Of a DNA stretch of 64,000 nt, positions 1-64,000 are shown piece by piece. The position numbers and the translations under genes were made by a program. The notes under the pieces were generated by a model that saw nothing but the letters and a program-made list of their open reading frames with translations, did not search any database and was not told the origin of the DNA. Origin of the DNA: a virus (lineage: Duplodnaviria > Heunggongvirae > Uroviricota > Caudoviricetes); the IMG/VR virus record IMGVR_UViG_3300016674_000066. One strand, written 5' to 3'. Within the stretch, counting starts at the first letter, position 1. Each line of letters begins with the position of its first letter.

Positions 1-2
1 GC

Positions 3-3000
3 GAGCAGGCCCTGGCCCGCATCGAGACCGTGGCCGAGTGGATGGGCGTGAACCTGGGCGACATCGCCCAAGGCGTCTCTCAGCAGAGCAACGAGCAGGC
101 AGGCCCTCCGACTCGTCCCCAGCAGGTCGGCCAGATGATCACGTCCACGCCTGGCTTGAGTGGTCAGGAGCGCGACGAGGCGCTGCAGTCGATGATGGCT
201 TGGCGCAACACTCGCCTGCCCGCCCGCACCCGCCAGGCCGCACTGGATCGCGCCCTCGAGATCGTTGGTCGCACCCAGGCACCGCAAGGCAGGGCCAACC
301 CGGATCGCCAGCCCGCCGTGATGCGCGACATCGCGCCGCAAGAGGGCGCGCCGGAGTACTTCCTGCGTGAAGCTGAGCGCCGCGAGGATGGCGCCTACCA
401 GTTCCGCGCTCTTGGCTATGACGATGAGGCTGATGCTCTACTGCTTGAGGCCGACAGCCTGCGTGAAGCCGCCGCCTCCGCGCGCGCTGGCACGCTGAAT
501 GTGGAGGACTCCGCAGAAGCTGACGCAGATATTGCTTCGCAATCAAGAGCACTTTCTGTTGACGAGGCAAGCGGAAGTTTGCCCCGTGTGCAGATCCCGG
601 CATCAACCGATCAAGAAATCGGCGAGGCCAGCACCGCGCTGCGCCGCAAGCGCAAAGCCCAGATTGCTCAGATCGTCGGCAACGGCTTCGACACGGTCGA
701 GCGCTCCGGCGAAGGCTTTGTCCTGCGCAACACCAAGACCGGTCAGAGCGTGATGCTCGACGGCATGGCCGATGCGCAGATCGCCCGCAACGCCATCAAG
801 GCGCGCGTCGACGAGCTCGCCAACACCGCTGCGGCCAGTCCACTGAACGATCGCCTGGAGCCCACCGAGGCCCAGATCAAGGCTGGCAACTACAAGAAGT
901 CCGACGTCATCGAGCTCAACGGCGTCAAGGTGGTCATCGAGAACCCGCGCGGCAGCGTGCGTCGCGGCGTGGGTGCCGATGGCAAGCCGTGGGAGACCAA
1001 GATGGCCCACCACTACGGCGAGATCGTTGGCACCGAGGGTGCTGACGGCGACCGCGTGGATGTGTTCATCGGCGATCGCCCGGCCAGCAACAAGATCTTC
1101 GTCATCGACCAGGTCAACCAGGATGGCACCTTCGATGAGCACAAGCTCGTCTTCGGCGCCGTCAGCGAGGCTGATGCACGCCAGACCTACTTGGCCAACT
1201 ACGACAAGGGCTGGACCGGTCTGGGCGCCATCAAGGAACTCCCGCTTGCCGACCTGAAGACCTGGCTCAAGGATCACGCCAAGAAGCCCGCTGCAGAAAG
1301 CGGCATGGGTGCCATCCAGGTTCGCGTCAAAGGCAAGACCTACACCGTCAGCGCTGTGCCGGTTGAGAGCCTGCCCGCGAGCTCTGGCGACTCTCCGTCG
1401 CGCGGCGTCAAGGGCGCCCAAATCACCAAGCAGCAGGCCATCCTGCTCAAGGGCCTGGCTGGCTTCTTCGGCAAGGACATCGTGTTCTTCTCCGACCCGC
1501 AGTCGAAGGTCGACTCGGACGGCTTCGTCATTCCTGGTGATGATGTCACGATCTACCTCAACGAGCGCTCCGGCATCTCCCCTCTGGCTGTGTTTGGCCA
1601 TGAGCTGATGCACATCCTGCGCAGCGACAACCCGGCTGCCTACGACGCCATCGCCAAGGTGGTTGCCGAGCGCGTGCAAGACCCCAAAGGCTTCCGCGAG
1701 AACTACTACGGCAAGGACTCCGCTGAGGCCAAGAGCGACGCCGCCCTGAGCGACCGCGACCTCGAGGAGCTGATCAGTGACCTCAATGGCGACCTGATGA
1801 GCGACGGCGCCTTCTGGCGTGATGTCTTCGCGAAGATCCAAGATGACAACGGCGCGCAAGCCAAGAGCATCATCGCCAACCTGGCGGCGTTCTTCCAGAA
1901 GATACTGGACGGCGCCATCGCCGCGATCAAGGGTCAGCCCAGCTTCCGTGCCAGCCGCTTCATCAACGATGCCGAGGCTGTGCGCAATGCCTTCCGCGAC
2001 GGCATGGCCATGTACGCCCAGGGCGCTGGCATCAGCAAGGCCGCCATGCAGGCTGAACTGCTCAAGGCTCAGCAGAAGCTTGGCGACATCAAGCGCTCAG
2101 CTCCGCGCCCTGACGACGGCCTGACGGTCGATGGCTACCACTTCAGCAAGCAGGCGCGCCAGATCCTGTCGACAGGCTTCTTCGGCACCGGACTGCAGGG
2201 CAGTGACCGCGAAGAGATCATGTCGAACCCCGACATGCGTCTGCGCCAGCGCCTGTCCTTCTACGTCAACAAGGGCACCGGCATTCGCCCGGAGTCTGGC
2301 GTTGGCCCCATTGCCCACAAGGCAACGCTGACCAACATCTACGACGCTGACGCGGACGTCAAGCGCCTGAAGCAGGGCCGAGACAAGCGCGCCTTCGAGA
2401 CCGCCGTGATCAACGCCGGTTACTCGGGCTACCTCACGCGCCTCGATGGCAGTCAGCCTGGCCAGGTCATCCTGCTGGGTAGCCAGACCGTGAAGACCGA
2501 AGTCCTCGGCATGCGTACGCAGATCGATGACGCCAAGGTTGTGCCGGCCATGGCCAAGCGCGACGCTGACCTGGGCGACAAGTTTTCCGCCCTGAAGATC
2601 CCGCTAAACGGCCAGCTGATTCCGCAGCGCTGGGCCCAGATGGTGATGGCGCGCGACCCTGAGTTGGCCGCGCAGCTGATGGATATCGGCGCCTTCGAGG
2701 GCGACAAGCCGATGTATCAGGACGAGTTTGTCGCCATGGTGCGGCAGAAGGTCGGCGCACCAAAGAGGCCCTCTGGTCTGCAGGCCGCCGGGATCGTCTT
2801 TAAGGCCGCAGACACAGGCCGAATCCTGATGGCAAAGCGCGGATCATCTGTTGCCAACCCCGGCACATGGAGCATCCCGGGTGGCGCCGTCGATGCCGGC
2901 GAGTCGCTCGAGGCCGCCGCATTGCGTGAGGCCAAGGAGGAGATCGGTTTTCAGGGCCAGGTCAAGCTTGCCCGGATCGCCGAAGCCAAGTTCGGCAACG

Positions 3001-6000
3001 CAACGTTCAACACCTTCATCGCAACGGTTCCATCCGAGTTCTCTGTTCGCTTGAACGGGGAAAACTCAGAGGCGAAGTGGGTGGACCCGGACTCACTGCC
3101 GGACGGGCTGCACCCCGGATTTAGAGATGTCAAAGACCTGGTTGTTGGCGCCGCAAAATCCAAGAATCCGGCCGCATTGAGCCTGGATGGAAGCGAGATC
3201 AAGCGAAGCGCGCAGCGCGCCAAGGACGAGTACGCCGAAGTCGAGGCCAAGTACAAGGGCACCGACCAATGGCTCAAGGCGCCCAACGGCGGAAAGACGA
3301 ATCTGACCGAGCGCCAGTGGGTGCAGGTCCGCACTCCGGCCTTCAAGAAGTGGTTCGGTGACTGGGAGGCTGCGATCGCCAAGGGCGGCGTCTGGGCCGA
3401 CGACAGCACCTCCAAGGTTGTCGACGAGAACGGCGAGCCGCTGGTCGTCTATCACGGCACCGACAAGGGCGGCTTCATGGAGTTCGAGCAGCCCGGCGGC
3501 ACTGGCCGTGGCGACTTCGGGATCTTCACGACGCCCAACTGGGATATGGCGCGCAGCTACGTTCGCAAGAACCGCGCAAACGCAGTTGTCGACAGCGATA
3601 CCTCCGAGGCTGGCGACCAGCCCGGCATCTACGCCCTGTTCCTGAACATCCGCAACCCCAACGAGAGCGACTTCGAGGGTGCGACATGGAGCGGCGAGCG
3701 CTTCGGCCAGTACCAGGTTCTCGACGAGGACGGTGAGCCCATCTACGACGAGGCAGGCAACGGCTTCTTCGATTACGAGACGGCAGAAGAGCTGCTTGAG
3801 AAGAATCCCGGCTCCTACATTGAGCAGGCTGGCAGCCACTACGAAACTACCGACTCGGTGGTGAGAGAGGCCTGGCGCTATAAGAACGACGGCGCCATCG
3901 TGCGCAACGTAGTTGACGACGGCGGTGGCCCTGGCGCCTACGACATGACGCCGGCCGACATCTTTGTGGCCCTGTCACCCAACCAGCTCAAGTCCGCCGA
4001 CTTCAATGGTGGCGAGTTCAGCGCTGAGTCTGACGACATCCGCCGCAGCACGTCGCGCGAGTACAAGCTCGCCATCGACCGGGAGAGTCGCGTCAAGGCG
4101 AAGGTGGTTCGTTTGCTACCTGAAGAGATTTCGGCAATCGAGTCGGACGCGAAGAAGTTTGGCCTGTCGACCTCTCAGGTGAAGTCGGTGATGGATAGTG
4201 CCAAGGCAACAAAGCGGCAGTATCCGGCGTCTGAGGGTTGGGCCCAGATCTCAGTCATCGGCATCAACGTCAAGAAGGATGACAATGGCAACATTGTCCC
4301 GAACAGCGAAGAGCCGAAGTTCAAGGAGATCTCTTACGGCTTCAACGTTCCGCCCGGAAAGACCCGTGCGTCGCCAAAGCTGGATGCAGATCTGGCTGGC
4401 AAGGTTGCCAAGAAGTTTGAGCAGCTCATCCTGGACGTCTACGACCGAGCCGAGTCTGGCGACAAGAACGCCCAGATCATCGTTGGGCACCAGACCTGGT
4501 ATCGCAACGTGGCCGAGGTTCTGCGGCGCGAGTATGGCGCGGCCGGTGACATGTTGGCCGACCTGCTTGGTGCAACTTCCCCGAATACGCCAGTAGACAC
4601 CAACTGGAAGTTCTCTATCGACATCATGCGCCGCTTCATGCGGGGCGACTTTGATGAGCAGCTGGAGAAGTTCTCTGCCTTTGTTGAGCGCGGTGGCGAC
4701 CCGTCAAAGTATCCGGCCGCAGACAAGATCCGCCAGATCAGCGGCAAGCTGTATGGCATGAACTCCACCAACGCCATGAAGGCGCTGGTTGATATGTGGC
4801 GGCTGATTGAGCCGGGCCAGGCTCCGAAGGCGCGCAACTTTGCGTTGAACCTGATTGGCCAGTCGAACATGGCAACGATAGACGTGTGGGCTGCGCGGAT
4901 GCTTCGTCGCGCTGCCAACATGGTGAGAGGCGTCAGCCTGCCACGCATCCCTCCTGTTGCTGAGACCGGAGTGACTGGCGCCTGGAACGCGGACAGCACC
5001 AAGGTGACTGGCGAGTTTGGCTTTGGCGCTGAAGTCATGCAGATGGTCTCTGACTCGCTGGCCAAGAAGGGCGTCGTCGTATCCCCTCCAGATCTGCAGG
5101 CGATTGCGTGGTTTGCTGAGAAAGAGTTGTGGGGCCAGAAGGGATGGACCACAAAGACCGGCGAAGGCGGGTCGTTTGAGGAGAACATCGAGGCAACTCC
5201 GGTTGAGCGATACCTGGCCGGATGGAGCATCCAGCAAGGCGAAAAGCGCCCCGAGGATGGCAAGGCCACCGTGGCGCAGGCCCGCGTCATGTCCATGCTG
5301 GTTGGTGATGACACGGTGCTGGCTGCGCGCGTCATGCCGACTTACGGTCTGTACGGCGGCACCATCGAGGCATCGTTCGATACCGAGTGGACGGCGCAAA
5401 AGGGCAAGCATGACCCGACGCTGGTGATGGCCGAGATCGCCAAGCTGGCGCAGGAAAACAATCAGTGGGACATCTTTGTGTCCAGGGTTGTGCAACCGAA
5501 CGAGGAAAACAGAAACGCACGCCCAGGCGTTGAGATCTACTTCCGCGACCGCAAGTCTCTCGACCAGGCCATGCCCATCCTGGAGCGATTCACATCGCGC
5601 GGTCAGGATGGATTTACAATGGCCGTTGACCCACGAGCCAAGAAGAAAGGGCTGGAGGATCAGGAATTTATTGGGGTGAGGCTCCAGTACGTTCCCGAGA
5701 TCTCGATGCGCTGGGATGAGTCCTTGCGCGAAGAGATCATGAAGCCTGGTGCGATTGAGCAGATTCTCGATGAGAAGCGCCAGCTTCTTCACGAGATCGC
5801 TCGCGAGGTTAGGTCCATGGATGGCGTGGCTTTCGCCTCCATGCAGCAGTACGACACGGTTGTCGTCGGAAAGGAAAACTACGATGAGTACATTGATCGA
5901 GCAACTGAGGAAGGACGTCAGGGAGCTCGAACGCAAGCATGGTTCGGACGACCCGTACGTCAAGGACTTGAAAGAGCAGTTGCGCGCCTCAGAGGAGAAC

Positions 6001-7070
6001 GCGAGCAAGCCGGCCGAGGAGGTGTACAAGATGCAGGCGACGCAGTTCAAGCCAAACCTGCCCTCTCGGCCGACGCGCAAGCAATTCTCGACGCAAGCGG
6101 AGTACGAAGAAGCCCTGGCCGGGTGGCAGAGCAGGGTCGGTCGGATCAAAGCTCTGGGCGCGAAAAAGACGGGAGCCTGAATGGCCTGCCGCGCGACTTC
6201 ACTGTCGCCGGCATCGACATCCGCGCCAGCCACTGGGCACCAGCCGAAGCTGTAGCGCGTCAGTACATGGAGCGCGCCGGTCTCGAGTACCGGCCTCCAG
6301 CCAAGTACGCCAAGGTCGACAAGGAGCGTGCCGCGCGCATCGCTGCCGAGTACGACCGCATGAAGCACGATCCGAAGAATCCTGTGGTCAAGGCTGCCTA
6401 TAAGGCCCTGACCAAGGAAACGATCGAGCAGTACCGCGCCGTCGTCGAGTCTGGGCTGCAGGTCGAGTTCATCGACTTCGCCTCCCAGGGCGACCCGTAT
6501 GCCGCCAGCCCGCGCCTCATGACCGAGGACGTGCGCAACAACAACCACATGTGGGTGTTCAGCACGCGCGACGGCTTCGGCACCGACGCATCCTTCGACC
6601 CTGAGGACAACCCGCTCCTGGCGGAAACCGAGTTCGAGATCAGCGGTCAGAAGGCCCTGGTCAACGACCTGTTCCGCGTGGTGCATGACTACTTCGGTCA
6701 CGTCAAGGAGGGCGTCGGCTTCCGCGCTGATGGGGAGGAGAACACCTGGCGCGCCCACAGCTCTATGTTCAGCCCGCTGGCTCAGCGCGCGCTGACCACC
6801 GAGACGCGCGGCCAGAACAGCTGGGTGAACTTCGGGCCCCATGGCGACAAGAACCGCACGGCATCTGCTGGCGAGACGCACTTCGCTGACCAGAAGACTG
6901 GCTTGCTGCCGCTGTGGGTGAGCGAGGACGGGCGCTACGACGAAGATGCCTCGGCTCAGCCTGACGACATGACGATCCGCATTGGCGAAGAGACTCAGAA
7001 ATCAGACGCCGACGAATACAATCAGCGGATCGCGGCACTCGAAGAGTTGATCGCCTGCCTCAACAAGTAA
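3..7070 (+). CDS. Giant multidomain 'polyvalent' virion/effector protein. It is 5'-partial: frame 0 is open from the window edge. Domains: inorganic-pyrophosphatase-like, HExxH zincin, Nudix, PARP-like ART, and a C-terminal module starting at 6181
   Basis: Frame 0 is open from nt 3 with high GC3. Motifs: ENPRGS...HHYGEI...DGDRVDVFIGD (PPase-like, about nt 930-1110); FGHELMHIL (HExxH, about nt 1600); GGAVDAGESLEAAALREAKEEIGF (Nudix box, about nt 2880-2950); VVYHGT...GDFGIFTTP...NPNESDF (H-Y-E ART-like, about nt 3440-3680). Confidence 0.75.
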   Translation, partial: EQALARIETVAEWMGVNLGDIAQGVSQQSNEQAGPPTRPQQVGQMITSTPGLSGQERDEALQSMMAWRNTRLPARTRQAALDRALEIVGRTQAPQGRANPDRQPAVMRDIAPQEGAPEYFLREAERREDGAYQFRALGYDDEADALLLEADSLREAAASARAGTLNVEDSAEADADIASQSRALSVDEASGSLPRVQIPASTDQEIGEASTALRRKRKAQIAQIVGNGFDTVERSGEGFVLRNTKTGQSVMLDGMADAQIARNAIKARVDELANTAAASPLNDRLEPTEAQIKAGNYKKSDVIELNGVKVVIENPRGSVRRGVGADGKPWETKMAHHYGEIVGTEGADGDRVDVFIGDRPASNKIFVIDQVNQDGTFDEHKLVFGAVSEADARQTYLANYDKGWTGLGAIKELPLADLKTWLKDHAKKPAAESGMGAIQVRVKGKTYTVSAVPVESLPASSGDSPSRGVKGAQITKQQAILLKGLAGFFGKDIVFFSDPQSKVDSDGFVIPGDDVTIYLNERSGISPLAVFGHELMHILRSDNPAAYDAIAKVVAERVQDPKGFRENYYGKDSAEAKSDAALSDRDLEELISDLNGDLMSDGAFWRDVFAKIQDDNGAQAKSIIANLAAFFQKILDGAIAAIKGQPSFRASRFINDAEAVRNAFRDGMAMYAQGAGISKAAMQAELLKAQQKLGDIKRSAPRPDDGLTVDGYHFSKQARQILSTGFFGTGLQGSDREEIMSNPDMRLRQRLSFYVNKGTGIRPESGVGPIAHKATLTNIYDADADVKRLKQGRDKRAFETAVINAGYSGYLTRLDGSQPGQVILLGSQTVKTEVLGMRTQIDDAKVVPAMAKRDADLGDKFSALKIPLNGQLIPQRWAQMVMARDPELAAQLMDIGAFEGDKPMYQDEFVAMVRQKVGAPKRPSGLQAAGIVFKAADTGRILMAKRGSSVANPGTWSIPGGAVDAGESLEAAALREAKEEIGFQGQVKLARIAEAKFGNATFNTFIATVPSEFSVRLNGENSEAKWVDPDSLPDGLHPGFRDVKDLVVGAAKSKNPAALSLDGSEIKRSAQRAKDEYAEVEAKYKGTDQWLKAPNGGKTNLTERQWVQVRTPAFKKWFGDWEAAIAKGGVWADDSTSKVVDENGEPLVVYHGTDKGGFMEFEQPGGTGRGDFGIFTTPNWDMARSYVRKNRANAVVDSDTSEAGDQPGIYALFLNIRNPNESDFEGATWSGERFGQYQVLDEDGEPIYDEAGNGFFDYETAEELLEKNPGSYIEQAGSHYETTDSVVREAWRYKNDGAIVRNVVDDGGGPGAYDMTPADIFVALSPNQLKSADFNGGEFSAESDDIRRSTSREYKLAIDRESRVKAKVVRLLPEEISAIESDAKKFGLSTSQVKSVMDSAKATKRQYPASEGWAQISVIGINVKKDDNGNIVPNSEEPKFKEISYGFNVPPGKTRASPKLDADLAGKVAKKFEQLILDVYDRAESGDKNAQIIVGHQTWYRNVAEVLRREYGAAGDMLADLLGATSPNTPVDTNWKFSIDIMRRFMRGDFDEQLEKFSAFVERGGDPSKYPAADKIRQISGKLYGMNSTNAMKALVDMWRLIEPGQAPKARNFALNLIGQSNMATIDVWAARMLRRAANMVRGVSLPRIPPVAETGVTGAWNADSTKVTGEFGFGAEVMQMVSDSLAKKGVVVSPPDLQAIAWFAEKELWGQKGWTTKTGEGGSFEENIEATPVERYLAGWSIQQGEKRPEDGKATVAQARVMSMLVGDDTVLAARVMPTYGLYGGTIEASFDTEWTAQKGKHDPTLVMAEIAKLAQENNQWDIFVSRVVQPNEENRNARPGVEIYFRDRKSLDQAMPILERFTSRGQDGFTMAVDPRAKKKGLEDQEFIGVRLQYVPEISMRWDESLREEIMKPGAIEQILDEKRQLLHEIAREVRSMDGVAFASMQQYDTVVVGKENYDEYIDRATEEGRQGARTQAWFGRPVRQGLERAVARLRGEREQAGRGGVQDAGDAVQAKPALSADAQAILDASGVRRSPGRVAEQGRSDQSSGREKDGSLNGLPRDFTVAGIDIRASHWAPAEAVARQYMERAGLEYRPPAKYAKVDKERAARIAAEYDRMKHDPKNPVVKAAYKALTKETIEQYRAVVESGLQVEFIDFASQGDPYAASPRLMTEDVRNNNHMWVFSTRDGFGTDASFDPEDNPLLAETEFEISGQKALVNDLFRVVHDYFGHVKEGVGFRADGEENTWRAHSSMFSPLAQRALTTETRGQNSWVNFGPHGDKNRTASAGETHFADQKTGLLPLWVSEDGRYDEDASAQPDDMTIRIGEETQKSDADEYNQRIAALEELIACLNK
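5884..6180 (+). CDS. Embedded small ORF in the +1 frame (98 aa, K/E-rich coiled-coil-like protein, MSTLIEQLRKDVRELERK...) lying inside the giant ORF
   Basis: High GC3 and a realistic amino-acid composition in frame +1. Over the same span frame 0 has AT-rich third codon positions and an R/G/A-rich low-complexity translation. RBS: GGAAAGGAAAActacgATG. Confidence 0.4.
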   Translation: MSTLIEQLRKDVRELERKHGSDDPYVKDLKEQLRASEENASKPAEEVYKMQATQFKPNLPSRPTRKQFSTQAEYEEALAGWQSRVGRIKALGAKKTGA

Positions 7071-7082
7071 CGGAGAAGCCAG

Positions 7083-10000
7083 ATGGCGCAATTGATGTCG
7101 ACCTCGTGCCTGAAGTTGGTCGCAAAAATCAACGAGAGAGACCAGGATGCGCTGCTCTCTCGCCTCGACGAGCTCCAGGCCCAGGGCATGCCGGCGCAGC
7201 GCGCCCAGATCCAGGCCGCCATCGATGTGCTCTCTGGCCTTCGCCGCGAGGCTGCAAACGCCTCGTCCATCCCCGAGGACCAGGACATCAACCCGGACCA
7301 GCCCGACATCAAGCGCAGCGCTGCCCGAGTCATCCCTGACTTCGTTGAAGAGAACATCGAGGACACGGAGTACCCGGGCTCGAAGTATGCGGAGTTCGAT
7401 GACGGAGCCGCGTACGTGAAGTTCTTTGCGGACAACAAGGGGGATCTGCGTGTCACGACGCTGAATACCGAGGGCTCAGATAAGGTGCGCGGGCGAGATG
7501 TGTTGCGCTGGCTTGGGCAGACGTACGGTCGCCCGATCCTGGTCAACGAGGTCGACCCTCCTGCGTCTGGCTTCTGGGACAAGATGCAGGATGAAGGCAT
7601 CATCAAGGACTGGTCCAGGGATGCGTATCGAGGCAAGACGTCTAGCTTGCCGGATACCGACATCAAGCGCAGCACCGGCAGAAGCGAGGAAGAGATCGCA
7701 GCCGCCAGGGCTGATGGCTGGACCATCGCCGACAACGACCTGCCGTCGCGAGAGGCTGCAGAGCGCATCGTCAAGCTTCGCACCAAGGGCAACAGCGTCG
7801 TCAAGCCGATGGCCGCCTGGCAAGGCGCTGAGGTGCGCGTTGTCGAGAGCGACAACCCCGGGTTCTGGGCGATCGAGGCTCGCCGACCCGACGCAAAGCG
7901 CAGCGCCGCGCGCGACATCACCCGCAGCCGCAAGCGCCAGCCATCTGAGATTTTCGGCCGAGAGATCGCGCCAGCTGCAATCCGCGCATACAAGTCACTC
8001 TCCGCTGGCGCCAAGTCGATCGTCGACGGCTGGAACGTCAACTGGTCCATGGGCCAGGGCAGGCTGCGCAACAGCAAGGACTTTGATGAGGTGGTCAAGG
8101 CCTATGAGCCGGTGCGCGAGAAGCTGCGCCAGGTGTACGGCAGCACCGTGCCGGCATTCCGAGGCGAGAAGCAGGACGGCACCGAAAGCACGGACGATCG
8201 ATTCCTGTTCTCATGGACGCCGATGCGCGACATTGCAGCCGGCTTCGCCGTCAACCGCCGCTACGGCATGCCGGCCGAGATCCCGCAGTCTAAGGTCGAC
8301 GAGCAGATCGAGGCGTACAGTAAGACGGGCATCGCCCGCCTGAATGGCTACAAGTTCGTCCGCAAAGATCCGGGCGACTACGAGCCCGACGGCCCGGACT
8401 ACTACTACATCTACCAGGGCGGCGAGATGATCACCGACGGTGACGACATCGCCCGGGCTCTGCAGCAGGAGAAGGATGAGCGCGACGCATGGATCGGCGA
8501 GTTGCGTGATGGCGGCAAGCTCTACGCCGGCAACATACCGGTTGACTCAGTGGCATTCATCCCTGTTGGCGCCAACCTGCGCCAGCCCGAGTTCGTTGCC
8601 GAGTACAACCCCCGCAAGGACGCGGCTGGCGAGATCCGCCTAAGCACCAAGCGCAACGAGCTCGGCTTCCATTCTGCTCTCGAGCGTGGCATCGAAGACA
8701 TGCAGACCAAGTCTGCTCTTGCCGGTGCCTGGAAGGCCCAGATCAAAGGCTTGGTCAACAAAGGTGCCGTGAAGCAAGACGAGGTCACCTGGTCCGGCAT
8801 TGAAGACTGGCTCGACATCCAGGATGGCAAGGTCACCAAGGATGCAATCGCCGAGTACCTGAAGCAGGGCGGCGTGCAGGTGGAGGAGGTGACGCTGGGC
8901 GCCGTGGAGACTGGGCCCCAGCTCGATGCCTGGCTCGAGAAGTGGTCAGAGGAAAACGATGGTGAAACCGCCAACGCCATCTACAACGGCCAGGCCTGGA
9001 GCTATATCCAGCGCATTGCAAAGCAAGAAGGCCACCAGGATGTTGTTGACCGCATCGAGGCTAAGGTCAGTGGTGCGGAGCCCAAGTACGGCCAGTACAC
9101 CCTGCCTGGCGGCGAGAACTACCGTGAGGTGCTGCTGACGCTGCCGCCGATTGGCGGTGTGAGGTACACCGAAGAGAACGTCATTGCCATCGACGACTCC
9201 GATGACCCGAAGCGGTCGCAATACTTTTGGCGCTTCAAAGTTCCTGGCAACGAGCTGCAGATCTCCAAGCAGGTCTACCGCACCCAAGAGGAGGCAAAGG
9301 CTTACATCCTGAAGGAGAAGCAGCCAGAACCGCCAGCAGACAAGAACTACCGCTCCAGCCACTGGGATCAGCGCAACATCCTCGCTCACATCCGCGTCAA
9401 CGACCGCGCCGATGCCGACGGCAAGCGCGTTCTGTTCGTCGAGGAGCTGCAGAGTGACTGGGGGCAGGAGGGCAAGAAGAAAGGGTTTGCAGACAAAAGT
9501 GTGAGCATGGCTGAACTGGCCAAGCAGTTCGACGAACTCAACCGAGAGCGCCGCACCCTTGAGCAGCAGATTGCGGAAGGCGACGACGCTGACCAGGCAA
9601 CTCAAGCGGCTGTTGAAAGGTCGGTTGATGTCAACCGCCAGATGGTTGCACTGTCTGACCGCATGGCCGCACTTCGCTCCGGCGTCCCCACCGCACCCTT
9701 TGTGACCAAGACCGAAGGCTGGCTCAACCTCGCCCTCAAGCGCGTCATCGCCATGGCGGTGGATGGCGGCTACGACGCAGTCGCCTTCGTCAATGGCGAC
9801 CAGTCGGCTGATCGGTATGACCTGAGCAAGCACGTCGATGAGTTGATGATAGAAAGGGATGGAGACAGCTTCAAGATTTCCATGAAGCCCATCGGCGGTT
9901 ACTACGGGGACGGCGGGCGCTGGAGCGGAAAGGTGCAAGAGCTACCAGACGTCTTGGGCAAAGAGCTTGCGGACAAGGTCGCAGCGCAGCCGGAAGGTCG

Positions 10001-13000
10001 GTCCTACATAAACGGTGTTGACCTCAAGGTAGGCGGCGAAGGCATGAAGGCCTTCTACGACAAGATCGTACCCAACGCTGTGAAAGCCCTGCTGAAGAAG
10101 GTGGGCGGAGAGCAGCTCGAGAAAGTCGGCATCCCAGACTCCAATGCTGGCCGCGAGGTTGTTGCAGCCAAGGTGCCGGGCGAAAATATGTGGGGCGTCT
10201 ACGATCGCCAGAAGGGTCAGTGGCTCGAGAGCTGGGACCGCGAGACCTACACATCTGACCCCGAGAATGCGGAGCTGACAAGCGAGAAAACGGCAAAGAG
10301 TATCGCTTCCGCGATCATGCGAGATGCCGGCGTTCTTCTGGAGCAACCCGGCTTCACCATCACCGACGCCATGCGCGAGAAGGTGGCAACCGAAGGCCTG
10401 CCGCTGTTCAGCCGCAAGCGCGACGTCACCGAGACGCCGGAGTTCCAGGCGTGGTTCGGTGACTCCAAGGTGGTGGACGCCGATGGCAAGCCGATGGTGG
10501 TGTATCACGGGACCGGCAAAGACTTCAGCGCATTCGGCGGCGGTTTTTCACCGGACCACGGGAGCGACGTTCACTTCTTCACCCCTGACCCGGATGTGGC
10601 GAATGGCTTTACCCCAGCAAGCGGCAATGGATCGGTAATTTATCCGGTCTATCTGTCGCTGCAAAATCCTGCTGAGCTTGATTTCTTTGGTGAGGACTAC
10701 GACGGAGAAGCCGTCAATGACGCGATAGACGAGGCGATCGCTGCTGGAAACGATGGCCTAATCATCACGAACATCAATGACGTGAAGGCATCGGAAATGC
10801 AGTACATCGCCTTCCGCCCAGAGCAGATCAAGAGCGCCATCGGCAACCGTGGCACCTTTGACCCAAGCGACGCAGACATCCGCCGCTCCACTGGCCGCAC
10901 CTTCACTGGTGCCGACTGGGACTCGCCCAGCGCCTCGAAGTTTGACGACCTGGTCTACAAATTCCAGGACAAGCTGATCGACACCAAGCGCGTGGTCGAG
11001 GCTATCAAGGACACGTCAGGCGCCATTGCTGACGACCTCGATGTCTACCTCCAGGAGGAGCTGTACCACGGCCGCGCCGCCAAGCGCACCGAGGACTTCG
11101 TGAACATGGAGCTCAACCCGCTGGTCGAGCAGCTGACCAAGGACGGCCTGAAGTTGGAAGACCTCGAGGAGTTCCTGCACGCCCGCCATGCGCCCGAGGC
11201 CAACAAGGTCATTGCCCAGCGCAACCCGGGCGTGGCAGGCCTCCAGGATGGCGGCTCCGGCATGAAGACGTCGGACGCCCTGGACTACATGACCACGTTG
11301 CCGGCAGACCTGAAAGCCAAGCTCGAGGCGGCAGCAGCCAAGGTCGACGACATCATCGCTCAGACCCGCAAGCTGTACGTCGACTACGAGCTCGAGAGCC
11401 AGGAGACGGTGGACGCCTGGGGCAAGATGTTCCAGCACTACATCCCGCTGCAGCGCGAAGACAAGGATGGCAGCGGCAGCCCGGGCCTGGGTCAAGGCTT
11501 CAGCGTCAAGGGCAAGGAGACCAAGGGCCGCACCGGTTCAACCCGCAAGGTGGTCGACATCCTGGCCAACATCGCCATGCAGCGCGAGAAGGCGATCGTG
11601 CGCGGCGAAAAGAACCGCGTGTCTCAGGCCCTGGTTGGCCTGGCCAGTGCCAATCCCAATGAGGGCTTCTGGACCGTCGACGAGGTGCCCACCGAGCGCG
11701 TGTACGACGAGCGCCTGGGTGTTGTGGTGGATCGCCCTGACCCGATGTGGAAGGCGCGCGAGAACACCATGGTTGCCAAGATCGTGGGGCCTGACGGCAA
11801 GGTCAAGGAGCACGCCGTCGTCTTCAATGAGGAGGACGAGCGAGCCATGCGGATGGCCAAGTCCCTGAAGAACCTGGACGCCACCCAGCTCGAGGGCCTA
11901 CTCGGCGTTAGCGCCAAGATCAGCCGCTACTTCGCCGCCATCAACACCCAGTACAACCCGGTGTTCGGCGTGGTCAACCTAGTGCGCGACGTCCAGGGCG
12001 CCGTGCTCAACCTGTCCTCCACTCCACTCGAGAACGACCGAGCCAAGATCGCCAAGGACACAGCATCCGCGCTGCGTGGCATCTATGGCGACGCCCGCGC
12101 CGCACGCAAGGGCAAGAACCCGTCGTCGGCCTGGGCGCAGCTCTGGGATGAGTTCCAGGAAGTCGGTGGACAGACCGGCTACCGCGACCTGTTCAGGACC
12201 AGTGCCGAGCGCGCGGAAGCCATCAAGAAGACGCTGAACCCGGATGCCTGGGCCGACAGCAAGCTTGGAAAGATCTTCACCGCCAACGGCGCACTGAAGG
12301 TGCCCATGGCCCAGGCCAAGCGCGGTGCCGGCTGGATCTTCGACTGGCTGAGCGACTACAACCTGGCCATGGAAAACGGCGTGCGCCTGGCGGCCTACAA
12401 GGCTGGTCTGGAGCGCGGGATGTCCAAGGAGCAGGCAGCATCGGTCGCCAAGAACCTGACGGTAAACTTCAACCGCAAGGGCCAGGTGAGCCAGCAGGCC
12501 GGCGCCATGTACGCCTTCTTCAACGCCTCGGTGCAGGGCACGGCGCGCATCGCCCAGACCATCTTCACCATGGAGCCTGGCAAGCCCAAGACCATCCGCC
12601 TGAGCCCCTTCGGCAAGAAGGTGGTGTACGGCGGCATGCTGGTTGGCTCCGTCCAGGCTCTGGCCCTGGCGGCTGCCGGCTTCGGCGACGAAGACCCGCC
12701 GCAGTTCGCCCGCGAGCGCAGCCTGATCATCCCGCTGATGAACGGCAAGTACATGACCATCCCGATGCCGCTGGGCTTCCACGTCATCCCCAACATCGGG
12801 CGCATCACCACCGAGTTCGTGTTGAGCGGATTCAGCAAGCCGCACGAGCGCGCACTGCAGCTGTTCGGGCTGTTCGCCGACACGTTCAACCCGATCGGCA
12901 ACGCCGGCATGTCCATGCAGACCCTGGCCCCCACGGCGCTTGACCCGCTGGTGGCGCTGACCGAGAACCGCGACTGGACCGGCAAGCCGATCGCCCGCGA

Positions 13001-13604
13001 GTCGATGAACCCAGCCACCCCTGGCCACGCCACGGCGCGCGACACGGCAACCGCCCTGTCCAAGTTCCTGGCCGAGGCCATCAACACGGCGTCCGGCGGC
13101 AACCAGTACGTGGCAGGCGTCTTCTCGCCCAGCCCGGACCAGATCGACTACCTGATTGGCCAGATCACCGGCGGCGTAGGTCGCGAGCTCTCGAAGGTTG
13201 AACAGTCATCCCTGGCCGCGCTGCGTGGCGAGGAGCTGCCCACCTTCAAGATCCCGCTGGTGGGTCGCTTCGTTGGCGATGCCAAGCAGCAGGCCAGCGA
13301 GGGCTCAGCGTTCTACGCCAACACCGAGCGCATCAACAAGGTGGAGACGGAGATCAAGGGCCTGCAGAAGGACGGCAAGTACGCCGAGGCGGCCGAGCTG
13401 CGCCGCACCAACAGTGACGCCTACCTGATCGCCGTGGCCAACCAGGCCGAGCGCCAGATCCAGAAGCTGCGTTCTGAGAAGCGAGAGCTGATCAAGAACA
13501 ATGCGCCGCGCGAGCAGGTGCGCGCCGTCGAGGAGCGCATCACCGCAGTGATGGCCCGTCTGAACCGTGCCGCCGAGAGACTAAGGGAGCAGCAGGGCAA
13601 CTGA
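7083..13604 (+). CDS. Second giant polyvalent protein (2173 aa) with repeated DIKRS(A/T)xR linkers, a PARP-like ART domain and a C-terminal coiled coil
   Basis: Uninterrupted ORF with high GC3. The motif VVYHGTGKDF...VHFFTPDPD...NPAELDF (about nt 10490-10690) is a paralog of the ART-like domain in the first giant protein. The D-I/A-K/R-R-S motif occurs four times. Confidence 0.75.
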   Translation: MAQLMSTSCLKLVAKINERDQDALLSRLDELQAQGMPAQRAQIQAAIDVLSGLRREAANASSIPEDQDINPDQPDIKRSAARVIPDFVEENIEDTEYPGSKYAEFDDGAAYVKFFADNKGDLRVTTLNTEGSDKVRGRDVLRWLGQTYGRPILVNEVDPPASGFWDKMQDEGIIKDWSRDAYRGKTSSLPDTDIKRSTGRSEEEIAAARADGWTIADNDLPSREAAERIVKLRTKGNSVVKPMAAWQGAEVRVVESDNPGFWAIEARRPDAKRSAARDITRSRKRQPSEIFGREIAPAAIRAYKSLSAGAKSIVDGWNVNWSMGQGRLRNSKDFDEVVKAYEPVREKLRQVYGSTVPAFRGEKQDGTESTDDRFLFSWTPMRDIAAGFAVNRRYGMPAEIPQSKVDEQIEAYSKTGIARLNGYKFVRKDPGDYEPDGPDYYYIYQGGEMITDGDDIARALQQEKDERDAWIGELRDGGKLYAGNIPVDSVAFIPVGANLRQPEFVAEYNPRKDAAGEIRLSTKRNELGFHSALERGIEDMQTKSALAGAWKAQIKGLVNKGAVKQDEVTWSGIEDWLDIQDGKVTKDAIAEYLKQGGVQVEEVTLGAVETGPQLDAWLEKWSEENDGETANAIYNGQAWSYIQRIAKQEGHQDVVDRIEAKVSGAEPKYGQYTLPGGENYREVLLTLPPIGGVRYTEENVIAIDDSDDPKRSQYFWRFKVPGNELQISKQVYRTQEEAKAYILKEKQPEPPADKNYRSSHWDQRNILAHIRVNDRADADGKRVLFVEELQSDWGQEGKKKGFADKSVSMAELAKQFDELNRERRTLEQQIAEGDDADQATQAAVERSVDVNRQMVALSDRMAALRSGVPTAPFVTKTEGWLNLALKRVIAMAVDGGYDAVAFVNGDQSADRYDLSKHVDELMIERDGDSFKISMKPIGGYYGDGGRWSGKVQELPDVLGKELADKVAAQPEGRSYINGVDLKVGGEGMKAFYDKIVPNAVKALLKKVGGEQLEKVGIPDSNAGREVVAAKVPGENMWGVYDRQKGQWLESWDRETYTSDPENAELTSEKTAKSIASAIMRDAGVLLEQPGFTITDAMREKVATEGLPLFSRKRDVTETPEFQAWFGDSKVVDADGKPMVVYHGTGKDFSAFGGGFSPDHGSDVHFFTPDPDVANGFTPASGNGSVIYPVYLSLQNPAELDFFGEDYDGEAVNDAIDEAIAAGNDGLIITNINDVKASEMQYIAFRPEQIKSAIGNRGTFDPSDADIRRSTGRTFTGADWDSPSASKFDDLVYKFQDKLIDTKRVVEAIKDTSGAIADDLDVYLQEELYHGRAAKRTEDFVNMELNPLVEQLTKDGLKLEDLEEFLHARHAPEANKVIAQRNPGVAGLQDGGSGMKTSDALDYMTTLPADLKAKLEAAAAKVDDIIAQTRKLYVDYELESQETVDAWGKMFQHYIPLQREDKDGSGSPGLGQGFSVKGKETKGRTGSTRKVVDILANIAMQREKAIVRGEKNRVSQALVGLASANPNEGFWTVDEVPTERVYDERLGVVVDRPDPMWKARENTMVAKIVGPDGKVKEHAVVFNEEDERAMRMAKSLKNLDATQLEGLLGVSAKISRYFAAINTQYNPVFGVVNLVRDVQGAVLNLSSTPLENDRAKIAKDTASALRGIYGDARAARKGKNPSSAWAQLWDEFQEVGGQTGYRDLFRTSAERAEAIKKTLNPDAWADSKLGKIFTANGALKVPMAQAKRGAGWIFDWLSDYNLAMENGVRLAAYKAGLERGMSKEQAASVAKNLTVNFNRKGQVSQQAGAMYAFFNASVQGTARIAQTIFTMEPGKPKTIRLSPFGKKVVYGGMLVGSVQALALAAAGFGDEDPPQFARERSLIIPLMNGKYMTIPMPLGFHVIPNIGRITTEFVLSGFSKPHERALQLFGLFADTFNPIGNAGMSMQTLAPTALDPLVALTENRDWTGKPIARESMNPATPGHATARDTATALSKFLAEAINTASGGNQYVAGVFSPSPDQIDYLIGQITGGVGRELSKVEQSSLAALRGEELPTFKIPLVGRFVGDAKQQASEGSAFYANTERINKVETEIKGLQKDGKYAEAAELRRTNSDAYLIAVANQAERQIQKLRSEKRELIKNNAPREQVRAVEERITAVMARLNRAAERLREQQGN

Positions 13605-13734
13605 GTAGAGGAATGAGCCCAGGGCCGCAAGGCTCAGGCCACCCCAAACCAGGAACAGCAGCAGCTCCGTCAGCTCTTGGCGCATGAGGCCTATGGCTAC
13701 GCAGATGGCGATGAAGATTATTGCGACAAAAAAC
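13575..13734 (-). CDS. Possible small membrane peptide (MFFVAIIFIAICVAIGLMRQELTELLLFLVWGG...)
   Basis: Manual translation of the minus strand. The peptide is hydrophobic, the RBS is weak, and it overlaps the 3' end of the giant gene. Confidence 0.2.
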
Positions 13735-13904
13735 ATCACCGATTCTATAGGTACTCAACGAATCCGTGATGCCTTTCGGTGTGGCTGTTGCTGTTGCTGT
13801 TCTGCGCTGAATGTGTCTGTATGTGGCTGCCAGAAAGGACAAAGGCCGCCGCCCCATCCAGATCCAGGGAGGCGGCAGCAGGGGTTGCAATCATCGATCG
13901 ATCG

Positions 13905-14216
13905 TCAGGCCTTCTTGGCTTGGCCCAGTTGATGCGGCATCCAGATGCAGTGGCGATACGCCGGGGCCGAGTCTCCCTCCTGCACCAGCGTGACGGAGTT
14001 GAGGGCAAACGTATTGCCGGCGTGGTCAGTGATTCGCAGGTTGACCATTCGATCATCCCAGACGTAAATCACTGTGGCATCCATGGGCTGATGACCATAT
14101 GACACCGGATTGACCAAGCCCCCGTCGGCGGCGATCGTCTGGCAGTTGTCATGGATGTACCAGACCTTGCGGCCGATGGTCGGCGTGATGATGGTCGGAT
14201 TCTTTGCTTCTTCCAC
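13905..14216 (-). CDS. Hypothetical protein (103 aa)
   Basis: ORF-track entry with a GTG start and a composition that looks coding. Confidence 0.45.
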   Translation of the reverse strand: MEEAKNPTIITPTIGRKVWYIHDNCQTIAADGGLVNPVSYGHQPMDATVIYVWDDRMVNLRITDHAGNTFALNSVTLVQEGDSAPAYRHCIWMPHQLGQAKKA

Positions 14217-14259
14217 TTCATTTCCTTGGTGAAGCGCCGGCAGCCGGCCGGCACGGTTG

Positions 14260-14805
14260 TCAGGCGAACGTCAGTATCTGGGCCTGAACCACTTCGCGTT
14301 GATCGCCACGGCGGTATTCGCGCAGGCGGTTGCGCTTGCGGATCTCGGCCAGCTCTGGCTCCTGCAGCTTTCGGATCTGCTCCAACAGCCCAGCCACGGT
14401 CGGTGGATCGACGATGATCTCCTCGGCGTCTGGCGCCCATGGAGAGAACACATCAAACGGGTTGCGCGCCGGCTTATCCGTGAAAGATGGGATCATGTCG
14501 ACGCGGCTGTAGCTAGGCAGTGGTGACTCGGCGTAGACAAGGTGCTTGTCTGTGGCGATGACTTGCACGCCATTCATGACCACCGGCTGCGAGACCTGGC
14601 TGTAGTGCGAGTTCATCAGCTGATTCGTGTCCACCCGGCCGGTCAGGCAGATGCCTGCCTTCCTGTGCTTGGCGATGACGTTGGTGAACATGCCACCCAG
14701 GTAGTCCTCCTCGACGGCGAACTCCCACCCGCCGAGCTGCATCGATCTGGTGTCGCTGCGCATGCCGCACCACCAGACCTCGATCTCAGGAGACCGCAGG
14801 AACAT
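14260..14805 (-). CDS. Hypothetical protein (181 aa)
   Basis: ORF-track entry lying within the co-directional early operon. Confidence 0.5.
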   Translation of the reverse strand: MFLRSPEIEVWWCGMRSDTRSMQLGGWEFAVEEDYLGGMFTNVIAKHRKAGICLTGRVDTNQLMNSHYSQVSQPVVMNGVQVIATDKHLVYAESPLPSYSRVDMIPSFTDKPARNPFDVFSPWAPDAEEIIVDPPTVAGLLEQIRKLQEPELAEIRKRNRLREYRRGDQREVVQAQILTFA

Positions 14806-14997
14806 CAGCGAATCTGCCCGTCCTGGATCTGCTGCTCGATGTCAGCGAGCTTGAGCTCTTCGGCGCGCAGCACAGACTTGGCCGCCTCGACGGCGCGCAT
14901 CTGCTTGAGCAGCGCCTCCTCGGCTTTCTTGAATTGTTCTTCGTTGATCTTTTTGGCGACAGAATTTTTCAGTGCGCCGATGTCGATAAGTGCCATG
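14805..14997 (-). CDS. Small hypothetical protein (about 64 aa, MALIDIGALKNSVAKK...)
   Basis: Internal ATG preceded by an AAGAGG RBS; it abuts the downstream gene. Confidence 0.35.
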
Positions 14998-15042
14998 GTT
15001 CTACCTCTTTGCTTCATTGCCGGCAGCCGGCCGGCGCGGTTT

Positions 15043-15468
15043 TCAAAATCTGTATGCCTGCCAGCGGGCGATCTCTTCTGCGGCACGCTTCGTCTCGCGA
15101 TGCTTTGCGCCATAGCCGGACAGGCCTTCCTGGATGTTGTCAATGTTCCGAGCCAGGCGCTTGATCCCTGCCTCGTAGTACCGCTCAACCCAGGTGTGAT
15201 CCAGAATCGTCCTGCTGTCATCAGGGCTGGTGGATAGCCGGGGAATCCCAATTGGGTCTCCAGGGTTGACGACGATGCACTCGACGTCGATGCCGCGCTC
15301 CTTGATCAGCCTGCGAACACGATCCGCCTCACTGGGTTCCGCGAAGATGATGCGGTCTCCATCTTTTACCGACTCGATCAGTGATGTGGTCCGGCCTGAT
15401 CTGCGGCCGCATGCGAGGTACACATTTACGGCGCCCATCACGCCGGCACCGATCCCAAAATGGTCCAT
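15043..15468 (-). CDS. Hypothetical protein with a Walker-A-like motif (P-loop-like)
   Basis: The motif GRRSGRTT resembles GxxxxGK[ST] but has Arg in place of the conserved Lys. Confidence 0.5.
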   Translation of the reverse strand: MDHFGIGAGVMGAVNVYLACGRRSGRTTSLIESVKDGDRIIFAEPSEADRVRRLIKERGIDVECIVVNPGDPIGIPRLSTSPDDSRTILDHTWVERYYEAGIKRLARNIDNIQEGLSGYGAKHRETKRAAEEIARWQAYRF

Positions 15469-15476
15469 GTCGACTC

Positions 15477-15848
15477 CTATTTTTCAGACGACCATGCGTC
15501 GCTGTATTCCCGATGAATCTCTCGGTTTGCCTGATCAATGATCTCATGCACGCAGCGCAACGCCTTCCGGTAGGTAGGCTGCATACGCATCCAGCCCTCG
15601 TGGCTGATTGCTCTTGTCGAGTAGATGGCCCTACTGCGAACAATCAGACCCCCTCCATTCGGAAGACTTTCGAGCTGGGAGGTTTTAAAAGTAAGCCCAT
15701 CAAAGACCTTGTAGACCAAGGAAAATTTTTCAACCTTGATCGCGAAACATTGGGCGACCCAGGCGACTGCTGGTCTGCCGGTCAGCTTGTCGTACTCGAT
15801 GTAGACGCGCCACCTGGTGTGGCCCTGCCTGATGCGCTTCTTCATTGT
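15477..15848 (-). CDS. Hypothetical protein; the probable start is the internal MKKRIRQ
   Basis: ORF track; the internal start gives an ATGA-type junction with the upstream gene. Confidence 0.45.
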   Translation of the reverse strand, partial: TMKKRIRQGHTRWRVYIEYDKLTGRPAVAWVAQCFAIKVEKFSLVYKVFDGLTFKTSQLESLPNGGGLIVRSRAIYSTRAISHEGWMRMQPTYRKALRCVHEIIDQANREIHREYSDAWSSEK

Positions 15849-16084
15849 GGCCTCCTGAACCAGGCCGCATCCATCTTCCCGCCCAGCATGAGGCCTTGCT
15901 TGGGCACCCTGGGCTCGACGATGTAGCAGACCTTGCTCTGAAAGAACTTCGACCGAAACCTGGCGACCACCCTGTGCCTCGTCCATTCGCCTGAGAAGGG
16001 TGTCTCCACCTCATCCCCGATGTTGAACTCCAGGCACTCCGGCGTGGTCTTGCCAGCCCAGCCGCAGCACTCGGTCGCCTTCAT
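15842..16084 (-). CDS. Hypothetical protein (80 aa)
   Basis: ORF track. Confidence 0.4.
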   Translation of the reverse strand: MKATECCGWAGKTTPECLEFNIGDEVETPFSGEWTRHRVVARFRSKFFQSKVCYIVEPRVPKQGLMLGGKMDAAWFRRPQ

Positions 16085-16087
16085 GGC

Positions 16088-16972
16088 TTACGCCAGCTCG
16101 CCGCCCAGGGCGGCCACCAGATCGGTCACCAGTGCGCGCAGCTCGCCGGTGGCAATCATCACGTCGGCATCGAAACCGCCATCGTCCTGCTGCTTGTCAT
16201 CGAACACGCCGTCCAGGAAGGCAATCTTCTTGATGTGCGTGCCCTCGGTCAGCACAAAGGTCGCGCGGCCATCCCAGTCCAGCGCCAGCTTGGTGGGCAG
16301 CTTGCCCTGACTGATGTGCTTGCGCATCTCCTCGTCGTCGAGGTGGTGGCGATCAAACTTCACCACGGACTTCATCTCGTCACCGCTGTGCAGCTCGACG
16401 TGGCGCCCGGGGGCGAAGTGCTCTGGCCAATCGTCGGCATTCGCCACCAGCCAGGAGGTCATCGCTGCCTGCGGCGCCACCTGGGTGTTGAGGCGCGACA
16501 GCTGCAGCTGATCCATGGTCTTGACCAGAAGCGTGGTGACCTCGTCGAGCACGGCGTTGGACGAGCTGCCGATCACGATGCGGCCGTTCTCGTAGTCGAT
16601 CCACACCTTCACGCGGCGCTGCTTCGAGAATGCGTGCGGCAGCAGCTGATGCACCACCTCATCGCGCAGGTCGCGGGTCTCCTTGCGGCCTGGCTTACGA
16701 CCCTCGTTGCGCTCGATGGCATCGCAGACCTCGGCGAGCTTGCGCTTCACGGCTTCGCCGGGAACCTTCTTGGTTTCGATGGCCACCTCGATGATGGCAT
16801 CTCGACCGAAGCGCTCGACCAGTGGGCTGTGCTTTTCGCCGCGAGGCGGGACAAAGCCGATGGCGAACTCCTGGGTTGGACCGCACGGCTCAAAGGTGGC
16901 CTTTGCGAGATCCTGATCAATGAACACACCAATGTCGCCGGCGAACTTGAAAACAGAGATTTCCTTGAACAT
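16088..16972 (-). CDS. rdgC: Recombination-associated protein of the RdgC family
   Basis: About 294 aa, with the N-terminus MFKEISVFKF... typical of RdgC; lies in a recombination/replication gene neighbourhood. Confidence 0.7.
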   Translation of the reverse strand: MFKEISVFKFAGDIGVFIDQDLAKATFEPCGPTQEFAIGFVPPRGEKHSPLVERFGRDAIIEVAIETKKVPGEAVKRKLAEVCDAIERNEGRKPGRKETRDLRDEVVHQLLPHAFSKQRRVKVWIDYENGRIVIGSSSNAVLDEVTTLLVKTMDQLQLSRLNTQVAPQAAMTSWLVANADDWPEHFAPGRHVELHSGDEMKSVVKFDRHHLDDEEMRKHISQGKLPTKLALDWDGRATFVLTEGTHIKKIAFLDGVFDDKQQDDGGFDADVMIATGELRALVTDLVAALGGELA

Positions 16973-16983
16973 CTTGAACTTCC

Positions 16984-17352
16984 TTACATCAACTTGCTGA
17001 TCTGATCCTGGAGCGCGATCTTGCGGTCGTGGACCTTGCCACCAAACGCGAGCGCCTCGATTGCATCGGCCTTGGTCATGCCGTCAGCCATCTTTATGAC
17101 GATGCTGTACAGAAGGTTTGCAACACTGCCAACCATCGCCTTGACGAACCCACCATCTTCTTCATTGGTTGCGCCGACAATGTGGCCAACCATCTCCATC
17201 ACCTGATTTGACTCGAATGCAGCAATGCTCAGCCGCTTGAACTGCTCGCCCCGAACACCAGCCGACTCGAACATGTCGCTGATACGGCGAAGCTCTTCTT
17301 CGAGCTTGGCCTTGATTTCTTGATCCATGTAGAACTCCTGTTGCGTGATCAA
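16984..17352 (-). CDS. Hypothetical protein
   Basis: ORF track. Confidence 0.45.
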   Translation of the reverse strand: MITQQEFYMDQEIKAKLEEELRRISDMFESAGVRGEQFKRLSIAAFESNQVMEMVGHIVGATNEEDGGFVKAMVGSVANLLYSIVIKMADGMTKADAIEALAFGGKVHDRKIALQDQISKLM

Positions 17353-17408
17353 ACTATAGCAGAAAAGGTTGATGGCGCAACAGGATGTTGCTACAAAAAC
17401 GACGAAAT

Positions 17409-17990
17409 TTATTGGTGCAGTTTGTATTCGGTGACCTGTGCCCAGGAAACATGGTTTGCTGGGATGGCCTCGCGCTCAAACTCGTTGCCGCGAATGTCGA
17501 CAAGTATGTCGGGGCGCTCAAGCCTTGGGCCAAGTTTGGAGCCATGCCACACAGTCCACATCTTGGGTCCGATGGTTGCGCCACCCTCCGACACAGCCAT
17601 CGATCGAGGACTATTCAGAGGGTCATTCAACTGAACAGTGGGGCCGGGGCCGCCAGCACCTCCAGCCGAGATCGATGCGAACCGTGGCGCATCCTTGATG
17701 ATGGAGTCGACGAAGATGCTGCCAATAGGCTGATCCTCGTTGAGCATCTCGATGCGGCGCTGCAGTGTGTCGATCGCCTCCTGGACGTCCTTACGGAAGT
17801 CCTTGCCAGCACCGCGCTGCCCAGCAAGCAACAGCTTCTTGATGGCGTGGCCCAGGGCCTGGTCGGTCACATTGAACAGCTCGAGCACGCGGTACACATC
17901 GATGACCGTCAGCTTCGAGACGTCCTTGAAGTAGTGGCTGTGCTTGCGCTTCTGTTGTGCGTCAAGCTGTCCGCTGGGTGAGATTGTCAT
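17409..17990 (-). CDS. Hypothetical protein (193 aa)
   Basis: ORF track. Confidence 0.5.
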   Translation of the reverse strand: MTISPSGQLDAQQKRKHSHYFKDVSKLTVIDVYRVLELFNVTDQALGHAIKKLLLAGQRGAGKDFRKDVQEAIDTLQRRIEMLNEDQPIGSIFVDSIIKDAPRFASISAGGAGGPGPTVQLNDPLNSPRSMAVSEGGATIGPKMWTVWHGSKLGPRLERPDILVDIRGNEFEREAIPANHVSWAQVTEYKLHQ

Positions 17991-18168
17991 TGGGTCTTCT
18001 TTCTTGCGTTGCGTTTACGCCAGCAGCTGGCGCAGAAGAATTTCGATCCGAGCTCGACACCACCGGATGGGTATTTGGGACCACACCCGGGGGTGGAGCA
18101 CTCCTTGAGCGGCCTGGTGAATTTGTGGCTACCAGGCAGCAGAGGCGGTGCTTGCATTGCGCTCATGG

Positions 18169-18840
18169 TCAGAACGACTTGCCGCCCTCTTTGACGCGGT
18201 TCTCGATCTTGTGGTCCTCGCGCACGGCGTTGAACTGCAGCTTCTCGCGGATGGCGCCGCCCAGGTCCAGGCCGAGGCCACCGGCCAGGTCGCCGATACG
18301 GATCACTGCATCCGCCAGCTCAACCTCGAGCATCGGGCGGTGCGGAAGCTTGTCGTCCTGCAGCCCCTTGCGGTGACCTTCCAGGCCCTCGGAGACCTCG
18401 CTGTGAATCAGTGCCAGCTTGGAACCAACCCACAGATTGAGGAACTTCTCAGGCCAGGAGCGGACGTCTTGTCCGGTCTCAGCGTCGATCCACCAGCCTG
18501 CGGTGTAGGCGCGGCTGTAGCAGATTTCCTGCAGTGCAGAGGCGGCGTCGCCGGCAATCTCGAAGTCGGTGGCAATGCGAGCCTTCTCGCCGTCGAGCTG
18601 GGCAGCCAGACGCTGCAGAGAAACGTATGCATACCGCAGATCCTCGGCCAGGCCGGCGGCTTCGTCGTTGGTTTCTTGATCGGGAACAGTGATGTCCTCG
18701 ATCAGCTTCGTCGCCATGAGCAGGCGCTCGGCGGGCGTCTTCGGGTTGATGACGGATTCGACGCCGGCGCGGAACTGGTCTGCGCCCTGGGTGGCCATGT
18801 CTGCGGCTTCGTAGCCGACGGTGGTTTGCTGTGCTTCCAT
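18169..18840 (-). CDS. MazG-like nucleotide pyrophosphohydrolase
   Basis: Motifs ALIHSEVSEGLE and ELADAVIRIGDLAG...LDLGGAIREKLQFN are typical of MazG/NTP-PPase EExxE helices. Confidence 0.75.
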   Translation of the reverse strand: MEAQQTTVGYEAADMATQGADQFRAGVESVINPKTPAERLLMATKLIEDITVPDQETNDEAAGLAEDLRYAYVSLQRLAAQLDGEKARIATDFEIAGDAASALQEICYSRAYTAGWWIDAETGQDVRSWPEKFLNLWVGSKLALIHSEVSEGLEGHRKGLQDDKLPHRPMLEVELADAVIRIGDLAGGLGLDLGGAIREKLQFNAVREDHKIENRVKEGGKSF

Positions 18841-18873
18841 GATGCTGGTCTTTCGATGAATCTGGTTGATGAA

Positions 18874-19683
18874 TTACTTGCCGACGTTGACAATGCCCTT
18901 GAAGTCCTGGGGCACGACGATGGTGTTCACCTTTCCGGCCTTGATGGCTTCAGCGATCGTCAGCCCGGCCTGAGCCTGCATGTAGGAGATGGCGTTACCG
19001 TTGGCGTTCAGAGCTGCCACGCGCTCGGCTTCCTTGCGTGCCGTCTGCACCTCAATTTCCTTGGTCTTGAGCTCGTTCTGAGCGCGCACCAGCTCGTTGG
19101 CGGAGCGGATGATGTCGTCGGACGGCAGGACGTTGCGCACCTGTACGGCGCCGATCGTGATGGCGTGCGAGAGCTTCTGCTCGTTGAGCTCGGCGGTGAC
19201 GATTGCGCGGATCTCGGCTTCGATCTTGGCTCGGTTGTCGGCTACCTCGAGCGCCTTGTACTGGCGGATCGACTTGTAGGCCGCGTTATTCACCAGGGTC
19301 TCGATGAACCGGAACATCAGGTAGATGTCCTCCTTGCCAACATAGTGAAAGGCCATCGACTTCTGCGTGTACAACTCATTCACCGATGACGGGTTGATGC
19401 TGTAGATCGCGGTGACGTCGAAGTCCTTGAGGGCGGAGTTGTCGGCCGTCAGCGGCGTTTTGTTCTCGATCTCCATCGCGATGTCGCGCACCGGGAATGT
19501 GAGCACCTCGCCGATGATGGTCTGGTTCAGTGAGCCTGGCTGGAGTTCGGATGGGTTGACGGTCTTGTCGTACTGGCGACGCAAGCCGACCTCGCCGGTT
19601 TCAATGCGAGTGCATCCCGCGAAGACAAAGGCGGAGATGATCGCCAGGAAGAGTGTGAGTGAGCGTTTCATGGTGATACTCAA
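18874..19683 (-). CDS. Lipoprotein with an SPFH/band-7 domain (a stomatin/prohibitin/flotillin/HflC-like membrane-scaffold family)
   Basis: Lipobox LAIISAFVFAGC, followed by a band-7-like domain and a C-terminal coiled coil. Confidence 0.75.
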   Translation of the reverse strand: MSITMKRSLTLFLAIISAFVFAGCTRIETGEVGLRRQYDKTVNPSELQPGSLNQTIIGEVLTFPVRDIAMEIENKTPLTADNSALKDFDVTAIYSINPSSVNELYTQKSMAFHYVGKEDIYLMFRFIETLVNNAAYKSIRQYKALEVADNRAKIEAEIRAIVTAELNEQKLSHAITIGAVQVRNVLPSDDIIRSANELVRAQNELKTKEIEVQTARKEAERVAALNANGNAISYMQAQAGLTIAEAIKAGKVNTIVVPQDFKGIVNVGK

Positions 19684-19856
19684 AAGATGGTGACGATGGC
19701 GGCCAGGGCGGCCGTGGCGGCAACTGCCGAAATGAAGCCGAGGCCGATCGCCTTGGCTGCACTGATCGCGCCTGACTTTGTCCAGCGGCGCCAGGTGGAT
19801 AGCCCCAGGGCAATCAAGCCCCAGAGCACCAGAAAGATCGCGACGTATCGGAGCAT
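19680..19856 (-). CDS. Small two-TM membrane protein; possibly an NfeD-like partner of the adjacent SPFH-domain protein
   Basis: MLRYVAIFLVLWGLIALG...; its stop overlaps the start of the SPFH-domain gene by 4 nt. Confidence 0.5.
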   Translation of the reverse strand: MLRYVAIFLVLWGLIALGLSTWRRWTKSGAISAAKAIGLGFISAVAATAALAAIVTIF

Positions 19857-19857
19857 C

Positions 19858-20070
19858 TCAGCGCAAAGTGGCCAAACCAAGGCGGTGCTGAGCAACCTTC
19901 TTGCGCATCTTGTCGCCCGGCTTGCCAGGCTTTCCAGGCTCGCGTGAGCGTCGCTGGAAGGTTGGGTGGCGGTACACCGGCTGCGGCATAGGGGGCGCAC
20001 TGAAGAAGCCGCCGGCGACTGCGCTGAACATGCCACCGAGCGCGGCAAACATCGATGCAATACGAGACAT
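19858..20070 (-). CDS. Small Gly/Pro-rich protein (70 aa)
   Basis: Strong RBS (AAAGGAGAAATCCATG); lies 1 nt from the downstream start codon. Confidence 0.45.
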   Translation of the reverse strand: MSRIASMFAALGGMFSAVAGGFFSAPPMPQPVYRHPTFQRRSREPGKPGKPGDKMRKKVAQHRLGLATLR

Positions 20071-20077
20071 GGATTTC

Positions 20078-20116
20078 TCCTTTGAAAAGTTGAGCCCCCA
20101 GTATACAACAAAATGT
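20078..20116 (-). terminator. Hairpin terminator or attenuator downstream of ssb
   Basis: Perfect 12-bp stem GTTGAGCCCCCA/TGGGGGCTCAAC, followed on the minus strand by TTTTC. Confidence 0.5.
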
Positions 20117-20132
20117 TGGGGGCTCAACAAAA

Positions 20133-20693
20133 TTAGAAGGGAATGTCGTCGTCCATGTCATCAAAGCCGCTGCTGCCGCTGTTGGCCTGCTGCTGCTGAC
20201 GAGGAGCCTGCTGCTGCTGGCGCTGCTGAGGCGCCGAACCGCGAGGAGCCTGGCCGCCTTGGCGCTGCTGGCCGCCGCCTTGACCCTGGCGCTGCTGCTG
20301 CCCGCCACCCTGACCTTGGCGCTGAGGCTGGCGCTGACCGCCACCGTTGCCGCCCTGCCCATCCTCATCATGGCCGCGCGGAGCGCCGGCGAACTCGATG
20401 GTCGCGATGTTGCCCATCAGCTTGTGGCCGGGCCCGTTCTGGCCTTGGTAGGTCTCGATGTGGATGTCGTCGATCACGACGTACACCTTCTGCCCTCGAG
20501 TCATGTACTCGGCCAGGTGCTCGGCGCGCTGACCCCAGAGTGCGCCATCAACCCACTGGGTGGGCCGGTTGCCGGATTCATCCTTGCGGCCGTAGTTGAA
20601 GGCCAGCGCCAGGTTCATGACGGCCTGACCGCTCGGCGTGTAGCGAAGCTCCGCGTCACGACCGAGGTTTGCGATGCCGATGAGTTGTGCCAT
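20133..20693 (-). CDS. ssb: Single-stranded DNA-binding protein
   Basis: OB-fold N-terminus, a Gly/Gln-rich linker, and the acidic tail DDDIPF. Confidence 0.9.
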   Translation of the reverse strand: MAQLIGIANLGRDAELRYTPSGQAVMNLALAFNYGRKDESGNRPTQWVDGALWGQRAEHLAEYMTRGQKVYVVIDDIHIETYQGQNGPGHKLMGNIATIEFAGAPRGHDEDGQGGNGGGQRQPQRQGQGGGQQQRQGQGGGQQRQGGQAPRGSAPQQRQQQQAPRQQQQANSGSSGFDDMDDDIPF

Positions 20694-20705
20694 TTCGTTT
20701 TCCTT

Positions 20706-20918
20706 TCAATAAAAAGTGGCAAGGTTGTTGTGCGCGGCGGACAGTCGGGCGAGACTGTTGGGTGCCTTCAGCGCTTTCTGCGCTTTGTCGACTGCGTCCT
20801 TATAGGAGACGGATCGCTGGTACGACCCGTTCTTGACGCTGTCCGGGATCTGCTTGAGCATGCGCTCGATGCCGTCCCGGTAGATCTTCAGCTGGTCAGC
20901 GTCGGCGCGTGCCATCAC
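20706..20918 (-). CDS. Hypothetical protein (70 aa)
   Basis: ORF track. Confidence 0.4.
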   Translation of the reverse strand: MMARADADQLKIYRDGIERMLKQIPDSVKNGSYQRSVSYKDAVDKAQKALKAPNSLARLSAAHNNLATFY

Positions 20919-21118
20919 TGAGGGCCGCGAGCGCGGGACCGCTTGTACGCAGACTTGAGCTGCAGGTGCATGGCGCGCACGCTGATGGGCTCATTGACCA
21001 CGCGGACGTGGCCATTGACCTTGGCCACCTTCAGCTCGCGATCGACGACGCCACGGTCACCGACCATTTCTTCGCGCGCCATCTTGCGCAGGCGCTTGGC
21101 GAGTTTCCCGTTCATCAC
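20915..21118 (-). CDS. Hypothetical protein (67 aa)
   Basis: ORF track; has ATGA-type overlaps with both neighbouring genes. Confidence 0.4.
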   Translation of the reverse strand: MMNGKLAKRLRKMAREEMVGDRGVVDRELKVAKVNGHVRVVNEPISVRAMHLQLKSAYKRSRARGPQ

Positions 21119-21774
21119 AAACCTTTCTTTGCCTTGACGGCTTTGATGCGATCCTGCAGCGCATCGACTTTCTGCTTCACCTCGGCCAGGAACCGGGTCA
21201 TCTCGACGTGGAGATTGGACAGACGCAACTCATCGCGCTTGACCTCGACGATGTGCAGCTGCAGCTCCGGCGGGAAGTCGGGGTTGTAGCTGACGAAGTA
21301 CCAGCTGTCGTAGCCGGTGACGTACATGCCGCCATGGACCTGCCACTCGTACTCGTCCGGGGGCTGATCGACCAGCTCCAGGTAGCGCAGGTGCGTGTCG
21401 GCGTCGGGGCTCTTGATCTCGAGGCCGGACTTCTTGCCAAGGATCAGGCCATCCGGCGAGGCGCCGCAGCGCAGGAAGGCGTGCTTCATGAAGCCTACCT
21501 CCTGGACGATCATGCCGGTCTCGGCCTCGAACGCCATGCGCGCAAAGGGCTCGCGCTCGTTGCCACGCTCCATGGCCGCCGACTTTCCACTCTTGATCAG
21601 GGGTTTCCCTGTGATGATCTCGGTGGCCAGATGGTCGGCGTACTTCTGGCGAGTGACGGAGGGCGCGCTGCCGCGACCCTTGGTCATGATGTCGCCGTAG
21701 CGTGATGCACTTGCGTACCCTGCGCGCTCGGCAAACCAGGCATCACTGCCCTGGATGATTTCTTCAGCCGGCAT
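21115..21774 (-). CDS. YqaJ/lambda-Exo-like phage exonuclease of the PD-(D/E)XK family
   Basis: QGSDAWFAERAG...SPDGLI...GLEIKSP; paired with RecT. Confidence 0.8.
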   Translation of the reverse strand: MPAEEIIQGSDAWFAERAGYASASRYGDIMTKGRGSAPSVTRQKYADHLATEIITGKPLIKSGKSAAMERGNEREPFARMAFEAETGMIVQEVGFMKHAFLRCGASPDGLILGKKSGLEIKSPDADTHLRYLELVDQPPDEYEWQVHGGMYVTGYDSWYFVSYNPDFPPELQLHIVEVKRDELRLSNLHVEMTRFLAEVKQKVDALQDRIKAVKAKKGL

Positions 21775-22675
21775 TGACAACCCCTTCCAGTACATCCTTG
21801 CGATTGAGCACGGCGCGCTTCAGCACGTCGTAGCCCTTCTTATCCTCAGCCTTCTTGGCGGCATCAACAGCCGCCTTCCAGACCTTCTCCAGCTCCTTCG
21901 TGGTGCGTGCATTGGCCACCTGCTCGAGCCAGTGGACCTGGTCGAACACGGCCTTCTCGGCTCCGGCCTGGTTGATGGGCGCCAGGCCCTCTTCGCCTTC
22001 GGTGTTGACGTGGTGGATGGCCGCGTCCAGGCGGTCGGTCTTGGGCCACATCTTCGAGCTGCGCTTGACGATCGTCTTCTTGATCATCTCGCCCTCGTCG
22101 GTCACCCATGGGCAGGACTTCTGCTTGCCGATCCAGGCCTTCCACGCTTCAGAGCGATCGCGGATGTCGTACACTTCGTCGATCGTCATGGTGTCCGTGA
22201 GGTAGTCGCCATCAGCAGTCTTGGCCACGCAGTACACACCAACGATGTTGCCGCGCTCACGATCGAACGGCTGGAAGTCGTGCGTCGGCAGCTTGTCCAG
22301 ACCATTCAACTGGAACAGATCTTTCTCGCGGACGATCTCGGCCTTGGCCCAACGCACAGAGCCGCTGGAAACAGCAAGCTCAACCAGACCCATGTAGCTG
22401 ATGTCCAGGCACACGCTGTTCTTGCGCGGCACCAGGTAGGCGTGCTTCTTGGCCGGGTTCAGCGACAGGCCGATGGCTGCCAGGTTGGTCACAGCATTGA
22501 CCACAGACTGCCGGTTGTTCAGGGCAACCTTGGTCAGGTAATCGTTGGCCGAGATGATCTGGATAGCGAACTCTGCCTCACGCTCGAACTTGATCGAGCG
22601 GTCGGACAGAACGCTGTTGAAGGTCGGGCCGACAGCGTAGATGTCGGTTTCGATGACCTGCAGAGCGTTGCTCAT
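21764..22675 (-). CDS. recT: RecT-family single-strand annealing recombinase
   Basis: Motifs AIGLSLNPAKKHAYLVP and ISYMGLVEL; lies adjacent to the YqaJ exonuclease gene. Confidence 0.85.
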   Translation of the reverse strand: MSNALQVIETDIYAVGPTFNSVLSDRSIKFEREAEFAIQIISANDYLTKVALNNRQSVVNAVTNLAAIGLSLNPAKKHAYLVPRKNSVCLDISYMGLVELAVSSGSVRWAKAEIVREKDLFQLNGLDKLPTHDFQPFDRERGNIVGVYCVAKTADGDYLTDTMTIDEVYDIRDRSEAWKAWIGKQKSCPWVTDEGEMIKKTIVKRSSKMWPKTDRLDAAIHHVNTEGEEGLAPINQAGAEKAVFDQVHWLEQVANARTTKELEKVWKAAVDAAKKAEDKKGYDVLKRAVLNRKDVLEGVVNAG

Positions 22676-22677
22676 GT

Positions 22678-23766
22678 TCAGATGCCTCCGAAGGAAAGGG
22701 CTTCGCCGGTCTTGACGATGTAGGACTTGGCCGTCTCGTCGTCGACTCCGAAGTGGGTTGCCACGGCATAGACCACGCGGGCGACGTCGGGGATCTGGTC
22801 GTCGAACAGGCGGTCTTCGTGGGTGGCACCCAGGTCAATAGGCGGCTGGCTGCCGACGGGCAGGGCGTCAAACGGCACGTCGTCGTTGAACGACTCCTCG
22901 GCAGACCAGGATTCTGTTGCCGGATTGATGGGCTCGCCTTTATGCAAGCTCTCAACAACACCGGTGACCACGGGCACATCACCTGACGGGTAAACCTTGA
23001 CGGCGCCGACGCCGGTGGTAGCAGCCTGATCGACAGCAGCATGCACGGCAGCAGATTGCGACGCTGTCAGCTTGGCCACCATGGCCTGCATCTCGGCGAG
23101 CTGCTGGCGCAGACGCTCGTTCTCGGCTTGCTGGGCGGCAACGCGGGCAGCCTCTTCTTCGCGCAGCTGGATCTTCGCCTTCAGGGTGTGCAGCTCTGAG
23201 ATCACCTTGGTGCGGGTGTGCTCGGCCTCTGCCAGGAACTCCTGGAAGAACTCGGGATTCAGGATGGCGCCAAGCCCAACGATGATGGCGTCGATGTCAC
23301 CAACGGACAGGCGGTCAGCCTCTGCGCGCGCCGTGGTGCCAGCAATGCGGGTGATCTCATCGCGGATGATGGTGATGCGCTCGGCTTCCTTGCGCTCAGC
23401 CTCTTCCTTCTCGCGCTGCTTGCGCTCTTCCTCGGCTGTAATCTGGGCGTCGATCGGATCTTCGATCGCGCGAACCGCCAGGGTGATGCGCTCGGCCTCA
23501 GAGTTGAGCGCCGTCTGCGCAGCCTTGATGCGGGAGGCTTCCTCCTTGCGGATGCGCTCGACGTTGTAGCGCACCTCGCGGATGGTCATGCGGGCCTTCT
23601 TGGCCTGATCCATGCCCTTGGTGGTGGCCACATCGAACACGACGTTCTTGTAGGTCTCGCTCAGTTTGGCTAGACCCTTGTCGACCTTGCTCAGCTCCTT
23701 GAGCGCCATGACGGCGAAGTTGTTCTTTGCGACGGAGCCCTGTGCTCCTGCAGTCTGCTCTTCCAT
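22678..23766 (-). CDS. Coiled-coil hypothetical protein (362 aa)
   Basis: ORF track; long E/R/K-rich heptad region. Confidence 0.5.
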   Translation of the reverse strand: MEEQTAGAQGSVAKNNFAVMALKELSKVDKGLAKLSETYKNVVFDVATTKGMDQAKKARMTIREVRYNVERIRKEEASRIKAAQTALNSEAERITLAVRAIEDPIDAQITAEEERKQREKEEAERKEAERITIIRDEITRIAGTTARAEADRLSVGDIDAIIVGLGAILNPEFFQEFLAEAEHTRTKVISELHTLKAKIQLREEEAARVAAQQAENERLRQQLAEMQAMVAKLTASQSAAVHAAVDQAATTGVGAVKVYPSGDVPVVTGVVESLHKGEPINPATESWSAEESFNDDVPFDALPVGSQPPIDLGATHEDRLFDDQIPDVARVVYAVATHFGVDDETAKSYIVKTGEALSFGGI

Positions 23767-23842
23767 TTGAACTCCTGTTGGTGGTTGAGTGACTGCAGTC
23801 TAACACAAAATGTTGGCCAGTCAACACAAAGTACCGGCCAAA

Positions 23843-24118
23843 TCAAATTTTTTTTGCGGTCAGTTCAAACATCTCGACGGACCTGCGGCCACGGGTGTCG
23901 CAAGCCTTCTCGTTGCACACGCGCACTGCGCCGGTCTTGGCCATGGATGAGGTCAGCTTGCTGACAGTGGAGGGGTGCAGGCCTGTGACCTGGGCGATGT
24001 CAGACCTGGAGAATGGGCCGCGCACCATCCTGGCCAGCGCGTGGGCAAAGGTGATGTGGGTGACTCGTGCTGGTCTTTGCTTTGACATGGCGTAATTGTA
24101 TGACAAAGCGTTATACAT
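23843..24118 (-). CDS. HTH DNA-binding protein; candidate repressor or regulator (the start may be the internal MSKQRP)
   Basis: Helix-turn-helix SRSDIAQVTGLHPSTVSKL. Confidence 0.55.
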   Translation of the reverse strand: MYNALSYNYAMSKQRPARVTHITFAHALARMVRGPFSRSDIAQVTGLHPSTVSKLTSSMAKTGAVRVCNEKACDTRGRRSVEMFELTAKKI

Positions 24119-24130
24119 GGAACAGAAAGT

Positions 24131-24207
24131 TGGAGCGCCCGGAAGGATTTGAATCCTCGACCTGGTGACTAGAATTCACTTGCTCTATCCAGCTGAGCTA
24201 CGGGCGC
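24131..24207 (-). tRNA. tRNA-Arg (anticodon TCT)
   Basis: Cloverleaf read by hand. Acceptor stem GCGCCCG/CGGGCGC is perfect; D-arm is GCTCAGCTGGATAGAGC; anticodon loop is ATTCTAG; CCA is encoded. The T-stem has one mismatch. Confidence 0.65.
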
Positions 24208-25830
24208 ATGTTGACGGTGGCCGGTGCTGATCTCCGGCTTAGCGAAATCAGATCAAGTCAACCAAGACAACTTGCTTGGCAACCCATCGCCACAGAACTT
24301 TGCGCATCAGCCTGCGCATTCACCATCACATCAGCGGGCCGGGCTTGATACCGACTCAGGAAGTCATCGAGCGTGGCCGCCGATCACAAAGTCACGACGG
24401 TTGGGCCTCCTGCCTCACGGCTTGGCGTGTCCTTCCACGCTGCCGCTGGTGTGATGGTGCCGGTTACGCGATCCGGCGACAACGTGCCGATCAGTCGCCT
24501 GTGTGCGTGGCGACCGCTCGACCGTGACCGTTTTCAGACCCAGCGCTCCTACGCACAGGAGAGGGGCTGGATCGTAGAAAGTTTGCCGGTTACGTATCGT
24601 CCGGCACCGGGGCAAGGACGGCGAACCCCGATCGTTGACACATCTGCGTGCCGTCAAGCTGATGGTGCCAGTCGCACTGCCAGGCCATTGGGCAACTCGA
24701 AAGCCACCCGCACAACCGCATCGGTCCCGCAGCAAATGCTGTACGCGGACTGGAACTCCGTCAGGCTTTCGCCTTCACCATCAAGTGTGACGACTGACTC
24801 AGACCGATGGGCGGCTGTGGCTAAGCACCCATCATGCATAGCATCAATCGTCACGCTTGATGGCCCGTTACTCACGGCACATCAAGGATGTCTTTCCATC
24901 AGTCAGAACCTGTTGGCCGGTGTTCACCGCACTCTAACGATATGGCGTTTTCGCATTGCCCGCCCAGGACCGGTCGCCTGTCGAGTGACACCCTTCGTGG
25001 ACATTTATAGACCGTCTTGAAGGATGAAGTCATCCAGTCTTTTCTGTCTGGCAAGGGCGATAGGACTCGAACCTATGACCCCAGGGATCAAAACCCCGTG
25101 CTCTACCAACTGAGCTACACCCCACCATCAAGTGACGACCGCCCTACTATGCCGAGGGCCCCGGCGGAGCGATCCCAGCGTTTCAACACGATCGTCGCTT
25201 GATGGCCCTATCGAAGCAGGATCACCAAGGAGAGTTTTTCAATCCTCTCTGCCCCAGATGCTTGGGCCTTACCGCCGTGCTCGCCCGCTTTCAGATTCAT
25301 CGTCTTCGGTACTTTGCGCGCCGAGGCGCCGCTTACCTACTGGCTTCACCTTACTTGCTTGACAGTCCGCACTCTTTGATACGCCAGGCCGGAATCGAAC
25401 CGACTCATCGCCACCGGTATGACGACGTGCTCCAACACACTCCAGGCGCGGGCCGCAGCGGTATCCAGCCACTGCGGCTTGATCAGTCATCATGAAGCCT
25501 CACCGGCCCGCTGCATCCCGACTTACCCTCGTCCGTCGAGACCGGGCATTCCCGGTTACTTCGCGTTAGGGGTGCCGGATCGGCTTCATCATGACTGACT
25601 CAAGTCTTCGTGCTCACAGGCCGTGGATACCACTGGCCACCTCAGCTCGCACGGAGAATGACCCGTGCCAATTGCGTTTGCAACCGCAGCCTCGGAGGTG
25701 AACACGAAGGCTTGATGGCCCGATAACGGGGGCCAGTCGGCTAAGTCAGTGTGTTGACCGCTTCAGCTCGCGGCAGGAGTCCGGGCCACTACGCCCCCGC
25801 ACACACCACACGGTATGAACCATGGGTGCG
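24208..25830. ncRNA. Leader of about 1.6 kb with no coding potential, containing repeated structured RNA-like modules and tRNAs
   Basis: No ORF with plausible codon usage. Recurrent motifs include GCTTGATGGCCC (3 copies) and CACCATCAAGTG (2 copies), and there are long-range helices with compensatory changes. Confidence 0.4.
25049..25124 (-). tRNA. tRNA-Gln (anticodon TTG) with a U1·U72 terminal mismatch
   Basis: D-arm GCTCAGTTGGTAGAGC; anticodon loop TTTTGAT; perfect T-arm ATAGG-TTCGAGT-CCTAT; CCA encoded. The acceptor stem forms 6 of 7 pairs, including 2 G·U. Confidence 0.55.
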
Positions 25831-25831
25831 A

Positions 25832-25859
25832 GTATACACACATTTTTTGCTACACCAAC
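25832..25859 (-). promoter_or_regulatory. Leftward sigma70-like promoter (P_L-like): TTGGTG-N16-TATACT
   Basis: Hexamers read on the minus strand; the operator palindrome CCAACATTTTGTTG overlaps the -35 element. Confidence 0.4.
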
Positions 25860-25984
25860 ATTTTGTTGAGTAAATGTTGTGCTGCGGCCACACCAAGAAC
25901 CGGGGTCTGACAGAGAGACCCGGAGCCGGTTGCCAAGCTCGCCTCAATGAGGCGCTCAAGAAAGATTGCCACACAAAAAAAGTG

Positions 25985-26014
25985 TTGGCAAGGCAACAAA
26001 AAGATATGTAGAAT
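25985..26014 (+). promoter_or_regulatory. Rightward sigma70-like promoter (P_R-like): TTGGCA-N18-TAGAAT
   Basis: Hexamers and spacing read directly. The half-sites AAAAAGTGTTGGC and GCAACAAAAAG flank and overlap the -35 element. Confidence 0.45.
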
Positions 26015-26085
26015 CAGCGCAGTGCAGGCGGATACTAGCATGCACGTACGTGGTTCTGTGACCACTATCACCGAAGGAGTAGCAG

Positions 26086-26451
26086 TTGAATACCCATCAA
26101 ACCAGCGCATCGCCCGCGCCGGAAACCATCTTCCGCGTCCGCGCCTCAGACCCAGTGACGAGCGTCATGGCTGCAGAGTCTGCCGAGATGTTCGCCGGCA
26201 AGCACAAGGACCGCATCCGGCTCGCCTTGACAAAGCTCAAGTCCGCAACGGCGCACGACATTGCCAGGGTCACCGGCCTGACTGTCGTGCAGGTTGACCG
26301 ACGCCTGCCAGAGCTCAAGCGCGATGGCGTCGCAGATGTTGTCGAGGCATCGCCTGGCGTTGATCTTCTGAGGGATGGGTTCCGTGTGTGGGCCCTGAAA
26401 AAAATTTCGACCGAAGAGCAACAGGAAGTTGCCGAGGCAACAGGAGTTTGA
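26086..26451 (+). CDS. Winged-HTH protein (TTG start); the first gene of the rightward operon
   Basis: RBS GAAGGAG; HTH HDIARVTGLTVVQVDRRL. Confidence 0.5.
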   Translation: MNTHQTSASPAPETIFRVRASDPVTSVMAAESAEMFAGKHKDRIRLALTKLKSATAHDIARVTGLTVVQVDRRLPELKRDGVADVVEASPGVDLLRDGFRVWALKKISTEEQQEVAEATGV

Positions 26452-26454
26452 CTG

Positions 26455-26916
26455 ATGAGCGCAGCAGAAAAATACAAACCGCTCATCGACGAACTTACCA
26501 AGGTGGTAAACGCAACGGAGCTGGAACTCCGTTCTCTCGCAGCCATTCAGCAGCTGGTGGCAGAGCTGGATGCTGCCTCCAAGAAGAAGGTCAAGAAGCA
26601 GGTGACGCCTGGATTCGAGAAGTTCTGGGCGGCATGGCCAACCAACTCACGCAAGGTCAACAAGCAGGGGTGCCTGACGAAGTGGCTGGCCGCCGGCCTC
26701 GAGTGCCGCGCATCCGAGATCGTCGAGCACGTCGAGGCCTGCAAGATCGGTCGCGACTGGGTCAAGGACTCCGGCGCATTCATTCCTGCGCCGCTGGTCT
26801 ACCTCAATCAGGAGCGGTATCTGGCACCTCCGCCGCCACCCCCGAACCAGGCTGGCAGCCTGGCCAACATCAAGTACAGCAAGGACGCCTTCGACAACCA
26901 TGGCCACCTCTATTGA
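26455..26916 (+). CDS. Hypothetical protein (153 aa); possibly the replication-initiation partner of the DnaC-like protein
   Basis: ORF track; the assignment rests on gene position. Confidence 0.45.
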   Translation: MSAAEKYKPLIDELTKVVNATELELRSLAAIQQLVAELDAASKKKVKKQVTPGFEKFWAAWPTNSRKVNKQGCLTKWLAAGLECRASEIVEHVEACKIGRDWVKDSGAFIPAPLVYLNQERYLAPPPPPPNQAGSLANIKYSKDAFDNHGHLY

Positions 26917-27703
26917 AAGCCTCGTCATGACCGTGGATCTCGGCGAGAGGGAGCGCTCGTGCGAGAAGCATGGCCAGTACATCTCGTCCGGCAAGAAGTT
27001 CACCGTGGGCAAGGGGCGCGAGGTGTGGACTATGTGCCCCGGCTGCAGAGATGAGATGGAGTCTATGGCCGAGACGGCCAAGCAGGAGCTCACCCTGCGC
27101 AGCCGGCAGCAGGAGCTCGAGAAGAAACTGAACCAGACCGCCATACCGAAGCGGTTCCTGGACCGTGGCTTCGACAACTGGGTGGCGGCCAACGACGCCC
27201 AGGTCAACGCGCTTCGCATTGCCCAGGAATACGTGGCCAACTTCGACAGCCACCACGCCAACGGCAAGAGTCTCATCTTCTCCGGCGGCCCAGGCACCGG
27301 CAAGTCGCACCTGGCCACGGCCATTCTGCGCGGCATCCTTCCCAGGCATGTTGGCGTCTACCTGACCTTCATGGGGATGATCCGCCTGATTCGCGAGACC
27401 TGGCACCCGTCCTCCACCAGGAAGGAGTCCGAGGTCATTGCCGACCTTGGCACGCTGCCGCTGCTGGTCATCGACGAGATCGGCGTGCAGTACGGCACCG
27501 ACGCCGAGCACACCCTGTTGTTCGAGGTGATGGACCGCCGCTACCGAGACCAGCTCCCGACCATCCTGTTGACCAACCAGGACACCGCAGGCTTCAAGCG
27601 CTTCGTCGGTGACCGCGTGTACGACCGGCTGCGCGAGACCGCTCGGTGGGTCAGCTTCGACTGGGACAGCTACCGCGCGCGGGCCAGGAGGGAGCAGCAA
27701 TGA
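26900..27703 (+). CDS. DnaC/IstB-like AAA+ helicase-loader ATPase with an N-terminal CxxC...CxxC zinc finger
   Basis: Walker A IFSGGPGTGKSHLATAI; Walker B LLVIDEIG; sensor LLTNQ. Confidence 0.8.
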   Translation: MATSIESLVMTVDLGERERSCEKHGQYISSGKKFTVGKGREVWTMCPGCRDEMESMAETAKQELTLRSRQQELEKKLNQTAIPKRFLDRGFDNWVAANDAQVNALRIAQEYVANFDSHHANGKSLIFSGGPGTGKSHLATAILRGILPRHVGVYLTFMGMIRLIRETWHPSSTRKESEVIADLGTLPLLVIDEIGVQYGTDAEHTLLFEVMDRRYRDQLPTILLTNQDTAGFKRFVGDRVYDRLRETARWVSFDWDSYRARARREQQ

Positions 27704-28077
27704 CTCTCTCGAGAGACCACTGCAACGCTGAAGAGTTGGCGGCGCATGCCGCTCTTGATGCGGTTCGCGCTGGCATCGACGTTCCCTCGGCGACAATCAT
27801 GAGGGCCCTCTGGACAACGGGGGATGCCGTCGGCCTGGACACAAGAATCGAAAGCACAACCAACATGAGACCGCTGCACATCAACGAGCCCCGCTGCGCC
27901 GGGCGCGACAACAAGGACATCACCAAGATCTGCTCTCGCCGCGAGCTTTGCCATCGCCACAAGCAGCTCGACGTCGACCGCGACATTGGCATTGCGGGCA
28001 GCAAGCAGATCAAGGTTCTGAACCTGCCGTACGTGCCTGGCCAGGACTGCCACTACTTCAAGGCCATCGCAGCATGA
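27700..28077 (+). CDS. Hypothetical protein (125 aa)
   Basis: The internal ATG overlaps the stop of the upstream gene. Confidence 0.4.
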   Translation: MTLSRDHCNAEELAAHAALDAVRAGIDVPSATIMRALWTTGDAVGLDTRIESTTNMRPLHINEPRCAGRDNKDITKICSRRELCHRHKQLDVDRDIGIAGSKQIKVLNLPYVPGQDCHYFKAIAA

Positions 28078-28328
28078 TCGACCACGAGCAGCACCGGGAG
28101 ACCATGGTGTCTCACTTCGTGATGATGGTGCAGATCGACGCCGACTATGCGCGCGCTGCCGTTCGCGAGTATGTGGCTCGCCCAGGCTGCCTGTTCCCGC
28201 AGATCGCGAAGGATGTGAAGAGCCGACTCGATCTGCTGGGCATCACACCTGAGCCGCCCCAGGATGAGCCCTGGTTTCTTCAAGCGCCAGATCGCAATGG
28301 CTGGCGATTCAAACCCGCAGCACCATGA
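28074..28328 (+). CDS. Hypothetical protein (84 aa)
   Basis: ATGA-type overlap. Confidence 0.4.
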   Translation: MIDHEQHRETMVSHFVMMVQIDADYARAAVREYVARPGCLFPQIAKDVKSRLDLLGITPEPPQDEPWFLQAPDRNGWRFKPAAP

Positions 28329-28798
28329 GCGAAGTCATCCTCATCAAGACGCCGAATGGCAGCCTTGTCCCAGCCGATGAAGAGAGCCAAGAGAGGGTTA
28401 AGAAGATCAAGACCGGGGCTGCTGTGCGATGCAAGATTGCGCAGATGCGAAACCCCCAGTTCCACAAGAAGTTCTTCGCTTTGATCAAGTATCTGTTCGA
28501 CATCTGGTCGGAGTCCATGCCGAATCAGACGTACCGTGGCGTCGAGGTGCGGCCGTCGTTCGAGAAGTTCCGCGAGAACCTGATCATCATGACGGGAAGG
28601 TTTGACGCCTACTACAACATCTTCGGCGACGTTCGCCTTGAGGCTCACAGCATTAGCTTCGCCAACATGGAGCAGGGCGAGTTTGAGAAGTTGTACTCAG
28701 ACGTCATCGACATTGGCCTCTCCAGGATCATGAATCGCCCAGACCTGACGCCAGAGAAGGTTCGCCGCCTGGTCGACCAGCTCCTCCAGTACGACTGA
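28325..28798 (+). CDS. Hypothetical phage protein (157 aa)
   Basis: ORF track; translationally coupled to the upstream gene. Confidence 0.5.
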   Translation: MSEVILIKTPNGSLVPADEESQERVKKIKTGAAVRCKIAQMRNPQFHKKFFALIKYLFDIWSESMPNQTYRGVEVRPSFEKFRENLIIMTGRFDAYYNIFGDVRLEAHSISFANMEQGEFEKLYSDVIDIGLSRIMNRPDLTPEKVRRLVDQLLQYD

Positions 28799-28891
28799 CA
28801 ATCACGTCGCACGTAAGGATCGTGCCTGTTTAGCTGCAACAAAGTGTTGGCGGCCAATAGAATTGGCCACCACAACTTTGAGGCATTAGGC

Positions 28892-29179
28892 ATGCTCAAG
28901 AATGAACTGATCAAGATCGTCTCCAAGGAGTCCGGCGTGGCCTCCGAGCAGGTTCGCCTGGTGATGGAGCAGATCAACAAGCACACCATCGAGGCTGTGC
29001 AGCGCGGCGAAGAGGTCATGCTGTTGGGCCTTGGCAAGATCTCCGTCACCAACCGTGGCCCCAAGCAGGCCCGCAACATCCACACCGGCGAGTCCGTGAT
29101 TGTGCCGCCACGTCGCGTGCCGATCTTCCGCCCCAGCGTCTCCCTGACCAAGGCCGCCCAAGGCAGCTCCCAGGAATGA
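28892..29179 (+). CDS. HU/IHF-family DNA-binding protein
   Basis: MLKNELIKIVSKESG...GLGKISVTNRGPKQARNIHTGESVIVPPRRVPIFRPS, the bacterial-histone fold. Confidence 0.8.
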   Translation: MLKNELIKIVSKESGVASEQVRLVMEQINKHTIEAVQRGEEVMLLGLGKISVTNRGPKQARNIHTGESVIVPPRRVPIFRPSVSLTKAAQGSSQE

Positions 29180-29529
29180 CGGTGCGCCGTGTCGCCTCGA
29201 AGTACGGGGCAAAAAAGACTCAGGTTGACGGCATCACCTTTGACAGCCGCGCAGAGGCCGCGCGCTTCCTGGAGCTCAAGGCCCTCGAGCGCGCAGGCCA
29301 GATCACCAACCTCGAGCTGCAGCCGAAGTTCGAGCTGGCCCCAGCGGTCAAGCTGGGCGGGCGCACAAAGCCGGCGCTCCGGTACATCGCAGACTTCCGC
29401 TACATCGACCACCTCGGCAACGTCGTTGTCGAGGACGTCAAGGGTGTGCGGACTGACTCGTACCAGATCAAGCGCCACATGATGAAGTTCGTCCACGGCA
29501 TCGAGATCACGGAAGTCAGGAAGCGATGA
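29176..29529 (+). CDS. Hypothetical phage protein (117 aa)
   Basis: ORF track. Confidence 0.5.
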   Translation: MTVRRVASKYGAKKTQVDGITFDSRAEAARFLELKALERAGQITNLELQPKFELAPAVKLGGRTKPALRYIADFRYIDHLGNVVVEDVKGVRTDSYQIKRHMMKFVHGIEITEVRKR

Positions 29530-30038
29530 CCCCAGACGACATCCCATCACGTCTCGAGCGGCTGGCCACAGCCGTCTCAACATCGAACCTCACGTTCGAC
29601 ACCGAGCACCGCACCCCGGTCGACCGCATCATCGCGCTCGGCCTGGCATCGAAGCAGTCGGTGGTCACCAGCAACGTGCTGCGCCTGTACCTGGCGAAGT
29701 CGCCGGAGGCCTGGTATGCAGCCAAGGCCTCGGTGCTTGGCGTGGTGCGTCGTCTGTCGGACAGGCGGAAATGGGATCTGTCGCCGGAGGACGCCGACAA
29801 GGTGGCCACGCAGAGCCTGCTGATGCACATCAACCCGTCGTGCTCTCACTGCAAGGGCCACGGGTTCAAGGTGATCCCGGGCACGCCGACGTTGAGCCAC
29901 AAGCCGTGCGAACACTGCAAGGGCACCGGCCGGCGCCCACCCAACAAGAAGTTGCGCGTCCAGATCGAGGCGACCATCGCCACCCTGGAGCACATCGACT
30001 CAATGACGGAGATGGCCGTCGGAAGGTATTTGAGATGA
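29526..30038 (+). CDS. Zinc-ribbon protein; a candidate late-gene regulator (Q-like)
   Basis: CSHCKGHG...CEHCKGTG; the Q-like role is inferred from gene position only. Confidence 0.45.
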   Translation: MTPDDIPSRLERLATAVSTSNLTFDTEHRTPVDRIIALGLASKQSVVTSNVLRLYLAKSPEAWYAAKASVLGVVRRLSDRRKWDLSPEDADKVATQSLLMHINPSCSHCKGHGFKVIPGTPTLSHKPCEHCKGTGRRPPNKKLRVQIEATIATLEHIDSMTEMAVGRYLR

Positions 30039-30487
30039 CCACCTGTGCCTGGAATGGCGAATTCATTGCGGCCGACACACTGGGGGACCAGCAGTGCCTG
30101 CGCATGTACAACACCAAGATCTACCAGAGCGACACCTTGATCATGGCCGGGGCTGGTGAGCGGGCCTGGATGCTGCGCTACTGGCAGGCCATCAAGAGCA
30201 TGAGCCTCCAGGAGGTTCTGTCGCTTGGATACCCTGACTACAACAGCGAGAACAACCATCCAGGGATGATCCTGGTTGGCAGGCACAACCCGAAGACCGC
30301 ATGGTTCCTGACTGGCAATGCGTGGTCGCCGATCACTCGCCCCTACCACGCCATCGGGTCCGGTCGCGACTTTGCCCTGACTGCCATGCGCCTTGGGCAG
30401 CCCATCGGCAGGGCCATCGAGATCGCCGCTGAGTTCGACGTCTACACCGGCGGCCAGATCGAGGTCGTCAAGATCGCCCTGACTTGA
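30035..30487 (+). CDS. HslV-like Ntn-hydrolase (a proteasome beta-type peptidase homolog, 151 aa)
   Basis: N-terminal MTT (catalytic Thr) and segments alignable to HslV, including AIGSGRDFALTAMRLG and AIEIAAEFDVYTGGQIEV. Confidence 0.65.
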   Translation: MTTCAWNGEFIAADTLGDQQCLRMYNTKIYQSDTLIMAGAGERAWMLRYWQAIKSMSLQEVLSLGYPDYNSENNHPGMILVGRHNPKTAWFLTGNAWSPITRPYHAIGSGRDFALTAMRLGQPIGRAIEIAAEFDVYTGGQIEVVKIALT

Positions 30488-30975
30488 TGAAGCGCTCGGC
30501 ACTGGTTCGCAAGACGCCGATGAAGCGTGGCGGCTGGGCGCGAAATCCGGGCCGCCAGGACGATATCGAGGAGCAGCCAGTACCAGCGCCTCAGCCCAGG
30601 CCGATCGCGCCGCCACGGGCCCGCCTTGCCGTGTTCTCGGACAAGGTCACGAGCATCCCGAAGGAAGACGTCGTCAGGTCAGAGGAGTACCGGCGCCTGG
30701 TGGCCGCACTGCCTTGCATCATCTGCGGCGTTCAGGGGTATAGCCAGGCCGCTCATCCGAACACGGGCAAGGGGCAGGGGATCAAGACGGACGACAGGCT
30801 GTGCTTCCCTCTGTGCTGCGACAGGCCTGGCGTGCAGGGCTGCCACCCGAAGTTCGACCAGCATGCCCTCTACACCAAGGAGGAGAGGAGGGTGCTGGAG
30901 CCAGCCTGGGCCGCACAGACCCAGGCCAGGATCATTGCGGATGGGGCGTGGCCTGCCGGGCTTCCGCTGCCTTGA
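30484..30975 (+). CDS. Cys/His-rich HNH-like (DUF968-like) protein
   Basis: LPCIICGVQGYSQAAHPN...CHPKFDQH. Confidence 0.45.
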   Translation: MMKRSALVRKTPMKRGGWARNPGRQDDIEEQPVPAPQPRPIAPPRARLAVFSDKVTSIPKEDVVRSEEYRRLVAALPCIICGVQGYSQAAHPNTGKGQGIKTDDRLCFPLCCDRPGVQGCHPKFDQHALYTKEERRVLEPAWAAQTQARIIADGAWPAGLPLP

Positions 30976-31276
30976 CGTACCAGATACGACCGTAGCCATC
31001 ACCGCAGTCAGACTTTGAGCGCACGGAGCCGGCCAGGCCTCGCTCCTTGATGAAGTTGCGCATGCGCTTGGCCGCGCGCGGCGCACCCTCCACGCTGCAG
31101 CGAATGGGCAGGCCGTCGTTGATGGCGCGCAGGAACTTCGCCGAGTACTTGGCGGCCCAGCCATTCCACCTTGAGAAGATGGCCTCGTCCTCGAGCACGA
31201 TCTCGTTGTCTGGCTGGTCGTCAACGGGCTTGCCGGTGAAGGGGTTGATGCCCCCTGCGAACTTGGTCTTGATCAT
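30932..31276 (-). CDS. Hypothetical protein (114 aa)
   Basis: ORF track. Confidence 0.45.
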   Translation of the reverse strand: MIKTKFAGGINPFTGKPVDDQPDNEIVLEDEAIFSRWNGWAAKYSAKFLRAINDGLPIRCSVEGAPRAAKRMRNFIKERGLAGSVRSKSDCGDGYGRIWYVKAAEARQATPHPQ

Positions 31277-31548
31277 TTTCTTGCCGTCTCCCAGGACAGC
31301 TTCATTTCGTTGAGGTGGACGTTGGCCTTGTACTCGATCCAGGTCTCGAGCTCTTCCTTGGCCTTGGCCGCCATGACCTCGTACTCCTCACCCCAGGCGT
31401 CGTCGGCGCATTCAAGGTTTCTGGGGTTGCCAGGATGAACGCACGAGCTGCATGGCGGCGAGATGTGACACGAGCAGTTGCCGCGTCCGTGGTCAAGATA
31501 GAACTGGAAGGCCTCTCGCTCGGCCCAGGGCATCAGACGCTTAGGCAT
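31273..31548 (-). CDS. Cys-rich hypothetical protein (91 aa)
   Basis: ORF track. Confidence 0.45.
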   Translation of the reverse strand: MPKRLMPWAEREAFQFYLDHGRGNCSCHISPPCSSCVHPGNPRNLECADDAWGEEYEVMAAKAKEELETWIEYKANVHLNEMKLSWETARK

Positions 31549-31771
31549 GGTAATGCGACCTTTGCTTCAGCTCGTCGATCTGGTTCTGGAGGTTGGCGAC
31601 GGTGTCGATCAGCTCGGCAACAGCGATGGCCAGAGCCATGGATGGAAGGTTAGGGTTGAATGCCTGGTCTATCTCGAACTGCTTCCTTGGAAAGGAGTAC
31701 TGCCGGCCCGTGTCTGAGTAGAGCTCGATGTCTCCATTCGGGCGAAATGTAATATTTTCGATCGTGATCAT
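31541..31771 (-). CDS. Hypothetical protein (76 aa)
   Basis: ORF track. Confidence 0.4.
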   Translation of the reverse strand: MITIENITFRPNGDIELYSDTGRQYSFPRKQFEIDQAFNPNLPSMALAIAVAELIDTVANLQNQIDELKQRSHYHA

Positions 31772-31923
31772 TTCTTGGATTCCTTGAGGGCGACGCAGAC
31801 TGCATCCACGCAGACTGCGACAAAGACGATTGCTGGCGCGACGGCAAGGGTCGGGCTGGATAGCGCTGCAACACCAGCGATGCAGGCCAGGATGCAGCAG
31901 AAGACGAAGTGGCGCGCGCTCAT
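31768..31923 (-). CDS. Small membrane protein (51 aa)
   Basis: MSARHFVFCCILACIAGVAAL...; ATGA-type overlap with the upstream gene. Confidence 0.4.
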   Translation of the reverse strand: MSARHFVFCCILACIAGVAALSSPTLAVAPAIVFVAVCVDAVCVALKESKK

Positions 31924-32318
31924 GCTGCGGACTCCGGCAGGTAAATGGCTCGCGCCTTCGATGCGCTGATTGGCGTCGGCTTGTCTGGGTGAGCGCAGTT
32001 CGCGAGCCGGCCGGACAGCAAGACCTTCCACGCCTTCAGGTCGTTGGGTACAGGGCGGTGCGGCCCGCCGTCGTACATCTTGTTGAGGCTGCCGTCAGCG
32101 CGCCTGTAGTAGGGCGTGGTGCGGGCAAGAGGCTCAGCAACGGCCTTCGGCACGGCGATGCAGGTGCTCGTGCTGCAGATGCTCTTGGCCTTGGCCTCGT
32201 CGTACAGCCCGGCCTTGTCGATGCAGACGGTGTAGCCACGGCTGTCTGGCTTCCACCAAGTGACGTGCTCATCCAGCTTGCCGGTATGGCCAATGTGGGC
32301 GATCAGGTACTGACTCAT
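31920..32318 (-). CDS. Hypothetical protein (about 133 aa)
   Basis: ORF track, using an internal start. Confidence 0.45.
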   Translation of the reverse strand: MSQYLIAHIGHTGKLDEHVTWWKPDSRGYTVCIDKAGLYDEAKAKSICSTSTCIAVPKAVAEPLARTTPYYRRADGSLNKMYDGGPHRPVPNDLKAWKVLLSGRLANCAHPDKPTPISASKARAIYLPESAA

Positions 32319-32812
32319 ACTGCGCCGCCTTTCACTTCCGCGATGGCGGATCGAGCTTTCGGCACAGGGCAATCATCCAAATGCACAATTTGCGTGCAAT
32401 CCAGATGCGTCTTGCTGCAGTACTCGCAAGCAAAAAGAGCGTCTGTCCCTTGAGTTCCTCGCCATCCGTTTTGCGGATTATCTTGTGTGCCAACAAGAGT
32501 CTCCAGCGCCGCCAGCAGCTTGTCGCGCTGGGCGATGGCGTCACGCATTGCGTAAGTGGCGAGCCTCCAGCCGTTCGCCAAATTGCCGTCAAGCCCCAGC
32601 GCTTCGGTGCTGATGCCCTCACAGGCATTCCAGCAGGCCACCAGGCGGCGGGCGAAAGACCTCTGCTCGGCGTTGAAGTCATGCACCGGGGCGTCATCAA
32701 TGCTCAACTTGGCGACCTTGCGATTGCCAAGCATCAGCCAGATGTCCTGATAGGGCTCTGTGTGCTCCGACTCGTCGGTGGTCAGCCGCCCATGTGTGTG
32801 CTGCGCGTTCAT
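32315..32812 (-). CDS. Ead/Ea22-like hypothetical protein (has an inverted paralog at 41165-41575)
   Basis: RRLVACWNACEGISTEAL... and a C-terminal ...EVKGGAV. Confidence 0.5.
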   Translation of the reverse strand: MNAQHTHGRLTTDESEHTEPYQDIWLMLGNRKVAKLSIDDAPVHDFNAEQRSFARRLVACWNACEGISTEALGLDGNLANGWRLATYAMRDAIAQRDKLLAALETLVGTQDNPQNGWRGTQGTDALFACEYCSKTHLDCTQIVHLDDCPVPKARSAIAEVKGGAV

Positions 32813-33018
32813 TGCACATCCCCCTCGGCTCGCGATGGGAAGCATTGGCCGCCGTCACGAGAGCTCAAGTACGCTTTGTGCTGGCCGTTGCGCTTCTCCT
32901 GCTTGATGGCTTTGCAGGACTTGCTACAGAAGCGTGCCCATCCACGGGCGCGGTCTGCGGTGCGGGCCTGAAATGGGTCGCCGCAGTTGGAGCACTTGTA
33001 GGTTTGCTTTGCGCTCAT
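32809..33018 (-). CDS. Small zinc-ribbon protein
   Basis: CSNCGDPF...CSKSCK. Confidence 0.45.
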   Translation of the reverse strand: MSAKQTYKCSNCGDPFQARTADRARGWARFCSKSCKAIKQEKRNGQHKAYLSSRDGGQCFPSRAEGDVQ

Positions 33019-33275
33019 GCTTCGCCGCCTTCCGTGTCATCGGCAGGCAGCCGCTGCACTTTGGGTGCGCCGGCATCGAAGTAACCGGTGATGTTGGGGC
33101 TGACGGAGTGGCGCGCGCGACGCGTGGTCACGACGGTGCGGTAGTTGCCCATGGCCAGAGGCGATCGCGGCTGCTGCTCGATGGTGAGCACCACGCCGGA
33201 TGCCTCAGCCTTGGCCACCAGGTCGCGGGCGAGGAGGTCGATTTCTTGGATGGTGTGCATGGTCGACCTCGACAT
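33015..33275 (-). CDS. Hypothetical protein (about 86 aa)
   Basis: ORF track, internal start MSRSTMHT. Confidence 0.4.
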   Translation of the reverse strand: MSRSTMHTIQEIDLLARDLVAKAEASGVVLTIEQQPRSPLAMGNYRTVVTTRRARHSVSPNITGYFDAGAPKVQRLPADDTEGGEA

Positions 33276-33277
33276 CA

Positions 33278-33401
33278 GTTGGTTGCGCCAGGCAGCCCGT
33301 AGTACAGGGCGATGAAGATGACGGCGGCGGCCCCCAGTAGAGATATCCACACGACGGGGTCGTCGCTGGAGGCGATCAGGCGGACGATTGTTTTCAAGGT
33401 G
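33278..33401 (-). CDS. Possible small hydrophobic peptide (TTG start)
   Basis: AGGAG RBS; the first gene after the promoter/operator at 33410-33460. Confidence 0.25.
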
Positions 33402-33477
33402 CTCTCCTGTAAAGCGTTGAAGAAACACCTCTATTATCAACAAAAAGTTGCGTGGCAACTGTTGTGTTTTTGCGACG

Positions 33478-34188
33478 TCAGTTCAGCAGCCCGGATCTCG
33501 AGAGCTGGTGTTTGGCCCACTCTCCGGCGATCCACTCGACTCCCTTTGGCGTCATCTTCACGTTGGTGTATGCGTGATTGGTGTCTTCGCTGATGCCGGT
33601 GGTGATGCGGAAGCGGCCTGCATCGATGTGGTTCTGGTAGGCCATCATCCGGCCCTGGAGTCGGTACATGATCCGCTCGGCAACAAGGAACTCGCGGAAC
33701 CTGGCTTCATTGGCGCCAAGAATTTTGCATACCTCGCGGAAGCCCTTCTCTCCGGTGGCAGCGTTCACGTACCGATCGACAAACTCGACGGCCGGCTTCT
33801 GCTGCTCGATCAGCTTTTGCTGCTCCTCGATCCTCTCGGCCTGTTCGGCCGCCAGGCGGAGGGCGCCAGAGAGGGTGGTTGGAACCTGGAATGCAGGCGT
33901 CGAGACCGCTGCCTCGAGCTCCTGCCAGCGGTCGATCACCCTGGCTGTGAACTCGGGGGAGAGCCTGGCCACCAGGACGAGGCTGTCTCGCTTGTTCAAG
34001 ACGAACTGCTTGTACGTCTGGCCATTCTGTTCGCTGACGTAGGGGGTCTCCTGAATTTCAGGACACACCCCAGATGCCTGCAATTCCCGGCAAATGACGG
34101 CGACGTTGTCGTGACGACGGCCGGTGATGGAGGCGATCTCGCGGCTGGTCATCGTGATCGATGGTCCGCTGTGGATAAGTTGGTTCAC
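33478..34188 (-). CDS. Phage antirepressor with an Rha N-terminal domain and a KilA-C C-terminal domain
   Basis: ITMTSREIASITGRRHDNVAVICRELQ (Rha) and VKMTPKGVEWIAGEW (KilAC). Confidence 0.8.
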   Translation of the reverse strand: MNQLIHSGPSITMTSREIASITGRRHDNVAVICRELQASGVCPEIQETPYVSEQNGQTYKQFVLNKRDSLVLVARLSPEFTARVIDRWQELEAAVSTPAFQVPTTLSGALRLAAEQAERIEEQQKLIEQQKPAVEFVDRYVNAATGEKGFREVCKILGANEARFREFLVAERIMYRLQGRMMAYQNHIDAGRFRITTGISEDTNHAYTNVKMTPKGVEWIAGEWAKHQLSRSGLLN

Positions 34189-34713
34189 AGGAATCCTTTC
34201 TTACTGACAAGGAGGTTGGTAAACATCTTCCTGAAACCTCATCACCCAAGGGAGCGTTGGAATCCCTGACCGCAGGGAGGCCCAAACCCACGAACGCATC
34301 GCGAGTTCAGGCCTCCCCGCGAAGGTCGACACCCAGTGGTCGGTCGTCACCCCTTCGGTTGTCTAAAGCGCCGGTACGCGCAGAAGCTGTGCCAATCAAC
34401 CCCATGTACCTGGGTCAAGCTCGCGCATTGGCATTCGGCGCGCTGGTGGTTTGAGCTGCATCCTTCCACCTCTCGCACAACCCGGATCGAGACCGCACCC
34501 CTATCTCACAGGGATTGGTGACGCATGAGGCGTGTGCCAGTCGACGTGGAAAGCAAAAGCCCTCTGGTTCCTTCCTCTCCGGTGGAAACCTCGGCACCTT
34601 TCGATGCTTTGGCGGAGAGGAGGAGCCAGAGGGCTCGATGTCTTGCAGGTTTCCACGCCTGACGCTGCGAAGTATAGCAACAAAATGTTGGCGTGGGAAG
34701 TGTCGACAAAGAA

Positions 34714-34760
34714 AAAGCGCCGGAGCTGTTGTGCGTCCGGCGCTTTCGCGTCTCAAACTC
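34714..34760 (-). terminator. Rho-independent terminator-like hairpin, oriented for leftward transcription
   Basis: AAAGCGCCGGA...TCCGGCGCTTT followed on the minus strand by TTCTTTGTC. Confidence 0.4.
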
Positions 34761-34894
34761 ATCAGAGGTAGTGGGGTTACTTCATCTGGGGCTCCTCGGA
34801 TTGGTTGGTGTTGGACTGTTTGTCAATGCATCACAAAGGATGAGCCCCCATTGTGCATGCCGGCCGTAGAAAAAAGCCATACCCGACAAGAGTG

Positions 34895-34963
34895 TGTGGT
34901 TATATGTTGCAATGTTTTTGTTCTGTGTGCAACAATTACTTCAACGCAAACACAGAGGTCGAT
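34895..34963 (+). promoter_or_regulatory. Cassette promoter/operator module, copy 1
   Basis: TTGCAAtgTTTTTGTTCTGTGTGCAACAATTAC...CGCAAACACA..ATG; homologous to the modules at 37.4, 40.7, 44.2 and 47.1 kb. Confidence 0.5.
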
Positions 34964-35290
34964 ATGGACAACACCAGCTTACGCAACGCACGCATCAACT
35001 CCTTTGCCGGCCAGGCCGTCATCGCGAGCCTGAGTACTGCCGGGTCGACCCGAGTACCGAACGGTGCGCGCCGCATCTTCATCGAGTTCCTGGTTCGTGA
35101 TGGCTGGCGCCGCCGCGACGCAGCCCATGAGTTCGACGAGTTCCTGGTCTGCAACGGCGTGGCCCGCACCAAGGATAGCTACCTGGTCGTCCGCCGCACC
35201 GGCGCGCGCACCTGCCTTGCCCGGGCGCAGCGTGAGTCGGTCTACCTGACCTTTGCCAACGCCATCAACCACGCAACCTTCGAGGCATGA
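34964..35290 (+). CDS. Hypothetical protein (108 aa); first gene of cassette 1
   Basis: ORF track, internal ATG. Confidence 0.45.
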   Translation: MDNTSLRNARINSFAGQAVIASLSTAGSTRVPNGARRIFIEFLVRDGWRRRDAAHEFDEFLVCNGVARTKDSYLVVRRTGARTCLARAQRESVYLTFANAINHATFEA

Positions 35291-35291
35291 C

Positions 35292-35483
35292 ATGAGCAAC
35301 ATCCCAGCGCCGCTCAAGTCCGGCCACTTGTGCCAGGACTGTGACGGAACCGGCGCCGATCGCGCCAAGACCCAGGATGCCGCCCGCAAGGGGCTGCTGT
35401 CTGGCGGCGGATACATCCGCTGCTGGACCTGCAACGGCAACGGCCTGGACCCCGCAGCCTATTTCAACTGGAGTTCCAAGTGA
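35292..35483 (+). CDS. Small zinc-ribbon protein
   Basis: CQDCDGTG...CWTCNGNG. Confidence 0.45.
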   Translation: MSNIPAPLKSGHLCQDCDGTGADRAKTQDAARKGLLSGGGYIRCWTCNGNGLDPAAYFNWSSK

Positions 35484-35761
35484 GCGCATTCCAAGCCAAC
35501 ACCGTGATCCTGGCCGCGACGCTCACCGTCAGTGGCAACAAGGCCATCTACGAGATCGATGAGCACAAACTCGCCGGCCGCGCCTACCCAGGGCAAAGCC
35601 AGAACGCTCGGCTCATTGAGCTCGGCAAGCTGCTCGCCGTGAAGAACGGCGGCATATGGTTCAACAAGCGCGACGGCCGCGCCAGCTGGTCTGAGCGCAT
35701 CACCGACCGCAAAACCTTGGCTCTCCTGGAGAGCTATCCGCTCGCATCACTGGAGCAGTAA
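35480..35761 (+). CDS. Hypothetical protein (93 aa, GTG start)
   Basis: ORF track. Confidence 0.4.
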   Translation: MSAFQANTVILAATLTVSGNKAIYEIDEHKLAGRAYPGQSQNARLIELGKLLAVKNGGIWFNKRDGRASWSERITDRKTLALLESYPLASLEQ

Positions 35762-36078
35762 TGCATCGCATCGAAATGACGGAGGTCGACCAGCGCATCG
35801 CCAAGGTGTGCGACCCGGCCACAGCCAACCGCTATGCGGTGGTCTACCACAACCCCAACACCGGCGAGCAGTGGCTGGTAGCTCTCGTACTACCCGGCGA
35901 CATCGGCCGCTTCAGAGAGGCGTTGATCGCCCAGGGCTGCGAGATCGTGGTTGCCAACCTGGAGGGAGGCGAGTGGAACTCCGTCGCCTGGCTGCAGCGC
36001 TACCGCAAGGATGCGCCGCTGCAGGAAATCGCCGACAACCTCCGCGCCCTTGGTGGTCGCGGCTTTTACTTCAACTGA
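35761..36078 (+). CDS. Hypothetical protein (105 aa)
   Basis: ORF track. Confidence 0.45.
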   Translation: MHRIEMTEVDQRIAKVCDPATANRYAVVYHNPNTGEQWLVALVLPGDIGRFREALIAQGCEIVVANLEGGEWNSVAWLQRYRKDAPLQEIADNLRALGGRGFYFN

Positions 36079-36083
36079 CAACC

Positions 36084-36635
36084 ATGAGCTACACAGACAT
36101 CATCAGCGACGGCGGGCTGGACCCTCGTAACGCCGCAGATACCGACGCCGCGCGTCTCGCCGCCCACCGCGACCTGCACCGCACCGTGCACCAGGACATC
36201 ACCGAAGCCGTCCGCCACCGCATCATGGTCGAAGCCGCCAACACCGAGGCAGAGATCCGATGCAAGCTGATCGACATGGGCTGGCGCCCGCCGACCAAGC
36301 CTGTCAACCAGCCGCAGGTGCCCACAAAAGCGTGGCTGCACGCCACCAGCGACGCCTGCGTCACCACGGACCCAACCGCTTACGACAAAGGGCGCCAGCT
36401 GGTCCTCAAGGACGACGTGTGCGACCACGTCGAGTGGCTCGAGGCAGGCATCGACGAGTGGCGTGGCGAAGCGATGACGCAGCGCAAACACGCATCCGCC
36501 GCGCGCGCCACGGCAACAATAGCCATCCGCCACCTGCAAGCCATCCTAAACGAGAGCCGCACGGCAACCGAGTCCTGGCAAGCCGAGCAGGAGGCGCGTC
36601 AGTGGCTCCTCAGTATCGGAAGCGAACCGCGCTGA
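36084..36635 (+). CDS. Hypothetical protein (about 183 aa)
   Basis: Internal ATG lying after the stop of the upstream gene. Confidence 0.45.
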   Translation: MSYTDIISDGGLDPRNAADTDAARLAAHRDLHRTVHQDITEAVRHRIMVEAANTEAEIRCKLIDMGWRPPTKPVNQPQVPTKAWLHATSDACVTTDPTAYDKGRQLVLKDDVCDHVEWLEAGIDEWRGEAMTQRKHASAARATATIAIRHLQAILNESRTATESWQAEQEARQWLLSIGSEPR

Positions 36636-36667
36636 GCCGCACCCATCAACCAACCGGAGATTGATCC

Positions 36668-37006
36668 ATGAAAAAACTCGCCATCGCCATTGCCGCCCTC
36701 GCGCTTTCGGCTGCATCACACGCCCAGTCCTGGACTGGCAACGACCTGCTGACTCGCCTGCAGTCAGACGAGCACGGCTCACGCATGGCCGCCCTTGGCT
36801 ACGTGCGCGGCATCGCTGACGCGCTGCAGGGTGAGATCTTTTGCCCGCCCGACGGCGTGACCTATGGCCAGGCCTACGACGTCGTGGCCAACTGGCTGAC
36901 CGTCAATGCTGCGCAGCGGCACCGTGGAGCTGGGCCACTGACGATCGTTGCCCTGGCATCAACCTGGCCCTGCAAACAGCAGCGGCAGCAGAAAGGTGGC
37001 GCCTGA
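36668..37006 (+). CDS. Secreted hypothetical protein carrying a signal peptide
   Basis: MKKLAIAIAALALSAASHAQ. Confidence 0.5.
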   Translation: MKKLAIAIAALALSAASHAQSWTGNDLLTRLQSDEHGSRMAALGYVRGIADALQGEIFCPPDGVTYGQAYDVVANWLTVNAAQRHRGAGPLTIVALASTWPCKQQRQQKGGA

Positions 37007-37076
37007 TGTGTCGCCGGCCTAACCTCTTTGGGTGGTTCGTCTAGGCCATCATCATCTTGATTTTTTGGATTGCATC

Positions 37077-37406
37077 ATGAACGAAAACGAAGTTATCAAG
37101 GGTCTCGCGAATCGCGTTAGCGCCATCGCCAAGCTGGAGAAAGAACTGGTCGAAGCCGAAACTGTGATGCGCAGGCTCGAGCTGAAGCTCAATGACCAGG
37201 GGGTGACCGTCGTCCTGGGTGGTGTGCATCACTCGGTCACCACCATTCGTTATGGGCAGTACGGCGGGGTCTCTTCCGAGGTCTCGCCCGGGGCCTCCGA
37301 CCTGCACGCGCTCTGCCTGAAGCTTCAGCGCAGCCACATCATTTCACTCAAGAGCAGGATCGAAGGACAGCGCTTCAAGCTCAAGAAGGAGGTTGCGCAA
37401 GTCTGA
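37077..37406 (+). CDS. Hypothetical protein (109 aa)
   Basis: ORF track, internal start. Confidence 0.4.
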   Translation: MNENEVIKGLANRVSAIAKLEKELVEAETVMRRLELKLNDQGVTVVLGGVHHSVTTIRYGQYGGVSSEVSPGASDLHALCLKLQRSHIISLKSRIEGQRFKLKKEVAQV

Positions 37407-37409
37407 CTT

Positions 37410-37477
37410 TTTTTGTCGGCTGTGTGGCAACAATTGCTTGTCTGTGCAATAATATGTTCAGCAAAGGAGTTTGAGAA
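37410..37477 (+). promoter_or_regulatory. Cassette promoter/operator module, copy 2
   Basis: TTTTTTTGTCGG...GCAACAATTGC...GCAATAATATG...GGAG..ATG. Confidence 0.45.
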
Positions 37478-37723
37478 ATGGCAACAAGGACTTTTGTCGT
37501 ACAGGTTGAGGCAAGAAAAGACATCGCCGACCTGGGCGACATCATCGCCAACCGCGCTTACACCATCGACGGCGTCGAGAACGCGACAGCTACCGAGATA
37601 ACGGTAGCAGTGGCCGATGACGCGGAGCTCAGCGTCGACATGGTCGATGACTGGCCCGACACGTTCCTGGAGCGGCTTGGCCGCGCGATCGACGGCTTCG
37701 TCGAGGGCTGGCGTGGACATTGA
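37478..37723 (+). CDS. Hypothetical protein (81 aa)
   Basis: ORF track; RBS AAAGGAG. Confidence 0.45.
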   Translation: MATRTFVVQVEARKDIADLGDIIANRAYTIDGVENATATEITVAVADDAELSVDMVDDWPDTFLERLGRAIDGFVEGWRGH

Positions 37724-37967
37724 GATCCGTGCGTGCGGCATCCCGTGCGTTGCGCGGGTGACCCACTACGTCGTCAAGAAGGGAGACCCGTCCTGCAAGG
37801 ACTCCGACCTGGACTTCTACGGGTACACGGAGCTCGAGTACGACATCCTGGATAGACGACTTCGACCGGCCTCATGGCTGGAGAGGAAGATCAGAGAAAC
37901 AAAAGGCGCCGACGACCTTGTCCGTGAGCAGGTGTTGGCCGGATTGGAAGGTGATGACCATGAGTGA
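37713..37967 (+). CDS. Hypothetical protein (84 aa, GTG start)
   Basis: ORF track. Confidence 0.4.
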   Translation: MDIEIRACGIPCVARVTHYVVKKGDPSCKDSDLDFYGYTELEYDILDRRLRPASWLERKIRETKGADDLVREQVLAGLEGDDHE

Positions 37968-38319
37968 TTGCGACAGCTGCAGCGGGTGCCCGGCATCCGC
38001 AGACCCCGGGACTTGCGAGGATGCATCGAAGCAAGTGCTCTCCCATGGCCTGGTCCAGTACACGATCGAGAGCGATGTTGATACGTGTCGCGGGTGCGTC
38101 GCCCTTGGAGACGGTGACCTGTGTCAGGAGCTCTCAGCCAAGCACAAGTGCGCGACCAACAGCGTCATCTTTGCGCGCGTCCCATCCCGGCTTTCGCCGT
38201 CCGACTTCGATGAGCTGAAGAAGAGGGCCATCGAGCTGCATGCTGGCGAGTGGCTGCATCACTGGGGTCGCCTGGTCGAGGATGAGGTTCTGCGCCGCAA
38301 CGGGGTGATCGTCAAATGA
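37954..38319 (+). CDS. Cys-rich hypothetical protein
   Basis: CDSCSGCPASADPGTCED. Confidence 0.4.
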   Translation: MTMSDCDSCSGCPASADPGTCEDASKQVLSHGLVQYTIESDVDTCRGCVALGDGDLCQELSAKHKCATNSVIFARVPSRLSPSDFDELKKRAIELHAGEWLHHWGRLVEDEVLRRNGVIVK

Positions 38320-38960
38320 AGTTCTCGTTTGACCCGTCCTACGTGCCGCTGCTGTCTCGCTTCATGGCGAAGCACGACATCCGCTACTACCTCAACGGCA
38401 TCCGCGTGGAGCCGTCCGAAAAGGGTGGCGTCTACCTGGTGGCCACCAACGGCCACATCATGCTGGTGATCCACGACGCCTCCGGCACCTTCGAGGGTGA
38501 CGCCAAAAGCTATGCATCCATCAGGCTCACGCCGTGGTTCATTTCGGCCTGCAAGTCTCGCGACGTGAAGTCCTACGTGCTGCGCGCACACCTGGATGGC
38601 AAGCGCTTGTACATCGGGCCGGAGTCCGGCGAGCACCACCACACCCTGGAGAAATTCGTTCAGGGCGGGAGCCCGTTCATCGAAGGCAACTTCCCAAACT
38701 GGCGACGCCTGCTGCCGGACTTCTCAAGTCTGGAATCCGGCGGCTTTGTCAACGGTGGCGTGGCTACCAGTAGCCTGGTCCCGTTCCACACGAGCAGTAA
38801 GTACTCGGCTATCAGGCTTTGGCGCGCAACTGGTGCAACCGATGGGCAGGCCACCTACGTGCAAATGGTCGACATGCCGGAGGCGCTGGGGATCGTGATG
38901 CCGACGCGCTGCGACTACCCGCACCAGTTCATCAAGCACATGCCAGGAGCAGGAAAGTGA
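38316..38960 (+). CDS. Truncated DnaN-like sliding-clamp protein (214 aa; domain II plus part of domain III)
   Basis: DIRYYLNGIRVEPSEKGGVYLVATNGHIMLV matches DnaN RYYLNGMLFE...TVATDGHRLAV; NFPNWRRLLP matches FPDYRRVLP; the C-terminal IVMPTR matches VVMPMRL. Confidence 0.6.
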   Translation: MKFSFDPSYVPLLSRFMAKHDIRYYLNGIRVEPSEKGGVYLVATNGHIMLVIHDASGTFEGDAKSYASIRLTPWFISACKSRDVKSYVLRAHLDGKRLYIGPESGEHHHTLEKFVQGGSPFIEGNFPNWRRLLPDFSSLESGGFVNGGVATSSLVPFHTSSKYSAIRLWRATGATDGQATYVQMVDMPEALGIVMPTRCDYPHQFIKHMPGAGK

Positions 38961-39181
38961 ACAATCGCGAGCGTCAGATCAGGAAGCTGATCTCTGACTC
39001 TGGCCTGGAGTGCTCCGCACTCCGGTTAGCCAAGAGTGGGCACTACAAGGCCACGGTCGTGTCGGAGTCCGGCAGGGCCGCCCAGGCCATGTTCTCAGGG
39101 ACGCCGAGCGATCGGCGTGGCGACCTCAACAAGAAGTCCTCCCTGAGGCATTTTGCAAAGACTGGGGTGATGCGTGGCTGA
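38957..39181 (+). CDS. Hypothetical protein (74 aa, GTG start)
   Basis: ORF track. Confidence 0.35.
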   Translation: MNNRERQIRKLISDSGLECSALRLAKSGHYKATVVSESGRAAQAMFSGTPSDRRGDLNKKSSLRHFAKTGVMRG

Positions 39182-39401
39182 GGCAAAGACTTATGGCTTG
39201 TGGTGTGGGCAGCGTGCCTTCATGTGGCACGGCCACGTCCACCTGATGATCGGTGACCATGGCAGCTGGGTGAAGCTGGTTGGCCAGACCCACGACTTCC
39301 ACCCGTTCACCGAGGCGGATCTCAGAGACCCGAAATACCGCACCGACCTCAAGCGGGTTGGCGGCGAGTACGTCTCGGCCTATGCAACGAGGGTCGCCTG
39401 A
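39174..39401 (+). CDS. Hypothetical protein (75 aa)
   Basis: ORF track. Confidence 0.4.
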   Translation: MAEAKTYGLWCGQRAFMWHGHVHLMIGDHGSWVKLVGQTHDFHPFTEADLRDPKYRTDLKRVGGEYVSAYATRVA

Positions 39402-39670
39402 TGGAGTTGATGGGTTACAGCGTCTGTGCTGGGTTGAACAAGGACGTCGCCAAGAGGCAGCACTACTCCACGGTTGGCCAGTGCATCGAGGCGGTGCGCG
39501 CGGCGAGCAACCCTGGCGGGATCTGGATGGCGCCGGTCACCAGGTTCGGCGTCGGGCGGTGGATTCAGGTCGCCAGGTATGACGGCCGTGGTCGAGTTTT
39601 TGTTGGCATGGATGATGAGGAGGCCACGGAAGAGGCCTTGATCAAGCTTGCCAACTTCATGTTGTTGTGA
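39401..39670 (+). CDS. Hypothetical protein (89 aa)
   Basis: ORF track. Confidence 0.4.
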   Translation: MELMGYSVCAGLNKDVAKRQHYSTVGQCIEAVRAASNPGGIWMAPVTRFGVGRWIQVARYDGRGRVFVGMDDEEATEEALIKLANFMLL

Positions 39671-39677
39671 GGTTCCC

Positions 39678-39977
39678 ATGCGGAGGGAAGAGCGAAACAA
39701 ACTGAGGATAGATACAACAAACGACGCGGTGCGCAAGGCGCTGCGTGACAACCGGGGCGGGCTCACCACAAAGCAGGTGAGTGCCATCACGGGGCTGACC
39801 GGCGCGGCCGTCTACAACGCGCTCTACAGGTTGCCGGAGGTCTGGATAGACAGCTGGCTACTGACTGGCACACAGGGCCGCCCGTCGGCCGTCTGGAAGA
39901 TCGTGCCGGACGACTGCCCATCGCCCAAGGCGTCCGGCAGGAAGAAGTCAACCAAACGCAAGAAGGTGGTCCAATGA
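39678..39977 (+). CDS. HTH protein
   Basis: LTTKQVSAITGLTGAAVYNALYRL. Confidence 0.45.
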   Translation: MRREERNKLRIDTTNDAVRKALRDNRGGLTTKQVSAITGLTGAAVYNALYRLPEVWIDSWLLTGTQGRPSAVWKIVPDDCPSPKASGRKKSTKRKKVVQ

Positions 39978-40288
39978 AGTTCACGGACCTGCAATTGATC
40001 GAGGCTGTTGAGCAGGCCTGCCGCGAGGCGACATTCGCCTTTGCCGGGCTGCTGGAGCACGTCAAGAACGACGACGGCGCAGTCGTCCACCATGGCGGCA
40101 TGACGCCTCGGATTGCCTACATCCTGGGCGCAAACGACCAGATGGTCCGCCGACGCCTGGCGACGATGCACAAGAAGGGCCTGATGAAGCGCCATCAGGG
40201 GCGCGGCAACGGAACCATCCGTTGGTGGCCCGTCGGCCTGTTTGACCGCGTCAGCGCGGGCAAAGAAGTTTCCCAACCCGCCAACTGA
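39974..40288 (+). CDS. Hypothetical winged-helix-like protein
   Basis: ORF track. Confidence 0.4.
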   Translation: MKFTDLQLIEAVEQACREATFAFAGLLEHVKNDDGAVVHHGGMTPRIAYILGANDQMVRRRLATMHKKGLMKRHQGRGNGTIRWWPVGLFDRVSAGKEVSQPAN

Positions 40289-40300
40289 CAGGAGGTCAAC

Positions 40301-40669
40301 ATGGCAAATCTCGAAGATGTGAAAGCTCGTAGGCGCCAAGAGGCGTTCATGTCCGCCCTCAAGACCCTGGATGCCCAGGGTTGCAAGTACAAGGTCATCA
40401 AGGATGATGGTCAACAGTTCGGCGACCTGGTCCTGCAGAGCGATGTTGTTGCGCCGAAGCGGAGAGACTGCAAGCGTTACGGATACATCGAAAAAATCTC
40501 CGGCATGAAGGTGGACGACATTGTCACGATCAAGGCTGACAGTCTGGAGGACATGAAGACGCTCGCTGCCTGCTGTTGCCACTACGGGTCCAGAATTTTT
40601 GGCGTGCGCTCGATCGCATCCAAGACCAACAAAGACACCCTTGAGGTTGAGCTTTATCGAAAATACTGA
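40301..40669 (+). CDS. Hypothetical protein (122 aa)
   Basis: ORF track; RBS GGAGG. Confidence 0.45.
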   Translation: MANLEDVKARRRQEAFMSALKTLDAQGCKYKVIKDDGQQFGDLVLQSDVVAPKRRDCKRYGYIEKISGMKVDDIVTIKADSLEDMKTLAACCCHYGSRIFGVRSIASKTNKDTLEVELYRKY

Positions 40670-40689
40670 CCGTAATTCCTGAGTGTTGC

Positions 40690-40769
40690 GTGTGGGTATT
40701 GCTTGACGCTTTTTGTTCTGTCGTCAACAATTCCTTCACCGCAACACAGTTTGTTTCAGGAGTACCGCA
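40690..40769 (+). promoter_or_regulatory. Cassette promoter/operator module, copy 3
   Basis: CTTGACgcTTTTTGTTCTGTCGTCAACAATTCC..CACCGCAACACAG...AGGAG..GTG. Confidence 0.5.
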
Positions 40770-41168
40770 GTGAAGATCGAACTCAACATCGGCCTCGACG
40801 TCAAGGGCAGCACCAACACCCAGGTGCAGCGCACCGAGCGTGCCCGCAAGGCCTTGGACATCATCCGCGCCGCCGGCCTGCGCTATCAGGTCGAGCGCCT
40901 GGCCAGCCAGTACGAAGACAACGAGGGCGTGGTTCACCTCGAGGACACCCTGGTGGTCGAGGCTGACGTGCCGCCCATCGGTGGCGAGCGCACCATCAAC
41001 GCCCTGGCGTACCAGATCTGCATCGAGATCCAGCAGGAGTGCATCGCCGTCTACAACCATGTCCGCCAGCGCGGCGAGCTGATCGGCCCGAATGCCAGCT
41101 CCTGGGGCTCGTTCGACATCAACTTCTTCCGGTTCTACAGCGAGGCGGCCCTGCCGCGTGCAGCATGA
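40770..41168 (+). CDS. Hypothetical protein (GTG start)
   Basis: ORF track. Confidence 0.45.
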   Translation: MKIELNIGLDVKGSTNTQVQRTERARKALDIIRAAGLRYQVERLASQYEDNEGVVHLEDTLVVEADVPPIGGERTINALAYQICIEIQQECIAVYNHVRQRGELIGPNASSWGSFDINFFRFYSEAALPRAA

Positions 41169-41575
41169 GTGCGCAGCAGATACAGGGGAGGCTGCAAGCC
41201 CATCACGATCACGGATGGCTTGTAATCGAATCAGACTGCGGTGGGCTGTATATCAAGGTCGAGAAAGGCTCTGCCGCATCAAAATCGATGCCGGCCGCCC
41301 GCCGTCTGGTGGCTTGCTGGAATGCGTGCGAAGGCATCAGCACCGAGTCGCTGGAGCGAGGACCGCTGTCTAAGGCATTCGAGCTTGAGCAGGACCGGGC
41401 AGATTCTGCTGGGCGCCAGCGCGACGAACTGCTGGCGGCGCTGAATCAGGTGCGAGGCGAAGTGCAATACATGGCCAGCGGCATGACGCACTCGACGTGG
41501 CGAACCAAGCAAGCGCAAGATGCGATGGCAAATATCGACGCAGCCATCGCCAAGGTGAAAGGCGGTACGGCATGA
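41165..41575 (+). CDS. Ead/Ea22-like hypothetical protein (a paralog of 32315-32812)
   Basis: ARRLVACWNACEGISTESL and ...KVKGGTA. Confidence 0.5.
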   Translation: MSAQQIQGRLQAHHDHGWLVIESDCGGLYIKVEKGSAASKSMPAARRLVACWNACEGISTESLERGPLSKAFELEQDRADSAGRQRDELLAALNQVRGEVQYMASGMTHSTWRTKQAQDAMANIDAAIAKVKGGTA

Positions 41576-41799
41576 CAAAGAACGGCTGCTACAACCGCGC
41601 CCCCTTCCTCCCGGGCATCCACCTCCAGAAGCTGGAGGCCGGGCGGGGTGGGTTCGTGAACATCAAGACAATCTTCATCCCTCACCGGATGACGACCGAG
41701 TGCCAGTACAGCCGAGACCCCATGGGCCTCGGGCAAAAAGACCTCGGCTGTGTCGGGTGCAAGTGGAAAGCAGGAGAGCAGGATGCCGGCCCAACTTAG
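41572..41799 (+). CDS. Hypothetical protein (75 aa)
   Basis: ORF track. Confidence 0.4.
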   Translation: MTKNGCYNRAPFLPGIHLQKLEAGRGGFVNIKTIFIPHRMTTECQYSRDPMGLGQKDLGCVGCKWKAGEQDAGPT

Positions 41800-42037
41800 T
41801 GAAAAGGCGAAGGCGCAGATCATGGATGGGGTTGCTAGCTTCTTGGGTGCAGGAGGTGGGGCGATTAAGTTCAACGGGATCTCTTTTAGTAAGTCAGGCG
41901 ATGTGTTTCGCGTAGGGTTTTGCCACAACGGGGTCGAGATTGCATTCGAGCATGTTTCGGGTGCGAGGCTTGATCTCGGCGACATCATTCATGTCAACGG
42001 TTTTGATGGTTCCATGGGTTTGGAGATTTCAAATTGA
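41783..42037 (+). CDS. Hypothetical protein (84 aa)
   Basis: ORF track, internal start. Confidence 0.35.
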   Translation: MPAQLSEKAKAQIMDGVASFLGAGGGAIKFNGISFSKSGDVFRVGFCHNGVEIAFEHVSGARLDLGDIIHVNGFDGSMGLEISN

Positions 42038-42444
42038 GTACGAAGCAAGAGCGCGTCGAGCACGCCAACCAACTCATCCAGGCGATCGCCAAGTATGGCC
42101 GCCGGTTCTTCTACGACAAGAGGCACGACCGCGTGGCGCACATCGAGCTGCGCCGTGGCCGGGTGTACTTCGTCGACGACTACACCGGCAAAGCCATCTA
42201 CACCCACGAAACCATCTGGACCAACCGGTGGCGTGGCTTCAGCCATGGGGGCACGCTGCGCAGCCTGATCGAGCGCATGCGCGACTACATCATGGCCGGC
42301 GAACAGATACCGATCGGATTCATTGCGCCCTCGTACTACGACGACACCAAGGGCAACATCTGGGGCTACGACAGCCTGGAGGCATACAAGCTGCGCACCG
42401 AGGCCATGGGCATGCCGATCATTGATGGGGTGAGCCGTGTCTGA
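42034..42444 (+). CDS. Hypothetical protein (TTG start)
   Basis: ORF track. Confidence 0.4.
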   Translation: MSTKQERVEHANQLIQAIAKYGRRFFYDKRHDRVAHIELRRGRVYFVDDYTGKAIYTHETIWTNRWRGFSHGGTLRSLIERMRDYIMAGEQIPIGFIAPSYYDDTKGNIWGYDSLEAYKLRTEAMGMPIIDGVSRV

Positions 42445-43045
42445 TCTGAAAGCATACGTGGCCACCGATGGTGGCGATGGCTGGGCCGTTGTGTTCGGCA
42501 AGACCAATGGGCACGCTCGCCGGCTGGCGGCCGACGAGATTGGTTGCGGATTCGAGGACATCGAGATGTGCCGCCGCGACCGTCGCTTCGATGCCTACGC
42601 TGGCAAGAAGATCCCGCTGCAGGCCTACCTGGATTGCGGCTGGAGGTATGAGTGCTCGAACTGCGGCGATGTGTTCGACTCCGAGCCAGACGAGTTCCGG
42701 CTTGATGGCGAAGGTTTTCCGGTGGACACAGAGAGTCTGGCGCCGGTAGAGGACGAGATTGGCATCTACTGCTGTGCGGCCTGCCAGATGGCGGGCTACC
42801 AGGGCTTTCTTCTGCGAGGCCACAGCGACGCCGCGATAATCGAGGCGGTCGAGATCAACTTCCCTGGCGCGAAGGATGTGCAGGCCTTCAGCTCCAGGAG
42901 TGGCAGCACGGCATGGTTTCGGTTTCCGGGCTCCCATGGCCACGCAACATGGAAGGTCGGCGCCAGCGAGGTGAGCCTTGATCAGCGAGACGTACAGGCA
43001 TTTGAGGCCTGGAAGAGTGCCGGCTATCCGGTGGAAATGAATTGA
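42437..43045 (+). CDS. Hypothetical Cys-rich protein (202 aa)
   Basis: ORF track. Confidence 0.45.
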   Translation: MSDLKAYVATDGGDGWAVVFGKTNGHARRLAADEIGCGFEDIEMCRRDRRFDAYAGKKIPLQAYLDCGWRYECSNCGDVFDSEPDEFRLDGEGFPVDTESLAPVEDEIGIYCCAACQMAGYQGFLLRGHSDAAIIEAVEINFPGAKDVQAFSSRSGSTAWFRFPGSHGHATWKVGASEVSLDQRDVQAFEAWKSAGYPVEMN

Positions 43046-43052
43046 ATCTGCA

Positions 43053-43856
43053 ATGAAAAACTACATTGACCTTGTCGACAAAATCATCTGCACCGGAGAG
43101 CGCCGCCAGGACCGCACCGGCGTGGGCACGCTGTCCATCTTCGGTGGCAGCATCGAGTGGGATCTGCGCGACCGCTTCCCGCTGGTGACGGCCAAGGAGA
43201 CCCGCTGGCGCACCGCGTTCCTGGAGATGCTGTGGTTCCTGCGTGGCGAGAGCGCCATCGACTGGCTCAACAAAAACGGGTCGAAGCTCTGGGATGCCTG
43301 GGCCGATGATCGTGGCCGCCTTGGTCCCATCTACGGCGTGCAATGGCGCGGCTGGCCAGACAGCGAGGGCAACTACATCGACCAGGTTGCGGTCATGATC
43401 AACGGGATTGTCAGCAACCCGACTGGCCGCCGCCACATTGTCAGCGCCTGGAACGTAACCGACCTGGATGACATGGCTCTGCCGCCCTGCCATGCCTGGC
43501 ACCAGTGCTACGCCGGGGGCGACGAGTGGCTCGACATGCAGGTCTACCAGCGCAGCTGGGACGTTGCCCTGGGGGCTCCGTTCAACATCGCTCAGTATGC
43601 GCTGCTGTTGCATCTGTACGCCCGCGCCACCGGCCGCAAGGCGCGCCGCCTGGTGTTTGCCTATGGCGATGCCCACCTGTACCTCAATCACGTCGACACG
43701 ATGAAGCGAGTGGTCGCCGCCGGCCCGGTGTGGGGCGACAGTTCGCAGCTGGTGATCAAGACCGACAATACCGACATCGACGGGTACAAGATCGACGACT
43801 TCGACATCGTCGGCTACCACCCGCGCGAGTTCGTCAAGCTCGAGGTTGCCGTATGA
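43053..43856 (+). CDS. thyA: Thymidylate synthase
   Basis: GGSIEWDLRDRFPLVTAKE, VSAWNV, and LPPCHAWHQCY with the catalytic Cys. Confidence 0.85.
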   Translation: MKNYIDLVDKIICTGERRQDRTGVGTLSIFGGSIEWDLRDRFPLVTAKETRWRTAFLEMLWFLRGESAIDWLNKNGSKLWDAWADDRGRLGPIYGVQWRGWPDSEGNYIDQVAVMINGIVSNPTGRRHIVSAWNVTDLDDMALPPCHAWHQCYAGGDEWLDMQVYQRSWDVALGAPFNIAQYALLLHLYARATGRKARRLVFAYGDAHLYLNHVDTMKRVVAAGPVWGDSSQLVIKTDNTDIDGYKIDDFDIVGYHPREFVKLEVAV

Positions 43857-44203
43857 GTGGCTCGATCGGCGTGCGTGGCGGCACGGTGTCTGGCCGCATC
43901 CCCTTGCGCCTGGGCCTGGTGGACCTCCAGTTCCGCAAGAACCCGGAGCCGCTGAGGCGAACGGACATCCCGCCAGCAGCTGGGGCCGGACGGGTTCGCA
44001 GGGTGCAGCATGTCAAACACCCGGACGGCGTGGTACTCGAGGTCAGGCGCCTGAGTGAGCAGGCGAAGCTCTCGCGGTCCAAGATCGTTGCCGAGCTGAA
44101 GACCAAGGGCATCGAGATCGACGAAAAGGATGTCACCAGGTACGCCACCTATGCGACCCGTGGCGCCCTGGTCCCGGACGAGAACGCAGCACCCTACATC
44201 TGA
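43853..44203 (+). CDS. Hypothetical protein (116 aa)
   Basis: ATGA-type overlap with thyA. Confidence 0.45.
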   Translation: MSGSIGVRGGTVSGRIPLRLGLVDLQFRKNPEPLRRTDIPPAAGAGRVRRVQHVKHPDGVVLEVRRLSEQAKLSRSKIVAELKTKGIEIDEKDVTRYATYATRGALVPDENAAPYI

Positions 44204-44207
44204 GGAA

Positions 44208-44234
44208 AGCCCCGCCTGAGTGTGGGGTTTTTCT
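44208..44234 (+). terminator. Rho-independent terminator
   Basis: CCCCGCCTGAGTGTGGGG followed by TTTTT. Confidence 0.6.
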
Positions 44235-44304
44235 TCATTTAACTTGCAACATTTTGTTGTTGCGTCAATAATTTCTACATCGCAACGCAAACAGGAGTTC
44301 ACCA
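44235..44304 (+). promoter_or_regulatory. Cassette promoter/operator module, copy 4
   Basis: TTGCAACATTTTGTTGTTGCGTCAATAATTTC..CGCAACGCAAAcaGGAG..ATG. Confidence 0.55.
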
Positions 44305-44822
44305 TGTATTTAGGTCACCACCCCGACGGCAGCGGCGTCCAGCTTCACAGTGCTGGCGGCCTGTACCCCTACGTCATCGCACTGCGCGAGCGCTACAACA
44401 GCGAGACCGACAGCTTCGTCCGCACCTACGAAGTGACCGGCCCGGCTGCCGAGTACGAGTGCCCGACCTGGGATGAGGCAGTGGCCTTTGCAGAGGCGCG
44501 ACGCGACGAGTGGAAAGGGCGCAACAAGCCGGTCAAGGTTGAGCGACCGGCGCCGCGCCAGCCTGGCGGCATTGGCATCGAGGCCAGCGTCAAGGGCCAG
44601 CATGCCGTGGGCGTCCATCAGACGACGTTCAATGGCATCACCTACGAGACCTACTACATCGTCGGCCCGCGCGCCACGGATGAGGTGTTCTACACCCACC
44701 GCGCGGCCACCAGGGCGATCGACTACCTGGAGAGCGACTTCCACACGATCGAGCTGCAGTTCACTCGGGCACGCCAGCGCGCCTGGAGCCAGTGGGCTGC
44801 AGACCGCAACAAGACTCACTGA
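44305..44822 (+). CDS. Hypothetical protein (172 aa)
   Basis: ORF track. Confidence 0.5.
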
Positions 44823-44902
44823 TGACCCAGCCATCTGCCCGGCGCGCTGCGGCAGATGGGTGTGAATCACCGACCCATCCAAAACCTTGAAAGGAAAATG
44901 AA

Positions 44903-45130
44903 ATGCAAGACCTCGCCCAGATCCGCCGCCAGAATGGCAACCACATCAACAGCGTTGTGCCCGACCTGGTCGCCCAAGGCAAGCACGTTGTCGTCCACTA
45001 CACCGGCCTGAACTACGCGGGCCACCAGGCTTTCGACACCGCCGAGGAGGCCGCAGGCTACGCCGAGAAGAAGGCGACCGAGCGCGGCACCACCGTCAAG
45101 ACCTACAGCCCCGACCCGGTCGCAGCCTGA
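44903..45130 (+). CDS. Hypothetical protein (75 aa)
   Basis: ORF track. Confidence 0.45.
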   Translation: MQDLAQIRRQNGNHINSVVPDLVAQGKHVVVHYTGLNYAGHQAFDTAEEAAGYAEKKATERGTTVKTYSPDPVAA

Positions 45131-45174
45131 TTCATCAAGTCCGGCCCACCCGGGCCGGCACCCAGGAGTTCACG

Positions 45175-45897
45175 ATGAAAGCAGTTGAGCGTCGCATCTA
45201 CATCAACACGCCGGAGTACCACCTTTACATGCGCGCCAGGCTCCCTGGTGGAAGTTGGAACAAGAATTCTTTCGAGTTTGATGGCCACCGCTGGGCCTAC
45301 CGCTACTCATCGTTCGACGATCAAGGCGAGTACCACTTGATCTATCGATGGGTCGATGAGCCGGAAGACGCAAAGCCTGAGTCGATCGAGAACACCGTGA
45401 CGGTGCGCTACGACCTGAGTGCTGTTGAGGTCGATGGCGCCATCCGCGACAAGCTCATCGAGATGGGTTGGAGCCCGCCAGGCGCAGAGGTCGTGTTTGG
45501 TGTTGACTGGGGCGTCCATGGGGACAGGTCGTGCGCCTCCGTTGTCAAGAAGATGCCCGGCGGTGCAATCCATGTCCTGGCTACAGAGTTCGCTCCAGAC
45601 CCTATCCCAAGGACCGACGATTCCAGCGAAAACGCACCCTGGCTAACAGAGGCTCACGCCCTCTGCACAGATGCCGGTATCGAGCAGGGCGACATCACAT
45701 CGAGAATCAGGGCGCTTCGTGAGGTAATCACCGATGCGTTCTCATGGAAAAGCTTGACGCCGGACGAAATCGAGAAGGGTCGTCAGCTGACATTCAGTAC
45801 CGACAATCCGTTCTGCCCTTGCGACAGCAAGACCATGTTGAAAGCCGTGCAGTGGGCAGACCGCGAGCTGAGAAAGAAGAATGGAGTTTTGAAATGA
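45175..45897 (+). CDS. Hypothetical protein (240 aa)
   Basis: ORF track. Confidence 0.5.
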   Translation: MKAVERRIYINTPEYHLYMRARLPGGSWNKNSFEFDGHRWAYRYSSFDDQGEYHLIYRWVDEPEDAKPESIENTVTVRYDLSAVEVDGAIRDKLIEMGWSPPGAEVVFGVDWGVHGDRSCASVVKKMPGGAIHVLATEFAPDPIPRTDDSSENAPWLTEAHALCTDAGIEQGDITSRIRALREVITDAFSWKSLTPDEIEKGRQLTFSTDNPFCPCDSKTMLKAVQWADRELRKKNGVLK

Positions 45898-46529
45898 CGT
45901 TGAATGCATGGACTGGCGGGCTCGACCCAAGCTCGCCGCGAAAGGATCGGTCGACGGGCATCCCGCCCAAGCTCACGCCCGAGCAGATTGACGACATCGA
46001 CCAGGGCATGTGCGGTGAGCGCGAATGCGTGCAACCTTTCGCGCAAGGCGTCGCAGACGCTCGCGACCAGCAATGGCTCGACATGCTGTCAGCAGTGCCG
46101 GGGACTGAGAAGATCATGGACATGCTCGACAACTTTGAATACGCCGTTCTTGGTGTGATGCAAGGCCGACGCAGTCCTGATGAGCCAGCGCAAATGAAGG
46201 CCGACATCCGCGCCGCCATCGAGCAGGCGCTGGAGTCCGAGGGCGTAGCCGCACACCTCAACGGCTACAGGGAAGCGGAGCGGGCGCTGGCGGCCTGCCG
46301 AGATGTGTTCGCACCGCCAGAGCCAGGCACGGAGGCCGAGCGCCAGTGGGCTCAGGCCATGGTCGACCCGGAATCTGTGCCTGCCTACATCAAGCACCGC
46401 AAGGAGGTTTTCGAGTCCGTGCTGCGCCAGGCGCTGGCGGCGCTGGAACAGGTTGCGGCATGGGAAGAGGGAGGCAGACGCATGGCGCAAGAAGCCATCG
46501 CCGCCATCCGCAAGTGCGTGGGAAAATAA
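45894..46529 (+). CDS. Hypothetical protein (about 211 aa)
   Basis: Internal ATG with an ATGA-type overlap. Confidence 0.45.
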   Translation: MTLNAWTGGLDPSSPRKDRSTGIPPKLTPEQIDDIDQGMCGERECVQPFAQGVADARDQQWLDMLSAVPGTEKIMDMLDNFEYAVLGVMQGRRSPDEPAQMKADIRAAIEQALESEGVAAHLNGYREAERALAACRDVFAPPEPGTEAERQWAQAMVDPESVPAYIKHRKEVFESVLRQALAALEQVAAWEEGGRRMAQEAIAAIRKCVGK

Positions 46530-46533
46530 CGGC

Positions 46534-46776
46534 ATGAACATCATCATCTACACCAAGAACGGCTGCCCCAACTGCGACAGCGCGAAGCAATTGTTGGCTG
46601 CAAAGAGCCTGCCCTACACAGCGCACAACGTCGAGACCATGGAGGGCCTGGCTGCATTCGTCCCAGCCCGGGAGAAGTATCCGGCCATTCGCCAGATGCC
46701 TGCCATCATCATCAACGACCAGTACGTCGGTGGCCTGGCTGGGCTGCAGGCGGCGCTGAAGCAGCTCAACCTCTGA
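46534..46776 (+). CDS. Glutaredoxin-like protein
   Basis: IIYTKNGCPNCDSAKQLL with a CxxC active site. Confidence 0.65.
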   Translation: MNIIIYTKNGCPNCDSAKQLLAAKSLPYTAHNVETMEGLAAFVPAREKYPAIRQMPAIIINDQYVGGLAGLQAALKQLNL

Positions 46777-46786
46777 GGCGGGCGGC

Positions 46787-47134
46787 ATGAGCGACTGGAG
46801 CCAGGAGCTGGCCAAGGCGAAGGCGGAGCGCCGCACTCCGGCGCCTGATCGCATGCCGCCCAACATGAAGCCTGCCGCCAAGAAGCGCAAGAAGCCAAAG
46901 GCCAGGTTCCACGTCATGTGGCGGTCCAACCTGGGTGGCATCCTGAAGGGCGGCATGGTCGTCGGCAGGTACAAGACGATGGAAGAGGCGCTGGCCTGCA
47001 TCGAGCGCAAGGTGCGCAGCGCATACGTCAGCGGCATGCACTACCCGTCCGGCACGCCCATCGACGATCGGGTGCTGCTGGATGAGCAGGCCAAGCGCCG
47101 AGCCAGGTACTGGGTCAAAGACACCGGGGAATAG
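46787..47134 (+). CDS. Hypothetical protein (115 aa)
   Basis: ORF track. Confidence 0.45.
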   Translation: MSDWSQELAKAKAERRTPAPDRMPPNMKPAAKKRKKPKARFHVMWRSNLGGILKGGMVVGRYKTMEEALACIERKVRSAYVSGMHYPSGTPIDDRVLLDEQAKRRARYWVKDTGE

Positions 47135-47149
47135 CCCTACTTTTTTGTC

Positions 47150-47217
47150 GGGATATCTTGCAACTTTTTGTTGTGCGGTCAATAATTTCATCACCGCAAC
47201 ACAAAACGGAGAGCAAG
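47150..47217 (+). promoter_or_regulatory. Cassette promoter/operator module, copy 5
   Basis: TTGCAACTTTTTGTTGTGCGGTCAATAATTTC..CACCGCAACACAAAacGGAG..ATG. Confidence 0.55.
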
Positions 47218-47592
47218 ATGGCAAACAAGGTATTCAATCAGTTTCACGCAGGTTCCGACGTTGTCGTCGTCGGCTCGAATTCCGAGCTGGCCGACATCGA
47301 CAACCCTCGCGGCGACATCTTCGGCTTCACCGCTTACGTTGTGGCCTTCAACGAGTATGGCGACACCCGTCTGTCGCCCAGCATCGGCACCTTCCCCTCT
47401 GATCGCGCTGCCGTCGAGGCCGCCGAGAAGCAAGCCGCCGCGCTGCAGTCCCGCTACGACAACCTGGGCAAGCTGCCGGTTGGCTTTGACCGCTGGGCCG
47501 AGGGTCGGGCGATTTACGGCTCTGAGGCCTACGTCGAGTACGGCGCGGATGACGACCTGGCTTGGGAGCGTTCGCAAGAAGAGGTTTTCTAA
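47218..47592 (+). CDS. Hypothetical protein (124 aa)
   Basis: ORF track. Confidence 0.5.
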   Translation: MANKVFNQFHAGSDVVVVGSNSELADIDNPRGDIFGFTAYVVAFNEYGDTRLSPSIGTFPSDRAAVEAAEKQAAALQSRYDNLGKLPVGFDRWAEGRAIYGSEAYVEYGADDDLAWERSQEEVF

Positions 47593-47653
47593 GTCCCCAT
47601 CGCACAGCCTTCGGGCTGTCCAATGGCGATTTGCCAGAACACAGGAGATCGAA

Positions 47654-48091
47654 ATGTCCAAGACCCGCACCATCACCGCCACGTACGATGGCGTGACCTT
47701 CAAGCGCAAGACGCACCGCAACTACAGCCACGTCATCATCGGCCGCCTGGATGTCGAGAAGCTGGTTCGCTGCGAGCGCGAATTCGCCGAGAAAAACTTG
47801 CGCAGCAACTGGGGCTTCTACACCGAGGTCGCGAACGGCACTCACCGCAACATCGAAACCATGTCTCAAGCCCAGCTGGACGAAGCCAACCATGTGGCGT
47901 CGCTGGGCATCGATGGTGCAGCCAAGTATCGCGGCGACCAGGCCGAGACGCGAGCCCGCAATCGGGCTGCCAAGGGCTGGGAGCCGCTGGCCTGGGCTGG
48001 CCGCCCGGACCTGGCAGCCAAGCAGGTGGATGAATGGAAGAAGTCAATCCACTGCTTCGGCCAGGTTCTCGCCATACACGTCGACGCCTGA
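47654..48091 (+). CDS. Hypothetical protein (145 aa)
   Basis: Internal ATG with RBS ACAGGAGATCGAA. Confidence 0.45.
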   Translation: MSKTRTITATYDGVTFKRKTHRNYSHVIIGRLDVEKLVRCEREFAEKNLRSNWGFYTEVANGTHRNIETMSQAQLDEANHVASLGIDGAAKYRGDQAETRARNRAAKGWEPLAWAGRPDLAAKQVDEWKKSIHCFGQVLAIHVDA

Positions 48092-48157
48092 GCCCTCATC
48101 GAGTAGCCCTGCTGGCCAGGGCCTCTCAATGCGGATTCGCAGATCAAGGAGTTCATC

Positions 48158-48457
48158 ATGGCCACATGGCATCAGAGTCAAAACCAGGCGGCGATCAAGG
48201 CGTTATGGACGCCGCACGCCACGAAGTGGAAGTGCATCAGCGACAAGCACGACCGGCCTGCATCCTGCATGACGTTCGACGATCGCAAGAGCGCCAAGGA
48301 GTACGCCGAGCGCACCGGTGACATCCTGATTGCGCCCCGCATCACCAAGCGCGGGTACTTCTTGGCATGGGTGGGGTCTGCTGATGAGGCGCGCCGCGAG
48401 CGCCGGCAGGTCTTCAGCATCAAGAGCCGCGAGCCGGAAGAGTGGGCATTTGCCTGA
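48158..48457 (+). CDS. Hypothetical protein (99 aa)
   Basis: ORF track. Confidence 0.45.
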   Translation: MATWHQSQNQAAIKALWTPHATKWKCISDKHDRPASCMTFDDRKSAKEYAERTGDILIAPRITKRGYFLAWVGSADEARRERRQVFSIKSREPEEWAFA

Positions 48458-48475
48458 CACAGCAAGGAGTTCAAC

Positions 48476-48718
48476 ATGCAACAACAAGTTCACGCAGGCC
48501 ACAAGGCCACGGGCCGCACCGGCGGCGCCCTGCAGCGCAAGATCATCGCGGCCGAGGTCAAGCTGCTGTCCGTTCCCCTGGCAGACCGTGACGAGGACTG
48601 GGCGGCCACCATCGGTGGTGTGCGCCACGCCAACGACCTGCTCTCCCAGGGGCGCCGCGCCAAGGCTGGAAAGGTTCTCGCAAACGCAATCAAGGCAGCA
48701 GAGGGGGCGAAGTCATGA
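48476..48718 (+). CDS. Hypothetical protein (80 aa)
   Basis: ORF track. Confidence 0.4.
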   Translation: MQQQVHAGHKATGRTGGALQRKIIAAEVKLLSVPLADRDEDWAATIGGVRHANDLLSQGRRAKAGKVLANAIKAAEGAKS

Positions 48719-49119
48719 TCGACCTCAGCAACATCAAGGTCGGCGACAAGCTGGCTCTGCGCGAAAAGAGCAGCGGATGGGGCTACTACTCCATCTCTCA
48801 CCGCATCCTCGTCGTTGATCGCATTACCGCCACCCAGGTTTTGTGCGTCAACGAACAAGGCGGCAGTGGTGAGTGGCGCTTCCGCAAGTCCGACGGCAAG
48901 GAGATTGGCGAGAACTACTCGCACGCAGAGCTTGCGACCGACGAGCTGCTTTCATCCGTCAATGAGCAGCGCAGCCGTCTTGCGCGACACCTTGCCGCCC
49001 GCCGGAAGCTCAACGACCTGGAAGGCAAGCACCTGCATCAGCTTGACCTGACCCTGGAGCAGACCGAGGCGCTGGCCAATGCCTGGCTGGAGGTCAAGGC
49101 TATGGGGGCAAAGCTGTGA
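48715..49119 (+). CDS. Hypothetical protein (134 aa)
   Basis: ATGA-type overlap. Confidence 0.45.
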   Translation: MIDLSNIKVGDKLALREKSSGWGYYSISHRILVVDRITATQVLCVNEQGGSGEWRFRKSDGKEIGENYSHAELATDELLSSVNEQRSRLARHLAARRKLNDLEGKHLHQLDLTLEQTEALANAWLEVKAMGAKL

Positions 49120-49230
49120 GGCGCACCAGCAGGCTGGCCCGCGTGTTCGCTGCCGTGGACCTGGAAAACCTCAAGCGCCAACAGGGTCGCCAGCTGGATG
49201 CCAGCGGCCGCCCGGCGCAACAAAAAGTGC

Positions 49231-49256
49231 TTGACACAACAGGCACTGTGTATAAT
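49231..49256 (+). promoter_or_regulatory. Putative late promoter (TTGACA...TATAAT, but with a spacer of only 14 nt)
   Basis: The hexamers are exact; the short spacer suggests the promoter is activator-dependent or that the hexamers are misidentified. Confidence 0.35.
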
Positions 49257-49601
49257 TCGCGCACGCCAGCGCATCGTTCGTGATCGCAGGTGAATTCAAA
49301 ATTGCCGGGCCTGGCGACCAGTGATGGTTGCGCTCGCCCAAAAGATTTCGGTTCGCCAAGACCGGTTGGTGTTGCAAGCACCGCCCGTCCATCCCAGCGA
49401 CGCAAAAGGCTGGGGCCATCACATCAGCGGCAGACAGCCCGGAGTGCGGTTACGGGGCATGAAAGTGCGGTAGCCGTTCTGCTGCTGGTGTGATGGTCAA
49501 GCACAGCGAGCCTCTCTGTCTCGCAATCAGGAGGTGTGCAGGGTTGGGGGCGCCCGGCCGCCATCATCTTATTGGGTTCAGTAGGCAAGCACCAGCCCTT
49601 T

Positions 49602-49633
49602 CCCGCATCGCCTACGGGTGCGGATATTTTGTT
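49602..49633 (+). terminator. Rho-independent terminator ending the 370-nt late leader
   Basis: CCGCATCG..GGGTGCGG hairpin followed by ATATTTTGTT. Confidence 0.5.
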
Positions 49634-49705
49634 CGGTAGCTCAGTTGGTAGAGCGTCGCACTGTTAATGCGATGGTCGCTGGTTCGAGGCCAGCCCGGAC
49701 AGCCA
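49630..49705 (+). tRNA. tRNA-Asn (anticodon GTT)
   Basis: Acceptor stem TGTTCGG/CCGGACA with one G·U; D-arm GCTCAGTTGGTAGAGC; anticodon loop CTGTTAA; T-arm GCTGG-TTCGAGG-CCAGC; CCA encoded. Confidence 0.75.
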
Positions 49706-49796
49706 GATCCCCTTGTGGGGCTTGTCCTGCGTAGCTGATCACTGCGCGGTCGAGGCGGCGACACCGTCCACTCGGGTGAGAAGCCCGTCCATATCA

Positions 49797-49823
49797 CAGC
49801 CACCTCCGGGTGGCTTTTTCGTT
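49797..49823 (+). terminator. Rho-independent terminator
   Basis: GCCACCTCCGGGTGGC followed by TTTTT. Confidence 0.65.
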
Positions 49824-49836
49824 TCTGGAGGCAAGC

Positions 49837-49977
49837 ATGCGCTACGAGGTTCGCTGGAACAACGGTTACCACAAGTTGTTCGACACGGTGGAGTACACCG
49901 ACGTCGGCCTGTTTTTCATCAGGACCGAGGCCGAGAAGGCCTGCCGTGAGGCCAACGCTGGCCGTGGGGCGCGCTGA
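49837..49977 (+). CDS. Small hypothetical protein (46 aa) lying upstream of the holin gene
   Basis: RBS GGAGGcaagcATG; manual translation MRYEVRWNNGYHKLFDTVEYTDVGLFFIRTEAEKACREANAGRGAR. Confidence 0.35.
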   Translation: MRYEVRWNNGYHKLFDTVEYTDVGLFFIRTEAEKACREANAGRGAR

Positions 49978-50201
49978 TGGAGCTGATCCACAACGCAAAG
50001 GTGGTCCTGCTCAAGGCATGGTCCGTCCGGCTGGCTCTGTTGTCGGCGTTCTTCTCTGGCGCTGAGGCGCTGAGCCTGGTGCTGCCCTACCTGGACGGCA
50101 TCTTCCCGGCGCGCACGCTCGCTGGCCTGGGTGCCCTGGCTGCCATCGGCGCCGTTGGTGCTCGCCTGGTGGCTCAGCCCAAGATGGATGAGGCCAAGTG
50201 A
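49977..50201 (+). CDS. Holin or pinholin (two TM segments)
   Basis: Two hydrophobic helices; gene position is immediately upstream of the SAR endolysin gene. Confidence 0.6.
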   Translation: MELIHNAKVVLLKAWSVRLALLSAFFSGAEALSLVLPYLDGIFPARTLAGLGALAAIGAVGARLVAQPKMDEAK

Positions 50202-50791
50202 AGGTGCGTCACCCCAAGGTGGCTGCCAGTGCGTTGTCACTGTCGGCCCTGGCATTCGTTGGCCTGATCACCCACGAAGGGTGGTTCGAGCGCGCGACGG
50301 TGCCGACCAAGGGGGATGTCCCGACGGTGGGCCCGGGTCTGACCCAGCGGCCAGACGGCACGCCGGTGCAGCTGGGCGACACCATCAAGCCGGTCGAAGG
50401 CATCCAGCGCAGCCATGCCCACATCGCCAAGGATGAAGCGGGCCTGAAGGCGTGCGTGACAGGCGAGCTCAGCCAGGTTGAGTACGACCTGCTGATGGAC
50501 TTCTCCTACCAGTACGGCGTGGGGGCTGCCTGCAGCTCGCCCATGGTGAAGTACATCAACGCTGGCAAGTACGTTGAGGCCTGCCAGGCGTATGCCCAGT
50601 ACCGGTTCATGACGGACACCGTGCCGCACCAGGGCTGGGAGGCGTACCGGTTCGACCCTCAGGGCAAGCCTATTCGCTGGCGTTACGACTGCTCAACCAT
50701 CTCGAGCTCCACCGGCAAGCCCAACAAGGTGTGCTGGGGTGTGTGGACGCGGCAGAAGACCCGCATCGACAAATGCATGGCGGCGCAATGA
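50198..50791 (+). CDS. SAR endolysin (GH24 phage lysozyme with an N-terminal signal-anchor-release domain)
   Basis: N-terminal hydrophobic segment VAASALSLSALAFVGLI followed by THEGWFERATVP...TVGPGLT, the lysozyme catalytic E..D..T motif. Confidence 0.8.
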   Translation: MKVRHPKVAASALSLSALAFVGLITHEGWFERATVPTKGDVPTVGPGLTQRPDGTPVQLGDTIKPVEGIQRSHAHIAKDEAGLKACVTGELSQVEYDLLMDFSYQYGVGAACSSPMVKYINAGKYVEACQAYAQYRFMTDTVPHQGWEAYRFDPQGKPIRWRYDCSTISSSTGKPNKVCWGVWTRQKTRIDKCMAAQ

Positions 50792-51327
50792 AGATCCTCG
50801 AGCTCGTTCCGCGCTGGGTGTTGGCAGCGCTGGTTGCCGTCATGGTCGTCATCGGCTTCGTGCAGACACTGACGATCTCCGACCTGCGAGTGAGCCTGGC
50901 TGACAACAAGGTCGTGTCCGAGGCGCTGAGAGCTGACATCGAGAAGCTGCAGGCCGATGCCGCCAAGCAGAGAGCCATTGACGAGGCCGCCGCGCGCAAG
51001 AGAGAGCGCGAGCTGGTGCAGTTCTACGACCAGCAGGAGAAAGCCAAGGATGAACAGATCGATCGCCTGCGCGCTGATGTGCGCAATCTTCGCAGTGGGC
51101 TGCAGCACCTCCCGGCCCGACCCTCAGCCACTGGCCAGGACGTCGGTGCAAGAGACCAGGCTGCCGCCGCTCAAGCGACTGCCCAGCAGTGTGACAAGCC
51201 CGTCCTTTACCGAGAGGATGGGAGCCTTCTTGTCGACGAAGCAGAGCGAGCAGAAACCATCCGGCTCGAGCTCCTCCGAGTCTACGAGCTCTACGACAAA
51301 GCCCGAGAAGTAACCGAGCAGCCGTGA
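50788..51327 (+). CDS. i-spanin (Rz-like)
   Basis: N-terminal TM segment, a coiled coil, and position after the endolysin gene. Confidence 0.65.
   Translation: MKILELVPRWVLAALVAVMVVIGFVQTLTISDLRVSLADNKVVSEALRADIEKLQADAAKQRAIDEAAARKRERELVQFYDQQEKAKDEQIDRLRADVRNLRSGLQHLPARPSATGQDVGARDQAAAAQATAQQCDKPVLYREDGSLLVDEAERAETIRLELLRVYELYDKAREVTEQP
51050..51313 (+). CDS. o-spanin (Rz1-like lipoprotein) embedded in the +1 frame of the i-spanin gene
   Basis: MNRSIACALMCAIFAVGCS lipobox followed by a Pro/Ser-rich sequence. Confidence 0.6.
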   Translation: MNRSIACALMCAIFAVGCSTSRPDPQPLARTSVQETRLPPLKRLPSSVTSPSFTERMGAFLSTKQSEQKPSGSSSSESTSSTTKPEK

Positions 51328-51689
51328 GCAACGAAGCACAAGGCGGATACCCAGGGAGGGAGCGACGCTCCAACGCCCTGTCTGAGGAGCGCGCCACTCA
51401 GATGATCAACGAGGCCGTGGCCCAGGCGATCGACACCCACGACCAGGACATGCGCCAGTTCATCAAGGCCGAGATGGCCGAGCTGAGCAAGCTGATCCGC
51501 TCCGCATTCCCTGATGGTGACCCCGATGGCCACCGCCGCGCACACGAGGAGGAGATCGCATCAGCCAAGCGCTGGACGGCGATCAAGGTCTCGGTGATGG
51601 AGAAGGTGGTCACCGGTGGCGTGTGGGGTCTGATCTCCTTCCTGGCCCTGGCCGCCTGGGAGCACTTCAAGCGCGGGGTCAACACATGA
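51324..51689 (+). CDS. Hypothetical protein with a C-terminal TM segment
   Basis: ORF track. Confidence 0.45.
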   Translation: MSNEAQGGYPGRERRSNALSEERATQMINEAVAQAIDTHDQDMRQFIKAEMAELSKLIRSAFPDGDPDGHRRAHEEEIASAKRWTAIKVSVMEKVVTGGVWGLISFLALAAWEHFKRGVNT

Positions 51690-52189
51690 GCAAAGAGGAG
51701 CGAATCAGGTTCCTGCTCGACCACAGGGCTGGCCGAGTGCTGGTCAAGGTGGCCCAGGTGTTCGCTCCCTTCATCGGCTTTGCTGTATCCCTGTTCTTCG
51801 CCTGGAACATAGAGACCAGGCTTTTCCCTGTCATCACTGGGTGGTCGATCAATCCCATCCAGATTGTGGACGGGCACTTCGTACTCTCGGGAACGATCCG
51901 CAAGGACCGGGCCTGTGACCTGGTGGCCACATCAGTGGTTGCCGTACCAAAGACCAAGGATCTTCCCAGGCAGCTGATCTTCCAGATCAAGCCCGGGGAC
52001 ATCCTTGGCGGGAACGTACCAACCGGCCTCTCAACCTGGGGCCCATGGGTGGTGAAAGTTCCGAAGCAGCTGGCAGAAGGCCGGGACGCAATCGCGTACC
52101 TCGAGGTCGTCGGTCAGCACAACTGTCACGCCCTGTGGCACCAGGAAACGGTGTACGGCAGGATTCCCATGGACCAAGTCCCATCATGA
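51686..52189 (+). CDS. Hypothetical membrane protein (167 aa)
   Basis: Internal ATG with an ATGA-type overlap. Confidence 0.45.
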   Translation: MSKEERIRFLLDHRAGRVLVKVAQVFAPFIGFAVSLFFAWNIETRLFPVITGWSINPIQIVDGHFVLSGTIRKDRACDLVATSVVAVPKTKDLPRQLIFQIKPGDILGGNVPTGLSTWGPWVVKVPKQLAEGRDAIAYLEVVGQHNCHALWHQETVYGRIPMDQVPS

Positions 52190-52407
52190 TTGATCTCAAG
52201 CCGCACGAAGAGCGCGTCGTTCAAGAGAAGGCCGACCTCGACGAGAAGCTGTACAAGCTGCGCACCTTCATGGCTGACGAACAGAAGTTCGCCGCCATCG
52301 CTCGCGAGGACCAGTGGCTACTGCGCATGCAGCTCGATGTCATGGAGTCCTACAGCCGCGTGCTGAGCCTGCGCATCGCCCGCTTCACCATGGCCAAGAG
52401 CCTGTGA
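52186..52407 (+). CDS. Hypothetical protein (73 aa)
   Basis: ATGA-type overlap. Confidence 0.4.
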   Translation: MIDLKPHEERVVQEKADLDEKLYKLRTFMADEQKFAAIAREDQWLLRMQLDVMESYSRVLSLRIARFTMAKSL

Positions 52408-52419
52408 GGGAGGGCTGGG

Positions 52420-52827
52420 ATGACTGACGCCAAGACACCGGTATGGCCTGAGCGCCCAACCTGCCACGACAACGACTACCGAGCCCAGGCCCCGTTCTCG
52501 TACGGAAAGCCTGAGTGGCACACAGCCGCATCGCGAGGCTTTCGCTCCTGCAGCTTCTGTGGGTGCATTCACCCGGAAGACCTGATCCAGGCTGTGAAGG
52601 ATGGCTCCAAGCTGGAGATGGCTGACTGGAAGTACGGATGGCCGCACAAGCTGTACGTGTCCGGCGGCAAGGTGGGTCACGCCAAGTTCTACACCGAGCA
52701 CCTGCTCGAGATGTCTCCTGAAGCTCAGGACACCCTGCTGCCAGTACTGAGCAACGACACCGGCATTGTGTTCTTCAGGGATGAGCGTGGCATCGGATAC
52801 AAGGGTGCGCGACCCTTCGCTGTGTGA
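52420..52827 (+). CDS. Hypothetical protein (135 aa)
   Basis: ORF track. Confidence 0.45.
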   Translation: MTDAKTPVWPERPTCHDNDYRAQAPFSYGKPEWHTAASRGFRSCSFCGCIHPEDLIQAVKDGSKLEMADWKYGWPHKLYVSGGKVGHAKFYTEHLLEMSPEAQDTLLPVLSNDTGIVFFRDERGIGYKGARPFAV

Positions 52828-52968
52828 GGCGGACACTCATGAAGCCAAGGATCAAATGGATCGCAGATCTGGGCTGCTGGGTGTGTTTGCTGATAAGCAG
52901 GTTCGCGGTGAGTGGTACAGGCTCGACGAATCGGACCTCGGCTTTATGGCGTCTCGGGCGCGATTGGT

Positions 52969-53577
52969 ATGACAGAGAAGAAGTTTGTTGACTGGGAGCT
53001 GATCGAGCGCGACTACCGCGCCGGCATCAAGACTCTGCGTCAGATCGCTGATGAGCACGGCGTCTCTCACACCGCGATCCAGAAGAGGGCTAAGAAGGAC
53101 GAGTGGAGCCGCGACCTCACAGAAAGAGTTCAGCAGAAAGCAAAAGAGCTGGTTGCCAAGAAAGAGGTTTCCAAAGAGGTTGCCAAGGAACAGAAACAGA
53201 GCGACCTGGAAACCGTCCGTGTTTACGGCGAGGTTGTAGCCAACATCGACCTGAGTCAGCGCGAGGATGTGAAGCTGGCCATGGCCAACGCTCGCGGCAT
53301 GCTGGTTGAGCTGGTGCAGCTGAGCAACCCGGAGTTCCAGAGCGTGCTCGAGTGGATGGCTGGCGAGTTCGATGAGTCGAACCCGACCTTCAAGGACAAG
53401 GCCAACGAGCTGTACCGCTACATCATCGGGTTGGCTGGCCGCGTGAAGATGGCCAAGGAGCTGGCCGCAGTGCATGGCGTGTACGTGCCGCTGCAGCGCA
53501 AGATCTACAAGCTGGACGACGAGGGCAGCAACAAGACCTCGATCGATGAGCTGCTGGAATCCATCAACGCAGGATGA
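52969..53577 (+). CDS. Terminase small subunit
   Basis: N-terminal HTH IKTLRQIADEHGVSHTAIQKRAKK; lies immediately upstream of TerL with an ATGA-type overlap. Confidence 0.65.
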   Translation: MTEKKFVDWELIERDYRAGIKTLRQIADEHGVSHTAIQKRAKKDEWSRDLTERVQQKAKELVAKKEVSKEVAKEQKQSDLETVRVYGEVVANIDLSQREDVKLAMANARGMLVELVQLSNPEFQSVLEWMAGEFDESNPTFKDKANELYRYIIGLAGRVKMAKELAAVHGVYVPLQRKIYKLDDEGSNKTSIDELLESINAG

Positions 53578-55088
53578 GCAAGTACACCCCCGAGCAGATC
53601 GAGAAGCTCAAGAAGCTGATCCAGGATGACGAGGCTTACTGCGCGCACTGCCTGAAGGTGCTCGACAAGGCGGGCAACCTGGTTCCGTTCCTGTGGAACA
53701 AGGCTCAGAAGTTCATCCATGAGCGCCTGGAGAAGCAGCGCGAGGAGAAGGGCTACGTCAGGGCGCTGATCCTGAAGGGTCGCCAGCAGGGCTGCTCCAC
53801 TTACGTGGCTGCCAGGTACTACAAGCGCACCAGCACGAAGAAGGGTCGCCGGGCGTTCATCGTTTCGCACGAAGAGAAGTCGACGCAGAACCTCTTCGCG
53901 ATGGTGAAGCGCTACGACGACCACAACCCGCTGGCACCGAGCAAGAAGGCATCGAACGCCCAGGAGCTGATCTTTGGCCGCCTGGATGGTGGCTACAAGC
54001 TGGCGACCGCTGGCAGCCAGGACGTGGGCCGAGGCAACACCGCGCAGATGCTGCACGGCTCGGAGTTCGGCTTCTGGCAGAACGCACAGAAGCACCTGGC
54101 CGGTATCGGTAACTCGATCCCGTTGGCCGAGGGCACAGAGATCATCCTCGAGTCGACGGCAAACGGCCTGGGCAACGCCTTCCACGAGATGTGGCAGGAG
54201 GCCGAGGCTGGGCGCGGTGAGTACATCGCCATCTTCGTGCCCTGGTACTGGCAGGAGGAATACCAGCTGCCGGTGCCCGAGAACTTCGAGCTGTCGGAGC
54301 AGGACGAGAAATACATGTCGGCCTACGGGCTGACGCTGCCGCAGATGGCCTGGCGCGCGGCCAAGATCGCCGAGTACGGCAAAGGCTTCGCGTGGCTGTT
54401 TGACCAGGAATACCCGGCGACTGCAGCCATCGCCTTCCAGACGGCGACGCAGAACCCGCTGGTGAACCCGCACGACGTGATGGAGGCTGTGAACAGCACC
54501 TACCGCGAGCGCACGGGCCCGCTGCTGATCGGCTGTGACCCGGCTGAGGAGGGCGCAGACCGCACGGCGATCATCTTCCGCCAGGGTCGAACGGTGTTCC
54601 GCATCGAGTACCACGAGAAGAAGAAGCCCATGGAGGTGGCCGGCCTCCTTGCCAAGTACTGGCAGGAGCACAGGCCCGACGGCATGTTCATCGACAAGGG
54701 CGGCATCGGTGCTGGCATCGTCGATCGACTGAGAGAGCTGAGCATCCCGCACATCCCGGTCAACTTCGGTGAGCGTGCGACGGACACTGAGCTGTACGAA
54801 AACAAGCGCGCTGAGTGCTGGTGGCGAATGAAGGAGTGGATCGAAGACCACCCCAACCGCCTGCCCAGAGACTCGGCGCTGATCTCGGACCTGATCGGCC
54901 CACAGCCGATGGTGACGAGCAAGAGCAAGCGCCTCCTCGAGTCCAAGAAGGACATGAAGAAGCGCGGCATTCGCAGCCCCGACGGCGGTGACGCCCTGGC
55001 TGTGACATTCGCCGAGTTTGTGGCACCGGTGTCGACCGTCCTTGGCGCAGGCCAGGGGGCAGTTGCTCCGACCACGGCAGGCTACTAA
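53574..55088 (+). CDS. Terminase large subunit
   Basis: ATPase and nuclease architecture of about 500 aa; Walker-A-like ILKGRQQGCST; canonical gene position. Confidence 0.75.
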   Translation: MSKYTPEQIEKLKKLIQDDEAYCAHCLKVLDKAGNLVPFLWNKAQKFIHERLEKQREEKGYVRALILKGRQQGCSTYVAARYYKRTSTKKGRRAFIVSHEEKSTQNLFAMVKRYDDHNPLAPSKKASNAQELIFGRLDGGYKLATAGSQDVGRGNTAQMLHGSEFGFWQNAQKHLAGIGNSIPLAEGTEIILESTANGLGNAFHEMWQEAEAGRGEYIAIFVPWYWQEEYQLPVPENFELSEQDEKYMSAYGLTLPQMAWRAAKIAEYGKGFAWLFDQEYPATAAIAFQTATQNPLVNPHDVMEAVNSTYRERTGPLLIGCDPAEEGADRTAIIFRQGRTVFRIEYHEKKKPMEVAGLLAKYWQEHRPDGMFIDKGGIGAGIVDRLRELSIPHIPVNFGERATDTELYENKRAECWWRMKEWIEDHPNRLPRDSALISDLIGPQPMVTSKSKRLLESKKDMKKRGIRSPDGGDALAVTFAEFVAPVSTVLGAGQGAVAPTTAGY

Positions 55089-55103
55089 ACCGAGAGCAAG
55101 ACC

Positions 55104-55313
55104 ATGAAAGACGAGTACATCGAGGCCTGGACCGAGGAAGAGGACGGCAAGCAGGACGACCCCGTTGTGAGCGCCGTCAAGGCCGCGCGCCAGGCTGATG
55201 CCGATGAGTACGCCAACGCCTTCAAGAACGACGCCTTCGACAAGCCTGCGGCCGAAGAGGACGAGGACGAAGAAAAGCGCAAGAAGAAGGCTGAGCAAGG
55301 CGAGGCTGCCTGA
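55104..55313 (+). CDS. Acidic hypothetical protein (69 aa)
   Basis: ORF track. Confidence 0.4.
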   Translation: MKDEYIEAWTEEEDGKQDDPVVSAVKAARQADADEYANAFKNDAFDKPAAEEDEDEEKRKKKAEQGEAA

Positions 55314-55412
55314 TGTGGTGGCCTGTTGCAGTGTGCATCGGCGTGGCGGTTGCCGCGCTGCTCTTCTTCGAGAACTTCGAGTTTTTCATTCCCCAAGACA
55401 AGGACATGAGCG

Positions 55413-55766
55413 ATGAAGAATCCCGGTGACTTCGTGCTGACGATGATGAATGCGCGCACCGCCGCGCACATCGCCCACCTGCAGACCCAGAGCTACGCCG
55501 CCCATGTGGCGCTGGCCGGGTTCTACGAAGGCATCGTGCCGCTGATCGACTCGTTTGCCGAGGCGTACCAGGGCTGCTACGGCCTCATCAAGTTCACGGG
55601 CTCCAACTTCAAGCTGGAGAAAGACCCTGCGGTGATGCTGTCCGGCCTGAAGGACTTCATCAAGCAGGCTCGCATGGACTGCAACGAGCCCGCCCTGCAG
55701 AACATCATCGACGAGATGACCGCCCTGGTGGCCTCCACCATCTACAAGCTCAAACACCTGGCGTAA
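55413..55766 (+). CDS. Hypothetical protein (117 aa)
   Basis: ORF track. Confidence 0.45.
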   Translation: MKNPGDFVLTMMNARTAAHIAHLQTQSYAAHVALAGFYEGIVPLIDSFAEAYQGCYGLIKFTGSNFKLEKDPAVMLSGLKDFIKQARMDCNEPALQNIIDEMTALVASTIYKLKHLA

Positions 55767-55769
55767 AGC

Positions 55770-58055
55770 ATGGACCAAGACATCGAATACCAGCTCGCAG
55801 CAGAGCAAGAGCTAAGTGAACGGCCCGAGCAAACCCAGGAGCTGCACGCCCTTGGCGTCAAGCTGATTGCCGAGTTCGCCCAGGCCGAGGCCGATCGTCT
55901 GCTGACCGAGCAGCGCTGGCTGAAGGACTTGCGCCAGTACAAGGGCCAATACGACCCTGAGGTCGAGGCCGCCATCGGCAAGAACCGCTCGCGAGCCTTC
56001 CTGCGCAAGACCCGGGTGAAGGTCAAGACGGCAGACAGCCGCGTCATGGACCTGCTCTTCCCGGCTGGCACCGAAAAGAACTGGGACATCGATTCCACTC
56101 CGGTGCCATCGCTGCCCGACGAGATCAAGCAGCAGGTGCTCGAGACGCTGATGCGCGTCACCAATGGCCAGCAGCCACCCAAGGAGGTGGTCGACAAGGC
56201 CATGCTGGGTGTGGCCAAGCAGCGCGCCAAGGCCATGGCCAAGGTCGTCGAAGACCAGCTGGCAGAGGTGCGCTACCGCCAGGTTGCCAAGGATGTCGTC
56301 CACAGCGGTCACCTGTACGGCACCGGCGTGCTCAAGGGCCCGCTGATCGAGCGCAAGGTGCGGGTCAAGTTCGTGAAGGAGGGCAACCGCTGGGTGCCGA
56401 AGAATGAAGAGTACGTGGTGCCCTTCATCGACTTTGTGCCGGTGTGGCGCTTCTACCCGGACATGAACGCGGCCAGCCTGGAGCAGTGCCAGTACATCTA
56501 CGAGCGCCACCAGATGACGCGCTTCGAGCTGGCCAACCTTGCCAACCGCAAGAGCTTCGACCGCACCAAGATCATCGACTACCTGAAGGCCAACCCCAAC
56601 GGGTTCCTGAAGCTGCGCTACTTCGACAACGAGCTGAAGGTCATCGGCGACCGCACAGCCAACCAGGGCAAGACCGGCCAGCAATACGAGGTGTTCGAGC
56701 GCTGGGGCTACCTCAACGGCGAGCAGCTCAAGGAGGTGGGCGTCAACATCCCCGATGACCGCATGCACGAGAGCTTCTTCTCGAACGTGTGGCTCCTGCC
56801 TGATGGCACGGTGATCAAGGCCGCCCTGCAGCCCATCAACGGCGTGACCTGGCCGTACCACCTGTACTACTTCGACAAGGACGAGACCTCGATCTTTGGC
56901 GAGGGCCTGCCGATGATCATGCGCGACGACCAGACGATGCTGAACGCTGGCATTCGCATGATGCTGGACAACGCGGCCATGACGGCTGGCGGCATGTATG
57001 AGGTCAACCCGCACCTGCTGCACCCGCTGACCAAGCACGACGAGATCTTCCCGCACAAGATCTGGCTGCGAAACCAGACCAACCCGGGCTCGCCTGCTGT
57101 CAGCGCCATCCAGTTGCCCAACGGCCTGAACACGTTGATGCCTCTGCACAACCTGTTCGAGAACAACGCCGACGAGGTGAGCGCCATCCCGCGCTACATG
57201 ACAGGCGAGAACGCCACCCAGGGCGCTGCGGGCACCAGCTCCGGCCTGTCCATGCTGATGGGTGCGGTGAACATCGTCATCAAGGACTTGATCACCAACT
57301 GGGATGAGGGCATCACCCGCCCGTTCGTGACCGGCCTGTACCGCTGGAACATGCAGTTCAACCGCGACGACAACATCAAGGGCGACTTCGATGTGAAGGC
57401 GCGCGGCACGGCCTCCCTGATCGCCAAGGAAGTGCGGGCACGCCAGCTCAACGAGTTCGGCGCCCTGACGGCCAACCCGCTGGATGCGCCCTTCATCAAC
57501 CGCCACCGCCTCAACCTGCTGCGCGCCGAAGCCAACGAGCTGTCCGACGTGGTCAGGAGCGAGGAGGAGGTGCAGGCCGAGATGCAGAGCGAGCAGGCGA
57601 AGCAGCAGCAAGAGCTGGCCATGCGTACACAGATGGCCCAGCTGGCAGAGCTCGAGGGCAAGGCCCGGGCCGCTGCGGCAGAAGCCAAGCTGCGCGAGGT
57701 CAAGGCGGGCGAGGTGCTGGCCAACATCGACCTCATCGTGGCCAAGGCCGTGAGCACCAAGGTCGAGGGCATCTACGCCGCGCTGCAGGCTGCTGGCGTG
57801 GCTGTCACGCAGCCCATGATTGCTCCGGCTGGAGACGAATTGCTGCGCAGCGCGGGCTTCAAGGATGCCACTCCGACGCCCTCCATAGCACAGATTCTTG
57901 GCCAGGATGTGCAGGTCATGGGCGCACAAGGACAAGAAGTTGCACCACTGCAACAAAATGTGGATAAAATTGCACCGCAACCCCAACAGCTTCAAGCTCA
58001 GACTGGGATGAGCGGTGTTAGATCAGGTATCGAGACGCCGGAGCTTGGAGAATGA
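55770..58055 (+). CDS. Portal protein
   Basis: 761 aa, lying immediately downstream of the terminase genes. Confidence 0.6.
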   Translation: MDQDIEYQLAAEQELSERPEQTQELHALGVKLIAEFAQAEADRLLTEQRWLKDLRQYKGQYDPEVEAAIGKNRSRAFLRKTRVKVKTADSRVMDLLFPAGTEKNWDIDSTPVPSLPDEIKQQVLETLMRVTNGQQPPKEVVDKAMLGVAKQRAKAMAKVVEDQLAEVRYRQVAKDVVHSGHLYGTGVLKGPLIERKVRVKFVKEGNRWVPKNEEYVVPFIDFVPVWRFYPDMNAASLEQCQYIYERHQMTRFELANLANRKSFDRTKIIDYLKANPNGFLKLRYFDNELKVIGDRTANQGKTGQQYEVFERWGYLNGEQLKEVGVNIPDDRMHESFFSNVWLLPDGTVIKAALQPINGVTWPYHLYYFDKDETSIFGEGLPMIMRDDQTMLNAGIRMMLDNAAMTAGGMYEVNPHLLHPLTKHDEIFPHKIWLRNQTNPGSPAVSAIQLPNGLNTLMPLHNLFENNADEVSAIPRYMTGENATQGAAGTSSGLSMLMGAVNIVIKDLITNWDEGITRPFVTGLYRWNMQFNRDDNIKGDFDVKARGTASLIAKEVRARQLNEFGALTANPLDAPFINRHRLNLLRAEANELSDVVRSEEEVQAEMQSEQAKQQQELAMRTQMAQLAELEGKARAAAAEAKLREVKAGEVLANIDLIVAKAVSTKVEGIYAALQAAGVAVTQPMIAPAGDELLRSAGFKDATPTPSIAQILGQDVQVMGAQGQEVAPLQQNVDKIAPQPQQLQAQTGMSGVRSGIETPELGE

Positions 58056-58300
58056 ATCAAGTCCTCGACATCAACGCTGGCAAGGCCGCCGATGCTTTGG
58101 TTGAGTTGAGGGCCTACGCGGGCACCGAGCCTGTGAAGTCACTCATCCGACTGCTCGACGCACTCGAGTCGCAATACAAGACCGACCTCGAGAACGTCAC
58201 CGTAGACCAACTAATCCCGCTTCAGACCGCGCTGCGCCAGGTTTCAGCCTTGCGCCGCTCCGTCATGTCCGAAGCGTTCATCGACTGCAAGATTCTCTGA
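58052..58300 (+). CDS. Hypothetical protein (82 aa)
   Basis: ATGA-type overlap. Confidence 0.4.
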   Translation: MNQVLDINAGKAADALVELRAYAGTEPVKSLIRLLDALESQYKTDLENVTVDQLIPLQTALRQVSALRRSVMSEAFIDCKIL

Positions 58301-58410
58301 CCGAGACCCCCGGGCCTCGAGCTGCAAACCAGGTGTTGGCGGCAGGGGCAAGGGACAGTTCAAGGCCGGTTCGCGCCGGCAACAACGAAGCCGGTGAAAG
58401 GACCGCAAAC

Positions 58411-59415
58411 ATGATCACTGAAGAGCAACGCCGCGAAGACGAAGCTGCATACGCTGCTGCGTTTGGCGAAGAGATGGCGCCCACGACCACTGAGGACGAT
58501 TCTTTCGGCCTCGATCCCAAGGAAGAGATTGCCGCCTCTGCTGATGGCGCAGCTGCAGACAATGCCGCTGACGCCCCGGCTGGTGACTCCGAAACCCTGG
58601 CTGTGGCCGTGGTGGACGAGGGCGAGATCGATCGCGCAGCTGAACAAAAGGTTGCAGACGCAACCACTACCACTGCCGACGAAGAACAAGATCAGCCGAC
58701 TGATCCTAAGGAGATCCAGCGCCAGAAGAGCTGGGAAGGCCGACTGCGTGCCCGCGAGGAAGAGCTGGCCCGCCGCGAAGCTGAGCTCAAGGCTATGATG
58801 GAAGGCAAGGGCAAGACCTCTGCCGAGGCTGGTGATGGTGCCCCCAATGAGGATGCCATGCAGCAGGCTGCAGAGCAGCTCGAGGCTGAAGGCAACACCG
58901 AGGGCGCTGAAGCCGTCGAGGAAGTGGCCGAGCGCGTCGAGAGTGGCGAGCTCACTCCCCAGCAGGCCATGGAAATCCTGGCCGAGGACTTCGGCCCCGA
59001 GTTCGTGAAGATGATCCAGGTCATCGCCGTGTCCCAGGCTGAAGGCGCCGCGAAAAACGCGATCGGCAAGGTGGAGCGGTCGGTGGATGGCTTGATCGCC
59101 TCCATCACCGACGACCGCGCACGCAGTCACTTCGAGACCATCGCCGACGCGCACCCCGACTTCAACGACCTGGCCTCGAGCCCCGAGTTCGCCGAGTTCG
59201 CCAAGAACTACCCTGATGGTGATCGCATCACCCAGGCTGGCACGGCGCGCGAGATCGTGAAGATGCTGAACAAGTACAAGGAAGGCCTCAAGCCTGCGCA
59301 GAACGAGCCCGACCCCGCACTCGATGCGGCTGAAGGCGTGCGCTCCGCTGGCCTGCGTCTGCCCGAGACCCCGGTGAAAGCTGACGGTTACGAGGACGCC
59401 TGGAGTCAGTTCTAA
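58411..59415 (+). CDS. Scaffolding protein (acidic, coiled-coil)
   Basis: E/A/D-rich composition and position between the portal and major capsid genes. Confidence 0.55.
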   Translation: MITEEQRREDEAAYAAAFGEEMAPTTTEDDSFGLDPKEEIAASADGAAADNAADAPAGDSETLAVAVVDEGEIDRAAEQKVADATTTTADEEQDQPTDPKEIQRQKSWEGRLRAREEELARREAELKAMMEGKGKTSAEAGDGAPNEDAMQQAAEQLEAEGNTEGAEAVEEVAERVESGELTPQQAMEILAEDFGPEFVKMIQVIAVSQAEGAAKNAIGKVERSVDGLIASITDDRARSHFETIADAHPDFNDLASSPEFAEFAKNYPDGDRITQAGTAREIVKMLNKYKEGLKPAQNEPDPALDAAEGVRSAGLRLPETPVKADGYEDAWSQF

Positions 59416-59651
59416 CCGAATCTGCTAAGGCAGCCCATCTGCCTCACAGCCGGCGTTGCTAGGTGCGCCGGATACCAATCACCAAGCAACTGGAGCACGA
59501 CTAAGCAGTCGCGCACGACGCGAACCGGGACACCCCTCACGGGCCCCAGCATGGTTCACATGTGTCTGCACACGGCAAAGCGATGTCAGAAGCTTCTTTC
59601 CGATGGCTGTGAAAACAGCAACCAACTGCCATTACGAAAGGAAACATTGAT

Positions 59652-60632
59652 ATGGCAACGACCTACGGCGATATTTCGCCCCGTACCGCCGCGTACGCAG
59701 AAAAAGAACTGCTGAAGCGCGGCCTCCCGTTCCTGGTGCTCGAGAAGTTCGGTCAGGCTAAGCCCCTGCCCGAGAACTCCACCAAGGTGATGAAGTTCCG
59801 TCGCTACAACGCGCTGCCCAACACGCCCCAGGCCCTGACCGAAGGCGTGACCCCTGCTGGCCAGAGCCTGACCGTGACCGACGTTACGGCCACCCTGACC
59901 CAGTACGGCGACAAGGTGACGATCACCGACGTGATCCTGGACACCCACGAAGACCAGACTCTGAACGAGGCTGTGGCTCTGCTGGGTGAACAGGCTGCGC
60001 AGATGATCGAGAAGATGCGCTTCGGCGTGCTGAAGGCTGGCACCAACGTGCTGTACGCCAACGGTGCTGCTCGCAACGCGGTGAACACTCCGATCACCAT
60101 CACCCTGCAGCGTCGTGCTGTGCGCGCCCTGAAGCGCCAGAACGCCCGCTTCATCACCAGCGTGATCCGCTCCACCCCGAGCTTCGGCACCGAGAACGTG
60201 GCCCCTGGCTTCGTGGCGCTGATCCACCCGGACCTGGAAGCCGATGTGCGCGGCCTGACCGGCTTCGTCCCCGCCGAAAAGTACGGCTCGATGACCCCCT
60301 GGGAAAACGAGCTGGGCAAGTGCGAGGACGTGCGTTACGTCAGTTCCACCATCTTCGAGCCCTGGGCCGATGCTGGTGGCGCGAAGGGCACCATGCTGTC
60401 CACGACCGGCACCAACGCCGACGTGTACCCGGTGCTGTTCGTGGCGCGTGACGCCTACGCGATCGTGGCGCTGAAGGGCATGTTTGCTCTGACGCCCATG
60501 GTGGTGAACCCCAAGCCGTCCGACAGCGACCCGCTGGCTCAGCGTGGTCACGTCGGCTGGAAGGCCATGCAGACCTGCGTCATCCTGAACGACGCCTGGA
60601 TGGTTCGCGGCGAGGTGGCTGCAACCGCCTGA
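59652..60632 (+). CDS. Major capsid protein
   Basis: 326 aa; strong RBS; position after the scaffold gene; capsid-like composition. Confidence 0.7.
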   Translation: MATTYGDISPRTAAYAEKELLKRGLPFLVLEKFGQAKPLPENSTKVMKFRRYNALPNTPQALTEGVTPAGQSLTVTDVTATLTQYGDKVTITDVILDTHEDQTLNEAVALLGEQAAQMIEKMRFGVLKAGTNVLYANGAARNAVNTPITITLQRRAVRALKRQNARFITSVIRSTPSFGTENVAPGFVALIHPDLEADVRGLTGFVPAEKYGSMTPWENELGKCEDVRYVSSTIFEPWADAGGAKGTMLSTTGTNADVYPVLFVARDAYAIVALKGMFALTPMVVNPKPSDSDPLAQRGHVGWKAMQTCVILNDAWMVRGEVAATA

Positions 60633-60740
60633 TCGGGCATGACCCAGTAATGGGTCTGTGAGTAAAGGGGCTGCCTTCGGGTGGCCCCTTTCGCATTTCT
60701 TGGGTGCGCAATCCCAAGTGCTTCCTGTGAGGACATAGCA

Positions 60741-61097
60741 ATGAGCGACTCCAAAGTCACGACCCTGGATGACGGCGCCGAAAACACCGGCACCGCACCC
60801 GCAACCACTCAAGCCGCGAAGACGACCGCAGCCAAGGGTGGCAACAAGAGCGCCGCAGCCAAAGAGGCCGGCATCAGCGACACGCGCAAGAGCATCACGA
60901 TTCACCAGGGCGAAGGCGCCGCTGGCCGTGACGACGTCGATGTGTTCGTCAACGGCTACGCATTCCGCATCAAGCGCGGCAAGCCGGTGGACGTGCCCGT
61001 CGAAGTGGTCGAGGTGCTGAAGAACGCCGTGACCACGCAGTACGAAGGTGGCGAAGCCATCGAAGTGCCGCGCTTCGCATTCACCGTTCACAACTGA
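60741..61097 (+). CDS. Hypothetical head-associated protein
   Basis: ORF track, internal ATG. Confidence 0.45.
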   Translation: MSDSKVTTLDDGAENTGTAPATTQAAKTTAAKGGNKSAAAKEAGISDTRKSITIHQGEGAAGRDDVDVFVNGYAFRIKRGKPVDVPVEVVEVLKNAVTTQYEGGEAIEVPRFAFTVHN

Positions 61098-61115
61098 TAG
61101 CCAGGGCGGCCTGAC

Positions 61116-61751
61116 GTGAAACTCAGAGAATTCCATCGGTTCATCATGCCGGAGGTTGTCGGCTGCCCTGAGCCCTTGCTTGACCAGGCCTTGCTGCAGA
61201 CGGCCTACGACTTCTGCGACCAGTCTGGTGTGTGGGACGAGATCCAAGACCCACAGACCATCAAGGCTGGTGTGGCGGACTACGACATCGAGCGCCCGAG
61301 CGAGGGCATCATGCTGCGCGTGCGCGAGGTGTGGGTCGACGATCGTGCCATCACGTTCCAGCCGATCCGCGAAGTCAACCACATGTCGAAGAGTGGCGGC
61401 ACGCCGGTCTACTACAACGCGGCCGCAGACCGTTCGCAAGTCCGGCTGTTCCCGACGCCAAGCACCACTGGCTCCAAGCTGAAGGTCCGTGCCGTCTATG
61501 CCCCGAGCATGGCGGCAACGAACCTGCCTGACTTCCTGTTCCACCGGTACATCGACGGCATCGCCTCCGGCACCAAAGCCAAGCTGATGGCGACGGCGGG
61601 CCCAGGCATAACCTGGTCCAACCCGCAAATGGCTGTGATCTACATGCAGCGGTTCAACGAGGTGCTGGTGAATGCCCGCATCGAGAGCTTGCACGAGAAC
61701 GTGGAGGGCTCCCTTCAGGCTGCCCCGAGACCTTTCCACGTCAGGAGATAA
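61116..61751 (+). CDS. Hypothetical structural protein (GTG start)
   Basis: ORF track. Confidence 0.45.
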   Translation: MKLREFHRFIMPEVVGCPEPLLDQALLQTAYDFCDQSGVWDEIQDPQTIKAGVADYDIERPSEGIMLRVREVWVDDRAITFQPIREVNHMSKSGGTPVYYNAAADRSQVRLFPTPSTTGSKLKVRAVYAPSMAATNLPDFLFHRYIDGIASGTKAKLMATAGPGITWSNPQMAVIYMQRFNEVLVNARIESLHENVEGSLQAAPRPFHVRR

Positions 61752-61754
61752 CCG

Positions 61755-62405
61755 ATGGTCGCAGCCCAGGACATCATCAAGAAGGCGCACACCGCGCTGC
61801 AAGACGAGGATGGCACTCGCTGGCCAGCGCATGAGCTAGTGGCCTACCTCAACATGGGTCAGCGCCAGATCATCATCGATCGGCCCGACCAGAAGTGCGA
61901 GACCACAGAATTCGCGCTGGCCGCAGGCGTCAAGCAGATCATCCCCGCCGCCGCGATGGCGCTGATGGATGTGCCCAACAACTCCACTGGCCGCATGCGT
62001 CGCATCACCAAGATCGACGTCGTCCAGCTGGATGCAGTGCTGCCCGAGTGGCGCAGCAAGGCCCAGGCGAGCGAGATTGTGCATTTCATGCACGACCTGC
62101 GTGAGCCCAAAGTTTTCCGCGTCTACCCGCCCGCCATCGCTGGCACGAAGGTCGACGTCACCTACTCCCTCTATCCGGTCGACGTACCGATCCCCAGCGG
62201 CCAGGCCGCAAGCAGCGTGACGGGGAGCATCGATCTGGATGACATGTGGGAGTCGGCCCTGCTGAACTACGTTCTGCACAAGGCCTACTCAAAGGACGCC
62301 GAGTTCGGCGGAAATTCTCAGTTGGCCGCTGGCTACCTGGGACTCTTCAACGCGGCCGTCGGGTCGCAACTCCAATCCACCGCAACGGTGGCACCTCAGA
62401 CCTGA
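61755..62405 (+). CDS. Hypothetical structural protein
   Basis: ORF track. Confidence 0.5.
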   Translation: MVAAQDIIKKAHTALQDEDGTRWPAHELVAYLNMGQRQIIIDRPDQKCETTEFALAAGVKQIIPAAAMALMDVPNNSTGRMRRITKIDVVQLDAVLPEWRSKAQASEIVHFMHDLREPKVFRVYPPAIAGTKVDVTYSLYPVDVPIPSGQAASSVTGSIDLDDMWESALLNYVLHKAYSKDAEFGGNSQLAAGYLGLFNAAVGSQLQSTATVAPQT

Positions 62406-62417
62406 TAGGAAACTAGC

Positions 62418-62840
62418 ATGGCAGCCTTCAACAAGTTCCAAATCTTTACCCGCGACCTGGCCGCTGGGGTGCATAACTTCACGACGCACACCCTCAAGGC
62501 GGCCTTCACCAACACCGCTCCGGTCGACACCAACCAGACGCTGTCCAACATCACGCAGATCGCGGCCAGTGGTGGCTACGTTGCGGGTGGCGTGACGCTG
62601 GATGGCGTGTCGCTGACCACCACGGGGGGTGTGGCGAAGCTGACCATCAACGACGAGGTGTTCACCGCCACCGGCGCCGTGGGCCCCTTCCGTTACGTCG
62701 TGCTCTACAACGACACGCCGACCTCGCCCGTGGACCCGCTGATCGGCTGGTACGACTACGGCCAGAGCATCACGCTCAACACCGACGAATCGCTGACCAT
62801 CGACTTCGATGGCACCAACGGCGTGCTGACCATCACCTAA
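62418..62840 (+). CDS. Hypothetical structural protein (140 aa)
   Basis: ORF track. Confidence 0.5.
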   Translation: MAAFNKFQIFTRDLAAGVHNFTTHTLKAAFTNTAPVDTNQTLSNITQIAASGGYVAGGVTLDGVSLTTTGGVAKLTINDEVFTATGAVGPFRYVVLYNDTPTSPVDPLIGWYDYGQSITLNTDESLTIDFDGTNGVLTIT

Positions 62841-62850
62841 TAGGTGCTGC

Positions 62851-63480
62851 GTGCCCATCATCAAGTACTCAGATGTAGGCCGCCCCCTCACGATCTCTGA
62901 GGGGGATGAGAACTTCGGCGAGCTCGATGCACGCACACGCCTTGGTTGGCGCGACAACATCGTGCCGTTCGACGTCGAGGCCGGCAACCCGAACTCGCCT
63001 GTGCTGAACGTGTTCCGAGGGAACATCAAGCGGTACACGTTCTTCGCTGGCCAGATGACCGAGGCGAGCGCCGTGTGGCACGTCGACCACGACTATGCGC
63101 TGGGCACCAAGCTGTACCCGCATGTGCATTGGTCTGTCGTCGGCAATGCGCTGGGTACGGTGCGCTGGGGCTTCGAGATCACCGTGGCCCGTGGCCACCA
63201 GCAGGAGGCCTTCGGCGCGCCGTTCACGGTGTACGTCGAGCAGTCCAGCCTGGGCGTGAGCTACATGCACTACGTGGCCGAGGTGAGCGAAGCCAACGCA
63301 ATCGACGGAGCCCTGCTCAACATCGAGCCGGACACCCTGATCATGGCCCGCTGCTTCCGAGACGGAGCACACCCGAATGACACACTGGACGCAGACGTTT
63401 TCGGTCTGTGTCTTGACCTTCACTACCAGGCCGACAAGGCGACCACGCTCAACAAGGCTCCCAACTTCTTTGGGGCCTGA
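62851..63480 (+). CDS. Hypothetical structural protein (GTG start)
   Basis: ORF track. Confidence 0.45.
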   Translation: MPIIKYSDVGRPLTISEGDENFGELDARTRLGWRDNIVPFDVEAGNPNSPVLNVFRGNIKRYTFFAGQMTEASAVWHVDHDYALGTKLYPHVHWSVVGNALGTVRWGFEITVARGHQQEAFGAPFTVYVEQSSLGVSYMHYVAEVSEANAIDGALLNIEPDTLIMARCFRDGAHPNDTLDADVFGLCLDLHYQADKATTLNKAPNFFGA

Positions 63481-63482
63481 TC

Positions 63483-64000
63483 GTGGCAATTCAGTACATC
63501 TCTGGGGGCGCGGCGGCAGCTGGTGCTGCAGCGCTCACAGTCTCCCTGCCGACTACGCGGGCAAACGATGACCTGCTGCTGTTGCTGGTTGAGACCGCCA
63601 ACCAGGCAGTCACCACGCCGACTGGCTGGTCGATCGTTGCTGGAACCCCTCAAGGTGTAGGTACTGCGGCGGCAACGACCGCCACGCGCATCAGCCTGTT
63701 CTACCGCTTCGTGGATGGGTCGGAGACAAACCCATCGATCGCGGACTCGGGCGATCACCAGATTGCGCAGATCATCTGCTATCGAGGCGTTGACCCGGTC
63801 AATCCGTTCAACGCGAGCGCCGGCAGCGTCAAGAGCACGGCCAGCACGACGGCGACGTTCCCTGGCATCACCACGACCAAGGACAACTGCCTGGTGCTGC
63901 TGGCCGAGGCGCACGCGCTGCCCGACAGCAACAGCACGGCGATTGCCGGCACGCGCAGCGGGTCGAACCTGACCGGCCTGGTTGAGCGGCTGGACAACAA
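63483..64000 (+). CDS. Hypothetical structural protein, 3'-partial (runs off the window)
   Basis: Open frame from the GTG at 63483 to the window end, with high GC3. Confidence 0.4.
   Translation, partial: MAIQYISGGAAAAGAAALTVSLPTTRANDDLLLLLVETANQAVTTPTGWSIVAGTPQGVGTAAATTATRISLFYRFVDGSETNPSIADSGDHQIAQIICYRGVDPVNPFNASAGSVKSTASTTATFPGITTTKDNCLVLLAEAHALPDSNSTAIAGTRSGSNLTGLVERLDN

Follow-up and report, generated by a model that had tools for sequence, protein, structure and literature searches.

A short phage homolog of the bacterial beta clamp without the ring-closing segments and with a putative clamp-binding-motif pocket

The phage gene described here encodes a 214-aa DnaN-like protein (the mini clamp) in which a complete domain II of the bacterial beta clamp is joined by the interdomain linker to the second half of domain III (Table 1). 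It lacks domain I and beta ~250-317, and with them both sides of the dimer interface. Judged from alignments, the clamp-binding-motif pocket between domains II and III appears to be retained. The explanation that we tentatively prefer, at just short of an even chance, is that the protein is a non-ring, "pocket-only" derivative of beta that serves as a docking site for clamp-binding proteins of the host, probably on DNA.

All positions refer to the window, the whole 64,000-nucleotide stretch of DNA that was analysed. It derives from an uncultured phage of the SU10-adaptor type with terminase, portal, capsid and lysis genes. DNA matching revealed no near-identical cultured phage, and the terminase was at most 42% identical to that of any cultured phage.

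Table 1. Coordinates of the mini clamp gene, its segments and neighbouring features in the window
Feature	Position	Strand	Basis or remark
Mini beta-clamp gene	38316..38960	+	214 aa plus stop; ATG at 38316, TGA ending at 38960
Upstream small Cys-rich gene	37960..38319	+	Gene call in relative L003, 6578-6937 (119 aa in relatives)
Downstream 74-aa gene	38957..39181	+	Gene call in L003, 7575-7799
Sigma70-like promoter repeat	34896..34953	+	Direct-repeat family D1; heads the operon with the clamp gene
Next promoter repeat copy	40691-40748		Heads the following operon
Complete clamp domain (beta domain II)	aa 1-125, 38316..38690	+	HMM alignments to E. coli beta 142-249
Interdomain linker FPNWRRLLP (beta F241-P249)	aa 126-134, 38691..38717	+	Alignments (PDB match, family profile)
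Half-domain (second half of beta domain III, ~318-366)	aa 135-198, 38718..38909	+	Half-domain HMM, hhalign
C-terminal tail without DnaN counterpart	aa 199-214, 38910..38957	+	pLDDT ~59-60

Homology to DnaN and anatomy of the protein

An earlier note on this DNA had reported the open reading frame as a truncated DnaN-like sliding clamp. Its position and the motifs quoted from it were exactly as reported (RYYLNGIRVE at aa 23-32, VATNGHIMLV at aa 42-51, FPNWRRLLP at aa 126-134 and IVMPTR at aa 193-198). We observed that the similarity to DnaN exceeds chance. The single sequence matched beta clamps among PDB chains at E~1e-4, and the family profile matched E. coli beta at E = 1.2e-17, with profile positions 16-192 aligned to beta 142-302. 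The AlphaFold2 model of the 214-aa protein was confident (pLDDT 85.9, pTM 0.84), and the predicted fold was the clamp fold. Among Pfam families, PF02767 alone was detected, at a sub-threshold score (18.7 bits vs a gathering score of 27). The NCBIfam DnaN model TIGR00663 scored 22.8 bits, with a cut-off of 137.65.

The sequence begins at the boundary between domains I and II, and on beta 1-125 the family profile gave nothing meaningful (−1.2 bits). The earlier description as a truncated DnaN-like protein without domain I is borne out. DnaN (E. coli beta, PDB 1MMI/2POL) is ~366 aa long (~360-380 in its family) and has three domains (PF00712, PF02767 and PF02768), whereas the 214-aa mini clamp has no domain I, keeps only the second half of domain III and carries an extra C-terminal tail. 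In PCNA and T4/RB69 gp45, each subunit of the head-to-tail, loader-dependent trimer has two complete domains, in contrast to the 1.5 found here. The sequence affinity of the mini clamp is to bacterial beta and not to PCNA or gp45.

In the model, the domain II equivalent consisted of two beta-alpha-beta-beta-beta units (DSSP), and the second domain was a single such unit (DSSP, hhalign) that was modelled confidently within the monomer (pLDDT 84-93). This half-domain ends in a GIVMPTR strand (M195=M362, P196=P363, R198=R365). The resemblance of IVMPTR to the DnaN C-terminus pointed out earlier is a true equivalence. An isolated half-domain HMM scored best on beta 314-366 (13.1 bits), followed by 250-313 (5.2 bits), with ~0 on the other halves. 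We then compared profiles with hhalign against two DnaN alignments. A database search with E. coli DnaN gave mostly Enterobacterales and hence limited diversity; 75 Burkholderiales dnaN genes from a genome-contig scan were a better comparison set. The second half of domain III reached 94.6% (E = 7e-8) and 95.9% (E = 6e-9) with the two alignments. The first half reached 5.7% and 37.7%, and every half of domains I and II stayed below 1%.

These data narrow "part of domain III", as the earlier note correctly had it, to about beta 318-366. Descent from the first half of domain III, or from a beta4/beta8 deletion chimera, was also considered. The HMMER full-length alignment extended into beta 250-302, and the deletion chimera scored equal to the second half against E. 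coli beta alone; the profile-profile comparison clearly preferred the second half. In our view, internal pseudo-symmetry accounts for the leftover resemblance to the first half.

The dimer interface of beta involves I78, F106 and R103 in domain I and I272, L273, E298 and E304 in domain III (PMC11139829). It closes the DnaN ring. Because both halves of this interface are missing from the mini clamp, no canonical homodimeric or mixed ring is possible. For the same reason, the alternative ring and the poisoning of the host ring by joining it, both raised in the earlier note, lose their canonical basis.

A ring could still be imagined by another route, which we consider unlikely. The half-domains of two molecules would complement each other into a full pseudo-symmetric domain, and two of the resulting three-domain arcs (4 x 1.5 = 6 domains) would close a processivity ring. 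Each clamp domain is internally a pseudo-dimer of two beta-alpha-beta-beta-beta units, and this symmetry shows in the half-domain, which has a weak but genuine resemblance to the first half as well (37.7%; 5.2 bits). Six domains is the size of a clamp ring, and an alternative ring had also been raised in the earlier note. However, the AlphaFold2 monomer folds confidently with the half-domain included. The two-fold axis would lie in the ring plane and leave pockets facing both sides, and domain II would have to pair with domain II in a homotypic interface absent from known clamps. Neither a clamp loader nor a phage polymerase is encoded in the window, and a basic pI is what non-ring clamp-fold proteins usually show (PMC3201878).

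The clamp-binding-motif pocket

The pocket of beta binds QL[SD]LF-type motifs of Pol III alpha, clamp-loader delta, Hda, Pol II/IV/V and MutS/MutL. This hydrophobic pocket is formed jointly by the three segments that the mini clamp keeps, namely domain II, the linker and the half-domain. We mapped the E. coli pocket residues listed in a review (PMC11139829) onto the protein. The domain II equivalents were R23=R152, L26=L155, T44=T172, G46=G174, H47=H175 and M49=L177, and the linker covers the P242, R246 and V247 equivalents of subsite I. The query and its family keep these positions as well as the equivalents of V360, M362, P363 and R365.

Across 169 diverged members, conservation was high in domain II (R23 99%, L26 95%, G46 100%, H47 85%) and in the linker and C-terminal end (P127 95%, M195 99%, P196 93%, R198 76%). 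Within the linker, V occupies position 132 in 75% of the family and P134 is kept in 95%. Eight of the 15 pocket equivalents were among the 20 most conserved of 200 positions (p~1e-5), and mean conservation was 0.74 in the pocket vs 0.41 overall. Part of this conservation could reflect fold constraints, since the same motifs are the best conserved ones of DnaN and the homology is detected through them. The subsite II equivalents were N in 62% and Y in 71% of the family. The query departs at both (N320->A150, Y323->S153) and at R176 (I48), whose equivalent is not conserved in the family. With two degenerate subsite II positions, the pocket of the query may be reduced to subsite I. Of the classes of function that had been proposed, mimicry of the clamp so as to redirect host replisome partners or interfere with them has the best support, given that no part of the family is more conserved than the client-binding pocket.

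Family and genomic context

A full-length match to phrog_3007 (E = 2.6e-21) aligned aa 16-200 of the protein with positions 16-187 of the 190-position profile. The family comprised 288 representative clusters at E<1e-30, and 26 clusters were close to the query. Members are encoded by phages or prophages, are ~200-260 aa long, start at the domain I/II boundary and end shortly past a VMPxR strand. Both ends were shared by all 80 viral loci retrieved and by nearly all of the 150 best-ranked representatives; the tails are variable, with recurrent short motifs. The label "one-off truncation" does not apply to a member of so large and uniform a family. Relatives include Bcep781 gp15 and proteins of the Pseudomonas phage 73-like phages, vB_PaeM_USP_25 and Caulobacter phage RW. 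By tblastn, copies in cultured phages were 26-32% identical, and the query was at most 32% identical to any.

Short phage polIII-beta homologs were already noticed in 2011 (Kazlauskas & Venclovas, PMC3201878). Those in phrog_3007 share the family, length class and end positions of the query and differ in nothing fundamental. The family is thus known, and the query is a new divergent member. A literature search for functional studies of truncated phage DnaN, of a clamp decoy or of takeover via the clamp returned nothing beyond the 2011 survey. One "clamp-like" match, YfjB/HerB, is an unrelated ParB-like protein. The half-domain identity, the deleted interface halves, the conserved pocket core, the basic character of the family and the FtsK-gamma subclade (see below) were not found in the papers searched.

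Two other readings of the family bear on its annotation. phrog_3007 and several GenBank/RefSeq entries, among them Bcep781 gp15, Bcep43 gp15 and a protein of Xanthomonas phage Rb1, carry the label RusA-like Holliday junction resolvase, an assignment to which we give next to no credence. A Pfam scan even at E<=10 returned neither RusA nor any nuclease family, the fold is the clamp fold, and the authors' note on Bcep781 gp15 reads "DNA Pol III b subunit fragment", the true RusA of that phage being gp22. The label is a propagated annotation error. A functionless, decaying fragment of a formerly full-length phage dnaN is very improbable. The protein is shorter than DnaN and old annotations say "fragment", but the ends are uniform across the viral loci and representatives given above, 288 clusters score E<1e-30, and specific surface residues are strongly conserved. 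The gene has a pN/pS of ~0.27 and is translationally coupled within an operon. Uniform family architecture and purifying selection argue against a local truncation or pseudogene, which we rejected.

The clamp gene is translationally coupled on both sides, overlapping the upstream Cys-rich gene by ATGA and the downstream 74-aa gene by GTGA. The downstream product matched phrog_2089 (E = 1e-6), a family without assigned function. Searches of PHROG and PADLOC gave no match for the Cys-rich gene, and PADLOC-DB at E<=1 gave none for the clamp protein or either coupled neighbour. The window contains four conserved sigma70-like promoter repeats (34896, 40691, 44232 and 47146), which align as TTGCAA, 17 nt and AAYAAT followed by a conserved leader and a GGAG RBS. 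The clamp gene lies under the first of these, in keeping with its earlier placement in a repeated cassette away from the replication module. Its neighbourhood consists of small accessory or host-takeover genes, with a SAM lyase heading the next operon and a Rap1a-like gene upstream. The replication genes (lambda-type initiator, DnaC-like loader and NinB) are located at 26.4-28.8 kb, and the phage also has RecT and SSB.

We found no polymerase-sized ORF within the 64-kb window, and the ~14-18 kb of genome beyond it holds tail and fibre genes in close relatives. These data speak against service to a phage polymerase, another function that the earlier note had raised. No clamp loader was found in the phage. 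A phage-encoded client was also sought and rejected, as none of the 134 coding-like ORFs in the window carries a strict clamp-binding motif, which points to host clients.

In other phages, recurrent neighbours of the family gene were primase, helicase, DNA methyltransferase, RecE-like and other exonucleases, and endonuclease. Neighbourhood clustering across 38 lineages revealed no fixed partner gene (best neighbour cluster in 10 of 38), and the two coupled neighbours of the query are not conserved partners. Some carrier phages encode their own Pol I. In Bcep781, a phage with its own polymerase, the gene is isolated on the opposite strand within the head module. This placement and the carriers with their own Pol I are less easily explained by a replisome part than by an accessory role or one in host manipulation.

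A possible off-ring client-binding module

The mini clamp is basic (pI 9.0), as is the family core (median 8.9, with 85% above 7.5), whereas E. coli DnaN is acidic (5.25). In loader-less viral clamp homologs, elevated pI has been tied to direct DNA binding (Kazlauskas & Venclovas, PMC3201878), and the pI of the mini clamp suggests that it, too, may bind DNA directly. A C-terminal FtsK_gamma domain was found in six separate 50%-identity clusters and one viral locus (E 1e-13 to 1e-20). These fusions make up only ~3.5% of representatives and are probably a single clade.

The herpesviral non-ring processivity factors HSV UL42, HCMV UL44, EBV BMRF1 and KSHV PF-8 would at most be functional analogs, with no sequence-level homology. 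The mini clamp has the clamp fold and elevated pI of the UL42/UL44 type. The herpesviral factors have two complete domains and partner the virus's own polymerase, whereas the mini clamp has 1.5 and its phage has no polymerase-sized ORF in the window. Their DNA binding and processivity have been shown experimentally, whereas those of the mini clamp are putative.

The main rival explanation, possible but in our judgement doubtful, is a soluble decoy or sponge whose pocket would titrate host clamp-binding proteins off DNA. Candidate targets would be clamp-loader delta, Pol III alpha, Hda, MutS/MutL and SocB-type clamp-targeting toxins, and host replication, mismatch repair or an abortive-infection response would be shut down or skewed. 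SocB is a Caulobacter toxin that acts through the clamp pocket, and family members are present in Caulobacter phages. The pocket conservation favours a decoy as much as it favours docking on DNA, and the protein is without everything required for encircling DNA. The surrounding accessory genes (SAM lyase, Rap1a-like) and the moron-like position in Bcep781 also fit. Delta binds a monomeric beta variant ~50-fold tighter than the dimer (review PMC11139829), and given this preference a monomeric pocket could compete well. However, a soluble sponge would need neither the basic pI of the family nor the recurrent winged-helix fusion, both of which point to DNA association, and stoichiometric titration of abundant partners would require high expression.

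Phage N4 gp8 acts against the delta subunit. A disturbance of clamp-dependent host replication is a possible outcome that the mini clamp shares with N4 gp8 and with Gp168 of Staphylococcus phage Twort, which binds beta (PDB 7EVP, an entry among the clamp structures matched in the fold comparison). Gp168 and gp8 are small, clamp-unrelated inhibitors that bind the host clamp or loader, whereas the mini clamp is itself a clamp derivative and would compete for clients.

In the non-ring docking explanation that we prefer, the mini clamp would be produced from an early or middle operon and, as a monomer or in another non-ring state, would use the retained pocket to bind clamp-binding proteins of the host, with no loading as a ring. 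DNA may be contacted directly by the basic surface or, in one subclade, by the fused FtsK-gamma winged helix. The protein would thereby offer a polymerase-less phage a loader-independent docking site that re-targets host replication and repair factors. A broader proposal, which we see as evenly poised, is that phages cut exactly the two ring-closing segments from beta and so obtained an off-ring client-binding module that hijacks or starves host clamp partners. Hijacking would recruit the clamp-binding proteins of the host to phage DNA with no clamp loader involved; starving would trap partners such as the delta wrench, Hda or MutS/MutL.

This analysis corrects the propagated mis-annotation of phrog_3007 and gives a precise, testable anatomy for a family previously mentioned merely in passing. 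Replication and repair in bacteria have the beta clamp as their central hub, which is also an antibiotic target via the same pocket. A pocket-only phage protein would be a ready-made probe for the host clients that matter to phages and a compact scaffold for pocket ligand screening. If the proposal is true, the family would represent a widespread, so far unrecognised takeover of the host replisome and repair through mimicry of a hub protein's pocket.

Fold and retained segments of the mini-clamp

We observed that the mini-clamp reading frame and every motif quoted from it matched the earlier note exactly (Table). Its codon-position GC (0.56/0.45/0.82) was typical of coding ORFs in the window. 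It shares an ATGA overlap with the end of the upstream gene and a GTGA overlap with the GTG start of the downstream one, so all three genes are translationally coupled.

The lone sequence resembled DnaN weakly. Against the PDB it matched beta clamps at E~1e-4 (aa 14-50 to beta 143-178; aa 100-182 to beta 215-298), while Pfam PF02767 remained below threshold (18.7 vs 27 bits) and TIGR00663 far under its cut-off. The similarity became decisive at family level, where the family profile matched E. coli beta at E=1.2e-17. An AlphaFold2 model based on the family alignment, A1, reached pLDDT 85.9 and pTM 0.84. DSSP assigned aa 1-~121 of the model to a complete domain of two beta-alpha-beta-beta-beta units, from which the FPNW turn leads into one further unit of this kind (aa 139-194). 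The predicted fold is that of a clamp.

We used E. coli beta from MG1655, checked against every residue named in a review (PMC11139829). The N-terminal domain corresponded to beta domain II, beginning at the I/II boundary. To place the C-terminal half-domain, its own profile was run separately against all six beta half-domains. In HMMER, beta 314-366 scored 13.1 bits and 250-313 scored 5.2 bits; the four halves of domains I and II stayed at ~0. With hhalign against 112 Enterobacterales DnaN sequences, the second half of domain III scored 94.6% (E=7e-8), the first half 5.7% and the others <1%; with a broader profile, drawn from 75 Burkholderiales dnaN genes, E. coli and 10 Enterobacterales sequences, the second half reached 95.9% (E=6e-9) and the first half 37.7%. 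The mini-clamp thus consists of beta(~126-249) joined to beta(~318-366), without domain I and ~250-317. Domain II plus part of domain III had been proposed, and the part retained is the second half.

The architecture was shared by a large family. Close relatives formed 26 clusters in a big protein database, nearly all of 209-272 aa, and the A1 profile built from them found 288 representatives at E<1e-30 in a 50%-identity library. Among 171 collected sequences, 150 were <=260 aa (median 231 aa), with the profile match beginning near the N-terminus. Relatives were encoded on 306 viral contigs, and in 80/80 fetched viral loci the ORF covered the whole profile and stopped 5-15 residues beyond it. 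Compared to a 97%-identical relative, the gene differed at 8 codons synonymously and at 7 non-synonymously (pN/pS ~0.27), never at a pocket position. Together these data rule out both a chance ORF and a local truncation.

In PHROGs the family is phrog_3007 (E=2.6e-21, full length). Cultured carriers include Pseudomonas phages vB_PaeM_USP_18/25, D14E, TC7, zjk6 and Riah, Burkholderia Bcep781 and Bcep43, Xanthomonas Rb1, Caulobacter RW, RLK, KcrB and GB2A, and Vibrio 1.115.A/B. The nearest viral models in BFVD were proteins of 185-266 aa, including Rhodococcus and Gordonia phage ones; full-length phage DnaNs (350-390 aa) ranked only behind them.

Docking pocket and dimer interface

The clamp-binding-motif pocket comprises subsite I (R152, L155, T172, G174, H175, R176, L177, P242, R246, V247, V360, M362) and subsite II (H175, N320, Y323, V344, M362, P363, M364, R365) (PMC11139829). 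Across 169 family members, mostly <=50% identical to each other, we observed retention of R152 (99%), L155 (95%), T172 (80%), G174 (100%), H175 (85%), P242 (95%), V247 (75%), M362 (99%), P363 (93%), M364 (58%) and R365 (76%); L177 was most often M (52%, hydrophobic). R176 was not conserved in these members, and V344 had no clear equivalent in the family. When 200 positions were ranked by conservation, 8/15 mapped pocket positions fell among the first 20 (hypergeometric p~1e-5), and mean conservation was 0.74 in the pocket vs 0.41 overall, a value reached by 0/100,000 permutations. Because the pocket motifs are also DnaN hallmark motifs, part of this conservation may be structural. On the half-domain helix, the N320 and Y323 equivalents were kept in 62% and 71% of members; the mini-clamp and its nearest relatives have A150 and S153 there, so that subsite II looks degenerate in them.

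The beta dimer interface involves I78, R103 and F106 of domain I and I272, L273, E298 and E304 of domain III (PMC11139829), all of which fall in deleted segments. Since these residues are missing, the mini-clamp would be unable to form a canonical beta2 ring by self-association or to join the host ring, and the alternative-ring and ring-poisoning ideas of the earlier note are not upheld. A non-canonical oligomer formed by half-domain complementation is improbable. Evolution retained the client-docking pocket and discarded the ring-closing apparatus.

Genomic setting

The window is an uncultured phage with terminase, portal, capsid, SU10-type adaptor and lysis genes. We found no near DNA match to cultured phages, and its terminase was <=42% identical to any of theirs. 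A leftward RecT/exonuclease/SSB module and a rightward lambda-type replication module flank ~2 kb where no ORF has coding-like GC3 bias, which may be a divergent regulatory or origin region. Only the terminase, portal and two giant ORFs reach >=500 aa; in relatives of 78-82 kb, the genome part beyond the window encodes tail and fibre proteins. No polymerase candidate emerged from PHROG hits or ORF sizes, so the phage appears to be without a DNA polymerase of its own and to rely on host Pol III, and the suggested phage-polymerase partner was not upheld.

The giant ORFs look like polyvalent virion or ejected proteins. In giant ORF 1, aa ~160-440 matched antirestriction (DarB-like), minor-head and endolysin families, and aa ~884-1036 matched a NUDIX hydrolase. 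A weak structural match of the mini-clamp in BFVD (A0A6J7W9M3_1, rank 29, TM 0.45) was a segment of a 1394-aa phage 'large polyvalent protein-associated domain' protein; should this match hold, ejected polyvalent proteins may contain a clamp-like module too.

The mini-clamp gene is 10 kb away from the replication module, in a run of ~15 small genes under one of four conserved sigma70-like promoters, the 'repeated cassettes' of the earlier note. Each cassette consists of TTGCAA, 17 nt with a TTTTGTTG core, AAYAAT, a conserved CACCGCAACACA leader, a GGAG RBS and ATG. Conservation of the spacer and leader hints at a regulator or RNA element common to the copies. Pfam assignments of accessory genes were taken from the gene calls of L003, a 91-98% identical relative. 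In the sole stretch of the region that fails to align between the two, L003 carries a homing-endonuclease-like gene, which makes this a variable insertion hotspot.

Across 38 lineages of viral loci, the gene had no fixed neighbour. An endonuclease recurred in 10/38, and DNA methyltransferase, primase, helicase, RecE-like and other exonucleases and CI-type repressors also recurred. The family member gp15 of Bcep781, which encodes its own Pol I, stands by itself within the head module, on the opposite strand. The mini-clamp gene therefore behaves as a mobile accessory DNA-metabolism gene, not a fixed replisome subunit.

The window's own proteins contained no strict clamp-binding motif, so clients would be host proteins. 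PADLOC gave no matches. The phage-family peptide DIRYYLNG[IFV] is the exact motif of chromosomal Burkholderiales DnaN; of 79 matches in genome contigs (L089-L168), 75 lay in full-length host dnaN and only 4 in mini-clamps, which had prophage-like surroundings. The pattern is consistent with a host of Burkholderiales type for this phage lineage. Relatives also came from Rhodoferax, Roseateles, Achromobacter and Pandoraea.

Table. Coordinates and members of the features discussed
Feature	Position or members	Strand	Description
Giant ORF 1	30-7070	+	2346 aa, virion-type
Giant ORF 2	7083-13604	+	2173 aa, virion-type, adjoins ORF 1
Second repeat family	17352-17385, 20099-20132, 23796-23829		CAAAATGTTG...CAACA, possibly related; within leftward gene block
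Intermodule region	24118-26086		lowest GC in window (0.579)
Initiator	26455-26916	rightward	replication module
DnaC-like loader	26900-27703	rightward	replication module
NinB/Orf	28325-28798	rightward	replication module
Promoter cassettes	34896-34953, 40691-40748, 44232-44289, 47146-47203	+	head successive rightward operons
Rap1a-like protein	36668-37006	+	PF18602, signal peptide; accessory, near mini-clamp
YuA_Gp49-like protein	~37713-37967	+	accessory, near mini-clamp
Mini-clamp	38316-38960	+	ORF, 214 aa
S-AdoMet lyase	40713-41168	+	PF23780, anti-restriction type; first gene of next operon
Non-aligning stretch	41175-42025; L003 9400-10347		in L003, HNH_3/AP2 gene, 234 aa
FtsK_gamma fusions	P0115, P0118, P0120, P0134, P0152, P0161; L024:2440-3363		PF09397
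LPGQQPSDAAP tails	P0013, P0021, P0023, P0033, P0034, P0038, P0062, P0068, P0085, P0104, P0107, P0115, P0152
Mis-annotated members	NC_004333.2 Bcep781 gp15 (10433-11014), Bcep43 gp15, Xanthomonas phage Rb1

Charge, fusions and proposed role

The mini-clamp has a pI of 9.0, compared to 5.25 for E. coli DnaN and 6.1 for the equivalent E. coli fragment. The family core had a median of 8.9, with 85% above 7.5. Kazlauskas & Venclovas argued that loader-less viral clamp homologs with elevated pI bind DNA directly, like UL42/UL44 (PMC3201878). Six longer representatives, from six separate 50%-identity clusters, and one viral locus carried a C-terminal FtsK_gamma winged helix (PF09397, E 1e-13 to 1e-20), which in this subclade sits behind a Pro/Ala-rich linker. 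This Rosetta-stone fusion hints that at least one clade is DNA-attached by means other than encircling.

Several tail motifs recurred: a nearly identical LPGQQPSDAAP within or close to the C-terminal tails of members that otherwise diverge, hPxW[LMV] shortly past MPxR in many tails, and -AA-like termini resembling ssrA-type ClpX degrons in 51/145 tails. Candidate explanations are protein-binding motifs, degrons or the imprint of a DNA-level element.

The clamp-mimic idea of the earlier note stands, in the form of a non-ring, pocket-only clamp derivative that would capture clamp-binding proteins. We tentatively favour a DNA-associated adaptor, a version not quite at even odds. The same derivative acting as a soluble decoy is less likely: it is consistent with the accessory, moron-like gene contexts, with the gene's presence in polymerase-encoding phages and with delta reportedly binding beta 50-fold more tightly when beta is a monomer (PMC11139829), and the basic charge and FtsK-gamma fusions favour the adaptor over it.

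Bcep781 gp15 was earlier annotated "DNA Pol III b subunit fragment". The name given to the family in phrog_3007 and in RefSeq records, 'RusA-like Holliday junction resolvase', is a propagated mis-annotation; the fold is that of a clamp and the true RusA of Bcep781 is gp22. The window gene thus adds a member to a family known before but uncharacterised. We found no functional or structural study of the short clamp family in the literature searched, and no solved structure of the short form. Compared to that literature, four features appear to be new: the exact anatomy, in which domain III is reduced to its second half and both interface halves are lost; the pocket as the conserved part; the basic charge; and fusion to FtsK-gamma. 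The existence of such proteins will not surprise a specialist; the family is large and experimentally untouched, and now comes with a sharp, testable hypothesis.
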